Assembly: GCA_964620245.1 (NCBI GenBank)
Contig: CAZUJC010000002.1
Span: 68-64,067 of the forward strand
Length of the DNA: 64,000 nt
Origin: an uncultured Pseudomonadota bacterium
GTDB lineage: Bacteria; Babelota; Babeliae; Babelales; JACPOV01
Reading direction: 5' to 3'
Shown piece by piece: positions 1 to 64,000 of this stretch (position 1 is the first letter of the stretch; each line of letters begins with the position of its first letter). A program made the translations under genes and the position numbers. The notes below the pieces were generated by a model. That model searched no databases and was not told the DNA's origin. It saw only the letters and a list, made by a program, of their open reading frames with translations.

Positions 1-457
1 CAGTTATGCCAGCAATCACTTTTGAATTTAATCCATCCAAATATTTTTTTTCATGGACTTTTAATAAATCTTGAGTGGAAACTTGCCCAGCAGGTGATCT
101 AAAATGATGATCGGAGAGGTTAAGTTCTTTTTTGATGAGGTTTTGTGCGCCCGCATATTTTGTTGAATCAAATGGATGGACCTTTTTGACAAGAGGTGCC
201 AGTCCATCCAAAGATATATTGTAACCATCATTATAAAAAATTGGTATTTTTTGGTTTTCAGGAACTGCTTTTTGCATTAATTTATAGGTGTAATTGTAGG
301 CGACTTTGCCAACAATGCACGTGCCAACGGCAGCAGCAACCAGTGTTTTTGTATTCCAAGTGAGTGGATTAAGTTCTTCCAATCCTATGCATTGAGTTTG
401 ATAGGGTTGCCCTACCACACTTAACAGGAGTAATAACAATAATTTATTCTTAAGCAT
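1..457 (-). CDS. Histone-deacetylase-family protein (HDAC11/class IV-like), N-terminal part only; ORF continues past the left edge
   Basis: My own reverse-strand translation from the ATG at 455-457 gives MLKNKLLLLLLLSVVGQ.. (hydrophobic leader), then ..IPIFYNDGYNISLDGL..VHPFDSTKY..STQDLLKVHEKKYLDGL... This parallels the N-terminal block of HDAC11-type deacetylases (PIVYSPRYNI..LHPFDAGKW..DLLVVHTRRYL, recalled from memory). It is absent from the ORF track because its stop lies outside the window. Confidence 0.65.
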   Translation of the reverse strand, partial: MLKNKLLLLLLLSVVGQPYQTQCIGLEELNPLTWNTKTLVAAAVGTCIVGKVAYNYTYKLMQKAVPENQKIPIFYNDGYNISLDGLAPLVKKVHPFDSTKYAGAQNLIKKELNLSDHHFRSPAGQVSTQDLLKVHEKKYLDGLNSKVIAGIT

Positions 458-466
458 AGCTGCCCT

Positions 467-1915
467 TTATAGTGATTTGTTTTTTATGTGTACCGATTTT
501 TTTTGCGCTACTGCACTATCAGTTTCTTTCAAAATATCTGCTAATTTATTAATTTTACCGGCACCTTGGAGCAAAATAAGATCATCCGGTTCAGTAATTG
601 TTTCAAGAATTCTGGTGATTGCGCTAAACGAATCATTAAGTGGTGCATAAAAAAGTGGAAAACGGGGATTGCGTTGCGCAATCGCTTTTGTTAAATTGGC
701 GCTCGTAATTTCGGCAATTGGGTCTTCGCATGCCGCATGAATATCAGTAATAATCAATGCATCGATCGGACTATCGATGAGCATTTGCACAAACCAATCC
801 CACAATTTGTGAGTTCTTGTGTAGCGATGTGGTTGAAACACCAAAATAAGTTTATTTTTCGCGCGTTTGCGAGCAACAAGCAACGTATTACGCAGTTCTT
901 CTGGGTGATGACCATAATCATCAAAAATTGATGCGCCTCGGTAGGAACCATTGTAGCTAAATCTTCGCTCGATGCCTTTAAATGTTGAAAGTGCTTGAGC
1001 AATTAATGCAAACGGAACTTCCAAGTGAAGTGCTAATGCGGTTGCGCCAAGTGCATTGAGCACATTGTGTCTTCCTGGCATGTTAAACTGAATAGTACCG
1101 AGTGGATTTTTCTGATTTTTAAGCGAAACAGCAAAATGTGACGAATCGGCATCGAGCACAACATCATGCGCATAAATGTCGGCGGAATCATCAAGGCCAT
1201 ATTTTACTGTTTTTAAATGTGGCAGCGGAAGGATTGAACGTGTGTGCGCATCATCAGTGCACAAAATTGCGCAGCCATAAAATGGTAAATTATTTAAAAA
1301 TTGTTTGTACGTATCTTTAATGTCATCAAGATCGCGATACGTTTCAAGATGTTCAAGATCGATATTGGTAACCAATGCAATGGTGGCATGAAGATGCAAA
1401 AAGGAGCGATCACTATCATCAGCTTCTGCAACTAAAAAATCGCCGGTGCCCCAACGCGCGTTTGCAGAAATATTTTTTAAATGGCCGCCGATAATAACCG
1501 TTGGGTCCATGTGTGCTTCAATGAGAATATGTGAAATGAGAGAAGTGGTGGTTGTTTTACCATGTGCACCGGTAATTGCAATGCTGTATTTGGTGCGCAT
1601 GAGTTCTGCAAGCATGAGCGCGCGACGAATAGTTGGAATACCACGTTTTTGTGCAGCAACTAATTCAGGGTGATCGGGACGAATCATTGTAGAATAAACA
1701 ACCGTATCAATGGAAGGATCATGACAAAGTGGTGAATTGTTTCCTTGATAAACTGAGCAGCCGCTCGCGAGTAAATCGACAACACTTTGTTGTTGCAAAT
1801 CGTTGTCACAACCAGAAATAACATACCCCTGGTTTTTCAAAATTTGAGCAATCCCGCTCATGCCAATGCCACCAATTCCGACAAAATGAATGTGCATTTT
1901 TTTGCGATGATACAT
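467..1915 (-). CDS. murC: UDP-N-acetylmuramate--L-alanine ligase
   Basis: 482-aa ORF with N-terminal HFVGIGGIGMSGIAQIL, Mur-ligase P-loop ITGAHGKTTTTSLI, and MurC-typical length and layout. A GAGGGA SD lies 5 nt upstream of the ATG at 1915; an alternative ATG is at 1897. Confidence 0.9.
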   Translation of the reverse strand: MYHRKKMHIHFVGIGGIGMSGIAQILKNQGYVISGCDNDLQQQSVVDLLASGCSVYQGNNSPLCHDPSIDTVVYSTMIRPDHPELVAAQKRGIPTIRRALMLAELMRTKYSIAITGAHGKTTTTSLISHILIEAHMDPTVIIGGHLKNISANARWGTGDFLVAEADDSDRSFLHLHATIALVTNIDLEHLETYRDLDDIKDTYKQFLNNLPFYGCAILCTDDAHTRSILPLPHLKTVKYGLDDSADIYAHDVVLDADSSHFAVSLKNQKNPLGTIQFNMPGRHNVLNALGATALALHLEVPFALIAQALSTFKGIERRFSYNGSYRGASIFDDYGHHPEELRNTLLVARKRAKNKLILVFQPHRYTRTHKLWDWFVQMLIDSPIDALIITDIHAACEDPIAEITSANLTKAIAQRNPRFPLFYAPLNDSFSAITRILETITEPDDLILLQGAGKINKLADILKETDSAVAQKKSVHIKNKSL

Positions 1916-1973
1916 TAATATCCCTCATGTTGATAAAGTACAGTGAGTTTAATGTATCAAAAAAATAATGAGT

Positions 1974-2303
1974 TCAATATAATTTACCACCATTTGGTAC
2001 TTGATGCGTCGGGATCAAGAGTGTTGGTTGTTTGTCTGAATTTGGTACACCAAGGGTCAAAACTTGTGAAATAAATGGACCAATCTGTTTTGGTGCAAAA
2101 TTAACGACCGCAATTATTTGTTTTCCCAATAAAAAATCTTTCGTGTACTGCGTAATTTGTGCAGAAGATTTTTTGATGCCAATTGTTGGACCAAAATCGA
2201 TGGTGAGTTTGTAGGCCGGTTTGCGGGCTTCAGGAAAATCTTCAACAGCAATAATAGTACCAACACGAATATCAACTTGTTCAAAATCGTGATACGAAAT
2301 CAT
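1974..2303 (-). CDS. tRNA-binding OB-fold protein (CsaA/Trbp111/EMAP-domain type)
   Basis: 109 aa. FEQVDIRVGTIIAVEDFPEARKPAYKLTIDFGP..KKSSAQIT....GKQIIAVVNFAPKQIGPF matches the CsaA/tRNA-binding domain pattern. Confidence 0.7.
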   Translation of the reverse strand: MISYHDFEQVDIRVGTIIAVEDFPEARKPAYKLTIDFGPTIGIKKSSAQITQYTKDFLLGKQIIAVVNFAPKQIGPFISQVLTLGVPNSDKQPTLLIPTHQVPNGGKLY

Positions 2304-2312
2304 GGAGTTCCT

Positions 2313-3719
2313 TTATGCAGTGCGGCGCGCAGATGAAGTGAAAAAAGAAACAATAAAAATAAGAGCCAATCCGATAATAAACCCAGGGGCAAGTGGCATG
2401 AAATTCAAATTAAGATGTGGCCATGCAATTCCAAAAACACCGCCAAAAAGCATTGCACATATCGCACCAAATTTATTTGCGCGTTTTAAATAGAGCGCTG
2501 CAATTACCGTAGGTGCAAATGCAAGACCAAGACCTGACCACGCATAGGTTACCAAATCATTAATAGTGCTTGTACTGTTACGCGCAATAACATAAGCAAT
2601 TAATGGTAAAATTACCACGCATGCACGAATGATAAATAGTGAAGCATGTGCGCTGAGTTGTCGCTTAATGATTCGCTTAATAAAATCTTCAGAAATGTTT
2701 GATGCAGTTGCCAAAATTTGTGCGGTCATCACTGACATGGTAGCTGCCACAATTGCACACAAAACCAGTCCAGCAAACAGTGGGTGGAAGAGTTCTTTTA
2801 CCATTTCAATGTACACTAGTTCTCTGTTTGGAAGTTGTGTTGCAAAAAATTGGGTGCCAAGTAGACCAATAATGGTGGCTGCGGTGAGAACAATTATTTG
2901 CCAGGTGATACCAATATATTTTGCTTGGTAAATTTTTTCAGGTTGTTTGATGCCCATAAAATTGATCAAAATATGCGGTGAACCAAAATAACCAAGCCCC
3001 CAACCGGTTGATAAAATTAAAATTTGGCTTACGGTTGCATATGAAAAATCTGGGACAAATTGATTCGCCATCCATGCAAATGAAAGTGTTGAGCTGCTGC
3101 CAAGGTGCCACCAGGCAAAAAGTGGTACAATGCAAATCATAACAACCAAAAAGAGACCGCGGAACATATCGCCCCATGCAACGGCCACAAATCCACCAAT
3201 CAAAATATTAACCACCACAATTAAAATACTAATCGCGATTCCGTGATCATACGCAATACCAAAAGTGGACTGGAAAAGACGCCCAAGCCCGATGAGTCCG
3301 GCAGCAATATAGTAACTCAAAAAATAAAGCGTAAAAAAAACGGTCATGAGGCGCAATAATCCTGAACTGTCTTCAAAGCGGCGCTCAAAAAATGAGGCAA
3401 GTGTAACGCTATTATAGTGTTCGGTGGCAATGCGCAAGCGGGGAGCAATAAAGTGCCAGTTTAAAAACATAAAAACAACTAATCCAATGGCAACCCACCC
3501 ATAAAAAAGACCGCAGCCATAAATGAGTCCTGGATAACCCATAAAAAGCCAATCACTCATGTCGCTTGCTTGTGCAGCAATTGCAGCTACCCAGTAACTC
3601 ACTGAGCGATTTGCTAAAATAAATGCACCTGAATTGCGGTTTTTGCGATAAAAATAAAGGCTGACACCAAAAAAGAACGCAAAATAAGCAATAAACGAAA
3701 AGAGATACGCACTGTTCAT
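2313..3719 (-). CDS. Sodium:solute symporter family transporter (PutP-like)
   Basis: 468 aa and polytopic. The N-terminal ..YRKNRNSGAFILANRSVSYWVAAIAAQASDMSDWLFMGYPGLIY.. is the SSF signature region (compare PutP ..GGRSLGP.V.ALSAGASDMSGWLLMGLPG). Confidence 0.8.
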   Translation of the reverse strand: MNSAYLFSFIAYFAFFFGVSLYFYRKNRNSGAFILANRSVSYWVAAIAAQASDMSDWLFMGYPGLIYGCGLFYGWVAIGLVVFMFLNWHFIAPRLRIATEHYNSVTLASFFERRFEDSSGLLRLMTVFFTLYFLSYYIAAGLIGLGRLFQSTFGIAYDHGIAISILIVVVNILIGGFVAVAWGDMFRGLFLVVMICIVPLFAWWHLGSSSTLSFAWMANQFVPDFSYATVSQILILSTGWGLGYFGSPHILINFMGIKQPEKIYQAKYIGITWQIIVLTAATIIGLLGTQFFATQLPNRELVYIEMVKELFHPLFAGLVLCAIVAATMSVMTAQILATASNISEDFIKRIIKRQLSAHASLFIIRACVVILPLIAYVIARNSTSTINDLVTYAWSGLGLAFAPTVIAALYLKRANKFGAICAMLFGGVFGIAWPHLNLNFMPLAPGFIIGLALIFIVSFFTSSARRTA

Positions 3720-4043
3720 GATTTACAATCCTTAAAAAGATCGATGGAGAATGATTTCTTTTGAAAATACCTAGATAAAACAATTATGGTAAAGAGTTGA
3801 TAATCGAAGTGCTCGATTATTAAAAGTTTTCTACCCCGCGGGGAAAGATATGAACGAAAGAAAAGAAATATTCACAGAACTGCATGGACGAACCATTTTT
3901 GTGAGTTAATAGATGCATTTTAAGATACATTCAAAGAAAAATACTGTCAAATTGTTGTTTGTTTTGCACATTGAAAAAACGTTGATAAACTGGGGAAAAT
4001 TTAGCTCGTTAAAAAAAATAATACCGATTCAAAAAGGAAGCAC

Positions 4044-4625
4044 ATGGTGCGCTACAAAAATGTTTTTTTTCTCCCCCTAATTTTGTTTACCGTGGTAACA
4101 AAAGCGATGCAAACAACAACAAAGACTTTGAGTATTCGGCCATATGGCAAGGCAGATTATGAGCACGTTATGAGCTTACTAGATTCAAATAGAAAGAAAG
4201 TTCTTGATAATTTAACAACGAGAAAAACAATCAAAATGACCATTTCGAATAGTGGAACGAATGAGTGGCAGGTATTACGCACGGTTGAATTTAATACTGA
4301 TATTTGTTGTACGAATGAAAAAATTATTGGCTTTGTGCATTATATTAAGGTTGAGCCTAGTTTTTTGTGCATTGAATTTGATAAAATATGTTGTATCAAA
4401 GCATTTGTTATCGAAGAAGGTCAGCGGCGCAAAGGTTACGGCAGCAGATTGTTAAAAGAGATGCTAAGCGAGATGCAGAAAAAAGAAATTGATCATATTT
4501 GGGTGCGAATTGACCAAAAAAATAAAACAGCGATGAAATTCTTTGAACGCAACGGTTTTAAAAAGAGTGCTGAAAATGGACAATTTAACGATTATTCTCT
4601 TCGGATTGAACACAAGGATGAGTAA
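4044..4625 (+). CDS. GNAT-family N-acetyltransferase with N-terminal hydrophobic leader
   Basis: GNAT motif A FVIEEGQRRKGYGSRLLKEML (Q/R-x-x-G-x-G/A acetyl-CoA loop) and ..AMKFFERNGFKK. An AAGGAAG SD sits just upstream of ATG 4044. The N-terminus reads VFFLPLILFTVVTKA. Confidence 0.75.
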   Translation: MVRYKNVFFLPLILFTVVTKAMQTTTKTLSIRPYGKADYEHVMSLLDSNRKKVLDNLTTRKTIKMTISNSGTNEWQVLRTVEFNTDICCTNEKIIGFVHYIKVEPSFLCIEFDKICCIKAFVIEEGQRRKGYGSRLLKEMLSEMQKKEIDHIWVRIDQKNKTAMKFFERNGFKKSAENGQFNDYSLRIEHKDE

Positions 4626-4651
4626 ATTATTTTGTTAGGAAAAAAAGGGGG

Positions 4652-5239
4652 ATGAATATGGTTGATGGCTTAGGACTTATTGTGCCGGCATTTTTAATGA
4701 ATTTTTTAATGGGAGATGCTGAAGAATCGCGTGTAAAAAAACCACGTGAGAGTGCTGAAATCGTTATTTCCTCAGAAAAACAGAAAGAGGGCTCTCAGTT
4801 TTGCGTTGCAAAAGGAGGAGTAGCTGATAAAACCGAAGATTTTTTTGATGAGAGAATAGGATTAGTCAAAACGGGTGTTAAACATCGTATTCTGTTAAAT
4901 AATGAAAAAAAATGTGGTTTTGCGCGCTACAAAACCATTCAGTCTGCGCGGCACCTAGGTAGTTATGCCTTTGTTGATCGCTTTTCTGTTGCATTTTGGC
5001 ATTTAAATAAACCGGAAGATATCGATGCTGCTTATGAAATACTCTATCAAGCGATTCGTAACGATTTAAAATTTCCACGCTCGGTTGAGCTGATTATTCC
5101 CGAAACAGATTTGTTAACTAAGGATTGGTGCAGCCGAAGAGGTTTTAAGAAACTTCAAAAATATGATAATAAACCGTATAAAAGTTATCTTATGTCATTC
5201 AGAAAGCCTAATCTATCTGATCAAACAGAAAGTGATTGA
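4652..5239 (+). CDS. Hypothetical protein; divergent GNAT-like paralogue of the upstream gene without a recognisable acetyl-CoA loop
   Basis: 195 aa with an AGGGGGA SD upstream. It shares blocks with the neighbour (NEKKCGFARY vs NEKIIGFVHY; WCSRRGFKK vs FFERNGFKK), but the Q/RxxGxG/A position reads FWHLNKPEDIDAAYEIL. Confidence 0.55.
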   Translation: MNMVDGLGLIVPAFLMNFLMGDAEESRVKKPRESAEIVISSEKQKEGSQFCVAKGGVADKTEDFFDERIGLVKTGVKHRILLNNEKKCGFARYKTIQSARHLGSYAFVDRFSVAFWHLNKPEDIDAAYEILYQAIRNDLKFPRSVELIIPETDLLTKDWCSRRGFKKLQKYDNKPYKSYLMSFRKPNLSDQTESD

Positions 5240-6684
5240 GCTTGTTGGATGTACTGCTTAAGTTTTTTTGCATCTAATTTTTTGAGTTGTTGATAGGCGA
5301 TTGCCATTCTGGGATTGTGTGCGAGCTTTTTTTTATTGCGGTACAAAAAAAACCAGTAATGAGCATTCCATTGATCACACCACGCCCCTTTGTGGAATGT
5401 TGTGCTCATGGTACGAATGTAGTTTGAGGACGAAATATATGGTTTTGTCATCATCAGGCCGCCGTCAGCAAATTGGCTCATGCCAAACACATTTGGAATC
5501 ATTACCCAGTCATAAGCATCAATAAAAAGTTCCATAAACCATTTATAGACATCTTGCGGATTGGTTTGGTGTAAAAGCATATAGTTGCCAAGAATCATGA
5601 GCCGTTCAATATGGTGAGCGTAAGCATAGGTGAGTACTTTCTGTATGGTGGTGTCAATTGGTGCGATGCCAGTGGTTGCGTTCCACCATGATGAAGGTAG
5701 TTTGTGGGTGTGTTTGAAAAAATTGCTTTTTTTCTGTTTTTCACCATGCATGATATAGATACCGCGTACATATTCTCGCCAACCAAGAATTTGTCGAACA
5801 AACCCTTCGATGGAATTAAGCGCAATCGAATGTGCGCGGCCATACGCAACTGCTTTTTCAACAACAAATTGTGGGGTGAGCAATCCACAATTGAGCAACG
5901 GTGAAAGCACTGAATGAAATAAAAATGGCTGTTCCTGGTTTATGGCATCTTGGTAAACACCAAAAAAGGCAAATCGTTTGTGTAAAAAATCATCAAACCA
6001 CCTATGAGCGTCATTAAAAGTGACCGGATAACAAAATTGATTAATGCTACCCGGATTTTTTGCAAAACAGTTTTGTGTATAGCTCATTGCTTCTTTAACA
6101 AACGGAGTTGTTTTTGGTTTCCATGCGGGTGGTATTTTTATGTGAGCTGGAATTTTTTTTCGATTTTCCACATCAAATGTCCATTTGCCACCAATTGGTT
6201 TATTTTTGTGCACAAGAATCGAAAAACGTTTACGTTGCTGTACATAAAAAGGATACAACCGAAACGATTTTTTCGCTTTTTTAAACGTTTCACGAACGAT
6301 TTTGTCAGAAAGCATGAATGCAGGTGTTTCATGTTTTTCTGTTTTGATTGAGAGTGATTTGCATAGTTTATTAAGCGATTTCTCAACGATCGTATCAACT
6401 GGGTCGATATACTTAATTTTTTTTATTTTATGTGCGTTAATTATTTTTTCTATTGATTCATTAAATGAGCAATAGAGTACGGTATGTTTGTTTTTTTTAA
6501 GATGCTGTTTATAAAATTGCATTGTTGCGCGATGAAGAACTAATTTCGTTTTATGAAATCCAAATCGCGTGAAAAAATGAGGTGCTTCCCACAAAATAAG
6601 CGGAAGATCTGTTTTTAGTAATTCATGATGCTCAAAGAGTTGATGCGGAAAAATGAGAATCACTTCATCATATTGTTTTTTCAT
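5221..6684 (-). CDS. Cryptochrome/photolyase-family protein of the FeS-BCP / prokaryotic (6-4) photolyase type (PhrB/CryB-like, COG3046)
   Basis: 487 aa. Blocks GGKWTFDVENRKKIP, HSVLSPLLNCGLL, IEGFVRQILGWREYVRGIY, AYAHHIERLMILGNYMLL and IPNVFGMSQFADGGLMMTKPYISSSNYI match the PhrB/CryB family as I recall it. The start overlaps the stop of the upstream photolyase (ATGA). Confidence 0.75.
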   Translation of the reverse strand: MKKQYDEVILIFPHQLFEHHELLKTDLPLILWEAPHFFTRFGFHKTKLVLHRATMQFYKQHLKKNKHTVLYCSFNESIEKIINAHKIKKIKYIDPVDTIVEKSLNKLCKSLSIKTEKHETPAFMLSDKIVRETFKKAKKSFRLYPFYVQQRKRFSILVHKNKPIGGKWTFDVENRKKIPAHIKIPPAWKPKTTPFVKEAMSYTQNCFAKNPGSINQFCYPVTFNDAHRWFDDFLHKRFAFFGVYQDAINQEQPFLFHSVLSPLLNCGLLTPQFVVEKAVAYGRAHSIALNSIEGFVRQILGWREYVRGIYIMHGEKQKKSNFFKHTHKLPSSWWNATTGIAPIDTTIQKVLTYAYAHHIERLMILGNYMLLHQTNPQDVYKWFMELFIDAYDWVMIPNVFGMSQFADGGLMMTKPYISSSNYIRTMSTTFHKGAWCDQWNAHYWFFLYRNKKKLAHNPRMAIAYQQLKKLDAKKLKQYIQQAQSLSV

Positions 6685-8066
6685 GATTTTACATCTCGGT
6701 ACATAATTTTTGCACGCGTACTTTCTTTTTGATGATCAACCATTGGGCATGGATAATCAATGGTGTATTTTGTGCATTGTTTGTACCATGCATGAATTAT
6801 ATCTGATGGAAGATTTTTTAATTCAGGAATCCAACGTTTGATATACACGCAATCACGATCAAATTTTTTTTGCTGCAACCATGGATTGAAAATGCGAAAA
6901 TAGGGTTGCGCATCACATCCGGTTGAAGCACTCCATTGCCAATTACCATTATTGACTGATGGATCGTAATCAACTAGTTGTTGGGCAAAATATTTTTCAC
7001 CCCAGCGCCAATCAATATGCAAATCTTTCGTTAAAAATGATGCAACAATCATGCGCACTCGATTGTGCATGAATCCAGTGGTGTTAAGTTGCCGCATGCC
7101 TGCATCAACAATGGGAAAGCCGGTTGTTCCAGTGCACCACCGGTTAAAATCTTTTTTATCAGCATTCCATGGTAATGTATCGTATTTTTTATGAAAAGCA
7201 TGACCAAATACGAATGGTGAATGATAGGCAACATGGGTGAAAAAATCACGCCAATAGAGTTGGCGCACCAATGGATGATGTACACCGAGTGTTGTGCTCA
7301 GTGCGTGATGAACTTGACGCACCGAAACGGTGCCAAATTTTAAATGTGCAGAAAGTCCAGTGGTAGGTAGCGCAGGAAAATCACGTTCTTTTTGATAATT
7401 TATAAATTGCTTGAGCGATTTTAAAATACGCAATGCATTACTGCTGCCACCGTGCACATGAATTTTTTTGTTTGAAGTTGGGATAATCTTTTTATAGATC
7501 ACATTTGCAGTACATGCAGCATCAATTTTTTTTTGATAAAAATGAATTGATGGTAATTTTTGTGGTTTTTTTACCGGATGATAAAGCGACGCTTTCAAAA
7601 ATGGGGTGAAAATACTGTACGGTGTACCATCTTGTTTGAGAATTTCTTCTGGTTCATGCAACAATGCATCACCACATTGCTCAAACTCAACTCTATGGTG
7701 AACGCAAAGTTTTTTTAGTGCTTCATCACGTTTGATGCTGAATGGCGTATAATCACGATTGGTAAAAACTACATCAATTTTTTCAGTTTTCAACAATCGT
7801 TCAACAATCTGCAGCGTTTTTCCGGAAAAAAAATATAAGCGTCCTTTTTTTTTCTTAATTTGGTTATCAAGATCTTGGAGAGATTCGATCATGAATTGAA
7901 TTGCATTTTTGCTGCGATAGTTATTGTAAGAACCAACTTGTTGTTCATCAAAAATAAAACAGGGAATAATAGTTGTCGATTTTTGTGCAGCAGCAATTAA
8001 TGCGGTATTGTCTTGAAGCCGTAGATCACGATGAAAAATAAAAAGAGCAGTGCGAGGCGGTTTCAT
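6681..8066 (-). CDS. phr: Deoxyribodipyrimidine (CPD) photolyase / DASH-type photolyase-family flavoprotein
   Basis: FAD-binding C-terminal signature TGFPIVDAGMRQLNTTGFMHNRVRMIVASFLTKDLHIDWRWGEKYFAQQLVDYDPSVNNGNWQWSASTGCDAQPYFRIFNP. The N-terminus ALFIFHRDLRLQDN resembles E. coli Phr. I place the start at ATG 8066 (MKPPRTALFIF); the ORF-track start at 8117 would overlap the MerR gene by 47 nt. Confidence 0.9.
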   Translation of the reverse strand: MKPPRTALFIFHRDLRLQDNTALIAAAQKSTTIIPCFIFDEQQVGSYNNYRSKNAIQFMIESLQDLDNQIKKKKGRLYFFSGKTLQIVERLLKTEKIDVVFTNRDYTPFSIKRDEALKKLCVHHRVEFEQCGDALLHEPEEILKQDGTPYSIFTPFLKASLYHPVKKPQKLPSIHFYQKKIDAACTANVIYKKIIPTSNKKIHVHGGSSNALRILKSLKQFINYQKERDFPALPTTGLSAHLKFGTVSVRQVHHALSTTLGVHHPLVRQLYWRDFFTHVAYHSPFVFGHAFHKKYDTLPWNADKKDFNRWCTGTTGFPIVDAGMRQLNTTGFMHNRVRMIVASFLTKDLHIDWRWGEKYFAQQLVDYDPSVNNGNWQWSASTGCDAQPYFRIFNPWLQQKKFDRDCVYIKRWIPELKNLPSDIIHAWYKQCTKYTIDYPCPMVDHQKESTRAKIMYRDVKS

Positions 8067-8070
8067 ATTT

Positions 8071-8442
8071 TTATAACAGTTCACGCAATTTAATAAGTTG
8101 TTTTTGTAGTAACGCAATTTGTTGCGTAATAGATTCGGGAATTAGAGCATTTGGTTCTTGATGAATTACAAAACTTGTTTTTGCAGATGCAGTAATGTTG
8201 GTAAGCGGTTCTTGTTCTTCAAGTAGTTTTTTTGCACCAGCAATGGTAAAACCTTGGCTATAAAGAAGTTCTTTAATTCGTTTGAATCGTTCAATTTCAT
8301 ATTGTTCATAACAACGCTGGCCACCAATTGAACGCGAACAACTTAAACCGAACTCTCGTTCCCAAAAACGAATAACAAATCGTTTCACATTGAGTTCTTT
8401 GGCAACATGGCCAATTCGATATTGTTTTCTTTGCCTATTCAT
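8071..8442 (-). CDS. MerR-family transcriptional regulator (short, no effector/B12 domain)
   Basis: 123 aa. The N-terminal HTH YRIGHVAKELNVKRFVIRFWEREFGL......GGQRCYEQYEIERFKRIKELLYSQGFTIAGAKKLL is a canonical MerR helix-turn-helix plus wing. Confidence 0.8.
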   Translation of the reverse strand: MNRQRKQYRIGHVAKELNVKRFVIRFWEREFGLSCSRSIGGQRCYEQYEIERFKRIKELLYSQGFTIAGAKKLLEEQEPLTNITASAKTSFVIHQEPNALIPESITQQIALLQKQLIKLRELL

Positions 8443-8567
8443 AATACATCCCTTTATATGAATTTAATACCCAATGCACTTGTTTTGAGTAGCTGAACTC
8501 TTTCTTATCTGGTACACTAACAAAAAAATGCTTACAAATACTATCGTTTTGGGTCAAGGTATCATAG

Positions 8568-10130
8568 ATGAAATTTAGAGAAATTTTTATTGCATTCACA
8601 TTGGCAGTAATTACTGCAGCAGCTTTACAATATTTTTTGGGTCGGTACACGAGTTCAGACACTGGCGAAATAGCACGCTCCGGGCAACGATTTAGTGCGC
8701 CTAAATCTACCGATATGCAAATGTACAAACCGTTAAATTTGGAAATTGATTTTGTTGATATTAAAAGTACCAAGCAGCCGGTTGTAACAACACTCAAAAC
8801 AGATCACGCCCTTTATGAGTTTTCAACCGACGGTGCCGCATTGCGCCGTTTAGAATTTACACGAAACTATGGTGGCAAAGAACAATCGTTCAGCACCGTT
8901 TTCCCTCCAGCAGCAACCGATCGTGAAAAAAGTTGTTTTCTCGTTGCACTTGATCAGCAAACACCGTATGTCTTTGATCTGATAGATCAACAAGAAACTG
9001 AACAAATGTACACATTAAGCTACAAAGCTTCCATAAACGGTGGTGCTCTGTTCAAGAATTTTAGTGTGTTTAAACATGAACATCGCATCGATTTAGAACT
9101 TGCTCTTCAAGTCGCGCCTGGTGCAGCAGCACAACAAGCACGTATTTTCATACCAGCACCACTGGTACCTGAGCTTGCTGGAGAAGATGCCGTAACAGGA
9201 CTTGCTAACGATGATCGAAATAAAATTTTGATTTTGCCTCGTGATGCCCAAACAGCTTCATCATATTGGTCACGGCCGACACTTTTTGGTGCACAAGATC
9301 GCTACTTTGCGCATGCGATGGTAAGTGATCAACAGCAATTTACGCAACGTGGTTACTTTAAAGCGGTAGATATTGAAGGATGGTTTGCAATTCTTGAAGG
9401 ACCACAAGTTACCACCGATAGTTCATGGAAATTGACTTTCTATATGGGACCAAAAGAAGATCATGCAATAAATCAAGTTGATAGTCGTTTGGAGCAAACA
9501 CTCAATTATGGTTTCTTTTCGTTCATCTCAAAACCGCTTTCAAAATTAATGTTGCGTGCGCTTGATTTGATTTATGGCGTTGTGCACAATTATGGTTGGG
9601 CAATTATTATTTTGACTATTTTACTTAAATTGCTCTTGTTACCATTTACCTGGCGTGGTGAGCAAAGCATGAAATTGCGATTAGAGTACCAAAAGAAACT
9701 TGCCTATATTGAATCAAAATACAAACATGATAAAGAAACATTAGCACATGAGCGTGCAGAGTTGGTGCGTAAATATGGTATGCCAGGAATGGCGAGCTGT
9801 TTGCCGTTGCTGTTACAATTACCAATATTCTGGGCATTGAGCATTATTCTTGCTAATTCGATTGAGTTGTATAAAGCGCCGTTCTTGTGGATCCCTGATT
9901 TGTCGGCACGTGATCCATACTATATTTTGCCAATTTTAGTGGCAATCGGTATGATTTTACATTCACCTGCAGTATCTGATGCAAAGCAACGAATTTCATC
10001 GATTGGAATGGCATTATTAATTGCAGCACTTATCTCTAGTTTTTCAAGTGGATTGGCGCTCTTTACGGTGGTGAGTACATTCTTGGGTGTTGCGCAAGCA
10101 CAACTGATGAAAGTTATGAAGCATGATTGA
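8568..10130 (+). CDS. yidC: Membrane protein insertase YidC (long form with periplasmic P1 domain)
   Basis: 520 aa: N-terminal TM, large soluble domain, then the Oxa1/YidC core ..GWAIIILTILLKLLLLPFTWRGEQSMKLRLEYQKKLAYIESKYK.D.E....E...L.RKYGM.P..SCLPLLLQLPIFWAL. Confidence 0.9.
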   Translation: MKFREIFIAFTLAVITAAALQYFLGRYTSSDTGEIARSGQRFSAPKSTDMQMYKPLNLEIDFVDIKSTKQPVVTTLKTDHALYEFSTDGAALRRLEFTRNYGGKEQSFSTVFPPAATDREKSCFLVALDQQTPYVFDLIDQQETEQMYTLSYKASINGGALFKNFSVFKHEHRIDLELALQVAPGAAAQQARIFIPAPLVPELAGEDAVTGLANDDRNKILILPRDAQTASSYWSRPTLFGAQDRYFAHAMVSDQQQFTQRGYFKAVDIEGWFAILEGPQVTTDSSWKLTFYMGPKEDHAINQVDSRLEQTLNYGFFSFISKPLSKLMLRALDLIYGVVHNYGWAIIILTILLKLLLLPFTWRGEQSMKLRLEYQKKLAYIESKYKHDKETLAHERAELVRKYGMPGMASCLPLLLQLPIFWALSIILANSIELYKAPFLWIPDLSARDPYYILPILVAIGMILHSPAVSDAKQRISSIGMALLIAALISSFSSGLALFTVVSTFLGVAQAQLMKVMKHD

Positions 10131-10722
10131 TCAAGTGCCCGCACTTGCGCAGTTAGTTAAACAATTGCAGCAGATTCCGTATTTGGCATCGAAAAATGTA
10201 TACCGCGTTGCGCACTATTTTTTAATGCTTGATCAAGCACGTGTACAACAACTGTGTAAAATTATCATCGATGCAAAAATGCAGGTAGTTGCGTGTCAAA
10301 CGTGTTTTGTTTGGAAAGAAAAGGATCGAACCTGTCCGTTTTGTGATTCAAAGCGACGAGATGTATCGGTTATTTGCGTAGTAGAAACGTGGCAAGAGTT
10401 AATGGCAATTGAAAAAACTGGAGGCTATCAAGGATTGTACCACATTCTTGGCGGCGCAATTTGCCCGCTTAATGGTATAGGTCCTGAAAATTTGACAATT
10501 GATCCATTAATAAAAAGAGTGAACGAATCGGTGCGAGAAATAATTTTAGCGACCAATCAAACACCCGAAGGTGAAGCAACAGCTTCATATATTGCTTCGA
10601 AGTTGAAAGATTGCTTGCTTAAAATTTCATGTTTGGCTCGTGGTGTTCCAGTCGGTTCTACGCTGGAGTATATGGATCGCGTAACTGTTTTTAAAGCGTT
10701 GTCTGAGCGACGTCCGTTTTAA
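10123..10722 (+). CDS. recR: Recombination protein RecR
   Basis: 199 aa with a C4 zinc finger CQTCFVWKEKDRTCPFC followed by a Toprim region (VICVVETWQELMAIEKTGGYQGLYHILGG..SPL.G). The start overlaps the end of yidC by 8 nt. Confidence 0.9.
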   Translation: MIDQVPALAQLVKQLQQIPYLASKNVYRVAHYFLMLDQARVQQLCKIIIDAKMQVVACQTCFVWKEKDRTCPFCDSKRRDVSVICVVETWQELMAIEKTGGYQGLYHILGGAICPLNGIGPENLTIDPLIKRVNESVREIILATNQTPEGEATASYIASKLKDCLLKISCLARGVPVGSTLEYMDRVTVFKALSERRPF

Positions 10723-10724
10723 AT

Positions 10725-10922
10725 TTACTCTGGGTAATCGGCACATTCTCGTACTGAACCGTCTTGTCCAGAAAGTAAACACCCATTACATTGAATACAA
10801 CATTCACGATTTACAAATCGTCCATCTTTACAACATTCTTCGCAATTGACTGCTTGCAAAGAAGGAACATTAACTATAAAAATTGTCGACAAAAACAGTA
10901 CTACTGCTGTTAATTTCTTCAT
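10725..10922 (-). CDS. Secreted cysteine-rich micro-protein (hypothetical)
   Basis: 65 aa with signal peptide MKKLTAVVLFLSTIFIVNVPSLQA. The remaining ~41 aa contain 9 Cys (VNCEECCKDGRFVNRECCIQCNGCLLSGQDGSVRECADYPE). No family recognised. Confidence 0.55.
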   Translation of the reverse strand: MKKLTAVVLFLSTIFIVNVPSLQAVNCEECCKDGRFVNRECCIQCNGCLLSGQDGSVRECADYPE

Positions 10923-10982
10923 GTACAGCTCCTTTTGGTTACTATCTAGTGTATAAAATTGAGCTTTGAAAAAGCAATAAAT

Positions 10983-12176
10983 TTAGGGTTCTATTTTGGG
11001 CTTTTTTGCGATCTGGTCGATATTTGGATAGGGGAACTCTTCATTATTTCCGGCCAAAATAAGAGATGGTTGGTAGTCTCGTACGTTGAGTCGCTCATGT
11101 TCAATCAGCGCTTGTTCAATGCTCGGTTGATGTTTTTCATTCGGTTCATGAAGAAGAATAGGGTAAATTGTTTCTAAAAAATCGTTAAATTTCCCGCCAA
11201 CTTGTTCCTCGGGAGTAGATTGAATGAGTTCAAGTTTGCGTTTGCGGCTGCTGATTGAAGGAATATATTCTTTGATTTTTGGTTCATATGAAAAGGATCC
11301 AACATTGGTTCGCATAGTTGTAGCTAAAGTGCATGGTGTGAATTGGTTGAGCTCAATTGCTCTTGTGAGTCGGTGCATAGGTGTACAACAAGAATCAATG
11401 GCGATGATTGCTTTTGGATGGTGTGAAAAAAAGTAGGTAAAGATTTCACGGATCTTGTTTTCAGGAATACCAGCAATTCGAGGATAGTCGCTATCAATGT
11501 CATTTGCGTGACCGGTCAAATATACAAGCAACGGTTTTTCTTGAGGACTGATAATAAAGTTGTTTAATTTATCAATCCAATTATTGGAATTTGCTTCGGG
11601 AAGTTTGTAATAAAGCGGTGCAAGCATATGCTTAAATGTTTTAGTGTTTATGATAGTGCGAGCAGTGCCATTTTTTTTTACATAAACAAGTCCGAGCATT
11701 GTGTCGTAGCATGTCCATTCATCTTGTTTAAACGAGAGAACAGTAGTAAGTTTTTTTCTCATGTGAGAGCTATTTTCATTTTCGATTGATACATTTATTT
11801 GATTTGTTTTTTCATTAATCGAAAAAGCTCCAGTTTCATCTATTTTAATTTGTGATGCAGGTTGGGTGATTGAGTAATTATGGTAAAAAAATCGTTTAGC
11901 CTTTAAATTTCTTTTGCTAAATCTTTTCCAGAGACTGTAAGGAACAAAGAGATGATTACTTTTTTTACTCAGTAATGTGGTCAGAAAATCATGGTAAATA
12001 GCAGATTTCTTTTCGAGTGTTTCAATATCATAAATTTCAGTAGCAGTTTGTGTTGTGCTGATAAAAAAACCGATCGCATGATTATATTTGTTTTCCATTC
12101 CATGAAGATGTGCAGAAAATAAGGTCAGTAAGTTGAGCAGGGAGAGTGATGCAAAACTGAAGTAGGTTTTTTTCAT
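10983..12176 (-). CDS. Secreted hypothetical protein with a possible clan-CD (legumain/GPI8-like) His/Cys dyad
   Basis: I place the start at ATG 12176, which gives signal peptide MKKTYFSFASLSLLNLLTLFSAHLHG. The C-terminal half has LLVYLTGHAND followed 38 aa later by AIIAIDSCCTPM (hydrophobic strand-His ... hydrophobic strand-Cys). The functional assignment is tentative. Confidence 0.6.
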   Translation of the reverse strand: MKKTYFSFASLSLLNLLTLFSAHLHGMENKYNHAIGFFISTTQTATEIYDIETLEKKSAIYHDFLTTLLSKKSNHLFVPYSLWKRFSKRNLKAKRFFYHNYSITQPASQIKIDETGAFSINEKTNQINVSIENENSSHMRKKLTTVLSFKQDEWTCYDTMLGLVYVKKNGTARTIINTKTFKHMLAPLYYKLPEANSNNWIDKLNNFIISPQEKPLLVYLTGHANDIDSDYPRIAGIPENKIREIFTYFFSHHPKAIIAIDSCCTPMHRLTRAIELNQFTPCTLATTMRTNVGSFSYEPKIKEYIPSISSRKRKLELIQSTPEEQVGGKFNDFLETIYPILLHEPNEKHQPSIEQALIEHERLNVRDYQPSLILAGNNEEFPYPNIDQIAKKPKIEP

Positions 12177-12232
12177 GTAATTCAGTACACTAAAATTAAG
12201 GTGGTTAATTAACACTATTCACAAGGAATTCT

Positions 12233-13564
12233 ATGCCGATTATTGAAAAACATGATACGGTTTTTTTTAAAAATCGTCGAGAACAGCTTATACAATTAGT
12301 TAAAGAGCAGTATGCCGGCGCACAAAAAGGCATAATTTTATTGTTTGGGGCGTTTGAGACACATTCTGTATTCAAACAAGAACGTTCATTCTATTATCTG
12401 ACCGGCATAGAAGAACCTGCATCAGCATTAATGATTGATTTAGAAAAAAATTGTACGACCCTATTTGTTCCTAACTATGCGCAAGAACGTGCGAAATGGG
12501 CATCGTCGGCTGTTTTTGCGGATCAAAAAGAAAAATTTGGATTTGACGAAATTGAGTATCTCGGTCAAGAGTGTAAAGGATACCAATGCCATCCATTCTT
12601 TACCAAAGATCAATATCACAATTTATTGGTAATTCTGAATGATTATGTGCAAAATAAACGACCAATTTACACCCTCAATCCTCAAACCGCTTCTGGGTAT
12701 GTTGAACAACGTTTTATTTTGCAGCGAATTGCACAGCTAATTTCAGGACTCAATGAACAGTTAATTGATATTTCACCGTTGGTCGCGCGCATGCGCCGTG
12801 CAAAATCGCGCCAAGAAATTGAATACATTTACAAAGCAATTGATGTAACCATAGATGCGCATGATGCAGTCGCACGCGCAATCGGACCCGACAAAAAAGA
12901 GTATGAAATTCAAGCGCTTCTTGAGTATATGTTTACGGTGCGCGGCTGTTCGATTGCTTTTCCAAGCATTGTGGCTTCAGGAAAAAATGGGACTGTTTTA
13001 CATTACAATAAAAACAATGCAACAATGAAGCCTGGAGAGCTAGTTGTTGTTGATATTGGTGCGGAATATAATTATTATTGCGCCGATTTGACGCGAACTT
13101 TTCCTGTATCGGGTACTTTTTCCAAGCGGCAACGGGAATTATATTTGATTGTTCTGGAAACGCAAGAATACATTGCTCAGCTTGCGCAACCTGGTATGTG
13201 GATTGCCAACAAAGATAATCCTGAAAAATCGTTGATTCATTGTGCCCAGAAGTTTTTACAAAAACATGGGTATGACAACTATTTTGTTCATGGCATTGGT
13301 CATTTTCTTGGCCTTGATGTGCATGATGTTGGTGATTATACACAACCGTTGCAACCAAATGATGTGATTACCATAGAACCAGGAATTTATATTCCGGAAG
13401 AAAATATTGGTATTCGTATAGAAGATAATTATTGGATAGTTGAGGGTGAAGCTATTTGTTTGAGCGAAGATTTGCCCAAATCACCCGATGATGTTGAATT
13501 AGCAATGGCACATGCAACTGGCAATGAATCGACGAGTGAAGAATCGGAAGAGCAAGAAAATTAA
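12233..13564 (+). CDS. Xaa-Pro aminopeptidase / prolidase (peptidase M24B)
   Basis: 443 aa. Metal-ligand blocks VVDIGAEYNYYCADLTRTF, HGIGHFLGLDVHD, EPGIYIPE and IRIEDN are typical of M24B. There is an acidic C-terminal tail (ESTSEESEEQEN). Confidence 0.85.
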   Translation: MPIIEKHDTVFFKNRREQLIQLVKEQYAGAQKGIILLFGAFETHSVFKQERSFYYLTGIEEPASALMIDLEKNCTTLFVPNYAQERAKWASSAVFADQKEKFGFDEIEYLGQECKGYQCHPFFTKDQYHNLLVILNDYVQNKRPIYTLNPQTASGYVEQRFILQRIAQLISGLNEQLIDISPLVARMRRAKSRQEIEYIYKAIDVTIDAHDAVARAIGPDKKEYEIQALLEYMFTVRGCSIAFPSIVASGKNGTVLHYNKNNATMKPGELVVVDIGAEYNYYCADLTRTFPVSGTFSKRQRELYLIVLETQEYIAQLAQPGMWIANKDNPEKSLIHCAQKFLQKHGYDNYFVHGIGHFLGLDVHDVGDYTQPLQPNDVITIEPGIYIPEENIGIRIEDNYWIVEGEAICLSEDLPKSPDDVELAMAHATGNESTSEESEEQEN

Positions 13565-13601
13565 AAAAAAAGCGATGCTTTTTTAAGGCACCGCTTTTTT
13601 T
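13563..13601. terminator. Bidirectional rho-independent terminator between convergent genes
   Basis: A-run, then stem AGCGATGC (13571-13578) / GCACCGCT (13588-13595) with 7 of 8 pairs, then a T-run. It reads as a hairpin plus U-tract on both strands. Confidence 0.6.
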
Positions 13602-13619
13602 AGGTTGTGAAATAAATTT

Positions 13620-13964
13620 TTAGCTATTTGCGGCTTTAAATTTTTCATAGAACGCAATGACATCTTTTGAGCCGAGTGCCAATGCAGCAAAGCCGACTAC
13701 GAAACCCGCAGCAACTAGTTTACTCGATACTTTTTTGCTTTTGAAAAGTTTATAAATTCCCATAATTGAACCAGCTGCACCGATTGCTGCTATCGCTGCA
13801 ACGCGCGGATCATTGTCATTTGGTGTGAACCATTTATGAGCAAGATAATTTTGAGCACTCGTAATCTTTTGTGTAACTTGTTGTTTGAAATCTGCTTGAC
13901 CATTTCTACTTTGAACTAATACAGTACCGAGTAAAAATGCCACTAATAAACGACGATATTTCAT
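13620..13964 (-). CDS. Small secreted/membrane hypothetical protein
   Basis: 114 aa. Signal-like N-terminus MKYRRLLVAFLLGTVLVQS and two Gly/Ala-rich hydrophobic segments (AAIAAIGAAGSIMGIY; LVAAGFVVGFAALALG). No family recognised. Confidence 0.5.
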   Translation of the reverse strand: MKYRRLLVAFLLGTVLVQSRNGQADFKQQVTQKITSAQNYLAHKWFTPNDNDPRVAAIAAIGAAGSIMGIYKLFKSKKVSSKLVAAGFVVGFAALALGSKDVIAFYEKFKAANS

Positions 13965-14038
13965 ATATATTCCTCCACATGTTCATTTGTATTCATTCTA
14001 CCAGAACTGATAAAATCGACAATGAGGGGGTATTTATA

Positions 14039-15634
14039 TCAAATTTGGCGATTTTTGGTCAGATAATTCATGATCATGAGGAGAATAACGGCAATTGTTA
14101 TACCTGTTCCTAACGACGCCGCACAAGCGATTGCTACTCCATATGGAATTAAAAACCCAGCAACTAAATAGGCAACGAAGGTGGCAAACAATGCAGGAAG
14201 TGCATAAGGTAATTGCGAATATACATGGGCCTGCAAATCTGCTTGTGTGCTTGCAGCTGCCATAATGGTGGTGGTTCCAATTGGTGAAACATGATCACCA
14301 GCAACAGCACCGGCAAAAACGGCACCAACAACCGGAAGTACCAAAAGAATCTGATCGATGGAAGTTGGTGTTGTCATATTGGTAAACGAAGTAACCAGTG
14401 GAACTGCAAGTGGTACTAATACTGCAATAGTGCCCCATGAAGAACCGGTTCCTATAGCTGTTATAAGTGAAGTTACATAAAACATTGCAGGCAAAAATGC
14501 GCTGCTTACTGAGCCAGCAAGTAATTGTGCAAGATAATCGCCTGTCTGTAGATCGTTTTTTAACAATGTTCCGAATGTCCAAGCAAGAAAGAGAAGAATA
14601 ATTGAATCTTTCATGAGCTGCCAACCGCCATGCGCAAGTACTGATAATCCGGCAAAAATTATCGTTTTTCGTAGCAAGGCGAGTGCAACACTCAAAATGA
14701 ATGAAGTAACACTGCCAATTAACAGTGCCAAAAAAATATCGGTTTGTTGCATTGTTTGACTGAGTGAATTTGAACCACCAAAGAGTTTTGAATCACCAAG
14801 GTAGAGAATAGTGATGAGTACAAAGCTAATCAATGAGGCCAAAGGAAAAATGAAATCTAAAAGAGTCCCTTTTGAATCAGCTTGGTTTGTCATCGCTGAT
14901 GCTGGGACAGGTGCTCCACCAAAAAGATTTCCCGTTTCTTGAGCAATTTGTTCATGTGTGTGCATGAGTCCCCATGAGCTTTTTGAGCGCACAATGTAAA
15001 TTACTGAAGCACTGATGATGAACGAATATAAAATAAATGGAATTGTCTGCAAATAAAAAGCAAATGGATCTTCTAAAATGAGAGGCTTATCAGAGCTGTT
15101 GATTGAAACTCCAGCCTTTTCGAGCTGCATTAGAATCATTGCTATCCAAGTTGAAACAGGTATCAGAATAATAAGTGGTGCGGCTAGTGAATCGATCAAG
15201 AATGCTAATTTAATTCGAGGAATTCTAAATGAATCGGTGACCGGTTTCATAATAGAACCAACAGTCAAAATGCTAAAAAAATCGTCGATCGCAAAACAAA
15301 ATGAAAGCAATACAGAAGCTGTTTCTGTTGTACTACCTGAGGTAAGTCTTTTTTTTATTAATTTACCGTATGCAATGGTGCCACCGGTGTGTCCCATGAG
15401 TGTAATCAGTGCTCCAAGGATGAGTAAAAAACCAAAGGTATACAGATTTGCAAGTTCAAACTGTGCTTGAATGTTTTGTGCAATAATAAGTGCTGTTTGG
15501 TAGAGCGAGAAATCGGCGACAATTGCTGATCCGGTGATTATTCCGATACTAAGTGCCAATAAAACGCGATGAGTAATAAACGCTAAAGCGATGACAAGAA
15601 CAGGAGGAAGCAAAACAAGCCACGATAACTGCAT
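14039..15634 (-). CDS. NhaC-family Na+/H+ antiporter-like transporter
   Basis: 531 aa and polytopic. The N-terminus SWLVLLPPVLVIALAFITHRVLLALSIGIITGS and the overall layout resemble the NhaC/MleN family. Substrate unknown. Confidence 0.6.
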   Translation of the reverse strand: MQLSWLVLLPPVLVIALAFITHRVLLALSIGIITGSAIVADFSLYQTALIIAQNIQAQFELANLYTFGFLLILGALITLMGHTGGTIAYGKLIKKRLTSGSTTETASVLLSFCFAIDDFFSILTVGSIMKPVTDSFRIPRIKLAFLIDSLAAPLIILIPVSTWIAMILMQLEKAGVSINSSDKPLILEDPFAFYLQTIPFILYSFIISASVIYIVRSKSSWGLMHTHEQIAQETGNLFGGAPVPASAMTNQADSKGTLLDFIFPLASLISFVLITILYLGDSKLFGGSNSLSQTMQQTDIFLALLIGSVTSFILSVALALLRKTIIFAGLSVLAHGGWQLMKDSIILLFLAWTFGTLLKNDLQTGDYLAQLLAGSVSSAFLPAMFYVTSLITAIGTGSSWGTIAVLVPLAVPLVTSFTNMTTPTSIDQILLVLPVVGAVFAGAVAGDHVSPIGTTTIMAAASTQADLQAHVYSQLPYALPALFATFVAYLVAGFLIPYGVAIACAASLGTGITIAVILLMIMNYLTKNRQI

Positions 15635-15722
15635 AACAAAACCTTTAATGATTAAATGATTAGTGTATGCTTACTATAAATCAAAAAAGGTATTTCTGGC
15701 TACGAGAATGTGCAAGACACAT

Positions 15723-15751
15723 TTGACCAGCGGCTTTTTTTGCTTTACTCT
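15723..15751 (+). promoter_or_regulatory. Candidate sigma70-type promoter for rplM
   Basis: TTGACC (15723-15728), 17-nt spacer, TACTCT (15746-15751), about 45 nt upstream of the rplM ATG. The -10 is weak. Confidence 0.25.
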
Positions 15752-15795
15752 AAAAAGCACACAGATTTTTCTGCTATGTCAATAAGGACGTTCGT

Positions 15796-16215
15796 ATGGA
15801 TATGAATAAAGCATTTTTCTTAAAAAAAGAAGACCGTCAGCCTAAGTGGGTTGTTCTTGATGCAAAAGGTATGATTGTGGGACGATTGGCAACCAAGATT
15901 GCTGATATTCTCCATGGTAAGCATGTTCCAGCATTTACGCCGCATGATGATGCCGGTGATTATGTTATTGTAATCAATGCAAAAGATGTTGTATTTTCTG
16001 GTAACAAGTGGTCTCAAAAAACATACGACCGTTACTCAGGATATATTGGGGGCCTTAAAACGAGCTCTGCTACAGATATAGGTCCAAAGGGAGTGATTGA
16101 GAAAGCGGTAGAGCGCATGTTGCCAAAGTCAAAAATGGGCCGTGCAGCTATCAAAAAATTACGTATCTACGAAGGTAACGATCATCCCCACCAAGGACAA
16201 GTCGCAGCTAAGTAA
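15796..16215 (+). CDS. rplM: 50S ribosomal protein L13
   Basis: 139 aa. ..PKWVVLDAKGMIVGRLATKIADILHGKHVPAFTPHDDAGDYVIVINA.. is canonical L13. An AAGGAC SD sits upstream. Confidence 0.95.
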   Translation: MDMNKAFFLKKEDRQPKWVVLDAKGMIVGRLATKIADILHGKHVPAFTPHDDAGDYVIVINAKDVVFSGNKWSQKTYDRYSGYIGGLKTSSATDIGPKGVIEKAVERMLPKSKMGRAAIKKLRIYEGNDHPHQGQVAAK

Positions 16216-16237
16216 GAATTAATTATAGAGAGTAAAA

Positions 16238-16269
16238 GAAAAGGCCGTTTAAAAAAACGGCCTTTTTTA
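16238..16269. terminator. Bidirectional rho-independent terminator (rplM / rseP convergent junction)
   Basis: GGCCGTTT (16243-16250) / AAACGGCC (16255-16262) form a perfect 8-bp stem flanked by an A-run and a T-run. Confidence 0.75.
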
Positions 16270-16297
16270 TTTGTCTAACACAAAAAATTTATCTCAA

Positions 16298-17413
16298 TTA
16301 ACCTATCGAGAAAAGATGGAAAACATCTTTAACGCTCAATACAAGAACGAGTAACAAAATAGCAATCCAGCAAATATAATGGATTATCATCCGTGTTTTA
16401 TCAGGTAACGAGCGTCCCAAAATAGCTTCGATTGTGTAGAGAAGCGCTTGGCCACCATCCATGATTGGAATTGGGATAATATTCAGAAGTGCTAAATTTA
16501 CGCTGATAAAAGCAAGTAGCAAAATAAATACTTTGACTCCACGCTCAGCACCCTTGATTGTTTGTGAAATAACCATGAGTGGCCCACCAAGTTGCTGTAC
16601 ATTTCTTTGTGTAAAAATGCTTTTCAACGCATGCCAAACTTGACCAATAATGATATGCGTTGCCTTAATGCCCATAGTAATTGATTGAAAAAATGAGTAA
16701 CGCGGAATAACAAAATCTACACCTAAGAATCCATACGTTGATTGTTGAAATTCGCGTTGACCAATATGAAGCGGGATTTCTTGTTCTACACCATCACGCT
16801 TTATGGTGATTTTTGCAGGCGTGTTCGGGTTGTTTTTTACTTGATCAATAATTTGTTCAGCTTTTTCAATAGGCGTGCCATTAAAGGCGATTACTTGATC
16901 TTCCGATTGTAGTTGAGCGGCTGCTGCAGGAGATTCGGCTTCAACAGAAGCAATTACCGTGGATGCATTTCCCGGGTACAAAAGAGCTGATTTGGGCATT
17001 CCTACAAAATAAAGAGCCGAAAGGGCAATGTAGGCAAACATAAGGTTGAAGAGTATGCCGCCGGACATTACTAACATTTTTTGGTAATAAGGCTTCTTTG
17101 CAAATGAATATTGATCGGAGCGGTGAGCTTGTTTTTGTTCTCCTTGGCCAACTTCCGCTGCACCCGCGATTTCAACATAGCCGCCAAGCGGAATAGCAGA
17201 AAGAGCAAATTCGGTATCGCCTATTTTTTTGGTGAACAATCGAGGGCCCATCCCAATAGAAAAAGAGGGGGTAGCTATCCTAAAGAGCTTACAAAACATA
17301 AAGTGACCGAGTTCGTGAAACCCGATTAAAAACCCTATGCCGATAATGCCAACTGCAATAAAAAAAAGATGGTGTGCTAATGCTGCAATTGATGAAATAA
17401 GTGCCATAGCCAT
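16298..17413 (-). CDS. rseP: RIP metalloprotease RseP (site-2 protease, peptidase M50) with PDZ domain
   Basis: 371 aa. HExxH motif in TM1 (GFHELGHFMFCKLF), a central PDZ-like region (..LQSEDQVIAFNGTPIE..) and a C-terminal ..NLALLNIIPIPIMDGG.. motif. Confidence 0.9.
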   Translation of the reverse strand: MAMALISSIAALAHHLFFIAVGIIGIGFLIGFHELGHFMFCKLFRIATPSFSIGMGPRLFTKKIGDTEFALSAIPLGGYVEIAGAAEVGQGEQKQAHRSDQYSFAKKPYYQKMLVMSGGILFNLMFAYIALSALYFVGMPKSALLYPGNASTVIASVEAESPAAAAQLQSEDQVIAFNGTPIEKAEQIIDQVKNNPNTPAKITIKRDGVEQEIPLHIGQREFQQSTYGFLGVDFVIPRYSFFQSITMGIKATHIIIGQVWHALKSIFTQRNVQQLGGPLMVISQTIKGAERGVKVFILLLAFISVNLALLNIIPIPIMDGGQALLYTIEAILGRSLPDKTRMIIHYICWIAILLLVLVLSVKDVFHLFSIG

Positions 17414-17709
17414 GTTTCAGCTCCTTAAAGAGAATTTTGCGCAATAGTGATTGTCAACAGTAAAGTCTTTAGTAATTTCTCGGTACCATAAACGGTAGCA
17501 TGATTAGCGGCGTCCGTCTACGATGAAAATCATATCTGTTGCGCATCAATTCCACTTGAAAAAAGTCAGAGAAAGGATAAACTAGTAATAATTCTTAAAT
17601 GTTTCAAAACAAAATAAGCAGAGAATTAACACGCCCGACGCTTCATTTTTGGGTCTACGATTAGTAATAAAGTACAAGTTATTGATTAATTTTTTTTTGG
17701 GAAGATTGT

Positions 17710-18084
17710 ATGCCAACAATAAATCAGCTTGCTCGCTTTGGACGACACAAAGTGACCGATAAATCTAAAAGTCCGGCGCTTAAGGGCGCTCCTCAGGCTC
17801 GTGGAGTGTGTACTCGTGTATTTACCACAACGCCTAAAAAACCTAACTCAGCACTTCGAAAAGTAGCTCGTGTTAAGCTTTCAACAGGAATCGAAGTTAC
17901 CGCTTATATTCCCGGAGAAGGTCACAATTTGCAGGAGCACTCTGTAGTATTGGTCCGCGGTGGCAGGGTAAAAGATCTTCCAGGTGTTAAATATCACATT
18001 GTTCGTGGAGCTCTTGATGCTGCAGGTGTTGAAAACAGAAAGCAAGGACGCTCATTATACGGTGCTAAGCGACCAACTAAGTAA
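17710..18084 (+). CDS. rpsL: 30S ribosomal protein S12
   Basis: [51 protein letters not shown]: canonical S12. Confidence 0.97.
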
Positions 18085-18102
18085 GCAAGAAGGATTTAAT
18101 TC

Positions 18103-18588
18103 ATGGCAAGGCGTAAAAAATTAATAAGTTTAAAACGTGAAATCGGTGTCGATGAGCGTTATGGATCAGAATTGATTCAGAAATTTATCAACGTGATCAT
18201 GTTAAAAGGAAAAAAAGGCGTTGCTCGTCAAATCGTCTATGATGCGATTGATTTGATTGCAAAGAAGGCTGGCAATAACCAAGAAAAAGGATTAGAAACA
18301 TTCTATCGAGCATTTGACCAAGTTTTCCCAGCAATTGAGGTTCGCCCTCGTCGAGTTGGTGGAAGTGTGTATCAAATTCCAGTAGAAGTTCGCCCAGAGC
18401 GTCGTCGTGCATTAGCGATGCGTTGGATTATCGATGCTGCAAAAAAACGTTCAGACAAGACAATGGGTGACCGCTTGGGTTATGAGCTTCTCGAAGCGTC
18501 TGAAGGACGTGGCGATGCAGTGAAGAAAAAGCTTGATGTTCATAAAATGGCAGAAGCAAATCGAGCATTCTCTCATTATGCGTGGTAA
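18103..18588 (+). CDS. rpsG: 30S ribosomal protein S7
   Basis: 161 aa. ..[23 protein letters not shown].. and C-terminal ..[15 protein letters not shown] are canonical S7. Confidence 0.97.
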
Positions 18589-18602
18589 CAAGGGTGGGTT
18601 TT

Positions 18603-20675
18603 ATGAGTAAAGATAAAGAACTACAAAAATTTCGGAATATCGGAATTGCTGCACACATTGATGCTGGTAAAACAACAGTAACTGAGCGCATTCTTTTTTA
18701 TACCGGTGTAACACATAAGATGGGCGAAGTCCATGAAGGTGAAACCGTTATGGATTGGATGGAGCAAGAGCGTGAGCGTGGTATTACGATTACTTCTGCT
18801 GCAACAAAATGCATGTGGAAGGGCCACTCTATTAACATTATTGATACCCCGGGTCACGTAGATTTTACCATTGAAGTAGGTCGCTCATTGCGAGTTCTCG
18901 ATGGCATGGTTGGCGTGTTTTGTGGCGTAGCGGGTGTTCAGCCTCAATCAGAGACAGTATGGAGACAGGCTCGTCGCTATAAAGTGCCGCGCATCATTTT
19001 TGTGAACAAACTTGACCGTGTTGGCGGTGATTTCTTGCGTGTTGTTAATGATATTAATCAAAAACTTCATGTGAATGCTGTGCCTGCCCAAATGCAAGTT
19101 GGTTTCTCCGATGAATTCAGTGGCATTATCGATTTGTTAACACGTAAGCTCGCAACTTTTAGCGAAGGTGATAACGGTTTGACTGTTACTTGGTCTGAAG
19201 TTCCAGCTGAGCATGTTGAGCAGATGGAAAAATTGCGCACGCAATTGGTTGAGAAAGCATGTGATTTTGATGATGAGATGGCTGAAAAATATTTGAATGG
19301 CCAAGAAATAACGTTGCCTGAAATTAAGGCTGCGCTTCGTAAAGGTGTTCTTTCGCAAGAAATCGCGGTGGCATTTTGCGGTACTGCGTTCAAAAACAAG
19401 GGTGTTCAGTTGCTTCTTGATGCGGTTAACGACTATTTACCATCACCGCTTGATGTACCGCCAGTTATCGGAAAAGTTCCTGGTACCAATGAAGAACAAG
19501 AACGTAAGGCTGATGTTAGTGAGCCATTGGCTGCATTAGTATTTAAAATTATGACCGATCCGTTTGTTGGGGTTCTTACATTTATTCGTGTATATTCGGG
19601 CGAAATTAAGGCTGGTTCATATGTGTACAATGCAAACACTGGCACCAAAGAGCGCGTAAGTCGTTTGGTTAAAATGTATGCAAACAAGCGTGAAGAAATT
19701 GATTCGGTCAAAGCAGGGGATATTGCAGCTGCGGTTGGTATTAAAGATGCAATAACGGGACATACGTTGTGCAGCGAAACTCATCCTATTTTGCTTGAAT
19801 CTATTGATGTACCAGCACCGGTTATTGATAGCTCTATTGAGCCAAAAAACAAAGGTGATTATGAAAAAATGGTTATCTCTTTGCGCAAAATGATGCAAGA
19901 AGATCCATCTTTTAGATTCTCCTACAATCAAGAAACTGGTCAGACAGTTATTTCTGGTATGGGTGAACTGCATTTAGAAATTATCGTCGATCGATTGAAA
20001 CGTGAACATAAAGTTGAAGTGGTGCAAGGTACATTGCAGGTTGCCTACAAAGAAACGATTCAAAAGTCGGTCGATTCAGAAGGAAAATACATCAAACAAT
20101 CTGGTGGTCGTGGTCAGTACGGACACGTATGGGTCAAGCTCGAGCCTCTTGAGCGCGGCAAAGGATTTGTTTTTGAAGATGATATTATCGGTGGATCAAT
20201 TCCAAAAGAATTTATCCCTGGTGTACAAAAGGGTATTGAAGAAGCGCTTAATTCTGGAGTACTTGGTGGTTTTCCGGTCGTTGATTTGAAAATATCACTC
20301 TACGATGGCTCATATCACGATGTTGACTCTTCAGAAATGGCGTTTAAAATCGCTGGATCTATGGCTTTTAAGAGTGGTATGGCGCAAGCTTCGCCAGTCC
20401 TACTTGAGCCTATTATGAAGGTTGAAGTAGAAACGCCAGATGAATATATGGGCGATGTAATGGGCGATTTAAATTCGCGAAGAGGGCGTATTCTGGGCAT
20501 GGATGATCGAGCTGGCACACAGGTGATAAATGCCGAAGTTCCACTTGGTGAAATGCTTGGATATGCGACATCGTTGCGTTCAATGACCAAGGGTAGAGCA
20601 AGTTATTCGATGGAGTTTGAGGCTTACCGTGAGGTGCCAAAGCACATTGAAGCAGCAGTAGTTCAGAAAAAATAG
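18603..20675 (+). CDS. fusA: Elongation factor G
   Basis: G motifs [17 protein letters not shown] and NKLD, with a full five-domain length. I place the start at ATG 18603 ([15 protein letters not shown]); the ORF-track start at 18582 overlaps rpsG. Confidence 0.95.
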
Positions 20676-20714
20676 TAAAAATAATTTCAGGACCTAGTCT
20701 TAGGAGACCATATA

Positions 20715-21902
20715 ATGTCAAAAGTATTTGAAAGAAAAAAGCCACATATCAACGTCGGAACGATTGGACACGTTGACCATGGTAAAACAACCCTGACCGC
20801 TGCTATTACTAAATATTTAGCAGGAAAAGGTTTAGCAAATTTTACCGCCTACGATCAAATCGATAAATCTCCTGAAGAAAGAGAGCGCGGTATTACGATT
20901 GCAGCTTCGCACGTTGAGTATGAAACTGACAAGCGTCATTACGCACACGTTGATTGTCCTGGCCATGCTGACTATGTAAAAAATATGATTACCGGTGCGG
21001 CGCAGATGGACGGAGCTATTTTGGTGGTATCTGCAGCTGATGGTGCAATGCCTCAAACACGTGAGCATATTCTGCTTGCAAAAAACGTTGGCGTACCTGC
21101 GTTGGTCGTTTTTCTTAATAAAGTTGATATGATTGATGACAAAGATATGGTTGATATGGTCGAAGAAGAAGTTCGCGAACTTATCAGCAAATATGGTTTC
21201 CCTGGTGACAAGGTTCCCGTAATACGCGGTTCAGCAACCAAAGCTCTTTCTGGTGATGCAGGTGAACTTGGCTATCAAGCAATTCAAAAATTACTTGATG
21301 CTGTTGATACCTACATTCCTGAACCAACTCGTGAAGTTGATAAGCCATTCTCAATGCCAGTTGAAGGTGTTTTCTCTATCGCTGGTCGTGGTACGGTGGC
21401 AACGGGTCGTGTTGAACGCGGTCGTGTTGTAGTTGGCGATGAAGTTGAAATTATTGGTTTTGGTACAAAAATTAAGACGGTTGTAACCGGCGTTGAAATG
21501 TTCAAAAAAGAAATGAAAGACGCTCAGGCTGGTGACAACATTGGTATTTTGCTTCGTGGTGCCAAGAAAGAAGATATTGAGCGTGGTATGGTTATTGCTA
21601 AACCCGGTTCAGTTAATCCTCACCAAAAATTCAAAGCACAAGTGTATATTTTGACTCAAGCAGAAGGTGGACGTCACAGTGCATTCTTCACTGGATATCG
21701 TCCTCAATTCTACTTCAGAACAACAGACGTTACTGGTGTTGTAACATTACTCCCTGGACGAGAAATGGTTATGCCTGGTGACAACGTTGAGTTGTCGGTT
21801 GAGTTAATTTCACCTATTGCAATGGAAAAAGATCTTCGTTTTGCAATTCGTGAAGGCGGACGTACCGTTGGATCTGGTGTTGTAACTGAAATTATTAAGT
21901 AA
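20715..21902 (+). CDS. tuf: Elongation factor Tu
   Basis: 395 aa with [18 protein letters not shown] and NKVD. Canonical EF-Tu in the standard position between fusA and rpsJ. Confidence 0.97.
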
Positions 21903-21922
21903 TCATACGCAGTAAGGTTGTT

Positions 21923-22228
21923 ATGAAGAAACAAAAAATTCGCTTAGCACTTAAGTCGTATGATCACCAACTGCTTGATAAAGCAGTTAAACAAATTGTT
22001 TTGACAGCAAAAAGAACAGGTTCCCAGATTGTGGGACCTGTTCCTATGCCAAATAAGCGTCGCTGCTTTACCGTTTTGCGATCTCCGCATATCGATAAAA
22101 AGTCTCGTGAGCAATTTGAACTGACAACGCACAAGCGCATTGTTGATATTGTTGCACCTTCAGAAGAAACGATGAATGCGCTAATGAAATTAAGCATTTC
22201 TTCTGGTGTTGACGTAGAAATTTGCTAA
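21923..22228 (+). CDS. rpsJ: 30S ribosomal protein S10
   Basis: 101 aa. [17 protein letters not shown]...[15 protein letters not shown].. is canonical S10. Confidence 0.95.
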
Positions 22229-22243
22229 CGGAAAAGGTTTAAT

Positions 22244-22861
22244 ATGTTGAATGGTGTGTGGGGAACCAAGATTGGGATGACCCAGGTATTTTCAGAAAAA
22301 AATACCGTTGTACCTGTTACAGTAATCGATTTGAACGATTGGATTGTAACGCAAATTAAAACAAAAGAGCGCGATGGGTACGAAGCGTTGCAAATAAGCG
22401 GATTGCGTAAGCGATTTGCCGGAAAGTCGTTTGAAGCTCAGTGGCTGAAAAAAAAGAATACCTATTTTCGTATTTCAAAAGAAATCGCTTTGCAAGAGGC
22501 TGGTCAATATGAAGTGGGACAGCGATTTAATGCAGCAGCGGTTCTTGAAGTAGGAAAAACAGTCGACGTTTTTGGTATTACCAAAGGTCGTGGTTTTCAG
22601 GGTGTAGTGAAACGTCATGGTTTTCGTGGTGGTTCTGCCAGTCACGGACCACGTTTTGGTCGTTGGCCGGGATCCATGGGTTTCATGAGATCGCAAGGTC
22701 GTGTTATTAAAGGCAAAAAGCTTCCAGGACAAATGGGCTGTGATCAACGAACAATGAGACACTTAGAAGTGATTCGCGTTGAGTCGGATGCACAGATTGC
22801 TTTAATTAAGGGCTCAGTTCCCGGTGGAGCTGGTTCATTGGTATTCATGCAAAAAGCATAG
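22244..22861 (+). CDS. rplC: 50S ribosomal protein L3
   Basis: 205 aa. [13 protein letters not shown]....VVPVTVI.. and [19 protein letters not shown] are canonical L3. Confidence 0.95.
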
Positions 22862-22868
22862 GAAAATT

Positions 22869-23525
22869 ATGTGTGCTCAAAGAGCAAAAAAAATCGAATC
22901 GACTGTTGAAAATGCTTTGTTAGAGATTGTGAAAGCGTCTGATTTCCCTGAAGTATCAGAACGTTCAATCGACAAAGCCGCTTTTGCCGTCTGTATTCGT
23001 GCATTGTTGCAAAATTGGCGTCAAGGAACGGTTGGTTGCAAAGACCGATCTGAAGTAAGTTATTCAAATAAAAAACCGTGGAAACAAAAAGGCACCGGTC
23101 GCGCTCGCGCAGGATCTGCTCGTTCACCATTATGGATTGGTGGCGGTGTTACCTTTGGTCCTCAACCGCGTGTGAGAACGTTGCGCGTCACTAAGTCTAT
23201 TAGACGCGGTGTTCTCAACTCGTTGTTTTGGGAATATGTAGAAAACAACAGAATTGGGGTTCTCGATTGGCAGCTTTCAAATGATGCTCCAAAGACAGCT
23301 CTTGCATCTCAAGCATTAAAAAATGCGCAATTAGAAAACAAAAAAATTACGATTTTTTTGTCTCTTGATGATGTAATCCATCAATCTTCGTTTGCAAATA
23401 TTCCAGGCGTTCACATTGTTTTCTTTGATGCGCCTAATGCATATGATGTAGTTCGCTCATATCAATGGGTTATTTTGAAAAAAGATTTAGATATATTTAA
23501 GAAAATGGTGGCCACATGGAACTAA
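22869..23525 (+). CDS. rplD: 50S ribosomal protein L4
   Basis: [33 protein letters not shown] is canonical L4. I place the start at ATG 22869; the ORF-track start at 22824 overlaps rplC. Confidence 0.93.
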
Positions 23526-23845
23526 GTATTTACGATGTGATTCGCAGGCCAGTGGTAAGTAGTAAAGCTTCTGGATTAATGCAACAATTAAAAAAAGTTG
23601 TGTTGGAAGTGCATCCACACGCTAATAAACCGCTTGTTAAGCAGGCGTTGAAGAAATTGTTTAATGTTGAAACAGAATCGATAAGAATTGTGGTTCGAAA
23701 AGGTAAGATTCGTACCTTCAAGCGTGTAAAAACGCAAGGTAAACTTACCAAACGAGCAATTGTAACATTGAAGCCAGGCTATTCATTAACCGTTGCTGAA
23801 ACTGGTCAGCCAGGAATGGCAGAGTCTGTGCCTGGAACTGAATAA
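23516..23845 (+). CDS. rplW: 50S ribosomal protein L23
   Basis: 109 aa. ..[11 protein letters not shown]......[25 protein letters not shown].. is L23, at the conserved position. Confidence 0.93.
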
Positions 23846-23860
23846 TAACAAGGATAATCA

Positions 23861-24676
23861 ATGGCGATTAGAACAAGAAAACCCAGAAGCGCTTCGTTAC
23901 GATTTCAAACTTTTTTAACGTCCGAAGATATAACGAAAAAAACTCCAGAAAAATCGTTAGTAAGCGGTCTGCGTAAACATGGTGGACGTAATGCATACGG
24001 ACGTATTACAGTTCGTCATCGTGGTGGCGGCGCAATGCGTAAATATCGTGCGATCGATTTTATGCGTATGTGTCGTGATATTGAAGGAAAAATTGTAGCA
24101 GTTGAATACGATCCAAATCGTAACGTTCGAATTGGTTTGGTAACGTATGCAAATGGCTTGAAAACATATATTTTATTGCCCCAAGATCTCAAAGTTGGTA
24201 ATCGCATTGTTGCTGGTGAAAACGTTGATCCACGAGTGGGAAACTGCCTCCCTTTGCGCAATATTCCTGTTGGTTTTATGATCCACAATGTGGAAATAAC
24301 GCCAGGAAGTGGTGGAAAATTGGTGCGTAGTGCTGGATTGAGCGCTCAAATCATGGCGAAAGATGAGAATCATGCAACATTAAAAATGCCTTCTGGCGAA
24401 ATGCGCATGATCAATCTGAACTGTTGGGCAACGATTGGTGTTTTAGGCAATGCAGAATATAAAAACCTCGTCATTGGTAAAGCTGGTCGAACACGTCAAT
24501 TAGGGATTCGTCCTACGGTTCGCGGTATGGCTATGAACCCTGTCGACCATCCACATGGTGGTGGTGAAGGTCGTTCGAAATCTGGTTCACATCCGATGAG
24601 TCCATGGGGTAAGGGAGCTAAGGGTACCAGAACAAGACGCAGAAAGAATCCATTGATTTTAAAGAGACGTAAATAA
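23861..24676 (+). CDS. rplB: 50S ribosomal protein L2
   Basis: 271 aa. ..GRNAYGRITVRHRGGG.. and ..MNPVDHPHGGGEGR.. are canonical L2. Confidence 0.97.
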   Translation: MAIRTRKPRSASLRFQTFLTSEDITKKTPEKSLVSGLRKHGGRNAYGRITVRHRGGGAMRKYRAIDFMRMCRDIEGKIVAVEYDPNRNVRIGLVTYANGLKTYILLPQDLKVGNRIVAGENVDPRVGNCLPLRNIPVGFMIHNVEITPGSGGKLVRSAGLSAQIMAKDENHATLKMPSGEMRMINLNCWATIGVLGNAEYKNLVIGKAGRTRQLGIRPTVRGMAMNPVDHPHGGGEGRSKSGSHPMSPWGKGAKGTRTRRRKNPLILKRRK

Positions 24677-24695
24677 CAGGTAATAGGATATACCG

Positions 24696-24983
24696 ATGGC
24701 AAGATCGATTAAAAAAGGACCGTTTGTTGACGAGTCACTTTTAAAAAAAGTGCAGCAAGTTAAAACGTCAGGAAAGCGAGATGTGATCAAAACATGGTCG
24801 CGTCGCAGCATGGTGATTCCTGATTTTGTTGGGTTAACAATTGCGGTTCATAATGGAAAAAAATTTATTTCAGTTTTTATTACTGAGAACATGGTAGGCC
24901 ACTATTTGGGTGAGTTTTCACCGACAAGAACATTCAGAGTTCATAGTGGACAGCGCCAAGCGGGAGTTGCCCCAGAGTCATAA
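24696..24983 (+). CDS. rpsS: 30S ribosomal protein S19
   Basis: 95 aa. [14 protein letters not shown]......[21 protein letters not shown] is canonical S19. Confidence 0.97.
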
Positions 24984-25053
24984 TTAAGGTAAAGTGAAAT
25001 AATACAATTAGATGTTAAGCAAAAAAAATTTAATTTTGCAGATAAGGATAAAA

Positions 25054-25392
25054 ATGCAGTTTAGTGCCAAAGCTAAATTTGTACGTTACTCGCCTTATAA
25101 ATTGCGTCCTTTAGCCGATGTGATTCGAGGGAAAAATGCGCAAGACGCACTCTACTGGCTTGAAACGTACCAAACACAACGTTCAGTTCCGCTCAAAAAG
25201 GTGTTGGTATCTGCAGTTGCGAATGCTAAAGATCGTGAGAATGTTCCAGCAAATGAGCTCATGATCAAAGATTTGCGCGTGGATGAAGGGCCAATTGTTC
25301 GCTACTTTAAGCCCGGTGCAATGGGACGTGCAAATATTCAGCGTAAAAGACAATGCCATTTAAGTGTGATTTTGGAACGTATTAACGATTAA
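25054..25392 (+). CDS. rplV: 50S ribosomal protein L22
   Basis: MQFSAKAKFVRYSPYKLRPLADVIRGKNAQDAL..L is canonical L22. ATG 25054 follows an AAGGAT SD; the ORF-track start is 25012. Confidence 0.93.
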   Translation: MQFSAKAKFVRYSPYKLRPLADVIRGKNAQDALYWLETYQTQRSVPLKKVLVSAVANAKDRENVPANELMIKDLRVDEGPIVRYFKPGAMGRANIQRKRQCHLSVILERIND

Positions 25393-25402
25393 GAGGTACA
25401 GT

Positions 25403-26038
25403 GTGGGTCAAAAAGTTAATCCAAACGGATTTAGATTAGGTGTCTACAGAGATTGGGACGCACGTTGGTTTGCGCGCCGTTGTTCATACGGTGAACAAGC
25501 GCTTCAAGATATAAAATTGCGACGTGAACTTGGCAAGCTTCTTAACAATGCTGAAGTTGCGCGTGTTGAAATTGAAAAAGCAGGCGATGACAGCATAAAG
25601 GTTGTAATACATTCTGCCCGTCCAGGTGTTATCATTGGTAAAGGTGGCCAAGATATTGAATCGTTAAAAAAAGATGTTGCAAATCTTTTGAAAAAAACAA
25701 ACGTTGAAATTTCGGTGCAAGAAGTTAAATCACCTGAACTTGATGCAACATTGGTTGCTAAAAATATCGCTGCTCAACTTGAGAAACGTGCAAGTTACAA
25801 ATCTTCAATGAAAAAAGCAGTAAGTTCAGCAATGCGTGGCGGTGCTAAAGGTATAAAAATTCGCTGTTCTGGCCGTTTAGGTGGAGCCGAAATCGCTCGT
25901 CCAGAATGGGAACGTTTTGGTCAGGTTCCTTTGCATACTTTGCGTTCAGATATTGATTACGGTTTTGCTGAAGCAAAAACAACCTACGGTATGATTGGCG
26001 TAAAAGTATGGATCTGTAAAGGTGAAGTACAACAGTAA
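25403..26038 (+). CDS. rpsC: 30S ribosomal protein S3
   Basis: 211 aa with a GTG start. GQKVNPNGFRLG and the KH-domain block ARPGVIIGKGG are canonical S3. Confidence 0.96.
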   Translation: MGQKVNPNGFRLGVYRDWDARWFARRCSYGEQALQDIKLRRELGKLLNNAEVARVEIEKAGDDSIKVVIHSARPGVIIGKGGQDIESLKKDVANLLKKTNVEISVQEVKSPELDATLVAKNIAAQLEKRASYKSSMKKAVSSAMRGGAKGIKIRCSGRLGGAEIARPEWERFGQVPLHTLRSDIDYGFAEAKTTYGMIGVKVWICKGEVQQ

Positions 26039-26057
26039 CAAGTATGAGAGATAAATT

Positions 26058-26483
26058 ATGTTGATGCCCAAAAAAACTAAATATCGTAAAGTACAAAAGG
26101 GAAGACTAAAAGGTCGTTCTAAGGGTGCGCGCGAGATTGCGTTCGGTGAATATGGACTACAAGCAGTTGAGTCTGCGCGTTTGACGGCGCAAGTAATTGA
26201 AGCAGTACGAGTTACGATATCACGTGGATTACTAAAAACCGGAAAACTTTATCTGAGAGTATTTCCAGATAAGCCGGTGACTAAAAAACCTGCTGAAACT
26301 CGTATGGGTAAGGGTAAAGGAAATCCTGAATTCTGGGTTGCCGCAGTTAAGCGTGAGCGAATTATGTTTGAAATTCAGGGGCTGCCAGAGCAAGAAGCGA
26401 AAGAACTTTTTCGACTAGCTGCTTATAAGCTTCCCATGAAAACTAAATTTGTCAGAAAGACGGATATCAATGAGTACAAATAA
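26058..26483 (+). CDS. rplP: 50S ribosomal protein L16
   Basis: 141 aa. [18 protein letters not shown]....[10 protein letters not shown] is canonical L16. Confidence 0.96.
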
Positions 26484-26673
26484 AATTGATTTTAAAAATA
26501 TGAACATTGATGAATTAAAAAAACAGATTGAGTCGATGCGTGCTGAACTCTTTGGACTTCGCTTAAGCGCTGCAACTCAGCCAGTGAAAAACTATTCACA
26601 ATTTTCAAGATTACGAAAAAATATTGCGCGAGCATTGACTATTGAGCGTCAAATCTCAGCACAAGTTGATTGA
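26470..26673 (+). CDS. rpmC: 50S ribosomal protein L29
   Basis: [33 protein letters not shown].. is the L29 pattern. ATG 26470 overlaps the end of rplP. Confidence 0.9.
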   Translation: MSTNKIDFKNMNIDELKKQIESMRAELFGLRLSAATQPVKNYSQFSRLRKNIARALTIERQISAQVD

Positions 26674-26690
26674 TTTAAGGGCACATAACA

Positions 26691-26951
26691 ATGGCAACAG
26701 AACAAAAAGTGAAGCAGCTTCTACGCGGTGTGGTTGTTTCGGATAAAATGAACAAAACCGTAATGGTGACGCATGAAAGAACACATCGGCATCCAACGGT
26801 ACACAAAGTAATTAAGACCGTAAAAAAATATAAAGTTCATGATGAAAATGAACAAGCGCGTGTGGGCGATGTTGTTGAGTTTTATGAAGGTCGTCCCGCT
26901 TCTAAGACTAAATATATGTATTTAGAGCGCATTGTTTCATCACAAGCATAG
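26691..26951 (+). CDS. rpsQ: 30S ribosomal protein S17
   Basis: 86 aa. ..LRGVVVSDKMNKTVMV.....RHP...K.IK..KKYKVHDENEQARVGDVVEF.E.RP.SK.K is canonical S17. Confidence 0.95.
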   Translation: MATEQKVKQLLRGVVVSDKMNKTVMVTHERTHRHPTVHKVIKTVKKYKVHDENEQARVGDVVEFYEGRPASKTKYMYLERIVSSQA

Positions 26952-26975
26952 TGCAAGAAGAAAAGGTTTTCGAAC

Positions 26976-27338
26976 ATGATACAAAAACAATCGTATCTTG
27001 AAGTAGCAGATAATACAGGCGCAAAAGAGTTGCAATGTATTCACATTGTGGGAAGTACCCGTAAACGTTACGCATATCTTGGTGATACGATCAAATGTGC
27101 GGTAAAAAGAGCAATCCCCGGCGGGATGGTAAAAAAAGGTGATGTTGTTGATGCAGTAATTGTGCGCACCGCTAAAGAAGTTCGTCGTGCAGACGGAAGC
27201 TATATTCGTTTTGGTGATAATGCGGCAGTTATTTTGAAAGATAATGAACCAATTGCGACACGTATTTTTGGACCTGTGGCTCGTGAAGTTCGTGCAGGTT
27301 ATCCAAAAATAATATCGCTAGCCCAAGAAGTTTTGTAA
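26976..27338 (+). CDS. rplN: 50S ribosomal protein L14
   Basis: 120 aa. [22 protein letters not shown] is canonical L14. Confidence 0.97.
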
Positions 27339-27351
27339 CGAAGGTGTGCTT

Positions 27352-27663
27352 ATGATGCGTCTTAAAAAAAATGATACGGTTGTTGTTATATCAGGTAAAG
27401 ATCAAGGCAAAAAAGGAAAAGTTATTGAAACTTTGCCAAAAAAAGGTAAAGTAATGGTTAAAGATCTTGGTATTATTACCAAGCACGTGAAAGCGCGCAG
27501 ACAAGGCGAAGTTGGTGGCATTAAGCAACAAGAATCATATCTTGACGCTTCAAAGGTAATGCCGATATGTACTGCTTGCAGTAAACCAGTTCGTGTGAAT
27601 GTTAAATTGATTGAAGATGGAACGCGAGTTCGTATTTGTAATAAATGCGACGAAGCTTTTTAG
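27352..27663 (+). CDS. rplX: 50S ribosomal protein L24 (form with C-terminal CxxC..CxxC ribbon)
   Basis: KOW motif LKKNDTVVVISGKDQGKKGKV. The C-terminus is PICTACSKPVRVNVKLIEDGTRVRICNKC, like the Thermus-type L24. ATG 27352 follows an AAGGTG SD; the ORF track uses GTG 27346. Confidence 0.93.
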   Translation: MMRLKKNDTVVVISGKDQGKKGKVIETLPKKGKVMVKDLGIITKHVKARRQGEVGGIKQQESYLDASKVMPICTACSKPVRVNVKLIEDGTRVRICNKCDEAF

Positions 27664-27681
27664 GAACTATAAGGGTTTTCA

Positions 27682-28236
27682 ATGGCCACAGCTCGTTTAG
27701 AAGAGTTATATAAGAAAGAAATTCGTCCTCAGTTGCTCAAAGAACTTGAGCTTACAAATATCATGGAAGCGCCCAAGCTTTCAAAAATTGTAGTTAATGT
27801 TGGTGCAAAAGAGGCGGTTGCAGATACCAAAATACTTAAAACAATTGCTGATGCAATTAAAAAAATTACTGGTCAAACGCCGGTGAGAACTTTGGCGCGT
27901 AAATCAATCGCGCAATTTAAGATTCGCGAAGGGATGCCGCTGGGGATAATGGTTACCTTGCGTGGTAAGATGATGTACGATTTTTTGGATCGTTTTATCA
28001 ACTTGGCATTACCGAAGGTAAAAGATTTTCAGGGGCTTTCTTCTAAATTGGATGGAAGAGGCAATTATAACGCTGGAATTAAAGAATGGTCTATCTTTCC
28101 TGAAGCTGAAAGCAGCGTTGATTCGCATGTTGGTGGTCTCAACGTAACGATTCATACAACAGCAAAAAATGATAAAGAAGGGCTTGCATTACTCAAGAGT
28201 TTTGGCATGCCATTCCGTCACAGTAAAGCGAAGTGA
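27682..28236 (+). CDS. rplE: 50S ribosomal protein L5
   Basis: 184 aa. ..LEELYKKEIRPQL.KEL...N.M..PKL.KIVVN.G.. is canonical L5. Confidence 0.96.
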   Translation: MATARLEELYKKEIRPQLLKELELTNIMEAPKLSKIVVNVGAKEAVADTKILKTIADAIKKITGQTPVRTLARKSIAQFKIREGMPLGIMVTLRGKMMYDFLDRFINLALPKVKDFQGLSSKLDGRGNYNAGIKEWSIFPEAESSVDSHVGGLNVTIHTTAKNDKEGLALLKSFGMPFRHSKAK

Positions 28237-28244
28237 GGTAAGAC

Positions 28245-28430
28245 ATGGCTCGTAAAGCGATGGTTGAAAAGTCAGAAAAAACGCCAAAGTTTGCAGTACG
28301 ACAACGAAATAGATGCAAGTTGTGCGGTAGACCCCGTGCTTATATGCGTATTTTTATGATGTGTCGTATGTGTTTTAGAAAAAATGCATTAAATGGTGTA
28401 CTCCCTGGTGTGAAAAAAACCAGTTGGTAA
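28245..28430 (+). CDS. rpsN: 30S ribosomal protein S14, short zinc-binding (type Z) form
   Basis: 61 aa with [22 protein letters not shown] (CxxC..CxxC) and C-terminal PGVKKTSW. Confidence 0.95.
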
Positions 28431-28449
28431 GGCATCGTGAAGGATAATT

Positions 28450-28845
28450 ATGTCAGTTGATTCGATTGGTAATTTTTTAACTACAATCCGTAATGGATGT
28501 GGCTTGGGAAAACGGTTTGTCGTTGCCCCATTTTCAAAAATTAAACTTGAAATTGCTCAGGTCCTTAAAAATGAAGGCTTCATCAGGGATATTGAAATTG
28601 TTGATGAAGAGCTTGTGCACAAAAAAATTAAAGTCTATCTCAAGTATGTTGATGGTGAGTCAGTAATTCATGAAATTACTCGCATCAGTACACCTGGTTT
28701 GCGCCGTTACCAGAAGGCAAAAAACATGAAACCGGTGATTGGTAATTTAGGGATTTCAATTCTTACTACCAATAAAGGGATCATGGACGGAAAACAAGCG
28801 AAGGCAAAATCTGTAGGTGGCGAAGTTATCTGCACAGTTTGGTAA
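28450..28845 (+). CDS. rpsH: 30S ribosomal protein S8
   Basis: 131 aa. ..DSIGNFLTTIRNG......V..P.SK.K..IAQVLKNEGFI.. and C-terminal GGEVICTVW are canonical S8. Confidence 0.96.
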   Translation: MSVDSIGNFLTTIRNGCGLGKRFVVAPFSKIKLEIAQVLKNEGFIRDIEIVDEELVHKKIKVYLKYVDGESVIHEITRISTPGLRRYQKAKNMKPVIGNLGISILTTNKGIMDGKQAKAKSVGGEVICTVW

Positions 28846-28855
28846 AGGTACTCTT

Positions 28856-29398
28856 ATGTCAAAAATTGGAAGAAAACCGATTGATTGTAGCGGTGTTACT
28901 CTTGAAATTCAAGGTAACAGTATTAATATCAAAGGAAAAAAAGGATCGGGTGCGCATGAGTTGCCAAGCGAGTTAAAAGCGCAGATGGTTGATAAGAAGT
29001 TAAAAATTACCTGCGATCAACTTACAAGAAAAAACAAGATGCTCTGGGGACTTCATCGAGCACTTGTTGCAAATATAGTGAAGGGAATGGGGGAAGGATT
29101 CAAGCAAGAGGTAAGCATTACCGGCTTGGGTTTTAAAGCAGCTGTTTCAGGAAAAAATATAATTTTTTCTCTTGGATATAGTCATAAAATTCCATTTGCT
29201 CTTCCAGAAGATGTCAGCGTTTCAACCGACAAAACAGGCCAATTGTTGACTGTCGAAGGTGCTGATAGAGAATCGGTTGGCTTGGTATGCAGTCAAATTC
29301 GAGCGCTGAGACCACCTGAGCCGTACAAGGGAACCGGAATTAAGTTAGCTGGTGAAGTAATTATTCGCAAAGCTGGTAAAACAAAAGCAGCAGCATAA
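28856..29398 (+). CDS. rplF: 50S ribosomal protein L6
   Basis: MSKIGRKPI......V.LEIQGN.I.IKGKKG.. is canonical L6. I place the start at ATG 28856; the ORF-track start at 28817 overlaps rpsH. Confidence 0.94.
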   Translation: MSKIGRKPIDCSGVTLEIQGNSINIKGKKGSGAHELPSELKAQMVDKKLKITCDQLTRKNKMLWGLHRALVANIVKGMGEGFKQEVSITGLGFKAAVSGKNIIFSLGYSHKIPFALPEDVSVSTDKTGQLLTVEGADRESVGLVCSQIRALRPPEPYKGTGIKLAGEVIIRKAGKTKAAA

Positions 29399-29418
29399 TA
29401 GAGTGTGAGGAAATTAGC

Positions 29419-29772
29419 GTGTCGATAGTAAAAAAAATTCAGCACCGAACAGAGAAACGAGCTCAACGTGTGCGCAAGGCAATAAAAGCAAGTGGATTAG
29501 TGCGGATTTCAATTTTCCGCAGCTTGAATCAGATTTATGGTCAAGTAATTGATGACAATGCGCATAAAACAATAGCGAGCTGCTCTTCATTGGAATTGAG
29601 TGATTTTAAGGGTGATAAAAAAGCAATAGCTAAAGCGGTTGGGATTGAATTAGCCAAGCGAGCTTTAAGCAAAGGCATTGAACGTGCAGCATTTGATCGT
29701 GGCAGCTTTTTATATCATGGCCGAGTTAAAGCGCTTGCTGAAGGTTTGCGCGAAGGTGGATTGAGCTTATAA
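29419..29772 (+). CDS. rplR: 50S ribosomal protein L18
   Basis: 117 aa with a GTG start. ..R.R.RVRKAI.......R.SIFRS.NQIYGQVIDD....T.AS.SS.. and ..FDRG...YHGRVKALAEG.REGGL are canonical L18. Confidence 0.95.
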   Translation: MSIVKKIQHRTEKRAQRVRKAIKASGLVRISIFRSLNQIYGQVIDDNAHKTIASCSSLELSDFKGDKKAIAKAVGIELAKRALSKGIERAAFDRGSFLYHGRVKALAEGLREGGLSL

Positions 29773-29789
29773 TCGTAGATAGGAATAGA

Positions 29790-30308
29790 ATGGTTCAAGA
29801 GCGTAAAGAGAAAAATTTTATAGATTCAGTTGTAAGCGTTCGCCGCGTAACAAAAGTTACCAAAGGTGGCAAACGTTTCTCATTCTCAGCATTTGTTGTT
29901 TCCGGCGACGGTCAAGGAAATGTGGGTATGGGTACTGGCAGCAGCCGTGAAGTTTCGGGTGCTATCGCTAAAGCTACGACAAAAGCACGTAGAAGTATGT
30001 TTAAAATTCCAGTTCGAAACAAAACAATTCCGTATCCAGTCATTGGTAAACACGGCGCAAGTAGAGTTATTTTAAGATCTGCTTGTAAGGGTACTGGTGT
30101 TATTGCTGGTGGCGCTGTTCGAGCTATTATGAAAGCTGCGGGCGTTGAAGATATTTTGGCAAAATCTCTTGGTTCGTCAAACAAGCAAAATGTTGTAAAA
30201 GCAACATTAAATGCTCTTGCTAAATTACGTACGCTTGACAAAGTTATGCAGCTTAGAGGAAAAACAGCACAAGAAATTGTAAAGGGAAGTTATGTTTCAG
30301 CTCAGTAA
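29790..30308 (+). CDS. rpsE: 30S ribosomal protein S5
   Basis: 172 aa. ..VVSVRRVTKVTKGGKRFSFSAFVVSGDGQGNVGMGTG.. is canonical S5. Confidence 0.96.
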   Translation: MVQERKEKNFIDSVVSVRRVTKVTKGGKRFSFSAFVVSGDGQGNVGMGTGSSREVSGAIAKATTKARRSMFKIPVRNKTIPYPVIGKHGASRVILRSACKGTGVIAGGAVRAIMKAAGVEDILAKSLGSSNKQNVVKATLNALAKLRTLDKVMQLRGKTAQEIVKGSYVSAQ

Positions 30309-30744
30309 ATTAGGATCGCTGGTAAAAAAACGTAAACGAATTGGTCGTGGTGGTAGCCGGGGTGGCAGTTCTGGTAAAGGTACCAAGGGGCAAAAAGCAC
30401 GTACTGGTGGCAAATCTAAGGTGAGAACAGCGTTTGAAGGTGGACAGATGCCTCTTGTGCGTCGTTTGCCAAAACGTGGTTTTAACAACAAAAACTTTGA
30501 GACCAAATACCAAGCTATTAATCTTGGAGCGCTGGAATCAGTTTTTGATGCAGGGCAAGAAGTAACAAAAGAGATGCTCCGAGCAAAAAAATTATTGAAG
30601 GGCAACGGGTCAGTTTTAGTTAAAATACTAGCTGGCGGTACGTTGTCAAAAAAACTAGTTATTCACGCTGATGCTGTTAGTGAAGCTGCAGCGCAAATGA
30701 TTGAAAAGTGTGGTGGTAGGGTTGAACTCATAAAGGAGATGTGA
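30292..30744 (+). CDS. rplO: 50S ribosomal protein L15
   Basis: 150 aa. ..KRKRIGRGGSRGGSSGKGTKGQKARTGG......FEGGQMPL.RRLPKRGF is canonical L15. It overlaps the end of rpsE, leaving no room for rpmD. Confidence 0.95.
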   Translation: MFQLSKLGSLVKKRKRIGRGGSRGGSSGKGTKGQKARTGGKSKVRTAFEGGQMPLVRRLPKRGFNNKNFETKYQAINLGALESVFDAGQEVTKEMLRAKKLLKGNGSVLVKILAGGTLSKKLVIHADAVSEAAAQMIEKCGGRVELIKEM

Positions 30745-30748
30745 AGTT

Positions 30749-32062
30749 GTGGTCCTGTTAAAAAACTTTAAGAACATTTTTCTTATCCCCGAGCTCAGAA
30801 AAAAAATCTTGTTTACTCTTGGTGTTTTAATTATTGACCGCCTTGGTACGTATATCCCGGTTATTGGGGTGAATGTACCTATGCTTGGTGAACATATGAA
30901 ACGTGCAACGGGAGTGGGTGGATTGTTGAGCTACTTGGATGTTTTTTCTGGTGGCGCATTAAGTAAATCGACGCTGTTCGCTTTAGGAATTATGCCTTAT
31001 ATTACTGCATCGATTATGATGCAAATATTGGGCATGTCAGTTCCTTACTTTGAGCAATTACTCAAAGAAGGTGAATACGGCAAGAAAATAATTAATCAGT
31101 ACACGCGTTATTTAGCAATTGGTTTGAGTGTAATGTACAGCTATGGTTACGCAGTTTATCTTGAAAACGCTAACTTAGTGCTTACGCCTGGCTGGGGTTT
31201 TAGAGCATTATTTGTGCTATCGCTTACTGTTGGTTCACTTTTTGTGATGTGGCTTGGTGACCAAATCTCATTGTTTGGGATTGGTAACGGAAGTTCCATG
31301 ATTGTGTTTGCCGGTATTGTGTCAAGGTTTCCAGAATACATTATCAAAACCAAAGCAATGGTTGATATTGGGACATTGGAATTGTGGCACGCATTATTAA
31401 TTTTAGTAATTTTTATTGCTATCACGGCATGTATCGTCTTTCTGGAAAAAGGGGAACGTAAAGTTCCGGTACAATATGCACGTCGTATCATTGGTCAAAA
31501 GATGTACGGTGGGCAGAGTACGTTTATTCCATTTAAGATTAATACAGCAGGTATTATGCCGGTAATTCTTGCATCATCGGTATTGCAATTGCCAGCTACG
31601 TTAGCAGTGATGCTTTCATCACGTGGAGAAATATTCAGAAAGTTTGCTGAAATAATTGCTCCAGGAGCAGCACTTTTTAACGTTATTGAGTTCGTGCTCA
31701 TAGTATTCTTTTCATTTTTTTATACATCGCTCGTGTTTAACCCTGATGAGTTGGCCGAAAACATCAAAAAAAGTGGTGGCTTTATTCTGGGAATTAGGCC
31801 TGGCAAAAAAACAGCAGAATTCTTTGACTATATTTTGAATAGAATTGGTTTAGTGGGGGCAATTTATTTGGCATGCTTAGCTCTTTTGCCAAACTTCATG
31901 TATGTGTTATTTAAGATGCCATTTTATCTTGGCGGAACTTCACTGTTGATTGTTGTTGGTGTTGCTCTTGAAACATCAGCTCAAATCGAGTCATATCTGA
32001 TTGAACATCGTTATGAAGGGTTTTTGACCACAGGACGTATGAAAAGTAGGATTGCGCGGTGA
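30749..32062 (+). CDS. secY: Protein translocase subunit SecY
   Basis: 437 aa with a GTG start and 10-TM layout. ..PELRKKILFTLGVLIIDRLGTYIPVIGVN.. and ..LFALGIMPYITASIMMQIL.. are canonical SecY. Confidence 0.96.
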   Translation: MVLLKNFKNIFLIPELRKKILFTLGVLIIDRLGTYIPVIGVNVPMLGEHMKRATGVGGLLSYLDVFSGGALSKSTLFALGIMPYITASIMMQILGMSVPYFEQLLKEGEYGKKIINQYTRYLAIGLSVMYSYGYAVYLENANLVLTPGWGFRALFVLSLTVGSLFVMWLGDQISLFGIGNGSSMIVFAGIVSRFPEYIIKTKAMVDIGTLELWHALLILVIFIAITACIVFLEKGERKVPVQYARRIIGQKMYGGQSTFIPFKINTAGIMPVILASSVLQLPATLAVMLSSRGEIFRKFAEIIAPGAALFNVIEFVLIVFFSFFYTSLVFNPDELAENIKKSGGFILGIRPGKKTAEFFDYILNRIGLVGAIYLACLALLPNFMYVLFKMPFYLGGTSLLIVVGVALETSAQIESYLIEHRYEGFLTTGRMKSRIAR

Positions 32063-32745
32063 AAGACTTTAAAGATTTAATTGTATTTATTGGTCCTCCG
32101 GGTGCTGGCAAAGGGTCACTGTCGCAGCTTTGCACTTCTCAATTGGGATGGATGCAGCTTTCGACCGGTTTTCTGTGCCGAAAGCATATTGCGGAGCAGA
32201 CACCGATTGGTAAGCAAATAGATTTTTATATTAAATCTGGTAAATTAGTTGATGATGCGTTGATTGTTCAAATGGTTGAGCAATGGTTGGTTGATCATGC
32301 AAACGATTATCAGGGTATTATTTTAGATGGATTCCCCCGAACCGTTACTCAAGCAGAGGCACTTGAAACCTTGCTGAATAAAAAGGTTTCTTTTTGCCGG
32401 TTAAACGTTGTGCGTCTCACCGCTTGCGATACAACAATTGTTGAGCGTTTGGCGACACGTTTTGTGTGTGATAACAAGGATTGCCAAAAAGTATATTCTG
32501 GTGCACATGTAGCATTGCAACCGCAAAAAACAGGAAAATGTGACGATTGTTCAAGCTCTTTGGTCCGAAGGTCGGATGACCATTTTGATACGATCAAAGA
32601 ACGATTGAAAACATATCATGGATATGAACGCAATTTGCTTGAATTTTATCAGAACAATGGACATCCAGTGAGAGAAATTAATGTTGAGCGGCCGTTGTTT
32701 GAAGTATTTGAAGATTTTAAGAAAATGATCGGTTCCGTTGCATGA
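32059..32745 (+). CDS. adk: Adenylate kinase (long form with Cys-containing LID)
   Basis: P-loop FIGPPGAGKGS, ..ILDGFPRT..QAEAL.., and LID VCDNKDCQKVY..(18)..CDDC...RRSDD. The GTG start overlaps the secY stop. Confidence 0.93.
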   Translation: MKDFKDLIVFIGPPGAGKGSLSQLCTSQLGWMQLSTGFLCRKHIAEQTPIGKQIDFYIKSGKLVDDALIVQMVEQWLVDHANDYQGIILDGFPRTVTQAEALETLLNKKVSFCRLNVVRLTACDTTIVERLATRFVCDNKDCQKVYSGAHVALQPQKTGKCDDCSSSLVRRSDDHFDTIKERLKTYHGYERNLLEFYQNNGHPVREINVERPLFEVFEDFKKMIGSVA

Positions 32746-33497
32746 TTCCGATCAAAAACAAAATAGCAATCCAAAAAATGGAAACTGCTGGATTGTTGGT
32801 AGCAGAAATTTTTCAATTACTCAAAGAGCATGTTGTTGCCGGCAAAACGACATTTGAAATAAACGTTTTGATTGAAAAAGAGCTTCAAAGAAGAAACCTT
32901 GTTTCTTCTACCAAAGGATATAAGGGTTACAAGTTTGCAAGCTGTATTTCGATCAATGATGAAGTGGTACATGGAATGCCATCTGCGCGAATTATGCACG
33001 ATGGGGATTTAGTAAAAGTTGACATTTGTGCTTCATGGAAAGGCTATTGTGCCGATAGTGCACGATGTTTTTTTATTGGTAAACCATCAGCGATTGCGAG
33101 CAAATTAGTTCAAGTAGCACAAAGTGCACTTGATAAAGGTATCGCTCAGGCAAAAGCTGGAAATAAGTTGACCGATATTTCAGCTGCGATTCAAGACGAA
33201 GTTGAATCGAACGGGTTTGGTGTTGTGCGTGATTTTGCAGGACATGGGATTGGTAAACTGATGCATGAGGACCCGGAGATTCTCAATTATGGTAAACCTG
33301 GCAAAGGACCAGTATTGAGGCCCGGTATGACATTTGCAATTGAGCCGATGATTACTCAGGGTAATTATGCAGTGTATGTAGCCGAGGATGGTTGGACCGT
33401 AAAAACAAAAGATAAAAGCTTAGCAGCTCACGTGGAAGATACGGTATTAATTACTGAACATGAGCCGCGTATTTTGACGAAAATTAATCCAAACTAA
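32742..33497 (+). CDS. map: Methionine aminopeptidase, type I
   Basis: 251 aa. ..[10 protein letters not shown]....DGDLVKVDI...[11 protein letters not shown].., ..FAGHGIG...HE.P, ..GMTFAIEP and ..[10 protein letters not shown] give the full M24A metal-ligand set. Confidence 0.95.
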
Positions 33498-33504
33498 GGG
33501 TGGT

Positions 33505-33732
33505 ATGAAACAGAAGAAAGATGATGTAATCCGAGTTGATGGGATTGTGCGCGAAACATTACCAAATGCGATGTTTCGAGTTGAAATTGAAGGTGGACAT
33601 ATAGTGCTTGGTCATGTTTCGGGTAAAATGCGCATGCATTACATCAAAATTTTGCCTGGCGACAAGGTTGCACTCGAACTTTCTCCGTACGATTTGACCC
33701 GGGGAAGGATTACTTTGCGTTATAAAAATTAA
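33505..33732 (+). CDS. infA: Translation initiation factor IF-1
   Basis: 75 aa. ..[69 protein letters not shown] is canonical IF-1. Confidence 0.96.
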
Positions 33733-33761
33733 TGATTTTGCATTTTTATTGAGGTATTGCA

Positions 33762-33878
33762 ATGAAAGTTAGAACATCGGTTAAAAAGGTATGCACAAAT
33801 TGTCGAGTAGTTAAGCGTAAGCGCGTTGTGCGAATTATTTGTGAAAAAAATCCGCGGCATAAACAACGCCAAGGATAG
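33762..33878 (+). CDS. rpmJ: 50S ribosomal protein L36 (zinc form)
   Basis: Not in the ORF track because it is under 60 aa. My translation is [38 protein letters not shown], at the canonical position between infA and rpsM. Confidence 0.93.
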
Positions 33879-33913
33879 TTAAAACTATACGTATTTTTAA
33901 AGAGGATTCTTAG

Positions 33914-34303
33914 ATGGCACGAATCGAAGGTGTAAATTTGCCCGCCAAAAAGCGAATTGAATATGGCCTACCGTATGTTTTTGGATTAGGGTTAAAAACC
34001 TCACGCGATATTTTAAATAAATTAAAAATTGATTTTAATAAACGCGTTAAAGACCTTACCAATGAAGAAATTGGTGCGATTCAAAAAGAAGTTTCGCAAA
34101 ATTACAAATGCGAAGGTGAATTGCGTAAAGAGATTATGCTGAATGTTAAACGTCTTCAAGAAATTGGGTCTTACCGTGGCCTTCGTCATAAAAAAGGATT
34201 ACCGGTAAGAGGTCAGCGCACGCGCACAAACGCACGTACGCGCAAAGGGCCACGTAAAGCAGGAAGTGCAGTTGCTTTAAAACGTGCAGTAACTAAAAAA
34301 TAA
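33914..34303 (+). CDS. rpsM: 30S ribosomal protein S13
   Basis: 129 aa. [12 protein letters not shown]....L.Y.FG.G...S..IL... and ..[29 protein letters not shown] are canonical S13. Confidence 0.96.
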
Positions 34304-34330
34304 TTGATAGAATAGGGTTTAATAACGATT

Positions 34331-34714
34331 ATGGCATACAAAAAAAAGACGAAAAAAACTAAACGTCACGTTTCCGCTGCCGTTGCGCATGTAAAATCAA
34401 GCTTTAACAATACGTTAGTTTCAATTACTACTCTTGAAGGTGATGTTCTTTTTGTTAATAGTGCGGGAAAATTAGGATTTAAAGGTTCGCGCAAAGGAAC
34501 TCCATACGCTGCAACACAAGTAGGAACAGCGCTGGCAAAAGATATGTCAGGATTGGGAATTCGCGAAGTAGAAGTAAATATGCAAGGGCCAGGTGCCGGT
34601 CGTGATTCAGTAGTGCGTGCTTTACAAGCTGCTGGCATGAGCGTTACCGTTTTGCGTGATGTTACTCCATTGCCACACAATGGATGCCGTCCTGCAAAAA
34701 AACGACGCGTATAA
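34331..34714 (+). CDS. rpsK: 30S ribosomal protein S11
   Basis: 127 aa. ..AHVKSSFNNTLVSITTLEGDVL...SAG..GFKGSRKGTPYAA.. and ..DVTPLPHNGCRP.KKRRV are canonical S11. Confidence 0.96.
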   Translation: MAYKKKTKKTKRHVSAAVAHVKSSFNNTLVSITTLEGDVLFVNSAGKLGFKGSRKGTPYAATQVGTALAKDMSGLGIREVEVNMQGPGAGRDSVVRALQAAGMSVTVLRDVTPLPHNGCRPAKKRRV

Positions 34715-34761
34715 CCACTAATGCACAATTCAATGCCCAGAGTGCTTAACCTAGGAATGTT

Positions 34762-35319
34762 ATGAAAATTAAAGCGACAACGAAAACACAAGAGAATTTA
34801 GAAAAAAAGCCGACGCGAAGACAACCGTCTGAATATGGTCGACAATTGAGTGAAAAACAAAAAGTAAAGCGTACTTATGGTGTGATGGAACGTCAATTTA
34901 AACGTTTTTTCCAGATGGCCACCAAAAGTAAAGAAGCAACCGGTCAAATGTTGCTTTCATTGCTTGAGCGTAGACTTGATAATGTGATGTATCGTCTTAA
35001 ATTATCAGTTTCTCGTGCGCAAGCCCGTCAAATTATTGTACACGGACATGTTTTAGTCAATGGAGAAAGAGTTTATTCACCCTCATATCTAGTCAATGTG
35101 AATGATGAAATTTCTATTGTGCCCAACGTACTTGAAAAAAAACAAGCGTTTGTAGAACAAGTTATTGATAAACGATTGAAGATTGGAATCAAAGTTCCTG
35201 AATGGTTGGAACTTGATAAAAATGAACGTAAAGGCCGCGTATTAAGAGCGCCAGTTCGTTCAGATATTCAACAACCGGCAATCGAAGAACATTTGATTGT
35301 TGAGTTGTATTCTAAATAA
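34762..35319 (+). CDS. rpsD: 30S ribosomal protein S4 (short N-terminus)
   Basis: 185 aa. ..SEYGRQLSEKQKVKRTYGVMERQFKRFF.. and the S4 RNA-binding domain LERRLDNVMYRL.L..SR.QARQ.IVHGHVLVNG are present. An in-frame stop at 34747-34749 rules out a longer N-terminus. Confidence 0.93.
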   Translation: MKIKATTKTQENLEKKPTRRQPSEYGRQLSEKQKVKRTYGVMERQFKRFFQMATKSKEATGQMLLSLLERRLDNVMYRLKLSVSRAQARQIIVHGHVLVNGERVYSPSYLVNVNDEISIVPNVLEKKQAFVEQVIDKRLKIGIKVPEWLELDKNERKGRVLRAPVRSDIQQPAIEEHLIVELYSK

Positions 35320-35376
35320 TGATGTTGGTGCATGTTTGCATAGATTGTATGACTGAGAATACGGGTAGGGAGAATT

Positions 35377-36423
35377 ATGAATAAGAAGGTGTATAAACCT
35401 CTCATCATTCCACGACTCGCGTGGGATAAGAAAACATTAACGAGCAGCTACGGCGAGCTCGTGGCGCAACCATTAGAGCCCGGATTCGGTATTACTCTTG
35501 GTAACGCGATTCGTCGAGTTTTGCTTGGGGCTGTTGAAGGGTCTGCTATTACAGCAGTGATCATTAAGGGGGTCAATAACGAATTTACGGCGTTGCCAGG
35601 TGTTGTTGAAGATACTATGCAAGTGCTTCTCAATATCAAAGAAATTGTTGTGCGCAACAAGGAAGGTCTTCCTGGTACCATGCGTTTAGTTGCTGATCAA
35701 GAAGGCGTTGTCAAAGTGAGTGACATCAAAGCAGATTCGCATATTGAGTTGATCAATAAAGATCATGTAATTGCTCATGTTGCTGCGCGTGGAAAACTCG
35801 AAATTGAGTTTTTTATTGAATCTGGTCGTGGTTATCGACCCGCACAATGGCCAGAAGATAAGCCGTTGCAAGAAGATGGAAAAATTTATCTTGATGCAAT
35901 GTTCTCACCAGTTCGACAAGTAACATTTGATGTTGAAAAAACTCGTGTTGGTAAAGAAATTGATTACGATAAATTGACGTTAAAAATTTATACCGACGGT
36001 TCTGAGAACCCGCTCGATGTGTTGCATTATTCGGTATCGGTTTTACGCACACAATTAGAACATTTCTTGGCAAGTGCCGAAATACCGTTCAACGAAATTT
36101 CAACCATGCCTGGTGAAGAGCATGGAGAACGTTCATTGGCTGCAGCCGATCTTGGATTGAAAGGAATTTCTCCCGATTTCTTGCTCAAGCCGATTGATGA
36201 ACTCGAGCTTTCAGTGCGTGCGCATAATTGCTTGTTAAATGCAGGTAAAAAACGCATAATCGATATTATTCGTATGCCAAAAGACGAAGTATTACGCATC
36301 AAAAATTTCGGACGTAAATCGGCAAGTGAAGTCGAAGAAGGTCTGAAAGGATATGGTCTTTCGTTTGGCATGAATGTCACTGAAGATGATATTAAGCGGT
36401 TGATCAAAAACACAGAAGAATAA
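35377..36423 (+). CDS. rpoA: DNA-directed RNA polymerase subunit alpha
   Basis: 348 aa. N-terminal domain ..YGELVAQPLEPGFGITLGNAIRRVLLG...G.AIT.V.I.GV.NEF and C-terminal domain ..IDELELSVRAHNCLLNAGKKRIIDII are canonical. Confidence 0.96.
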   Translation: MNKKVYKPLIIPRLAWDKKTLTSSYGELVAQPLEPGFGITLGNAIRRVLLGAVEGSAITAVIIKGVNNEFTALPGVVEDTMQVLLNIKEIVVRNKEGLPGTMRLVADQEGVVKVSDIKADSHIELINKDHVIAHVAARGKLEIEFFIESGRGYRPAQWPEDKPLQEDGKIYLDAMFSPVRQVTFDVEKTRVGKEIDYDKLTLKIYTDGSENPLDVLHYSVSVLRTQLEHFLASAEIPFNEISTMPGEEHGERSLAAADLGLKGISPDFLLKPIDELELSVRAHNCLLNAGKKRIIDIIRMPKDEVLRIKNFGRKSASEVEEGLKGYGLSFGMNVTEDDIKRLIKNTEE

Positions 36424-36440
36424 AAGAGCTGGATATTGCT

Positions 36441-36797
36441 ATGAAACATCAGATTGGAAGAAAAAAATTAAATATGAAGTCATCGCACAAGCGATCGATG
36501 CTTCGTAATCAAATTATCAGTTTGATTAACAACGGTCATTTGGTTACCACCAAAGTGCGCGTGCAAGAAGTGCGTAAACTGACCGAACGTTTAGTCACTA
36601 TTGCTCGTAAAGGCAATACGTTTAATGTTCGCCGTCGCGTGAAAGCATTATTGCCGTACAGCGATGTTGCACTTGATAAACTATTTACCGAAATTGCACC
36701 AAAATATGTTTCACGCCCTGGTGGCTATACGCGCGTTATTTCTTTGGGTCAACGCCCAAGTGATACCGCTACCATCGCACGCTTGGAATGGGTGTAA
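36441..36797 (+). CDS. rplQ: 50S ribosomal protein L17
   Basis: 118 aa. MKHQIGRKKLNMKSSHKRSMLRNQIISLINNGHLVTT..R..EVRKL.ERLVT.A and ..RPGGYTRV are canonical L17. Confidence 0.95.
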   Translation: MKHQIGRKKLNMKSSHKRSMLRNQIISLINNGHLVTTKVRVQEVRKLTERLVTIARKGNTFNVRRRVKALLPYSDVALDKLFTEIAPKYVSRPGGYTRVISLGQRPSDTATIARLEWV

Positions 36798-36800
36798 TAG

Positions 36801-37034
36801 ATGATCAATGAACTTGAACAGCAAGTTCGCTCAGTTATTGATGAACATATCAGGCCAAAAGTTCAACTTGATGGCGGTGATATTGAGTTCATTGGTGTTG
36901 AAAATGAAATTGTTCGCATAAAATTTAAGGGCGCTTGCGTAGGGTGCCCTTTTTCTTTTTATACACTTGTTCTCGGTATTCAAAAAACAATGCAAGAGCA
37001 TATTCCAGCAATAAAAAAAGTAGTTGCTGAATAG
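36801..37034 (+). CDS. NifU C-terminal (Nfu-type) Fe-S cluster assembly/scaffold domain protein
   Basis: 77 aa. ..IDEHIRPKVQLDGGDIEFIGVENEIVRIKFKGACVGCPFSFYTL.LGIQ..M.E.IP carries the CxxC Nfu motif. Confidence 0.8.
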   Translation: MINELEQQVRSVIDEHIRPKVQLDGGDIEFIGVENEIVRIKFKGACVGCPFSFYTLVLGIQKTMQEHIPAIKKVVAE

Positions 37035-37041
37035 ACACTGA

Positions 37042-37440
37042 TTAATTATTTTGCGACCGATTATTAGTTGTTATTCCTTGATACCAACCACTTACTGATG
37101 CCCATTTGTGAAATTTTGTGCCAACCGGATTTGGTAAACGAATAGGTATAATTTTAAGTTTCTTTTGCACTAGGACTATTTGATTTACCGATTTTCGATA
37201 TTCTGTACAGGTGCAATTCTGCACTGTGTGTTCCCCTCTAATAATGTGTCCGATAAAGTATTCTTTAGCTTCGCGGGCTGTTTTCGCGCGATCTTTTGGG
37301 TCTGGTGATGGGACGTTATGTATTATATCGTTACTTGTGGATGAAGATGTTTGCTGGTCGCCTTGAGAATTGCTCATTGCTGTTGCATCATTGTGATAAA
37401 AACAGCAGATGAAAATAAGAAAATATATTAATAACTTCAT
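37042..37440 (-). CDS. Secreted hypothetical protein ('QNCxCTE' paralogue A)
   Basis: 132 aa. Signal peptide MKLLIYFLIFICCFYHNDATAM, an S/T/Q-rich linker, then ..VQNCTCTEYRKSVNQ..NP....W....WY. No family recognised. Confidence 0.6.
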   Translation of the reverse strand: MKLLIYFLIFICCFYHNDATAMSNSQGDQQTSSSTSNDIIHNVPSPDPKDRAKTAREAKEYFIGHIIRGEHTVQNCTCTEYRKSVNQIVLVQKKLKIIPIRLPNPVGTKFHKWASVSGWYQGITTNNRSQNN

Positions 37441-37452
37441 GATTACTTTCTT

Positions 37453-37887
37453 TCATTTGCATTCAATTTTGGGATTGTCATACCAGGAATTATTTTCAGC
37501 CCAGTTAAGGAATTGTTCAATCGCCGGATTAACCGATTTCTTTTCAGATGTATAGACAACAAACAGAATATAGAGTTGTTTATCGACTTTTGCGCGCAAT
37601 TCAGTGCAGTAACAATTTTGTTTTTCGTGTTTTTCTGTTTTGGTATGAAGAAAATAATACCATTGCACTTTCTTGAGAACTGTACGAAAATTGTCACCAT
37701 TTAATTCATCAATTTTGGGGGGCCACTGATTAATTTTAGCAAATTCTTCTCGGGCTTGTTCGGTATTACAGAGTTTTGTGATTATTTGGTTTTTTTGTTC
37801 TTCTGTTAGTCTTTTTTCAATCATCATGGCTGTAGCATTAACAATGCACAAATTCATTAACATAAACAAAAAAAAGGTGGTTTCCAT
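37453..37887 (-). CDS. Secreted hypothetical protein ('QNCxCTE' paralogue B)
   Basis: I place the start at ATG 37887 (GAGGA SD 5 nt upstream), giving METTFFLFMLMNLCIVNATAM. The protein contains ..KQNCYCTELRAKVDKQ..NP....W....WY. The ORF-track start is 37941. Confidence 0.6.
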   Translation of the reverse strand: METTFFLFMLMNLCIVNATAMMIEKRLTEEQKNQIITKLCNTEQAREEFAKINQWPPKIDELNGDNFRTVLKKVQWYYFLHTKTEKHEKQNCYCTELRAKVDKQLYILFVVYTSEKKSVNPAIEQFLNWAENNSWYDNPKIECK

Positions 37888-37979
37888 TATTTCCTCATTT
37901 TTTAAGGACCGATCAAGTTGTTTTAACAAAAGTATATACAAGTTAATTTGTGTGATTCGAGAGTTTGAAGAAATTCAAC

Positions 37980-40700
37980 CTACCCTTGTTGTTGAATGTG
38001 AATGGTGCTTCCTTGTGGCCCTTTTTCTATGTGAAAATGCACAGGAAACTGTTCTTTCATCGCGGGAAGATGCGAAACAATAATTATTTTTTCAAAATGA
38101 TCTTGAATTTTTAACAACGCATCACACATATGCGTAATTCCTTCATCATCTTGCGAACCAAATCCTTCATCGATGATCAGTGTTTGCAAAGAAGTGCCTG
38201 CGCGCCGTGCTAACAGTTTTGAAATAGCGATGCGGAGTGCAAAATCGATTCTAAATGCCTCTCCCCCAGAAAAAAGCTCATACGGTCGAATCCCGAGCGG
38301 ATCGGAAATTTTAATATCGAGCGTTTCTTTGGTTCCACCCTTTTTTAAATCGCGTAACGAATCGATGATAATGTGTGCCTGATTGTGCGTGAGTTGGGCA
38401 AGCAATTGATTTGCTTCATATTCAATTTCGGGCAATGCATCTTCAATGAGCAGCGCCTGAATGCCTTCTTTTCCACACGCAGTTGCAATTTGTTGATAAT
38501 CGTCAACAAAGGTAAGTAATTCTGTGCGTTTCTCTTCGTATGTGCGCATCTCATTTTTTACGTGTACGAATTTACTTAATTCGTTGTTCAGTTGTCCTTT
38601 TTGCTGCAAAAGTAGTTCTTTTGTTGCGGTCAAATTTTTGTGTTGTTCGCGCAATGTTTTTTCATGCGCCAATTGTTGCACATAGTTTTGTTTTTCTGCG
38701 CGCAGCAATGCATTGTCCTTACTCAATTGGTGAATTTGTTTTTTGATGATTTTAAGTTGTTTGCACAACGCGCTGATAAATTCTGTTCGTTCGTGCTGCA
38801 AAGCATATTGTCCAACTAAATGTTGATAATGTGCAAACTGTGCGTGCGCTTCTTTAAGTTTGTTGGCAGTTTGTTCATGTGCTTTTTGATCATAATTAAG
38901 GGTGTGTAATTGTAATTCAACAGCACGAATCGATGTGCACACTTCTTTATGTGCGGCATCATTTTCAAGCAGAGCGGCAAATGTATTCTCTAAATGAAGC
39001 AGTTCCTGCTGATGTTGCTTAATAACACTTTCAAGTTCACTCAGTTCTTGTGTATTTTTTTTGGCTGCAAGCATGAACTCGCCAAGGGGTACGGTGCAGT
39101 GTGCCAGCTGCTCGCGTGAACTGAGTAACGAAGTTTCAAAATGCTTTTTTTCTTGGATGTTTTGCTGCAGCGCAGACACTTCTTTGTGTTGATCGATTAA
39201 TATTTTTTTAAGTTTGGTAAGTACGGCGCTCAACCGGTGTGCACGTTTCGTTAAAAATTGATCGTGACCTGCTAATTTATTTCGCAGAAAGCGTTTGCGC
39301 GCTGCCGACAGATTTTGCTCGCACAGTGGACAACTTGGATTGGTGGTATCGCTTGTCATTTCTTTTTTTTGTTCGATCTCTTTTAATTCACCTTTGATGC
39401 GGTCAAGTTGTGCTGCCCACTGATAATAATGTTCTTTTCGTTTTTCAAATTGCTGCGCTGTCGTTTTTTGATTCTCTATTTTTTTTGTGCATACAGTGAG
39501 ATTGCTTTCGTGCTGCGCAACTGCTTGCTGCAATTCATTTATTTTTTGTTCAAGATGTTGTTGCTGCTGTTGTGCAAGCATGCACGCTGTTTTTTTCTCT
39601 TGAAACGTGATCATGAGTTGATCAAGAGCACGTTGTTTTACTGCGCGTTGTTCATTAAAGTTTTTTTGAATGAGTTGTGCTATCTGCTGTTGTTGTTCTT
39701 TGAGTGACACGATTGTTTTATTGAGCGCAATGTGTTGCTGGACACTCTGTTGGAACTGCTCTGATTGCTGCGTGAGTTGTGCAATTTGTGTTTGCAGTGA
39801 CGAAATATCGGCCAGTTTTTTTTGTTCACGATTTATTGAGCGCCATTGAGCAAAAAGAGTAGTTAATTTGTTTTGATACTCAATCTGTTCGTTGCTGTAT
39901 TGTTTGAGTTCATAAGAAAGCCGGTGTTCTTGTTGCTCAACTGCTTGGAGTTGATCTTGTAACGCCCGAATTTGATTAAATTCATGTTCAAGTGCAGTAA
40001 ATTCATTCTCCAGAACCGTTAACTGCTCACTCACCGTTTGCAGTTGTTGGGTAACCAGCGGTTCTTGTTGCAGTTGTGCAGTATGGTGCGTTTGCAGTTG
40101 ATCAATGCAGGCAAGATCGGTTGCTGCTTGTTTAATTTTGCCCAGTGCTGCCGTGCGCAACTGCTCGTACTGATTCAAGCGCAAAATGGAAGCCAAAATA
40201 TCTTTTCGTTCCTTTGGTGTTTTTTTTGAAAATTCGTTTGATTGCCCTTGGCGCAAAAATGCTGAATTAACAAACGAATCAAAATCAAGCCCTATGAGCT
40301 GTTCAATTTTTTCTTGTGTTGCACGAATTGTTTTATCGGTAAATGGATGAACTTTTTTTGAATCGCGATCAATGAGTACAAAATCGAGTGCCGCGTACGG
40401 TTTGCCACTATTTTCTGCATATTCGCGTCGAATGCGATAGAGTTGGCCGTTAAATTGAAACTCAAAAACCACGAGCATCTGTGTTTGTCCAAGCCGTAAT
40501 AAATGTGCATCAGGTTTTGCAGCGCCCGAAATTTTGCGCGCTTGCCCCCACACAGCCCAGGTGATCGCATCCAACAGTGCCGATTTACCGTGACCATTTT
40601 TGCCGTTTAAGCAAATGAGGTGGTACGGTGCAAAATCGATTGTTTGCAGCGTCGGTCCGTAACTTAAAAAATTTTTGAGTTGTAGTTTTAGTGGAATCAT
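37980..40700 (-). CDS. sbcC: SbcC/Rad50-family SMC-like ATPase (DNA double-strand-break repair nuclease subunit)
   Basis: Walker A GKNGHGKSALLDAITWAVWG, a very long Q/E/L-rich coiled coil, a central zinc hook NPSCPLCEQ, the signature LFSGGEAFRIDFALRIA, Walker B LQTLIIDEGFGSQD and D-loop/His IIIVSH. ATG 40700 is preferred over TTG 40718. Confidence 0.85.
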   Translation of the reverse strand: MIPLKLQLKNFLSYGPTLQTIDFAPYHLICLNGKNGHGKSALLDAITWAVWGQARKISGAAKPDAHLLRLGQTQMLVVFEFQFNGQLYRIRREYAENSGKPYAALDFVLIDRDSKKVHPFTDKTIRATQEKIEQLIGLDFDSFVNSAFLRQGQSNEFSKKTPKERKDILASILRLNQYEQLRTAALGKIKQAATDLACIDQLQTHHTAQLQQEPLVTQQLQTVSEQLTVLENEFTALEHEFNQIRALQDQLQAVEQQEHRLSYELKQYSNEQIEYQNKLTTLFAQWRSINREQKKLADISSLQTQIAQLTQQSEQFQQSVQQHIALNKTIVSLKEQQQQIAQLIQKNFNEQRAVKQRALDQLMITFQEKKTACMLAQQQQQHLEQKINELQQAVAQHESNLTVCTKKIENQKTTAQQFEKRKEHYYQWAAQLDRIKGELKEIEQKKEMTSDTTNPSCPLCEQNLSAARKRFLRNKLAGHDQFLTKRAHRLSAVLTKLKKILIDQHKEVSALQQNIQEKKHFETSLLSSREQLAHCTVPLGEFMLAAKKNTQELSELESVIKQHQQELLHLENTFAALLENDAAHKEVCTSIRAVELQLHTLNYDQKAHEQTANKLKEAHAQFAHYQHLVGQYALQHERTEFISALCKQLKIIKKQIHQLSKDNALLRAEKQNYVQQLAHEKTLREQHKNLTATKELLLQQKGQLNNELSKFVHVKNEMRTYEEKRTELLTFVDDYQQIATACGKEGIQALLIEDALPEIEYEANQLLAQLTHNQAHIIIDSLRDLKKGGTKETLDIKISDPLGIRPYELFSGGEAFRIDFALRIAISKLLARRAGTSLQTLIIDEGFGSQDDEGITHMCDALLKIQDHFEKIIIVSHLPAMKEQFPVHFHIEKGPQGSTIHIQQQG

Positions 40701-40789
40701 GAGCGTTAGTTTACTCAAAGGAGTTCAGGGTGGCAATCATCGCAAAGAATAGTACTAACGGCAAAGTGCGGTAAAAATCATGTGTCCAG

Positions 40790-40817
40790 TTGCATTTAGT
40801 GCTGATTGCGTTACGAT
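40790..40817 (+). promoter_or_regulatory. Candidate sigma70-type promoter for the phosphohexomutase-nfo-gap cluster
   Basis: TTGCAT (40790-40795), 16-nt spacer, TACGAT (40812-40817), 33 nt upstream of ATG 40850. Confidence 0.3.
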
Positions 40818-40849
40818 GAATAAAAAGATACGTGAAAAGGCGATTGAGC

Positions 40850-42253
40850 ATGAATGATATAATTTTTCGGCAGTATGATATTCGTGGCAAAGTAGGCAGT
40901 GAAATGTCGGTTGATGAGACATTTGCAATTGCGCAGGCTATAGCTTTCTATTTTATTCAGAAAAATCCTCACATGAAAACAGTGGCAGTTGGTGCCGATG
41001 GTCGCACTCATTCGCCAGAAATCAAAGAACGGGTGTGTAGCGCTTTGACTGAAAGTGGCCTTAATGTGGTGTTTGTTGGCGTATGCCCAACGCCGGTGCT
41101 CTATTTTGCTCTTTTTACGCTTCCCGTTGATGCTGGAATTATGATTACCGCTTCACACAATGGCCCTGAATATAATGGGCTCAAGATATGTTTGGGTAAA
41201 GAATCGGTGTGGGGTGAGCAAATTCAAGAAATAAAAAAAATGGTAAAAACAGGCCAGCAAGTAGAAAATGCTGCTCCTGGAATGTATAAAGAAGAGATGC
41301 TCATTCCTGCGTACATTGCATGGATGGTTGATCATTTTACGCATCTTAAAAATATGAATTTGAAAGCAGTGGTCGATTGCGGCAACGGTGCTGCCGGAAC
41401 GGTGCTACCTCAATTAATAAAAGCAATGAATTGGCCGCACATTAAATTGTTGCATGAAAAAGTAGATGGCACATACCCTAATCATGAAGCTGATCCTACG
41501 GTTGAAAAAAACATGCAGGATGTCAAAAAAGTGCTTGAAACAACCGATACCCAGATTGGTCTTGGTTTGGATGGTGATTGTGATCGCATGGCGGCAATGA
41601 CAAAAAAAGGTGAATTGGTAGAAGGCGACAAACTTTTGGCACTCTTTGCAAAAGAAATTATTGCCGATCGACCTGGAGCCAAAATAGTTTTTGATATTAA
41701 GTGTTCATCTGGATTGGCTGAATTACTCACCGCTTGGGGTGCAGTACCCGTTATGTCACCTTCAGGACATTCAATTATTAAAGATCAGATGAAAAAAAAT
41801 AATGCATTGCTTGCGGGTGAACTCAGTTGTCATTTTTTCTTCAGCGATCGCTATTTTGGGTATGATGACGGCATTTATGCTATGATGCGACTTTTTGAAC
41901 TATTGGTGAAATCAAACAAAACACTTGATGAGTTGCTTGCCATTTTTCCTCAAAAGTACAGCACGCGTGAAATCCGTATTTCATGTGCACAACAAGAGTT
42001 GCCAAAAATTCTTTCTCATTTGCATAAAGAATTAACTGCGCGCTCCGATGCACAATTGATAACTATTGATGGTATTCGCGTTAGCTTTCCTCATGGTTGG
42101 GCAATTGTACGCCAATCGAATACGCAGCCGGTGATTTGTTTGCGTTTTGAAGGTAATTCGCCCTCCGAGCTTGATCGAATCAAAAAAGATTTTATCGCCT
42201 ATTTGCAGCCATTCATTAATCACGACATTTTAGAGCGCGAAATAGATCAATGA
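40850..42253 (+). CDS. Phosphomannomutase/phosphoglucomutase (alpha-D-phosphohexomutase superfamily)
   Basis: IFRQYDIRGKVG start, active-site loop ITASHNGPEYNGLKI, Mg loop GLGLDGDCDR, sugar loop GELSCH and phosphate loop RQSNTQP. ATG 40850 is preferred over GTG 40832. Confidence 0.85.
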   Translation: MNDIIFRQYDIRGKVGSEMSVDETFAIAQAIAFYFIQKNPHMKTVAVGADGRTHSPEIKERVCSALTESGLNVVFVGVCPTPVLYFALFTLPVDAGIMITASHNGPEYNGLKICLGKESVWGEQIQEIKKMVKTGQQVENAAPGMYKEEMLIPAYIAWMVDHFTHLKNMNLKAVVDCGNGAAGTVLPQLIKAMNWPHIKLLHEKVDGTYPNHEADPTVEKNMQDVKKVLETTDTQIGLGLDGDCDRMAAMTKKGELVEGDKLLALFAKEIIADRPGAKIVFDIKCSSGLAELLTAWGAVPVMSPSGHSIIKDQMKKNNALLAGELSCHFFFSDRYFGYDDGIYAMMRLFELLVKSNKTLDELLAIFPQKYSTREIRISCAQQELPKILSHLHKELTARSDAQLITIDGIRVSFPHGWAIVRQSNTQPVICLRFEGNSPSELDRIKKDFIAYLQPFINHDILEREIDQ

Positions 42254-43077
42254 AAACCGTTGGGTTACATCTGCGCATTTCAACTGATATTGAACAGGCC
42301 GTGCATGAAGCTCAGGCATTGGCTGTTGATTCATTTCAGTGTTTTTTGATAAATCAAACCACTAACCGCTACATTGATTGTGATGCCAAACCGGCACAAC
42401 AATTTCTTAAGATGCGTCAAAATTTTGGTGATTTGTATATTCATGGTTCGTACTGGATTAATTTAGGCGGCAAAGAAACGGCACATTCAGTTTCTTTTTT
42501 GCGGCGTGAAATTGAAATGGCAAAACGGTTACAATTTAACGCAATTGTTCTGCATCCGGGCAGTGCAACGGGTTGGACCGAGCGTCATGAAGGAATTGAA
42601 CAATTTGCACGTCTTTTTAATCCACTCTTAAAAGAAGAACATGAGTTGAAATTTATTCTTGAAAATACGGCACATGGTAATCGAACCATTGGCAGTGACC
42701 TGCATGATCTTAAAGCCATCTATGATCGATTGGAACATCCAGAGAAAGTCTCGTTTTGTATTGACACTGCCCATGCATTTGCATTTGGCTATGATATTGC
42801 GCAAGCGCAAGGCCAAGATGAATTTATTGAATCGATACAACAGACCATAGGTCTTGAGCGCATATCGCTTGTTCATTTGAATGACACGGATGAAATGTTA
42901 GGAACAAAAAAAGATAAACATCAACTATTGGGGCAGGGGCAACTTGGTGAATCGCTGGCACGTTTTGCGCAATTACCCGCTTTTAATACAGTACCAATAA
43001 TGCTTGAACTGCCGCAGATGAGTGTGCACGAACAAAAAAAAGAAATGATCTCGCTCGTGCGTAGTTGGAGCAAATAA
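42250..43077 (+). CDS. nfo: Endonuclease IV (AP endonuclease family 2)
   Basis: 275 aa. ..GLHLRIS.., ..IHGSYWINLG.., ..VLHPGS.., ..LENTAH.., ..CIDTAHAFAFGYD.. and ..HLNDT......KKDKHQ.LGQG.LG follow the Nfo metal-ligand pattern. The start overlaps the upstream stop. Confidence 0.88.
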   Translation: MKTVGLHLRISTDIEQAVHEAQALAVDSFQCFLINQTTNRYIDCDAKPAQQFLKMRQNFGDLYIHGSYWINLGGKETAHSVSFLRREIEMAKRLQFNAIVLHPGSATGWTERHEGIEQFARLFNPLLKEEHELKFILENTAHGNRTIGSDLHDLKAIYDRLEHPEKVSFCIDTAHAFAFGYDIAQAQGQDEFIESIQQTIGLERISLVHLNDTDEMLGTKKDKHQLLGQGQLGESLARFAQLPAFNTVPIMLELPQMSVHEQKKEMISLVRSWSK

Positions 43078-43103
43078 AAAAAATAAAAAAGGGAGAAGCA
43101 AAA

Positions 43104-44108
43104 ATGATACCACTAGCAATTAACGGATTCGGTCGCATTGGCAAAAGTTTTTTGCGCGTCTTGATGGCCGACTCTAAAGCACAAAAAAATATCTCAGTTG
43201 TTGCGATTAATATTGGTCCTGCCAAAATCGATTTGGTAGGCCATTTGTTTAAATATGATACTCTCATGGGAATTTTTCCGGGCACCGTTGAGCAGCGGGG
43301 CGATAAACTGATTGTTGATGGCCATACCATAAAGTTGTTGGCTTTTGCCGATCCGGCTCAATGTAATTGGAAAAAGCTTGGTGTTGAGTGGGTTGTTGAT
43401 TGTTCGGGAAAGTTTACGCATCGAGTTGACGCTGAGAAACATATAAAAGCTGGTGCGCGCAAAGTTCTCATCTCTGCCCCGGCAACGGACGAAGATGTGG
43501 CAATTATTCCTGGAGTAAATGATGAAATGTACAATGCAAAAAAACATGCGATCGTTTCGCTTGGAAGTTGCACCACCAATGCAGTGTTTCCAATGCTCAA
43601 AATTTTGCACGAATCGTGTGGTTTGCAATTTGCAATGATGCTTACCACTCATGCGTATACTAATTCGCAAGTGTTGCTTGATGTTGAAGCTAAAGATGCA
43701 CGATTATCCCGTGCGGCCGCTTTAAATATTATTCCAACATCGACTGGCGCATCAAAAATGATCCCTAAAATTATTCCAGCACTTGAAGGCAAAGTTGAAA
43801 TGTCTTCAATTCGCGTACCAGTTGGCAAAGTATCGTTAATCGAAATTACTGCAGCGCTTAGCAAGAAAATGTCGGTGCAACAGGTCAATAAGCATTTTGA
43901 GCAAGCTGCACGCAGCAAACTCAAAAATAGTGTGCAGTTTACCACGGAACAACTCGTTTCAAGCGACTTTAGCAATAATCCCTCTTCGGTAATTATTGAC
44001 AGTTTATTGACTAAATCAGTGGGCAATTTAGTATCGGTATTTGGATGGTACGATAATGAGTGGGGCTACAGTTGCCGCTTGAAAGATTTTCTACTGGGTG
44101 TGCGCTAG
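43104..44108 (+). CDS. gap: Glyceraldehyde-3-phosphate dehydrogenase
   Basis: AINGFGRIGKSFLRV (NAD-binding), catalytic SLGSCTTNAV and C-terminal WYDNEWGYS. ATG 43104 follows a GGGAGA SD; the ORF-track start at 43065 overlaps nfo. Confidence 0.93.
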   Translation: MIPLAINGFGRIGKSFLRVLMADSKAQKNISVVAINIGPAKIDLVGHLFKYDTLMGIFPGTVEQRGDKLIVDGHTIKLLAFADPAQCNWKKLGVEWVVDCSGKFTHRVDAEKHIKAGARKVLISAPATDEDVAIIPGVNDEMYNAKKHAIVSLGSCTTNAVFPMLKILHESCGLQFAMMLTTHAYTNSQVLLDVEAKDARLSRAAALNIIPTSTGASKMIPKIIPALEGKVEMSSIRVPVGKVSLIEITAALSKKMSVQQVNKHFEQAARSKLKNSVQFTTEQLVSSDFSNNPSSVIIDSLLTKSVGNLVSVFGWYDNEWGYSCRLKDFLLGVR

Positions 44109-44145
44109 GTTTTTATACGAGCCCAATTGCATAAGCCATCGTGCT

Positions 44146-44173
44146 TGTTTAAGCAATAATATTGCGTTATAAT
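44146..44173 (+). promoter_or_regulatory. Candidate promoter for the tRNA(CAU) gene
   Basis: TTGTTT (44146-44151), 16-nt spacer, consensus TATAAT (44168-44173), 33 nt upstream of the tRNA 5' end. Confidence 0.35.
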
Positions 44174-44205
44174 ACGTAAGATTTCTATGAAAAAAATGTT
44201 AACGC

Positions 44206-44281
44206 GGGCCCATAGCTCAGCGGTGAGAGCAATCGGCTCATAACCGAGAGGTCCCAGGTTCGAATCCTGGTGGGCCCACCA
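44206..44281 (+). tRNA. tRNA with anticodon CAU; probably tRNA-Ile2 (lysidine-modified), not initiator
   Basis: Hand-folded cloverleaf of 76 nt: acceptor GGGCCCA/TGGGCCC, D arm GCTC-AGCGGTGA-GAGC, anticodon arm ATCGG-CTCATAA-CCGAG, variable loop AGGTC, T arm CCAGG-TTCGAAT-CCTGG, and encoded ACCA. The G1-C72 pair excludes an initiator. C4-G69 and C5-G68 are the E. coli TilS identity pairs. Confidence 0.85.
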
Positions 44282-44297
44282 CCAAAAAGGGTTACTT

Positions 44298-45035
44298 ATG
44301 AACGAGTACCCACTCCAAAGATTTATTGATCTCATTCAGTACGATCAATCAATTGTTAAGGTAGAAAAGGAAAAAGGGGAAATCGAACGGGAATTAAAAA
44401 AAGCCAAACACGAATTTGACGTTCTTCAAACAGGTCTTGAAAATGTAAAGCATCATGTGCATGAACTTCGCAAAGAGGTTGATGTTAAAGAACGTGAAAT
44501 GGCCGATCTTGAGTATCAAGAGAAAGAAAAGAAAAAAAAGCTTGAGGAAGTAAAAAATAATCGCGAATACGAATCGATCAAGCACGAAATAGAAGCAATT
44601 CAAAAAAAACAAGTAGGCTTTGAAGAAGGATTACTTGCCGCTTGGAAAAATTACGAAACGGCACAGCAAGAACTTGAACAAAAAAAAGAGTTTACTCAAA
44701 CTCGATGTGCGCAAATTGACCAATTTATGACCGAAACACTCCGCAAAGCTGCAACGCTTGATGAACACATCAAAGAATTAATGGCGGTGCGGGCCCAAAA
44801 AGAGGTTGGCATTCCAACAGAGTGGCTTGAAAAATATACCGCTATGCGGATGAAAGTTTCTAATCCGGTTGTCCCCGTTCAGCAAGATAGCTGTAGCGCC
44901 TGTTTTTATCGTATTTCACATAAAGATCTGCAAGAGTTACGAAAAGGTAAACTTATTTTGTGCCGGGACTGTTTTAGATTTTTATACATGGAGCGTGCAA
45001 TGAGTGCTCCATCGGATGATACGCAAGAATCATGA
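44298..45035 (+). CDS. Coiled-coil / C4 zinc-ribbon protein (COG1579, DUF164-like)
   Basis: 245 aa. A long heptad-rich region (..KEKGEIERELKKAKHEFDVLQTGLENVKHHVHELRKEV..) ends in SCSACFYRIS..(16)..CRDCFRFLY (CxxC..CxxC). Confidence 0.6.
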   Translation: MNEYPLQRFIDLIQYDQSIVKVEKEKGEIERELKKAKHEFDVLQTGLENVKHHVHELRKEVDVKEREMADLEYQEKEKKKKLEEVKNNREYESIKHEIEAIQKKQVGFEEGLLAAWKNYETAQQELEQKKEFTQTRCAQIDQFMTETLRKAATLDEHIKELMAVRAQKEVGIPTEWLEKYTAMRMKVSNPVVPVQQDSCSACFYRISHKDLQELRKGKLILCRDCFRFLYMERAMSAPSDDTQES

Positions 45036-45547
45036 AGCAGATGTCTCTTTTTTCTGATTGTTCACCAAGTTCAAAACCGATTGTAAAAAAGGGTGATGAA
45101 TGGCATCTATTTGTTGATGGTGCATCGCGCAAAAATCCTGGTGTTTCCGGGGCTGGAATTTTTCTGAAAAAAAATGATGAGCTCGTTAAAAAAGTGGGCT
45201 GCTATTTAGGACATAAAACAAATAATCAAGCTGAGTATTTTGGTTTGTTGCTTGGTATTTACTATTGCCGTAAGTTGGTCGAACCTGATGACATGATTTA
45301 CATTATGGCCGACTCTGAGCTTCTCATCAAACAGATGAAAGGCGAGTACCAAGTTAAAAATCAACAACTGAAAAAACTGTATGAATATGCGTGGGTGTTA
45401 CTGGCTCATTTGCGTTATTCATTTTGTCACATTAAACGAGAGTACAATGCCGACGCTGATGCGATGGCAAATGAAGGCATCGATAAAAGAAAGTCATTAC
45501 CAATAGAATTTGTAGCAATGCTAAAAGAACATGCCATCGAAATTTAA
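45032..45547 (+). CDS. rnhA: Ribonuclease H, type 1 (archaeal/actinobacterial-like RNase HI)
   Basis: 171 aa. DEDD catalytic set in context: LFVDGASRKNPG, NNQAEYFGLLLG, IMADSELLIKQM and NADADAMANEG. The start overlaps the upstream stop (ATGA). Confidence 0.78.
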   Translation: MKQMSLFSDCSPSSKPIVKKGDEWHLFVDGASRKNPGVSGAGIFLKKNDELVKKVGCYLGHKTNNQAEYFGLLLGIYYCRKLVEPDDMIYIMADSELLIKQMKGEYQVKNQQLKKLYEYAWVLLAHLRYSFCHIKREYNADADAMANEGIDKRKSLPIEFVAMLKEHAIEI

Positions 45548-46784
45548 TATATTCTCGTTGTTATTATTCGGTTCCGTTTTTATCACTGGAGATGTGCACG
45601 CGCGCATTCGATTTGGCCGAAAAAAAAATGATGCTTCGTTGGCTGTAGCCATTCAGCCAAAACCTGTTGAGACACTAAATCAAAATAATCTTGAACAAAT
45701 TGGTAAAAAAAACGGATCACCTTTAGTGCGCGTGTTGTTGGCGCAAAATGATCAATCTGCTCATGCACGATTCATCATTACATCAAAAAAAGGTTTCTTT
45801 TTTATTCCAGTGGACAGTGCGACGGCTGTAAAATACAATCATCGTGAAATTTCTATTACAAACGATTCACACTCTATTTTGATCAATCGAAAAAAAGTTA
45901 ACCATTTACGTTTTATAATTAAACCGATTGACGGTTATTTAAGCTTTGGGCACAAAGAGTACCACGGAAATTTTTTGATTGACTTGACGGATCAAAAAAT
46001 GCATCTGATTAATTGCATTGATTTGGAAGAATATGTGTATTCAGTGTTAAATTCTGAAAGTTGGCCTGGGTGGCCGCTTGAAGTAAATAAAGCGTTTGCA
46101 ATTGCATGCCGCAGTTATGCAATGAATAAAATGAATCAAGCAGGAAGCAAAAAAAATTTTCATATTAAAAACACCAATATTCATCAAACCTATAATGGTG
46201 TGCATGAAAGTGAAAAATTGCGCGAGGCAGTTGAGCAAACGCGTGGTTTAATTTTAACGCACCATAAAAAACCGATTGAAGCGATGTTTGATTCGTGCTG
46301 CGGAGGCATTATTCCTGCGCATATAGGCAGTATCGATTTTGTAAAAGCGCCTTATTTAGCACGGACAAAAGTGTGTACTTTTTGTAAGACGTGCAAAATC
46401 TATTCGTGGAAGATTGAATATCAACCGCATGAATTTGAAACATTGTTGCGTGCTGCGGGGCATGCGATAAAATCGATTAAAGATATTAAAGTGATCAAAT
46501 ACGATAAAGCAGGACTGGTTGAAAAAGTGCGAATTGTTGATGCTCATAAAACGGTTCATTTAACTGGTAAAGAATTGTATTCAGCATGCAGCAAAATTAA
46601 AAGTTTTTGTTTTAAAATTGAAAAAAATGGAAAAAAGATTTGCTTTTCTGGTCGCGGGTATGGGCACCAAGTTGGTATTTGCCAATGGGGAGCGCGTCGC
46701 ATGGTTGATGCAGGGCATCACTATAAATCAATCTTGCAATTTTATTATCCCGGCGCTACATTCATGCAATTGCAAACTAATTGA
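45531..46784 (+). CDS. SpoIID/LytB-domain protein (peptidoglycan lytic transglycosylase / amidase enhancer)
   Basis: 417 aa. Signal peptide MPSKFNIFSLLLFGSVFITGDVHA, then LEEYVYSVLNSESWPGWPLEVNKAFAIACRSYAM, IHQTYNG, TRGLILTHHKKPIEAMFDSCCGG and GYGHQVGICQWGA, which are SpoIID signature blocks. Confidence 0.8.
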   Translation: MPSKFNIFSLLLFGSVFITGDVHARIRFGRKKNDASLAVAIQPKPVETLNQNNLEQIGKKNGSPLVRVLLAQNDQSAHARFIITSKKGFFFIPVDSATAVKYNHREISITNDSHSILINRKKVNHLRFIIKPIDGYLSFGHKEYHGNFLIDLTDQKMHLINCIDLEEYVYSVLNSESWPGWPLEVNKAFAIACRSYAMNKMNQAGSKKNFHIKNTNIHQTYNGVHESEKLREAVEQTRGLILTHHKKPIEAMFDSCCGGIIPAHIGSIDFVKAPYLARTKVCTFCKTCKIYSWKIEYQPHEFETLLRAAGHAIKSIKDIKVIKYDKAGLVEKVRIVDAHKTVHLTGKELYSACSKIKSFCFKIEKNGKKICFSGRGYGHQVGICQWGARRMVDAGHHYKSILQFYYPGATFMQLQTN

Positions 46785-46804
46785 GCACAAAAGGGAGAAG
46801 TAGC

Positions 46805-47245
46805 ATGCCAGGATACAGAACACATATAGTTGGAGGAATTCTTTCATGGGCAGCCTTATTATTGGCTCTTTCTCACTATTGTACTTCTGGATTCATTGCA
46901 GTTGAATGGCTATGCTGTGCGTGTTTTGGTAGTTTATTTCCTGATATTGATATTAAAAGCAAAGGACAGCAACTTTTTTATCGAATCTTAGCTATCGCGT
47001 TTGTTCTCATGCTCCTCAAAGGACGGTTTGTTGATATTGCGATGATGAGCGCATTAGCCCTATTTCCCCTCACTGTCAGGCACCGGGGCATCATGCACTC
47101 GTTCTGGTTCTTGCTCGGGTTATGTGCAGTTATTGTTTTCGCTGTCTGGTGCTGCGCTGAGCAATTTGCCCTTCTTGTTTTTTTTGACCTTCTTTTTTTT
47201 CTTGCAGGTGCTTGCAGTCATTTGTTTTTGGATTTTCGCAAGTAA
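46805..47245 (+). CDS. Membrane-bound metal-dependent hydrolase, YdjM/DUF457-like
   Basis: MPGYRTHIVGG.. start, ..LFPDIDIKSKG.., ..HRGIMHSFWF.., and 4-5 hydrophobic helices. ATG 46805 is preferred over TTG 46781. Confidence 0.5.
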   Translation: MPGYRTHIVGGILSWAALLLALSHYCTSGFIAVEWLCCACFGSLFPDIDIKSKGQQLFYRILAIAFVLMLLKGRFVDIAMMSALALFPLTVRHRGIMHSFWFLLGLCAVIVFAVWCCAEQFALLVFFDLLFFLAGACSHLFLDFRK

Positions 47246-48154
47246 TTGAGGGCCGTGCACTTGAATATCGCGCTCAATCAATAATCGAGCAATATTCTGG
47301 TGGCGACTTTCAAGATAATATAAATTAATAGGATCGATATGAATGGTATCAGTTAAGATAGATAATGCATATTCAATTTCTTGCTTCAATTCGCTGGCAA
47401 ATAGATAATGATCTTTTTTGAATCTTTCGTAACTCAGCGTCATGAAACGTTTAATATGATTTTTATAGAGCAAAAAAATAATTTTGTGTTTGTGCTTTTT
47501 CAAGAGTGTTTCATAATCATCAAGTGAAAATTGTAATAAACGTGTGAAATCATCCGAAGACACAAAACTATTCTGATCAAAAAAAGATGATTCTAAAAAA
47601 AAATTATTAAATTCGGAACATATTTTTTGTGGTTCTGTAAGGAAGAAACCGAATGTTATGTAAGCGTGGTAATAGAAAGGAGATTGGTTGCGTAATTCTT
47701 GAAATGAAAGACAACGAGTCTTAATGTTAGTACCAAGCGCTGTTTGTTGCAGTAAAAAGGGAAAAGCTACTGCATTTTGTTCTTCTGCAAACGATATTGT
47801 GCGTTCTAGAATGTCTACAGCCGAAGGTGCGAATGTTTTTTCATAGATAAAATGATTTGCATCTTTGATGTAACAAGTATCACGTAATTTTTCAAATGTT
47901 GTTAAATACAAAAGTTGGATGGATTTAGTTTGCATGTAATGCAGTGAGTCAAAGTCTGTTTTTAAAAACGTATTAATTTTATCTTCGAAAACCGTCTCAG
48001 TTGTTTTGTCGGGATTTATTAAATCGAGAATGCTTTTTCCGATAGGTTTTTCATATTTTTTAATTGTTTTTGTTGATAATAATTTGTTTGTTTCCATAGG
48101 AAAATTAATTTGACTGTAAAATAGAAGTGAAACAATAATGGTTAAGTAAAACAT
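47120..48154 (-). CDS. Hypothetical protein with hydrophobic N-terminus and lysine-rich C-terminal tail
   Basis: 344 aa. MFYLTIIVSLLFYSQINFP.. leader and C-terminus ..TCKKKKKVKKNKKGKLLSAAPDSENNNCT. No family recognised. The last 126 nt overlap the convergent YdjM-like gene. Confidence 0.5.
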   Translation of the reverse strand: MFYLTIIVSLLFYSQINFPMETNKLLSTKTIKKYEKPIGKSILDLINPDKTTETVFEDKINTFLKTDFDSLHYMQTKSIQLLYLTTFEKLRDTCYIKDANHFIYEKTFAPSAVDILERTISFAEEQNAVAFPFLLQQTALGTNIKTRCLSFQELRNQSPFYYHAYITFGFFLTEPQKICSEFNNFFLESSFFDQNSFVSSDDFTRLLQFSLDDYETLLKKHKHKIIFLLYKNHIKRFMTLSYERFKKDHYLFASELKQEIEYALSILTDTIHIDPINLYYLESRHQNIARLLIERDIQVHGPQLLAKIQKQMTASTCKKKKKVKKNKKGKLLSAAPDSENNNCT

Positions 48155-48173
48155 AGATGTATGATCCTGAATC

Positions 48174-49022
48174 TCATAAAATATTGGAAAATAATGATAA
48201 CGAATTTTGTGTAGTTTCTTTCGAAATACGTTCTAGAGTTTCATTGCGTAATTGGCCCAAGAATTCTGCAATTTGTGCAATATACTGTGGATGATTTTCT
48301 TTGCCGCGCATCGATTGTGGTGGCAAATACGGAGCATCGGTTTCCAAAATAATTGATTCAAGAGAAACAGTAGAAAATACTTTGCGCAATTCTTCATTTT
48401 TCGGATACGTAAGCGGACCGCCAATACCAAGCACAAATGAACGGGAAATACATTCTTGAGCAAATCGAAGATCTTCAGAAAAACAATGAATAACACCTTT
48501 CAAATTGTGATTGCGAAATTCATCAATAACATTCAACGTTTCTTGAGCAGCGGATCGCGTGTGCACAATAAGTGGTAAATTATATTTCAGTGCGAGTTCA
48601 ATTTGTGCACGAAATGCATCTTTTTGTCGTTCAGTATTAAAATCTGGATAGTGAAAATCGAGTCCACATTCGCCAATTGCAACGATTTTTTTTTGTGTGT
48701 CATTGATAATTAATTGTTCAATTTCTTTCAGATCATTTTTCCATTCAGGTGTGCAATCGTTAGGATGAATGCCAACAGCTGCCGAACATTGATCGAAAGT
48801 TTGTGCCAACAGGACACAATTTTTACTTTCAATAAAACTCGTGCCGACATTAATAATTCGTGTTACTTGGTGTGCAATTGCTTGATCGACAATTTTTTTT
48901 GCATCGACAAGATGTTCCTGAGTTAATGGTGTGTCAAAGTTTTTTTTCACCATAATGTTGATATGGCAATGTGTGTCAATCATCTCTAGATTGACTTTTT
49001 CGAGTGTTTTGTTGTTGTGCAT
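48174..49022 (-). CDS. tatD: TatD-family metal-dependent hydrolase/DNase
   Basis: IDTHCHI, GECGLDFHY, LPLIVHTR, GVIHCFSE and ILETDAPYLPP are the TatD ligand blocks. An AGGA SD lies upstream of ATG 49022. Confidence 0.88.
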   Translation of the reverse strand: MHNNKTLEKVNLEMIDTHCHINIMVKKNFDTPLTQEHLVDAKKIVDQAIAHQVTRIINVGTSFIESKNCVLLAQTFDQCSAAVGIHPNDCTPEWKNDLKEIEQLIINDTQKKIVAIGECGLDFHYPDFNTERQKDAFRAQIELALKYNLPLIVHTRSAAQETLNVIDEFRNHNLKGVIHCFSEDLRFAQECISRSFVLGIGGPLTYPKNEELRKVFSTVSLESIILETDAPYLPPQSMRGKENHPQYIAQIAEFLGQLRNETLERISKETTQNSLSLFSNIL

Positions 49023-49193
49023 ATTGTCCTTTTGGTTAATTTTTTATTTTTCATCACGCTCTATTTTAACGAAATTTGACAAACGTTTAAATCGAATTAG
49101 GCTATGTGATGATGTCATAGGAAAACATAGGAAGAAAAAAGTAGAGTCGAATGAAGAAGCAGTGTTTAACCAATCATACTTTAGGAGTTCTTT

Positions 49194-49472
49194 ATGAACA
49201 AAAGTCAGCTCATTGACTCCTTGAGCGAAGAAACTCTCTTTACAAAAAAAGATGTTACTCGCTTATTGGATAGTTTAGCTGGTATTGTCAAACGTGCACT
49301 AAAAAATGGCGATAAAGTGCAATGGGCAAGTTTTGGAACTTGGTCCGTTTCGCGTCGTCCTGCACGTAAAGGTATTAATCCAGCAACTAAGCAGCGCATT
49401 GATTTGCCTGCGGTAAACGTTCCGAAATTTAAACCGGGAAAAGCGTTACGTGAAGTTGTAAGATCAATTTAA
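49194..49472 (+). CDS. hup: DNA-binding protein HU
   Basis: 92 aa. MNKSQLIDSLSEET.......V..LLDSLAGIV..AL..GDKVQ...FGTW.V..R.AR.G.NP.T...I...A...PKFKPGKAL.. is canonical HU/IHF. Confidence 0.93.
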   Translation: MNKSQLIDSLSEETLFTKKDVTRLLDSLAGIVKRALKNGDKVQWASFGTWSVSRRPARKGINPATKQRIDLPAVNVPKFKPGKALREVVRSI

Positions 49473-49507
49473 TGTATCGGTAATTTCAAAAAAGCTTTAC
49501 CTGCGCA

Positions 49508-49538
49508 AGGGCCGTCAAACGACGGCCCTTCTTTTTTT
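49508..49538 (+). terminator. Rho-independent terminator downstream of hup
   Basis: AGGGCCGTC (49508-49516), AAAC loop, GACGGCCCT (49521-49529): a perfect 9-bp GC-rich stem followed by TCTTTTTTT. Confidence 0.85.
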
Positions 49539-49607
49539 ACTATTCAATTCTTGTTTTTTGCAGTATTTTTAATAAAAATAACACACGCTCTCAAGTTGAG
49601 GTTGCAT

Positions 49608-50840
49608 ATGATAGATTTAGGGCTCCTGCGAGAACATCCGGAAAAAATTATCACATTATTAGCAATTAAAGAGCCATCTTTTGATGCGCGCGCATTACTG
49701 CAAAAAGATGAACAGCTACGTTCGTTGCGCTCGGAAGTTGAGCAGTTGCGCCATCAAAAAAATCAATTGGCAAAACAAGCACAAGGGGGCATTACTCCAG
49801 CAATTCGTGAAGAATCGATTGCGGTGAGTTCGCAACTGAAAAAAATTGAAACAGCACTTGAGCAATGCCAACTTGAATTTAATGAATTATATTTACGGTG
49901 CCCTAATATCCCAGCCTCGGATATTCCACTTGGTGGCAAAGAATCAAATAAGGTAGTCAAAGAAGTTGGTTCTAAACCCAATTTTAATTTTACACCAAAA
50001 AATCACGTTGAACTTGGCGAATCACTGGGTTGGTTTGATTTTGCTAAAGCAGCAAAAATGACTGGCAGTAATTTTGTGTTTTACAAAGGAGATGGCGTAA
50101 AACTGATTTATGCACTATCCATGTTCATGCTCAAGCACAATCAAGAACATGGCTATAATTTGGTACTGCCCCCCTATTTAATAAATGAAGAGTCGCTTAC
50201 TGTTGCAGGTAATTTTCCCAAGTTTAAAGACCAGGTGTATGCAACAAAAGACGATCCTTATTTTTTAATTCCAACTGCTGAAGTGAGTTTGACCAATCTG
50301 TACCGTGATCATATTTTTGAAGCGACAGATTTGCCAGTAAACTTAACTGCATGGACCAGTTGTTTTAGAAGAGAAGCTGGATCTTACGGTGCTACCGAAC
50401 GTGGTTTGATTCGTATTCATCAGTTTGAAAAAGCTGAAATCTATACGTTTTGCACACCAGAAGATGGTGAAAAAGAGTTGAATCGCATTGTTGCATGTGC
50501 TGAAGGGTTGCTGCAAAAATTGGGACTTCATTATCGTGTTTCATTATTAGCAGGGCAAGATTGTTCATTTCAATCTGCAAAAACGTTTGATATTGAAGTA
50601 TGGGTTCCTAGCCAGGGGTATTATGAAGTTTCTTCATGTAGCAATTGTACCGATTTTCAAGCACGTCGCGGCATGATTCGTTATCGCGAAGCGGTAGGTG
50701 AAAAAACAAAATTAGTGTACACACTCAACGGTTCATCGTTGGCGATTCCGCGACTGATGGTGGCGCTCATGGAAACATATCAACAACCTGATGGTACAAT
50801 TGCCATTCCGGATGTGCTCAAAAATTATGGTGTTTGGTAA
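49608..50840 (+). CDS. serS: Seryl-tRNA synthetase
   Basis: MIDLGLLREHPEKI start, an N-terminal coiled-coil arm, and class II motifs (..FRREAGSYG..TRGLIRIHQFEKAE.. and ..TLNGSSLAIPRLMVALMETYQ). ATG 49608 is preferred over ORF-track 49551. Confidence 0.93.
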   Translation: MIDLGLLREHPEKIITLLAIKEPSFDARALLQKDEQLRSLRSEVEQLRHQKNQLAKQAQGGITPAIREESIAVSSQLKKIETALEQCQLEFNELYLRCPNIPASDIPLGGKESNKVVKEVGSKPNFNFTPKNHVELGESLGWFDFAKAAKMTGSNFVFYKGDGVKLIYALSMFMLKHNQEHGYNLVLPPYLINEESLTVAGNFPKFKDQVYATKDDPYFLIPTAEVSLTNLYRDHIFEATDLPVNLTAWTSCFRREAGSYGATERGLIRIHQFEKAEIYTFCTPEDGEKELNRIVACAEGLLQKLGLHYRVSLLAGQDCSFQSAKTFDIEVWVPSQGYYEVSSCSNCTDFQARRGMIRYREAVGEKTKLVYTLNGSSLAIPRLMVALMETYQQPDGTIAIPDVLKNYGVW

Positions 50841-50845
50841 TAATT

Positions 50846-51721
50846 ATGAGTAGAAAAATTAGCCCTGAAATTGCGCGCAAAGTGCGCCAAATTGAGATTC
50901 GTACTCGCCGGTTGCTTTCCGGTTACCAAATTGGTCAGCATAAAGCTGCACAAAAAGGGTACGGGCTTGAGTTTGAGCAACTAAGCGATTATCAATTTGG
51001 ACACGATGTTCGTTTTATCGATTGGCGAAGTTCTGCGCGAATGAATAAATTGCTTGTGCGTGAATATCGAGACGAACGATCGCGCACAATTTTAATTGCA
51101 TTTGATTGTTCAGCATCAACTCTCTATGGTGCGCAACGTTCTAAGAATGATTTAATGATCGATATTGCAACGGTGTTGATCATGGCTGGATCATTTCACC
51201 AAGATCAGGTGGGGCTTGTTTTATTTTCTGATCAAATAGAGTTGTATGTGCCGCCACGCAGATCGCGTGAACATGTGCATTTTTTATTTCGTCAACTGTG
51301 TGAGCTCAATCCAAAACATGTAAAAACGAATACTGCAGCCGTGTTTGACTTTATTGCAAAGCTACGGCGAACCGATGCGGTAGTGTTTGTTGTTTCCGAT
51401 TTTATTGATTCTGGTTTTGAAAAACAGCTAAGAATGGTGAATAAGCGTAATGAAGTGGTTGCTATTCGATGTCTTGATCAATACGAGCGAAAATTGCCTG
51501 CAGTTGGTTTGGTGCGTTGCATTGATAGTGAGACGAATCGAGAACTTATTATTGATTCAAGTAATAGTAGCAATTCATTGATAAATAGCATGCTTCAGGA
51601 GCGCATAATTGAACAAGATCGTTTATTTAGTTCATGCGCTGTTGATGTGATTGATATTGATGACGAACATAAAATGATTGAAAAATTAATTCGGTTTTTT
51701 CATACACGTGCTCACGCATAG
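50846..51721 (+). CDS. DUF58-family protein (MoxR/Bat-operon associated, vWA-like)
   Basis: ..VRQIEIRTRRLLSGYQIGQHKAAQKGYGLEFEQLSDYQFGHDVRFIDWRSSARMNKLLVREYRDERSRTILIAFDCSAS is the DUF58 signature. ATG 50846. Confidence 0.72.
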   Translation: MSRKISPEIARKVRQIEIRTRRLLSGYQIGQHKAAQKGYGLEFEQLSDYQFGHDVRFIDWRSSARMNKLLVREYRDERSRTILIAFDCSASTLYGAQRSKNDLMIDIATVLIMAGSFHQDQVGLVLFSDQIELYVPPRRSREHVHFLFRQLCELNPKHVKTNTAAVFDFIAKLRRTDAVVFVVSDFIDSGFEKQLRMVNKRNEVVAIRCLDQYERKLPAVGLVRCIDSETNRELIIDSSNSSNSLINSMLQERIIEQDRLFSSCAVDVIDIDDEHKMIEKLIRFFHTRAHA

Positions 51722-51732
51722 GAATAAAGAGT

Positions 51733-52245
51733 ATGGACAAACAATCAGGTATTGAATTGTATGAGCTGTATGGATGGTGGTATCAACCAGTGTGGTATCA
51801 TCCGTTAGCAAGATTTTTTTATTGGTTATTAATAGGTATTTTAATAATAGCAACCTGTTTTTTTGTGTATCGTTTTTTTAAAAAAAGAGCTGCGCAAAAA
51901 TTGCGCGAGCCGTGGCAAGATGCATTGAGTGAGTTGCAAGCGATTAATTTGATATTATTTGAAGATCCAGAAACCCATAAACTATTTTATGCACAATTGA
52001 CTGCATTGCTAAAAAAATATTTAGGCAGACGATATCAATTACTGCTTGATGACAAAACTGATCATGAAGTTATTGAACATATTTCATCATCGCCGCTACC
52101 GTTGGATTTGCAAGAACATGTTCGCATGCTTTTTTGCGGCGCGCAACTTATAAAATTTGCTCATCAAGAAGGTGCGCAAGATCGCATGCGGTACGATCTG
52201 ATGCGGGCTATTGATATAGTAAGAAATACGATTCCAAAAAAATAA
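51733..52245 (+). CDS. Single-pass membrane protein, DUF4381-like (Bat-operon accessory type)
   Basis: 170 aa. W-rich N-terminus, one TM (FFYWLLIGILIIATCFFVYRFF), then a helical cytoplasmic part. Its position directly after DUF58 matches MoxR/Bat clusters. Confidence 0.4.
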   Translation: MDKQSGIELYELYGWWYQPVWYHPLARFFYWLLIGILIIATCFFVYRFFKKRAAQKLREPWQDALSELQAINLILFEDPETHKLFYAQLTALLKKYLGRRYQLLLDDKTDHEVIEHISSSPLPLDLQEHVRMLFCGAQLIKFAHQEGAQDRMRYDLMRAIDIVRNTIPKK

Positions 52246-52275
52246 TTATTGTTATTTAGTCGAGGGGGATTTTTT

Positions 52276-53430
52276 GTGCATTTTGATACTACTGTTGCTC
52301 CGCGTTCGCTTTATATTCATTGGCCCTTTTGTCCGTACAAATGCCACTTTTGCAATTTTGTAGCTTTAGCAGCTCATGATGAATACATGGCAGATTATCA
52401 CAAAGCACTTGTTAAAGAAATTGAGGTTTTTTTTTCTTCTCTTGATTCGAAATTGACGATTGATACGCTTTATCTGGGCGGAGGCACACCAAGCACCTAC
52501 CCATTACCGCTCCTACTTGACACGTTTGGTACACTAAAGAATGTCGTCACCTTTTCGCCTGATTGTGAGATGAGCATAGAAGTGAATCCTGGCACTGTAT
52601 CGGAAGAACAGCTTGTTGCGTGGCGTGAAATAGGTATTAATCGTATCAGTATTGGGGTACAAAGTTTGAACGAGATGGTATTAAAACGATTGAATCGACA
52701 CCAGTCAACAAAGGATGTTGGTGAGGTGCTTGAAAAGGCGCACCGTCTCTTTCCTGCACTTTCGATCGACTTAATTTTGGGTTTACCAGGTGTTTCGGAG
52801 CAACAATGGAAAGAAACATTGGCTCAAGTGGTACAGTGGCCTATAGCTCATATTTCGATCTATTTTTTGATGGTGCATGAGCAAACACCGCTCTATTTTG
52901 GTGTAAAGACGAACAAAATAACCCTGCCACCCGATGATGAAGTAGTTGATTTGTACTATTGGTCGATCGATTATTTAACTGCACACCAGTTCGAACAGTA
53001 TGAAATTTCCAATTTTGCTCGACCCGGTTTTGAGTCGCGGCATAATAAAGCATATTGGGATCGCGTGCCATTCAAAGGATTCGGGCTTGGTGCCTGTTCA
53101 TTTGACGGCAATCGACGCTTCCAAAATGAAAAAAATTTGATGAATTATATGAATAACATAGGAGAAGGGAAAGATGTAATCTATTTTTCTGAACAATTAA
53201 CGCGCGAACAAATTTGGCTTGAAACGTTGATGCTTGGTCTGCGCCAAAAAAATGGAATGGTGTATGAAGAGCTCATCAATTTTTTACGTGACGATGAAAA
53301 AGAACGTTTCAGAGGGCAAGTTGCGTTATTGTGTGATCGTTCTTTGATGAAATGTGAAAATGGACGATTACAATTATTGCCGCTTGCACTTGCGGTTGAA
53401 AATGAGGTTGTCGAAAAATTATCGATGTAA
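52276..53430 (+). CDS. hemW: Radical SAM heme chaperone HemW / HemN-like oxygen-independent coproporphyrinogen oxidase family
   Basis: LYIHWPFCPYKCHFCNF (CxxxCxxC), ..LYLGGGTPS.., ..EVNPGT.., ..GINRISIGVQS.., and a HemN C-terminal domain. The GTG at 52276 lies 6 nt after a GAGGGGGA SD; the ORF track uses TTG 52249. Confidence 0.82.
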   Translation: MHFDTTVAPRSLYIHWPFCPYKCHFCNFVALAAHDEYMADYHKALVKEIEVFFSSLDSKLTIDTLYLGGGTPSTYPLPLLLDTFGTLKNVVTFSPDCEMSIEVNPGTVSEEQLVAWREIGINRISIGVQSLNEMVLKRLNRHQSTKDVGEVLEKAHRLFPALSIDLILGLPGVSEQQWKETLAQVVQWPIAHISIYFLMVHEQTPLYFGVKTNKITLPPDDEVVDLYYWSIDYLTAHQFEQYEISNFARPGFESRHNKAYWDRVPFKGFGLGACSFDGNRRFQNEKNLMNYMNNIGEGKDVIYFSEQLTREQIWLETLMLGLRQKNGMVYEELINFLRDDEKERFRGQVALLCDRSLMKCENGRLQLLPLALAVENEVVEKLSM

Positions 53431-53513
53431 CGGGGACAGTCTGAAGGGGACATGACTCTCACAGTAAGAGAATTCTTCATTTAATGAGAAAATATATTGT
53501 AAAGGATTTAATC

Positions 53514-53972
53514 ATGGCAAAACATGTTGGTGTAAAGCTTCCTGAAGATTTAATAAAAGTACTTAAAAAAGGTACCGTTGGTACGTTGGCAACTTTTTCT
53601 GAAAAAGGTTTACCTCATACAACACCAATTCAATGTGTGTATCCAAAGGGTCTTGAAAGTATTTTAATGACGATTCACAAAGATCATACTGGCTACCATA
53701 ATATGGTTTGGCAAAAAAAAGTGATGATTGGTTTTCTTGATGAAGGTAACGTTGCGTATAGTGTTTTAGGACGTGCTGGTGTTGTGCGAGCGCCATCTCT
53801 TGTACATCCATTGATGAATGTAGTGCGCATCGATATTATTGACATTAAAAGTGATCGTTCAACTTTGACACGTGTTGAAAGTGGTGTACGCTGGAGTTAC
53901 GCGTCGTGGGAAGCTGAAGAGCTTTCAAAAGGGTTGATAAATGAACTTAAAGAGTTGTCTGAGTCGTTGTAA
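53514..53972 (+). CDS. Pyridoxamine-5'-phosphate-oxidase-like (split-barrel flavin-binding) family protein, putative
   Basis: ..LKKGTVGTLATFSEKGLPHTTPIQCVY....ILMTIHKDHTGYHNMVWQKKVMIGFLDEGNVAYSVLGRAGVV resembles the PNPOx-like fold pattern. ATG 53514 follows an AAAGGA SD; the ORF-track start is 53484. Confidence 0.4.
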   Translation: MAKHVGVKLPEDLIKVLKKGTVGTLATFSEKGLPHTTPIQCVYPKGLESILMTIHKDHTGYHNMVWQKKVMIGFLDEGNVAYSVLGRAGVVRAPSLVHPLMNVVRIDIIDIKSDRSTLTRVESGVRWSYASWEAEELSKGLINELKELSESL

Positions 53973-53991
53973 AAAAGGAAGTGGAGTGCCT

Positions 53992-55449
53992 ATGAAAGAA
54001 GCGAAATATTCGCTCATCTTAATTGTTTTCTTTTTATGGCAAAATAATACTTTTTGTGCGTTGGCGCCTGCAGGAACCCCTAGTCCACAGCAGGTGCTGC
54101 AGCAAGCGCAAGAACTAAAGGCCCTAGAAGAAAAAAAACAGGAAGAGGCAGCAAAAAATGCCGCGCAAAAAATGACCAACGAGCAAGAAGCGGCACAGAA
54201 AATGCAGCAAGAAAAAAAAGCTGCTGAAGAAAAAAAAGTAGAAGAGGATAAAGCAGCGCAAGAACTTAAGAAAAAAAATGAAGCAGCGGCTAAGATTGCA
54301 ACAGAAAAGGCAGCAGCTGAACAACAATTAAAAAAACAGCAAGAACAAGCTCAAGCAGCGCTCAAAAAAGAAACTGCAGGGGCACCTGAAGCACCAAAAG
54401 TATTAGAACCAGTAAAAATTGAGCAAAAAGAATTAGAGCCGCGAGTCGAGGAACCGCTCGGAACTATTGATACAGTTAATATTGAAGAAGGTGGCAACTG
54501 GTTATTAAAAAGAAAAGCGCTTGAAGATACCATTGATACGATTGAAAAATCAAACGGCGTGTTTACGCAAATTCTTGAATCACGCATGAATTACAAAATT
54601 AAGCAAAATCAACTTGATAGTGAATATGACAAATTTGTTTCCGAAGTTGGGTTTGACATTGGTGATGCGGAGAAATTGCTTGCCGATTTAACTGAGCGTG
54701 TTAATCAAGAACGTGTAACACAGGGTGATTTGACAGAACCTGAACGTGAGCTGCTCACTGCAATTACCGAAAAACAAAATGAACTTAAATCGTTGCAAGA
54801 AAGTTTGGAAACAATCGGGCAAATTGAAAAAAAGATTATCGATGTTATGACGACGATCGATAATCAGATTAAAATTTCCAATACCTATCAAAATCAGGCG
54901 TGGAAAAATTTCCAAGAAATTAAACAGGTACTCAGCGATGAACGAGCTGAAGAACTCTATTATAACACTGATGGTATCTACAAAAGTTTGCAAGAAATTT
55001 ATACCTATCTTAAAGGAACACTAGCTTCCTATTTTAATGAGCAAATTCAAGCGATGCGCGATCAAATGTCAAAAGTCAAAGCGTCGGTTAATTCTTTGCA
55101 ACAAAAAGGAATCGATTTAAAAGCAGAGTTTGAGAAACTTGAAAAACAAGATCTTGAGATTGACCAAAAACGGATGAAAGAAGAAGTTGAGCAGGATGTT
55201 GAACAGAAATTAAAAGCAATAATGGAGCGAGAGAAAAAAGAGCAAGCATCACGTGGTTGGTGGTCATTCGTAAAAAAATCGTTTTCCAATTTTTTCAGTT
55301 TAATTGGTAATTTTTTTACTGGTTTGTGGGATAAAATTGCAAGTTTGTGGCGTAAACCTATCCAGCCTGTTCTAGAGGCTGTAACAGTACCGCACGAAGT
55401 GCCCCATGCAACTGAACCTTCAAATACGGAGCAACCAGTTACTACTTAA
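53992..55449 (+). CDS. Secreted coiled-coil hypothetical protein with K/E/A/Q-rich low-complexity region
   Basis: ATG 53992 follows AAGGAAGTGGAG. Signal peptide MKEAKYSLILIVFFLWQNNTFCALA, then about 110 aa of K/E/A/Q repeats, a long heptad-rich region, and a C-terminal amphipathic/aromatic segment WWSFVKKSFSNFFSLIGNFFTGLWDKIASLW. Confidence 0.6.
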   Translation: MKEAKYSLILIVFFLWQNNTFCALAPAGTPSPQQVLQQAQELKALEEKKQEEAAKNAAQKMTNEQEAAQKMQQEKKAAEEKKVEEDKAAQELKKKNEAAAKIATEKAAAEQQLKKQQEQAQAALKKETAGAPEAPKVLEPVKIEQKELEPRVEEPLGTIDTVNIEEGGNWLLKRKALEDTIDTIEKSNGVFTQILESRMNYKIKQNQLDSEYDKFVSEVGFDIGDAEKLLADLTERVNQERVTQGDLTEPERELLTAITEKQNELKSLQESLETIGQIEKKIIDVMTTIDNQIKISNTYQNQAWKNFQEIKQVLSDERAEELYYNTDGIYKSLQEIYTYLKGTLASYFNEQIQAMRDQMSKVKASVNSLQQKGIDLKAEFEKLEKQDLEIDQKRMKEEVEQDVEQKLKAIMEREKKEQASRGWWSFVKKSFSNFFSLIGNFFTGLWDKIASLWRKPIQPVLEAVTVPHEVPHATEPSNTEQPVTT

Positions 55450-55469
55450 AAATAAAAGACTCTTGCGTA

Positions 55470-56762
55470 TTAAATCTTGATGGTTAAAATTTCATGCCAG
55501 TTAGTTGTATACGCAGGAGTTTTCTTTTCTTGTTTATTTTTCCACGATTGTGTAGTACCCGCTACTGCATATGAAACTTTATTTTTACCCAATTTTGAAT
55601 TGATTGTATCAATTGTTTGCATGAGTCGTATTTGTTTTTCACTATTGTGTGGAAATGGCGCAAAGCCATTCATTTGAATAGTGTCTGCGGGAACAAAATC
55701 ATCGAGAATTATACCCACCTTTTTGTAAATAGATCCTTTTTTGAATAATTTTTCCAAACATACCGTTGCAGCCCACAGTAGAGTGGGAGTATATGATGTT
55801 GCAATAGGTAATTGAAACTGACATGAATTGTATTGTCGCGTATTATCGTGATAACTGATAAAACAAGTAAAAACAATTATTTGTTGTGCGCACATTGATT
55901 GTTTGCGGAGTTTTTCGGCTGCGGTAATTGTATGCGTGGCTAATCCTTCTTTAAGCTCAGTGAGTTCAGTAACATTTCGGCCAAACAATCGAGAAACGGT
56001 GATCGATTGTTTTGGATCTGGTTGTTGTAAATCAAGACATTCAACGCCTTTTAATTCTAATAAAGTGCGTAATCCATTAATGGTAAAGTTTTTTCGCACC
56101 CACTTTTCATCACAATTTTTAAAATCGTATGCTGTTGTAATGCCACGTGCATACAATTTTTTGCTGTAGCGGTAGCCAATTCCCCAAATGTCGGCAACGT
56201 TGATCGATTTTAATATATCATCGATATGTGGATGGTGAGTGATGTCAAAGACACCTTCAGGATTTTTTTTTGCGATACCATTTGCGATTTTTGCTAATGT
56301 TTTTGTTGGGCCAATGCCGATTGAAATTGGAATACCAACTTGTTTCTTTACGTGCTGTCGCACAAAATGTGCGTAGCGGGTGTAGTACAGTGCATCGCTG
56401 CTAATACCAGCTGTCGGAGCTGATGGAGGCATAAGGAAAAATGCTTCATCGATTGAATATATTTCAATTTCTGTTGAATAGTGCGTGAGAACTTGCATAA
56501 CCCGCTTTGACAAATCACCATAGAGCGTAAAATTAGATGAATAAACAATCACCCTGTGTTGTTTGAAAATATCGCGACATTCCCATGCCGGTTGACCCAT
56601 TTTAATGCCGATTTTTTTCGCTTCGTTTGATCGTGCAATCACGCACGCATCATTACTCGAAAGAATAACTACTGGTTTGCCATTGAGTTTGGGATCAAAT
56701 ATACGTTCACAGGAGACAAAGAAATTATTGCAATCGGCAAGTGCAAACCGTTTCATGTTCAT
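55470..56762 (-). CDS. umuC: Y-family translesion DNA polymerase, UmuC-like
   Basis: (MN)MKRFALADCNNFFVSCERIFDPKLNGKPVVILSSNDACVIARSNEAKKIGIKMG.. and ..IYSIDEAF.. are canonical UmuC/ImpB blocks. The start abuts the umuD stop. Confidence 0.88.
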   Translation of the reverse strand: MNMKRFALADCNNFFVSCERIFDPKLNGKPVVILSSNDACVIARSNEAKKIGIKMGQPAWECRDIFKQHRVIVYSSNFTLYGDLSKRVMQVLTHYSTEIEIYSIDEAFFLMPPSAPTAGISSDALYYTRYAHFVRQHVKKQVGIPISIGIGPTKTLAKIANGIAKKNPEGVFDITHHPHIDDILKSINVADIWGIGYRYSKKLYARGITTAYDFKNCDEKWVRKNFTINGLRTLLELKGVECLDLQQPDPKQSITVSRLFGRNVTELTELKEGLATHTITAAEKLRKQSMCAQQIIVFTCFISYHDNTRQYNSCQFQLPIATSYTPTLLWAATVCLEKLFKKGSIYKKVGIILDDFVPADTIQMNGFAPFPHNSEKQIRLMQTIDTINSKLGKNKVSYAVAGTTQSWKNKQEKKTPAYTTNWHEILTIKI

Positions 56763-56763
56763 A

Positions 56764-57222
56764 TCACAGTTGATGAATGACAAAGGTGACAACGCCCCAT
56801 ATTTCAAAATCGGTGCTTTTTGTTATCTCGATTGGTTTATAGTTGTCATTATCGGCGAGCAGCATAATTTTATCAGCAGCATACCGGATTCGTTTTACGG
56901 TAAATTCATCATTAATTCGCACAACGACGACTTTATTATTAATTGGTGTGAGTGAACGATCAACTATTAAAATATCGTTTGAGCGTATTCCAGCATCAAT
57001 CATCGAGTCACCAATGACTTTTACAAAAAAAGTTGCTGTTGCATGTTTAATTACAAGATCATTGAGATCCAACGGTTGTTGTATAAAATTTTCAGCAGAA
57101 GAAGGAAATCCTGCAGAAATTAATTCTTGTGCAAAAGGAATTGCGCATTTGGTACGCTGATCAGATGGAAAAATAGAAATAATTTTGATCTTGGCTGGTG
57201 ATGAAATATCGTGTGTTTCCAT
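56764..57222 (-). CDS. umuD: UmuD-like S24 self-cleaving peptidase (LexA/UmuD family, no HTH domain)
   Basis: 152 aa. Candidate Ala-Gly cleavage site LISAGFPS, catalytic Ser in VIGDSMIDAGI and Lys in EFTVKRI. It lies immediately upstream of umuC. Confidence 0.82.
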   Translation of the reverse strand: METHDISSPAKIKIISIFPSDQRTKCAIPFAQELISAGFPSSAENFIQQPLDLNDLVIKHATATFFVKVIGDSMIDAGIRSNDILIVDRSLTPINNKVVVVRINDEFTVKRIRYAADKIMLLADNDNYKPIEITKSTDFEIWGVVTFVIHQL

Positions 57223-57252
57223 ATAGATTTTTCGATAGTATTAGTTTTCTAT

Positions 57253-57262
57253 GAGTATACTC
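57253..57262. promoter_or_regulatory. Perfect 10-bp palindrome GAGTATACTC upstream of umuD (candidate operator overlapping a TATACT -10-like hexamer)
   Basis: Read directly from the sequence. It begins 31 nt upstream of the umuD ATG (57222). No known LexA-box consensus is matched exactly. Confidence 0.3.
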
Positions 57263-57400
57263 CAAATCATAAAAAATTGAATAGAAAATAAAATTATGCT
57301 TTAAATGTTTTTTAGTAATTAAAAAACGGCCAGAGAATGATTTATTTTTTTTGCAAGCGAGAAAAGCTAATAAAAGAGATTGTGCGTTATCTTTTTTCAG

Positions 57401-57430
57401 TTGATCAACCCCTTTAAATCTGCTACATTT
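57401..57430 (+). promoter_or_regulatory. Candidate promoter for tRNA-Leu
   Basis: TTGATC (57401-57406), 18-nt spacer, TACATT (57425-57430), 21 nt upstream of the tRNA 5' end. Confidence 0.25.
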
Positions 57431-57450
57431 CTTCATACATGAAATATGCG

Positions 57451-57537
57451 CCGAAGTGGTGGAATTGGCAGACACGCAGCTTTGAGGGGGCTGTGGGAGA
57501 AATCCTGTAGGGGTTCGAGTCCCCTCTTCGGCACCAG
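57451..57537 (+). tRNA. tRNA-Leu (anticodon GAG), class II with long variable arm
   Basis: 87 nt: acceptor GCCGAAG/CTTCGGC, anticodon arm CAGCT-TTGAGGG-GGCTG (anticodon GAG), long variable arm, T arm GGGG-TTCGAGT-CCCC, and encoded ACCA. It closely resembles E. coli tRNA-Leu. Confidence 0.9.
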
Positions 57538-57560
57538 TCATTTCCTTACGAAATGCCTGG

Positions 57561-57585
57561 TGCAGCCATTAAAAAAATGGCTGCA
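57561..57585 (+). other. Perfect 10-bp hairpin downstream of tRNA-Leu (terminator-like or processing element, no U-tract)
   Basis: TGCAGCCATT (57561-57570), AAAAA loop, AATGGCTGCA (57576-57585). It is followed by GTACATT, not a T-run. Confidence 0.35.
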
Positions 57586-57642
57586 GTACATTAAAAGAGC
57601 ATAAGTAGAGTAGCATTGATACGATTTGACTGAAAGGATAGC

Positions 57643-59223
57643 ATGAACGCTACGATGCGTAATATTTTAGGCACCAGTTTCATTGCGTGGATAATCGCAG
57701 CTGTTTTAGGCCTTGTTTATTTGTTCACATTTGATGGTGGTCGTATTAAATTGCGCCCAGAGCGGGTTAAGTTTGGTATCGATTTAGTAGGTGGTACCTA
57801 TATTACTCTTGAAGTACAAACCGAAAAAGCGATTGAAGTTGAATTGACCGACAAAGTACAGTCGGTGCTAAAGAAAATGGAAGAAGGAGCTCAAGCAGTT
57901 CCAGTTACACAGTCACAAGACAAGGATCGTGTTATTTGGAAATTTAATTCGGTTCAAGATGCACAACAAGCGGTACAGTTTGTTGCAAAAAATGAACAAA
58001 TGTTGGTCGTAACAAGCGCTGAGAACACCGTTGAAATGTCGCTGAGACCAGCAGCTCAAAAAAGAATTCGTGATTGGGCGGTTCAAGGTAACATTGAAGT
58101 ATTGCGCACCCGCTTAGATCGTTTGGGTGTGGGTGAAATTCCGATTGCTTCTCAAGGTGACAAAAATATCGTTATCGAACTTCCAAACGTTGATAATCCT
58201 CAACAAGCAAAAGCGATGATTGGTAAAGCGGCATTGCTTGAAATCAAGTTGGTTGAGCGCGGTGCACCAACTAAAGATGAAATTCTGGATGCTTATGATG
58301 GTGAATTGCCCGAAGGATTTGAAATTATTTCCGGAAAAGAAGAGCGTGAAGGGCATCGCTATTTTTATTTAGTTCCAAAATATACCGATTTAACCGGACG
58401 ATTGTTAAAAGATGCATACACTGGTTTTGGTGGACAAACTCAATCTGAAGTGGTTGTGCATTTCCAATTTAATCCTGAAGGTGGCGAAAAATTCTATGAT
58501 TTAACGCGCCGTAATCACAACCGTCAAATTGCGCTTATTCTCGATAATGAAGTTATTTCTGCTCCACGCATTTCAGTTCCTATTCGTAGTGAAGGGTACA
58601 TTCACGGAAACTTTACTGGTGAATCGGCAAATGAACTGGCGATGTTGCTCAAATCTGGTGCGTTTGTAGCGCCGGTTAAATTTGTAGAAGAGCGACAAAT
58701 TGGTCCTTCACTAGGGCAAGAATCGATCAAGCAAGGATTGATAGCATGTTTGGTTGGTATGGCTCTTCTGCTTTTGTTTAGCATTGTTTTTTACAAAGTG
58801 GCGGGCATTTTTGCATTTGTAACATTGATCTACAATTTGTTAGTAATTCTTATTGCATTGGCTTGGTTGCGAGCAACGCTCACTTTGCCAGGTATTGCAG
58901 GCATGGTACTGACGGTGGGTATGGCAATCGATGCTTCAATTTTGATCTATGAGAAAATTCGAGAAGAACTGGCAGCTGGTGTTGGTTTGAAAAAAGCTGT
59001 TGATACCGGTTTTTCTGATGCAATGTCGGTTATTTTAGATTCAAACATTACCACCTTTATTGTTGGTGTTGTTCTGTATAAATTTGGGACGGGACCAATT
59101 CAAGGGTTTGCGGTTACCATGATGGTTGGTATTCTTGCCACATTGGTTACAGGACTGTTCTTTTTGAGATCAATTTTCAATTTTGTTTTATACACATTGA
59201 GTATTCAAAAACTACCAATTTAG
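57643..59223 (+). CDS. secD: Protein translocase subunit SecD
   Basis: 526 aa. N-terminal TM, large periplasmic domain (..GIDLVGGTYITLEV.., ..VIELPNVDNPQQAKAMIGKAALLE..), then 5 C-terminal TMs with ..LTLPGIAGMVLTVGMAIDASILIYEKIREE... Confidence 0.9.
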   Translation: MNATMRNILGTSFIAWIIAAVLGLVYLFTFDGGRIKLRPERVKFGIDLVGGTYITLEVQTEKAIEVELTDKVQSVLKKMEEGAQAVPVTQSQDKDRVIWKFNSVQDAQQAVQFVAKNEQMLVVTSAENTVEMSLRPAAQKRIRDWAVQGNIEVLRTRLDRLGVGEIPIASQGDKNIVIELPNVDNPQQAKAMIGKAALLEIKLVERGAPTKDEILDAYDGELPEGFEIISGKEEREGHRYFYLVPKYTDLTGRLLKDAYTGFGGQTQSEVVVHFQFNPEGGEKFYDLTRRNHNRQIALILDNEVISAPRISVPIRSEGYIHGNFTGESANELAMLLKSGAFVAPVKFVEERQIGPSLGQESIKQGLIACLVGMALLLLFSIVFYKVAGIFAFVTLIYNLLVILIALAWLRATLTLPGIAGMVLTVGMAIDASILIYEKIREELAAGVGLKKAVDTGFSDAMSVILDSNITTFIVGVVLYKFGTGPIQGFAVTMMVGILATLVTGLFFLRSIFNFVLYTLSIQKLPI

Positions 59224-59239
59224 TATACTAGAAACGATT

Positions 59240-59316
59240 GGCGACGTAGCTCAGTTGGTTAGAGCGGCGGAATCATAATCCGTAGGCCGGAGGTTCGAAT
59301 CCTCTCGTCGCCACCA
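59240..59316 (+). tRNA. tRNA-Met (elongator, anticodon CAU)
   Basis: 77 nt: GGCGACG-TA-GCTC-AGTTGGTTA-GAGC-G-GCGGA-ATCATAA-TCCGT-AGGCC-GGAGG-TTCGAAT-CCTCT-CGTCGCC-ACCA. The acceptor and D arm are very close to E. coli elongator tRNA-Met. The G1-C72 pair excludes an initiator. Confidence 0.85.
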
Positions 59317-59406
59317 GTCTTCGCTTATCAGAGTTTCAGATTGGTTTGATGCAATTGCATTTTTAGGCGAAGAATTGAAAGTTTTTTTGATTAAGGGGAC
59401 AACACA

Positions 59407-59979
59407 ATTTCAATTCATCTACCAATAGCACTGACGCTTGTACGCTTAGTTCTTTCGCCACTTTTATTGCCGTACCTCATTGTGTTATCTGCAAAAGTTC
59501 AAAGTGTTGGACTCAATGCGTTGGTTGCGTGTGTGTTTGTGTTGTTAGCGATAACCGATTTCTTGGATGGTTTTTTTGCGCGGCGTTATAAATTAACTTC
59601 AACAATGGGTGCATTGCTCGATCCGCTTGCAGATAAGTTTTTGCTCTGTGCAGTGTTAATTGTTCTGGTAGCAATCCAGAAAATATATTTTTTATGGGCG
59701 TTAATTTTTTTATTGCGCGAGTTTATCATCATGGGTGTTCGTTCAATGGCGCTTGAATGTGGCTTTTCAGTGCCAGTTTCATGGGCAGGAAAAATTAAAA
59801 CGGTTGTGCAATATAGTTATCTCACTACCGTGTTGCTCAATATGCGTAATCACTTGCAGGTTAATTATCTTGATAGAGTAGAATCAATATTGCTTATTTT
59901 TTCGGTGGTGACAACAATTGTATCTGGCTATTGGTATTGTGCTTCGTTTATTGATCAGTTAAAAAAAGGAAAACGATGA
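59407..59979 (+). CDS. pgsA: CDP-diacylglycerol--glycerol-3-phosphate 3-phosphatidyltransferase; probable non-canonical (ATT) start
   Basis: CDP-alcohol phosphatidyltransferase motif DFLDGFFARRYKLTSTMGALLDPLADK. The conserved N-terminal helix (HLPIALTLVRLVLSP) lies in frame upstream of the ORF-track TTG (59467). It is bounded by a TAA stop at 59392-59394, and no ATG or GTG intervenes. An AAGGGG SD lies 8 nt before the ATT at 59407. Confidence 0.75.
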   Translation: MSIHLPIALTLVRLVLSPLLLPYLIVLSAKVQSVGLNALVACVFVLLAITDFLDGFFARRYKLTSTMGALLDPLADKFLLCAVLIVLVAIQKIYFLWALIFLLREFIIMGVRSMALECGFSVPVSWAGKIKTVVQYSYLTTVLLNMRNHLQVNYLDRVESILLIFSVVTTIVSGYWYCASFIDQLKKGKR

Positions 59980-60554
59980 TATTTCCTTATGTACTATTTT
60001 TTGCACTGAGTTATTTTATTGGCTCTATTTCGCCCGGCGCTTTTTTTGCATGGATGAACGGTGTCGATATTACAAAACAAGGTTCTGGAAGCAGTGGCGC
60101 AACAAATACTGCTCGATCACTTGGCTGGAAATATTTTGTTCTTGTTTTTCTTATTGATTGTTTAAAATCATTTTTATTTCTTTTTTTATTAGCATACAAA
60201 CAGTATCCGATCGCTGAGCAATATTGTGCGGCAGTTGGTCTTCTGGTGGGGAACGTAAGTTCATTATGGCTACAATTTAGAGGTGGCAAAGGCGTTGCAA
60301 CCACTATTGGTATTTTACTTGCGCTTTATCCGCATTCGTTTCTTGTTTTGATACCGTTGTGGCTCATGTTTTTTTTGTTTACCAGAACTATTGGTATTGC
60401 TTCAAGTGGAGCATTTGTTGGATTATGCATTTCAACGCTCAACTTATTTACCACTCAACCGCTTCTTGCAGGATTGATGTTATTTATGGGGGTGCTTGGT
60501 ATCTATCGGCATGTTGATAATATGAAGCGTTATTTGTATGTTGCAAAAGTATAG
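59976..60554 (+). CDS. plsY: Glycerol-3-phosphate acyltransferase PlsY (acyl-phosphate dependent)
   Basis: 192 aa. ..YFIGSISPGAFFAW..GVDITKQGSGSSGATNTAR.LG.... and ..FRGGKGVAT.. are PlsY signature blocks. The start overlaps the pgsA stop (ATGA). Confidence 0.9.
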   Translation: MIFPYVLFFALSYFIGSISPGAFFAWMNGVDITKQGSGSSGATNTARSLGWKYFVLVFLIDCLKSFLFLFLLAYKQYPIAEQYCAAVGLLVGNVSSLWLQFRGGKGVATTIGILLALYPHSFLVLIPLWLMFFLFTRTIGIASSGAFVGLCISTLNLFTTQPLLAGLMLFMGVLGIYRHVDNMKRYLYVAKV

Positions 60555-60580
60555 AAATTATTAGGTTGAAGGAATAAAAT

Positions 60581-62323
60581 ATGCATTTTGAAACGGTAGC
60601 TCAAGAATTTCAGCAGTTAGAAACGACGAGCTCTCGTATTGAAATGACCAAAATTCTTGCTCAGTTATTTAAAAATGCATCGCCACAAGAAATCTCTATT
60701 TTGAGTAATCTGTCTCTCGGTATGCTCCGTCCTCCCTATAAAGGCACCCTATTTAATTTTGCAGAAAAAAATCTAACCGGTGTTGTGGCACACTTACTTA
60801 ATCAGACTGAAAAAGAAGTTGCTGTGCATACAAAAGAATTAGGAGATTTGGGTCTTGTTGTTGCCAAATTTGGCAGATGGAAGCCACACAAAGAGCTTAC
60901 GGTAGAACAAGTGTACCATGCTCTGTGCGATTTTGAACAGGTAAGTGGAAAAGGCTCTCAGGAAGACAAAGCTGATCGTGCATTGAAATTATTAAAAGAG
61001 GTGACTCCCCTCGGGGCAAAGTTTATTATTCGTATTATTTTAGGAACGCTGCGGCTTGGTTTTTCTGATATGACGATTATTGATGCATATTCATGGATGG
61101 AAACAGGTGATAAATCACTGCATACCGCTATTGAAGATGCTTACAATAAATGTGTTGATATTGGCTATATTGGTCAATTGCTTAAAGAGCGCGGCATTAA
61201 AGCGCTCAACAGTATGACAATTGAAGTCGGTATCCCCATTCGTCCTGCGGCTGCTGAACGTTTGCCAACACCAAAGGCAATTATTGATAAAATTGGTTCA
61301 TGTGTTGCGCAACCGAAATTAGACGGTTTTCGCTTGCAAATACACATAGATAATACGCAAAAAAAACCGCGAATCGAGTTTTTTTCACGAAATTTGATTG
61401 ATATGTCACATATGTTTCCGGATTTGGTTGAAGCATTGAGTCATTTACCGGTAAAAACGATGATTTGTGAAGGAGAGGCTATCTCGTTTGATCAAAATAC
61501 CGGTACGTTTCTTCCATTTCAAGAAACAGTAAAACGAAAAAGAAAACATGGCATTGAAGAGGCGATTACTGAATATCCGTTGCGCGTATTCTTGTTTGAT
61601 CTTTTGTATTTAGATGGGCAGGAATATTTGAGTAAATCGCACGAAGAACGTCGCACGAAATTGCTTTCTCTTTGTAAATCTATAAAAAATGAAGCTATTC
61701 AAGTAATTGGGGAAAAGTCGATACATTCGGCACAAGAACTTGAAGATTATTTTTTGCATAATATTGAACAGGGCCTTGAAGGATTAGTGGTAAAAAAACC
61801 TGATGCTATTTATCAGCCGGGCAAGCGCAATTTCAACTGGATTAAGCTCAAAAGACATGAAGAAGGTCACTTGGAAGATACAATTGACTGTGTTGTATTG
61901 GGATACTATTCCGGTTCGGGAAAACGCGTTTCGTTTGGTATGGGCGCATTCTTGGTTGGCGTATACAACAAAGAGCTTGATGCATTTCAAACGGTTGCCA
62001 AGATTGGTACTGGGTTAAAAGATGATGAATGGAAAGAACTCAAGCTTACATGTGATAAAATTCACGTTGCCGCACAACCAAAAAACGTGATTTGTGCTAA
62101 AGAATTAGTGCCCGATGTATGGGTAAGTCCTGATATTGTGTGTATGATTCGTGCTGATGAGATTACCCTTTCTCCCTTGCATAGTGCTGGCAAAACAGAA
62201 AAACATCTGGGGTATGCTTTGCGGTTCCCTCGCTTTATGGGTTATCGACCTGATAAACAGCCTTTTGAGGTTACTTCGGTTACCGAAATTAAACATCTTT
62301 ACGACGACCAATTCAATAAATAA
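60581..62323 (+). CDS. lig: ATP-dependent DNA ligase, three-domain archaeal/eukaryotic Lig1-like type
   Basis: 580 aa. The N-terminal DNA-binding domain (FETVAQEFQQLETTSSRIEMTKILAQLFK.., GKGSQEDKADRALKLLKEVTPLGAKFIIRIILGTLRLG) parallels archaeal ligases. Motif I is AQPKLDGFRLQIH (Lys246, codon 61316-61318), III is EGEAISF, IIIa is FLFDLLYLDG, IV is EGLVVK, V is NWIKLK, and the C-terminus reads ALRFPRFMGYRPDK. Confidence 0.88.
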   Translation: MHFETVAQEFQQLETTSSRIEMTKILAQLFKNASPQEISILSNLSLGMLRPPYKGTLFNFAEKNLTGVVAHLLNQTEKEVAVHTKELGDLGLVVAKFGRWKPHKELTVEQVYHALCDFEQVSGKGSQEDKADRALKLLKEVTPLGAKFIIRIILGTLRLGFSDMTIIDAYSWMETGDKSLHTAIEDAYNKCVDIGYIGQLLKERGIKALNSMTIEVGIPIRPAAAERLPTPKAIIDKIGSCVAQPKLDGFRLQIHIDNTQKKPRIEFFSRNLIDMSHMFPDLVEALSHLPVKTMICEGEAISFDQNTGTFLPFQETVKRKRKHGIEEAITEYPLRVFLFDLLYLDGQEYLSKSHEERRTKLLSLCKSIKNEAIQVIGEKSIHSAQELEDYFLHNIEQGLEGLVVKKPDAIYQPGKRNFNWIKLKRHEEGHLEDTIDCVVLGYYSGSGKRVSFGMGAFLVGVYNKELDAFQTVAKIGTGLKDDEWKELKLTCDKIHVAAQPKNVICAKELVPDVWVSPDIVCMIRADEITLSPLHSAGKTEKHLGYALRFPRFMGYRPDKQPFEVTSVTEIKHLYDDQFNK

Positions 62324-62386
62324 TTCTATCTGAATTATTAAGTGCCATTATTGCTACTATTCAGCCTATTTCGGGCAGATTTCAAA

Positions 62387-62414
62387 TTGACAGTATTCCC
62401 AATATATTTACACT
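62387..62414 (+). promoter_or_regulatory. Candidate sigma70-type promoter for the AAA+ gene
   Basis: Consensus TTGACA (62387-62392), 16-nt spacer, TACACT (62409-62414), about 75 nt upstream of ATG 62489. Confidence 0.3.
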
Positions 62415-62488
62415 TATTATTAGGTAAGAGAAATTAGGGCTGTTGTCAAAACAGCGACTAATAAGCTTTTTAAATGGGGGTTTATTTT

Positions 62489-64000
62489 ATGTCTCAAAAA
62501 AAAGCAGTTATTGCTTTGTCATTAATTTTATTTAATTGCTTGAATGCAAATGACACGGTTAAAGGTCTAGAAGTTATAGATCCACTAGTTGAAAAAATAT
62601 CTGAAGGTGTTGGCAAAGGTATTGCTACCGGTGTAGCTGATGGTATTGAAAAGGGCGCTGGCGGTATTGTTACCGGTGCTTCAAAAGCATTTGAAGAAGA
62701 ATTTGGTCAAGATGGTCATGCATACGGCGGCGTAAGAAACGTTTTCAGAAGTATTGGTGACCAATTTAAAAAAGAGGGTGAAGGTCGTGCGGCTGTTGAT
62801 AATGCCTTAGGGGCCATTGCCGATTCATTTGGTGAAGATAGTCAGGGCAGACGTGCAGCAATTAATGCAGCACAAACAACCAATACCTATGTTGATAGTG
62901 TTGGTAGTTCTGTGGCAAAAGCTACTGGAAAAGTTGGGATGAATGCAGCTTTAACAGCAATATTTGGCACACTTGGTGCAGCAACGGTATGGTATGGTTC
63001 AAAACTTTTATGGAGCTGGATTGAAAAGAAACTTTTTAAACCTAAAATCCTGATCACTTTTGCAAAAAAAGGAATCGCGCAAAAGAATGCTAAAGAACGA
63101 AAACGAAACAAGATGCCCGAGCCTGTTATGGTTTTCGATTCAGCGCTTCAAAAGCGGTTAGATGGCATCGTAGAAACAACCAAAACAATCAATAAAAAAA
63201 TTAAAGAAAAAAATAAAACAGTCAAATACAGAAATTTATTACTTTACGGGCCACCTGGAACTGGTAAAACTCTTTTTGCTCAACAATTAGCAGAACGAAG
63301 TGATATGGCTTTTGCAATGGCAAGCGGTGCATCTTTTGCCAAAAAGGGAGCGCTTGAAGCAATGGATGAACTGTTTGAATGGGCCAAAAAAAGCAAAGGG
63401 CTGATGCTCTTTATCGATGAGGCGGAATCGCTGTTACCTGATCGTAATGATCTGAAACCTGACAGTGATGCGTATCGCGTGTTTACCAATTTTCTCAATC
63501 ACACGGGAACCCGCAGTGATAGATTTATGATTGTGTTAGCAACAAATCGTTTAGGTGTGATCGATCAAGCAATGCAGCGACGTATCGACGATCTTGTTGA
63601 ACTTGCATTACCGGGAAAAGAGCAACGAAGCGCAGTCTTGCGGGCATACCGTGACATTGTTCTTGCTGATAAAGTGCATAATACTGCCGAGTTTATCGTA
63701 AGTGTATATGCCGTGCTATCTGATGAAAAGATTGAACAAATTGCCCAAAAAACAGCTGGTCTTTCCAATGGTGATCTAGAAGGGATCGTTAATATGATTA
63801 AAACAGACGCTGATACTACAATCGATGGATTGATAACTGAAACTATCGTGGATACAAGTGTCAAGCGTGCACTTGATAAGTATGCTCAGTTTAATCAAAA
63901 ACCGGTATTGAGTGAACCGATGCAGTTGGATCAAAAAACTAAGGGTATAGTCATCGCTCTGATTCTTTCTGTCATTGTTCTCTTGTTTTTATTGCTTCGG
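62489..64000 (+). CDS. Membrane-anchored AAA+ ATPase, ATAD3-like; ORF continues past the right edge
   Basis: My own translation (504 codons, no stop; absent from the ORF track). Signal peptide [20 protein letters not shown], a Gly/Ala-rich region, a TM ([20 protein letters not shown]) and a basic linker. The AAA module is [23 protein letters not shown]..(Walker B) [36 protein letters not shown]. This tracks human ATAD3 ([52 protein letters not shown]) as I recall it. A further hydrophobic segment ([18 protein letters not shown]) sits at the window edge. Confidence 0.82.
   Translation, partial: [504 protein letters not shown]

Follow-up and report, generated by a model that had tools for sequence, protein, structure and literature searches.

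An ATAD3-like, membrane-anchored AAA+ ATPase encoded in the genome of a Dependentiae bacterium

The gene and its genomic setting

The stretch of DNA analysed here, 64,000 nucleotides long and referred to as the window, belongs to a Dependentiae (TM6) bacterium. In this phylum, the members that have been cultured live as obligate intracellular parasites in protists. The end of the window is occupied by a gene for an ATAD3-like AAA+ ATPase, with the following features:

62387–62414, forward strand: sigma-70-like promoter candidate, TTGACA-16 nt-TACACT, matching the consensus at 10 of 12 positions
62476–62480, forward strand: GGGGG Shine-Dalgarno-like run read from the sequence, 8 nt upstream of the ATG at 62489
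62489–64000, forward strand: coding sequence of the ATAD3-like AAA+ ATPase, residues 1–504 of 506, the remaining two codons and the stop codon being outside the window

The translation of positions 62489–64000 of the forward strand contains 504 codons and is stop-free. The two additional codons and the stop are placed beyond the window because P0001, a protein with 99% identity, ends in ...LLLRKK. The gene caller started P0001 at the ATG corresponding to 62474, which results in a protein of 511 residues, instead of the 506 obtained from 62489. The GGGGG run before 62489 favours this start over the one at 62474, upstream of which a Shine-Dalgarno-like run is absent.

The promoter candidate is a consensus match only, in a region that holds three such sites against 1.8 expected. 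Together with the 165 nt separating the gene from the stop codon of the preceding ligase gene, it fits a monocistronic gene. The adjoining ligase is a three-domain-type, ATP-dependent DNA ligase, and the neighbourhood also contains SecD, PgsA-like, PlsY, UmuC, YidC, and MurC-type genes. The synteny is kept in two other assemblies. A search among relatives for a conserved operon partner found none: the PgsA-like/PlsY/ligase synteny is limited to close relatives, and the gene context has already changed in relatives with about 53% identity. The GC content of the gene, 0.39, is that of the surrounding genome, and no other paralogues or AAA genes were found within the 64-kb window.

The N-terminal half of the protein

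The N-terminal half can be divided into a signal-peptide-like segment, a Gly/Ala-rich domain, a transmembrane helix, and a basic region leading to the ATPase:

62489–62548, forward strand: signal-peptide-like N-terminus with a basic n-region, a hydrophobic core, and a small residue at -1 (Kyte-Doolittle 1.46)
62549–62932, forward strand: Gly/Ala-rich all-helical domain, predicted to be periplasmic, residues 21–148
62606–62677, forward strand: glycine-zipper-like stretch inside the Gly/Ala-rich domain
62696–62761, 62762–62827, and 62828–62905, forward strand: three repeats of about 22 residues, F-x3-G-x-G-R-x-A-[VI]-x-N
62933–62998, forward strand: transmembrane helix, residues 149–170, moderately hydrophobic (hydropathy 1.44)
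62999–63073, forward strand: juxtamembrane motif common with ATAD3 (YIEARLGKPSLVRETSR), from the BLASTP alignment
63074–63235, forward strand: basic linker and pre-AAA helix (...KYRN), modelled by AF2 as a helix of residues 223–244 with pLDDT >90

The signal peptide is probably cleaved, and a hydrophobic segment is present at the N-terminus of 105 of the 127 full-length family members. AF2 modelled the Gly/Ala-rich domain as helical, with pLDDT <50. The domain has zero matches in Pfam and zero when the N-terminal domain is used as a query alone. It is conserved in P0001–P0013, with weaker conservation in the L005 group (187 bits over residues 37–476), and the N-terminal domain of the window protein is unique to its own clade. 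The Pfam model of the ATAD3 N-terminal domain (ATAD3_N, PF12037) remained unmatched, even at E≤1, in both the window protein and the representatives tested from the other bacterial groups, which agrees with the statement of an earlier note on this DNA that the Gly-rich domain has no counterpart in ATAD3.

The juxtamembrane motif corresponds to the final ~15 positions of the ATAD3_N model, the only part of it that is visibly shared. Its proline (P190) is invariant in all 40 aligned bacterial and ATAD3 sequences. In 115 of the 127 family members, 60–135 residues separate the transmembrane helix from the downstream Walker A, and the median spacing between the two elements is 84 residues in the bacterial family versus 94 in eukaryotic ATAD3. 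Directly after the transmembrane helix there is a strongly basic flank formed by residues 171–216.

The AAA module and the C-terminus

The remaining part of the protein consists of a single AAA module and a putative second membrane anchor:

63236–63604, forward strand: AAA+ ATPase large domain (Pfam PF00004, residues 250–372, E 2e-21)
63248–63271, forward strand: Walker A, GPPGTGKT, starting at residue 254
63332–63361, forward strand: pore loop 1, shortened and without an aromatic residue
63401–63427, forward strand: Walker B, LFIDEAE
63533–63547, forward strand: sensor-1 Asn in VLATN
63566–63592, forward strand: Arg finger(s) in QAMQRRIDD
63605–63928, forward strand: AAA lid (small helical) domain and long C-terminal helix, aligning with ATAD3 up to ATAD3 residue 562
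63944–64000, forward strand: C-terminal hydrophobic helix, followed by KK, putative second membrane anchor, residues 486–504, hydropathy 2.98

The features of the classical AAA clade are all present: Walker A, an hhhhDE Walker B, the sensor-1 Asn, the SRH Arg finger, and the G-x-S-x-x-D/E motif of the lid. In a 40-sequence alignment, the catalytic K, D-E, N, and R show no variation. Because all catalytic residues are intact, the protein should hydrolyse ATP. The AAA and lid domains were modelled by AF2 with pLDDT >90, and a Foldseek search of the PDB identified a classical-AAA fold, with Rpt, p97, and FtsH at E~1e-14 and generic classical AAA proteins only. Since other classical AAA proteins form hexamers, the window protein most likely assembles into a hexameric ring. 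The C-terminal hydrophobic helix occurs in only 5 of the 127 family members, which are the closest relatives of the window protein. The architecture proposed in the earlier note, an open reading frame of more than 500 codons running past the window end, with a signal, a Gly/Ala-rich region, a transmembrane helix, a basic linker, a single AAA module, and a C-terminal helix, is therefore present in every element.

Pore loop 1 is two residues shorter and non-aromatic in the subclade of the window protein, and most family members outside this subclade keep the aromatic residue (consensus SFAKF..GEG). Because the loop is shortened and without an aromatic residue, we think that the window protein is not a processive polypeptide-threading unfoldase. 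A motor of membrane-protein quality control, either a protease-less FtsH-like machine or an Msp1-like extractase that pulls substrates from the inner membrane through its central pore, would be in line with the classical-clade fold, the intact Walker A and B, sensor 1, and Arg finger, the anchor close to the bilayer, and the aromatic pore loops of most members outside the window subclade. In addition, the automated annotation of one member of a 75%-identity cluster is "FtsH 3". Nevertheless, we regard this reading as unlikely. An M41 peptidase domain was not found in the window protein, the NCBIfam FtsH model (TIGR01241) gives 59 bits against a cutoff of 600, the pore loop of the subclade resembles the APMGREG of ATAD3, and FtsH, Yme1, and all solved unfoldases are far more distant from it in sequence than ATAD3 is.

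Specific similarity to ATAD3

The block-for-block alignment with ATAD3 given in the earlier note was reproduced by BLASTP against real ATAD3 sequences, with 32% identity over 302 residues for a fish ATAD3 and 29% over 356 residues for a protist ATAD3 (E 5e-40). The alignment spans the juxtamembrane motif, the linker, the AAA core, the lid, and the terminal helix, and thus includes about 70 residues upstream of Walker A. In the database search, the ATAD3 proteins P0077, P0080, and P0105, which combine PF12037 with PF00004, were the best single-AAA matches outside the bacterial family, at 125–137 bits; local per-domain comparison of P0001 with the same three proteins gave 126–138 bits.

Other AAA families scored lower. 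The best domains in the PDB reached 57 bits per domain, and the single-domain chains all rank below the top 60, at ≤66 bits, the value of the best one. None of the NCBIfam models of PAN, CDC48, CdvC, IteA, EccA, SpoVK, ClpX, and FtsH reached its cutoff; the best of the prokaryotic AAA models was PAN, with 72 bits against a cutoff of 500, and IteA gave 65 bits against 510. When ATAD3 was used as the query, the bacterial family scored 134–224 bits, compared to 44–59 bits for FtsH and CDC48 domains, and the best single-domain chain of the PDB, which is without an ATAD3 structure, scored 56 bits. In both search directions, ATAD3 thus scores about twice as high as any other AAA family that was compared. 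Viral contigs provided only generic AAA matches, with 23–36% identity over the core.

The similarity extends to ten non-catalytic residues, T236, N254, L272, W303, S307, G309, A317, T344, M352, and Y392, which are at least 80% conserved in ATAD3 and the bacterial groups jointly, 60–100% conserved in ATAD3 alone, and present in ≤12% of outgroups. An ordinary bacterial AAA protein of the FtsH, CbbX, or SpoVK type, in which the resemblance to ATAD3 comprises the generic Walker and SRH motifs only, would explain why Pfam finds a generic AAA domain only, why the Foldseek matches in the PDB are generic classical AAA proteins, and why NCBI uses the name "AAA family ATPase". However, this explanation is effectively refuted by the twofold scores in both directions, by an alignment that begins well ahead of Walker A and includes the lid, by the ten residues that are rare in outgroups, and by a split from FtsH/CDC48-type domains in 100% of bootstraps (see below). 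Judged by sequence, the resemblance to ATAD3 is specific and not generic. The comparisons show at this level that the window gene codes for a bacterial protein homologous to mitochondrial ATAD3, and that ATAD3 is the closest relative of the window protein outside bacteria. The central claim of the earlier note, an ATAD3-like membrane-anchored AAA+ ATPase in a bacterium, is borne out by the same scores, bootstraps, and shared residues; neither clustering with FtsH or CbbX nor a similarity limited to the Walker motifs was found.

The bacterial family and its relationship to eukaryotic ATAD3

The best 150 matches listed contain about 120 clusters at 50% identity that form the bacterial family, together with multi-AAA giants; ATAD3 is not among these matches. 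Identities within the family fall to about 35%. The family occurs in Dependentiae, in MAGs labelled Chlamydiae, and in a few others, with the labels used as deposited, including "Pseudomonadota" (L005, L019) and "Epsilonproteobacteria" (P0302). One member, P0043, is named "Candidatus Chromulinivorax sp.". Relatives are named "AAA family ATPase" by NCBI. Paralogues with variable N-terminal domains are seen in the family. One orthologue adjoins ankyrin-repeat genes.

A bootstrapped neighbour-joining tree was calculated with a simple distance correction and 23 outgroup domains of the FtsH/CDC48 type. All bootstraps (100%) split ATAD3 and the bacterial groups from the outgroup domains. The eukaryotic ATAD3 sequences form a clade of their own (98%), with the window protein outside, and the clade of the window protein groups with the main Dependentiae family and the L005 group (78%). 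The branching among the bacterial groups and ATAD3 has a support of just 20–45%. With the tree rooted on the outgroup, a clade of all bacterial groups without ATAD3 is recovered in just 0.5% of bootstraps, and ATAD3 is placed nearest to a coiled-coil Dependentiae subfamily (34%) or inside a grouping of that subfamily with L008 and Chlamydiae (45%).

Because the monophyletic eukaryotic ATAD3 excludes the window protein, the window gene is not a recent capture from a host. Such a capture would fit the intracellular lifestyle, the eukaryote-like character of the gene, and the three-domain-type ATP-dependent DNA ligase next door. It is contradicted for the window gene, and very improbable, given also the identity of only 29–32% to ATAD3, the ~120 clusters among the best 150 matches listed with internal identities down to ~35%, the agreement of the GC content with the genome, and the synteny that is stable across strains. 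Thus, of the two origins offered in the earlier note, the bacterial sister clade stood, and recent horizontal acquisition did not.

Since the window protein belongs to a large bacterial family, ATAD3 is, as judged from these sequences, not a purely eukaryotic invention. We consider it possible, against the odds, that eukaryotic ATAD3 and an AAA+ family from intracellular bacteria associated with protists (Dependentiae, Chlamydiae-like) have an ancestor shared by no other family, and that ATAD3 may even derive from this bacterial family. If so, an essential ATPase of the mitochondrial inner membrane would have a bacterial origin that is non-alphaproteobacterial, its gene having been transferred in ancient times, prior to the last eukaryotic common ancestor. 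In a full-text literature search, no paper was found that links ATAD3 to Dependentiae, Chlamydiae, or prokaryotic homologues. The bacterial family is thus undescribed in the papers searched, although the JGI annotation already tags some members as "ATAD3A/B".

Proposed role

We propose, with a probability of about 0.6, that the window protein is a hexameric inner-membrane ATPase with an ATAD3-like topology, which would serve as an ATP-driven membrane scaffold or remodeller acting on the organisation of the envelope or membrane, a function that we infer from its architecture and relationships. The Sec signal peptide and the basic flank after the transmembrane helix would direct the protein to the bacterial inner membrane, with the N-terminus out and the C-terminus in. 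The ATPase side is predicted to be cytoplasmic because the positive charge follows the transmembrane helix, in keeping with the positive-inside rule; the prediction uses hydropathy and charge only. The periplasm would then contain the helical Gly-rich repeat domain, the ATPase would face the cytoplasm, and this topology would be that of ATAD3 if the periplasm is taken to correspond to the intermembrane space and the cytoplasm to the matrix. In the subclade of the window protein, the C-terminal helix may pin the ring to the membrane for a second time. Nucleotide-dependent movements of the ring could be transmitted through the juxtamembrane and transmembrane segment to the bundled periplasmic domains, and these bundles may organise contacts between the inner and outer membranes, or membrane and lipid domains of the envelope. 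The combination of a conserved motor and a variable ectodomain in several paralogues suggests that they have different periplasmic partners. Because the molecular mechanism of ATAD3 is itself unresolved (PMC13249166, PMC13108849), the analogy with ATAD3 has limited mechanistic content.

A host-directed role would likewise be compatible with the family being confined to host-associated bacteria. In that case, the window protein, or certain paralogues of it, could be exported, for example in outer-membrane vesicles, insert into mitochondrial membranes of the host as an ATAD3 mimic, and remodel or tether the organelle for the supply of ATP. The Dependentiae member Chromulinavorax destructans wraps and expands the mitochondrion of its host and sheds outer-membrane vesicles, and 44% of its proteins have signal sequences (PMC6561590). 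This remodelling, the family member from "Candidatus Chromulinivorax sp.", the occurrence of the family in protist-associated intracellular lineages (Dependentiae, Chlamydiae-labelled MAGs, and a few others), the paralogy with variable N-terminal domains, and the ankyrin-repeat genes beside one orthologue speak for such a mimic. However, given the Sec signal peptide, the internal transmembrane helix, and the basic cytoplasmic flank, the protein is predicted to stay in the inner membrane of the bacterium, neither a secretion signal nor a chaperone partner was identified, and the identity of 29–32% reflects a deep divergence and not a close mimic. Furthermore, the window protein is without the N-terminal domain of ATAD3. 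In ATAD3, this domain mediates contacts with the outer membrane and the cytosol. We therefore consider a host-directed mimic decidedly improbable.

ATAD3 is an essential protein of animals, plants, and Plasmodium, and mutations in it are found in human neurological disease. It has been treated as eukaryote-specific and was initially thought to be limited to multicellular eukaryotes (PMC13249166). A large and diverse bacterial family with the same transmembrane, juxtamembrane, and AAA core raises the question of the origin of ATAD3, which can be tested by phylogenetics, and provides simpler proteins from prokaryotes with which the ATAD3 motor can be studied structurally and biochemically. It also points to a candidate machine of the envelope or the host interface in the Dependentiae, parasites with reduced genomes.

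Comparison with known systems

As is predicted for the window protein, FtsH, Yme1, and AFG3L2 are classical AAA proteins anchored in an inner membrane, with N-terminal domains in the periplasm or intermembrane space, ATPases in the cytoplasm or matrix, and a hexameric organisation. In contrast to them, the window protein has neither the M41 protease domain nor the aromatic pore loop; they score 45–69 bits per domain against it, and are separated from it in 100% of bootstraps. Msp1/ATAD1 and BCS1 share with the window protein a single AAA module tethered by an N-terminal transmembrane segment, but are without the juxtamembrane motif and the signature residues of ATAD3, and have no specific sequence affinity to the window protein. 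BCS1_N was not detected in the window protein in Pfam scans at E≤0.01 or E≤1, among the best 25 families listed.

A second subfamily from Dependentiae/Babeliales, typified by P0249 (the L006 protein), is called "ATAD3A/B" in the automatic JGI annotation and "AAA family ATPase" at NCBI. It comes from the same phylum, belongs to the same superfamily, and has the same architecture of a signal peptide, N-terminal domain, transmembrane helix, and AAA module. Scoring ~130 bits to the window protein and 190–225 bits to ATAD3, it is nearer to ATAD3 than the window protein is. Its N-terminal domain is a charged coiled coil, and five members exceed the gathering threshold of Pfam ATAD3_N over the last 46–118 model positions, which are proximal to the transmembrane helix. 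Unlike the window protein, members of this subfamily have a single SRH Arg, as in ATAD3, and are without the C-terminal transmembrane helix.

Compared to ATAD3 itself, the window protein is encoded on a bacterial contig, is positioned outside the monophyletic eukaryotic clade, and has a cleavable-looking Sec signal peptide. Its N-terminal domain is formed by Gly/Ala-rich repeats, whereas that of ATAD3 consists of a Pro-rich part and the coiled-coil ATAD3_N. The window protein also contains an extra C-terminal membrane helix, RR in place of the D-R of ATAD3, and a pore loop 1 that is two residues shorter. Nevertheless, both proteins have a single, C-terminal AAA module of the classical type, one transmembrane helix 84–94 residues upstream of Walker A that is followed by a [WY]-x-x-I-E-x-x-L-x-K-P-x-L motif, and a pore loop 1 without an aromatic residue. 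They are 29–32% identical over 300–356 residues, including the pre-AAA helix, the lid, and the terminal helix, and share family-specific residues, among them W303, T344-G345, and the DEA motif. The predicted topologies are equivalent: the N-terminal domain would be in the periplasm or intermembrane space, and the ATPase would face the cytoplasm or matrix.

Structure of the gene and its product

The ATAD3-like gene is an open reading frame of 504 stop-free codons (62489–64000, +). Its database counterpart P0001, which is 99% identical, has the C-terminus ...LLLRKK, and in the near-identical contig L081 the AAA gene stops at that C-terminus and is followed by a convergent RRM-domain gene. Therefore, only two codons and the stop are missing from the window. 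The earlier note placed and described the reading frame correctly, with three hydrophobic segments identified by hydropathy and one AAA domain, the only domain detected in the window protein by the Pfam scan.

Features of the AAA gene, its product, and the adjacent genes
60581–62323 (+): ATP-dependent DNA ligase with three domains (DNA_ligase_A_N/M/C), immediately upstream of the AAA gene
62387–62414 (+): promoter-like site TTGACA-16-TACACT
8 nt upstream of ATG 62489 (+): GGGGG run, read from the sequence
aa 1–20: signal-like hydrophobic N-terminus (hydropathy)
62606–62905: Gly-zipper-like run and three consecutive ~22-aa repeats, F-x3-G-x-G-R-x-A-[VI]-x-N; predicted periplasmic domain
aa 149–170: moderately hydrophobic helix (hydropathy)
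aa 250–372: single AAA domain (Pfam, E 2e-21)
aa 486–504: very hydrophobic C-terminal helix (hydropathy)
L081 4902–5273 (-): convergent small RRM_1-domain RNA-binding protein right after the AAA gene, just past the window end
L083 8630–8995 (-): convergent small RRM_1-domain RNA-binding protein right after the AAA gene

The ~22-aa repeats are kept across the relatives P0001–P0013, and the predicted periplasmic Gly-rich domain has zero matches in Pfam and zero as a stand-alone query. A perfect 6-bp hairpin (GCTGTT-GTCAA-AACAGC, 62439–62455) follows the promoter-like site and precedes the start codon; it was scored as terminator-like on the minus strand by the scan, and may be a 5'-UTR structure.

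Specificity of the resemblance to ATAD3

The resemblance of the window protein to ATAD3 is specific, as judged from six lines of sequence evidence. In BLASTP, the window protein aligns to the fish ATAD3 P0080 with 32% identity over 302 residues (E 5e-40). The alignment starts at YIEARLGKPSLVRETSR on the ATAD3 side, immediately C-terminal to the transmembrane helix, and spans the linker, pre-AAA helix, AAA core, lid, and last helix. The alignment to the protist ATAD3 P0105 covers 356 residues and includes the transmembrane helix. The best single-AAA matches beyond the bacterial family in the database search are ATAD3 proteins (125–137 bits), and the local per-domain scores of ATAD3 against P0001 are 126–138 bits. 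The PDB sequence set, which we take to include FtsH, Yme1, AFG3L2, Rpt/PAN, p97, NSF, katanin, Vps4, Msp1, BCS1, and CbbX, reaches at best ~57 bits per domain against the window protein, and 66 bits for a single-domain chain. None of the NCBIfam prokaryotic AAA models passed: their cutoffs are 500 or higher, and the top score was 72 bits. In the reverse direction, ATAD3 scores 134–224 bits against the bacterial proteins, but 44–59 bits against FtsH/CDC48 domains, and its best match among single-domain PDB chains reaches 56 bits.

Ten non-catalytic positions are conserved to at least 80% over ATAD3 and the bacterial groups pooled and to 60–100% within ATAD3 alone, compared with at most 12% in the outgroups; among them are W303 (F-[ED]-W-A), T344 (F-L-x-x-T-G), and A317, which follows Walker B. 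The similarity thus extends beyond the generic Walker motifs, from the juxtamembrane segment through the last helix. The spacing between the transmembrane helix and Walker A is conserved, at 84 aa for the main bacterial family, 86 aa for the second, coiled-coil subfamily, and 94 aa for ATAD3. Scores, shared residues, spacing, and the tree bear out the claim of an ATAD3-like AAA+ ATPase in a bacterium.

Phylogenetic position

The neighbour-joining tree was calculated from 126 domains and 255 columns with 200 bootstraps. ATAD3 and all bacterial ATAD3-like groups are split from the 23 outgroup domains in 100% of replicates, and clustering with ordinary bacterial AAA families was thus not found. 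Eukaryotic ATAD3 is monophyletic without any bacterial sequence (98%), so the window gene is not a recent host-gene capture; one of the two origins considered in the earlier note was a horizontally acquired eukaryote-like gene. The window clade, main Dependentiae family, and L005 group form a clade (78%), and the branching among the window-containing clade, coiled-coil subfamily, Chlamydiae group, and ATAD3 has support of just 20–45%. With outgroup rooting, all bacteria are monophyletic in 0.5% of replicates, and therefore ATAD3 appears nested among bacterial groups. This nesting is a lead rather than a result, because it comes from neighbour-joining with near-saturated outgroup distances (~1.9).

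Genomic setting

Outside the AAA gene, the window consists of ordinary bacterial DNA with an even base composition (GC 0.36–0.42), and contains genes for a MurC-type ligase, YidC, an RseP-type protease, SbcC, photolyases, SecD, CDP-alcohol phosphatidyltransferase, PlsY, UmuC, and the DNA ligase. Every named relative of the window protein belongs to 'Candidatus Dependentiae', Babeliales, or Chromulinivorax, and an NCBI MAG contains a 75%-identical orthologue in the same gene order. Therefore, the AAA gene is native to a Dependentiae (TM6) genome, and eukaryotic contamination as its source is ruled out. The gene context is conserved among close relatives only: the order PgsA-like, PlsY, ligase, AAA is preserved in assemblies at 99% and 75% identity and not at ~53%. 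The domain layout of the ligase is an archaeal/eukaryotic-type architecture.

In L083, the RRM_1 gene is followed by one for a 1679-aa protein (9241–14280) without a Pfam match. Two window ORFs, of 502 aa (53941–55449, +) and 410 aa (10983–12215, -), matched no Pfam family at the thresholds applied. An adjacent photolyase-type gene pair (5221–8117, -) encodes one protein of the DPRP family and one DNA photolyase/FAD_binding_7 protein; the lineage of this genome is considered to be obligately intracellular.

Bacterial family and sister groups

The exhaustive representative search yielded 213 proteins at E<=1e-30, and ~120 single-domain clusters at 50% identity cover the whole 307-residue query. 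The typical architecture consists of a signal-like N-terminal hydrophobic segment, a variable N-domain of roughly 100–350 residues, a transmembrane helix, a juxtamembrane motif, and the AAA module. The C-terminal transmembrane helix is present in 5 of the 127 family members, only the closest relatives of the window protein. The L005 group, typified by a MAG labelled Pseudomonadota, has the Gly-rich N-domain in common with the window protein (187 bits over aa 37–476). Contig L082 contains head-to-tail tandem paralogues, P0011 (456 aa) and P0009 (510 aa), separated by 43 nt (6587–9533).

The group nearest to ATAD3 (190–225 bits) is the second large Dependentiae/Babeliales subfamily (type P0249/L006), which has a charged coiled-coil N-domain. 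Five of its members are above the Pfam ATAD3_N threshold over the last 46–118 model positions, and several are labelled 'ATAD3A/B' by JGI. There is also a small related Babeliales group (L008, L010). An ATAD3-like group in MAGs labelled Chlamydiae or unnamed (L007, L009, L011, L012, L013, L015) forms a 100% clade; its proteins have a transmembrane helix and 'NIGKPKL' juxtamembrane motif, then a ~150–200-residue insertion, containing additional hydrophobic segments, ahead of the AAA module. Viral contigs contain nothing but generic AAA proteins.

In the representative search, proteins of 1000–2100 aa with 3–6 tandem AAA modules (P0123, P0124, P0138, P0150, and others) reach the scores of family members through the summing of their individual domain scores. 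In a protein from a MAG labelled Bacteroidota (L014, 251–1861), a signal-like N-terminus and a long Q/E-rich coiled coil precede a transmembrane helix and an AAA module. Its score is ~100 bits against the window protein but just ~59 against ATAD3, it falls among the outgroups in 53% of bootstraps, and it may be a relative that is more distant or convergent.

Proposed mechanism

The catalytic residues (Walker A Lys, Walker B Asp-Glu, sensor-1 Asn, and the Arg finger) are all intact and do not vary in the alignment, and residues 220–470 have a confident classical-AAA fold in the AF2 prediction (pLDDT above 90). The flank after the transmembrane helix is strongly basic, with 12 Lys/Arg in residues 180–209. 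Sec-dependent insertion would leave the N-terminus outside and the C-terminus inside, with a helical Gly-rich repeat domain on the periplasmic side and a hexameric ATPase ring at the cytoplasmic face. The protein may be an ATP-driven membrane scaffold or remodeller, in which ring movements are coupled to the bundled periplasmic domains, acting on envelope contact sites or membrane domains. The main rival is an unfoldase that extracts membrane proteins. Compared with the other family members, the window subclade has a pore loop 1 that is shortened by two residues and lacks an aromatic residue; the corresponding sequence is SFAKF..GEG in the consensus of the family and APMGREG in ATAD3. A host-directed mimic of ATAD3 is a minor but attractive alternative, favoured by the remodelling of host mitochondria by Chromulinavorax (PMC6561590).

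Comparison with ATAD3 and other AAA proteins

PAN, CDC48, CdvC, IteA, EccA, and SpoVK were rejected, with NCBIfam models below cutoffs. An FtsH identity was also rejected: P0370 (OQA34432.1), a fragment that clusters with the window protein at 75% identity, is named 'ATP-dependent zinc metalloprotease FtsH 3', a misannotation, because the family has no protease domain. The ATAD3A/B label is already given to some members by automated pipelines. Full-text literature searches on ATAD3 with Dependentiae, Chlamydia, and prokaryotes, and on Dependentiae with AAA, found no bacterial ATAD3 homologues, and a 2026 ATAD3 paper nowhere mentions bacteria. The family matters chiefly to the question of where ATAD3 came from, and as a prokaryotic model in which the ATAD3 motor is tractable.

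By sequence, the window protein is homologous to ATAD3, and by analogy its way of working is most likely similar. In the published topology of ATAD3, the N-domain points toward the outer membrane and the ATPase is in the matrix; the topology proposed for the window protein would be the bacterial equivalent (PMC13249166). However, it departs from ATAD3 in two defining features, lacking the ATAD3_N domain and being placed outside the eukaryotic clade, and we therefore file it as a member of a bacterial ATAD3-like family rather than as an ATAD3 orthologue.
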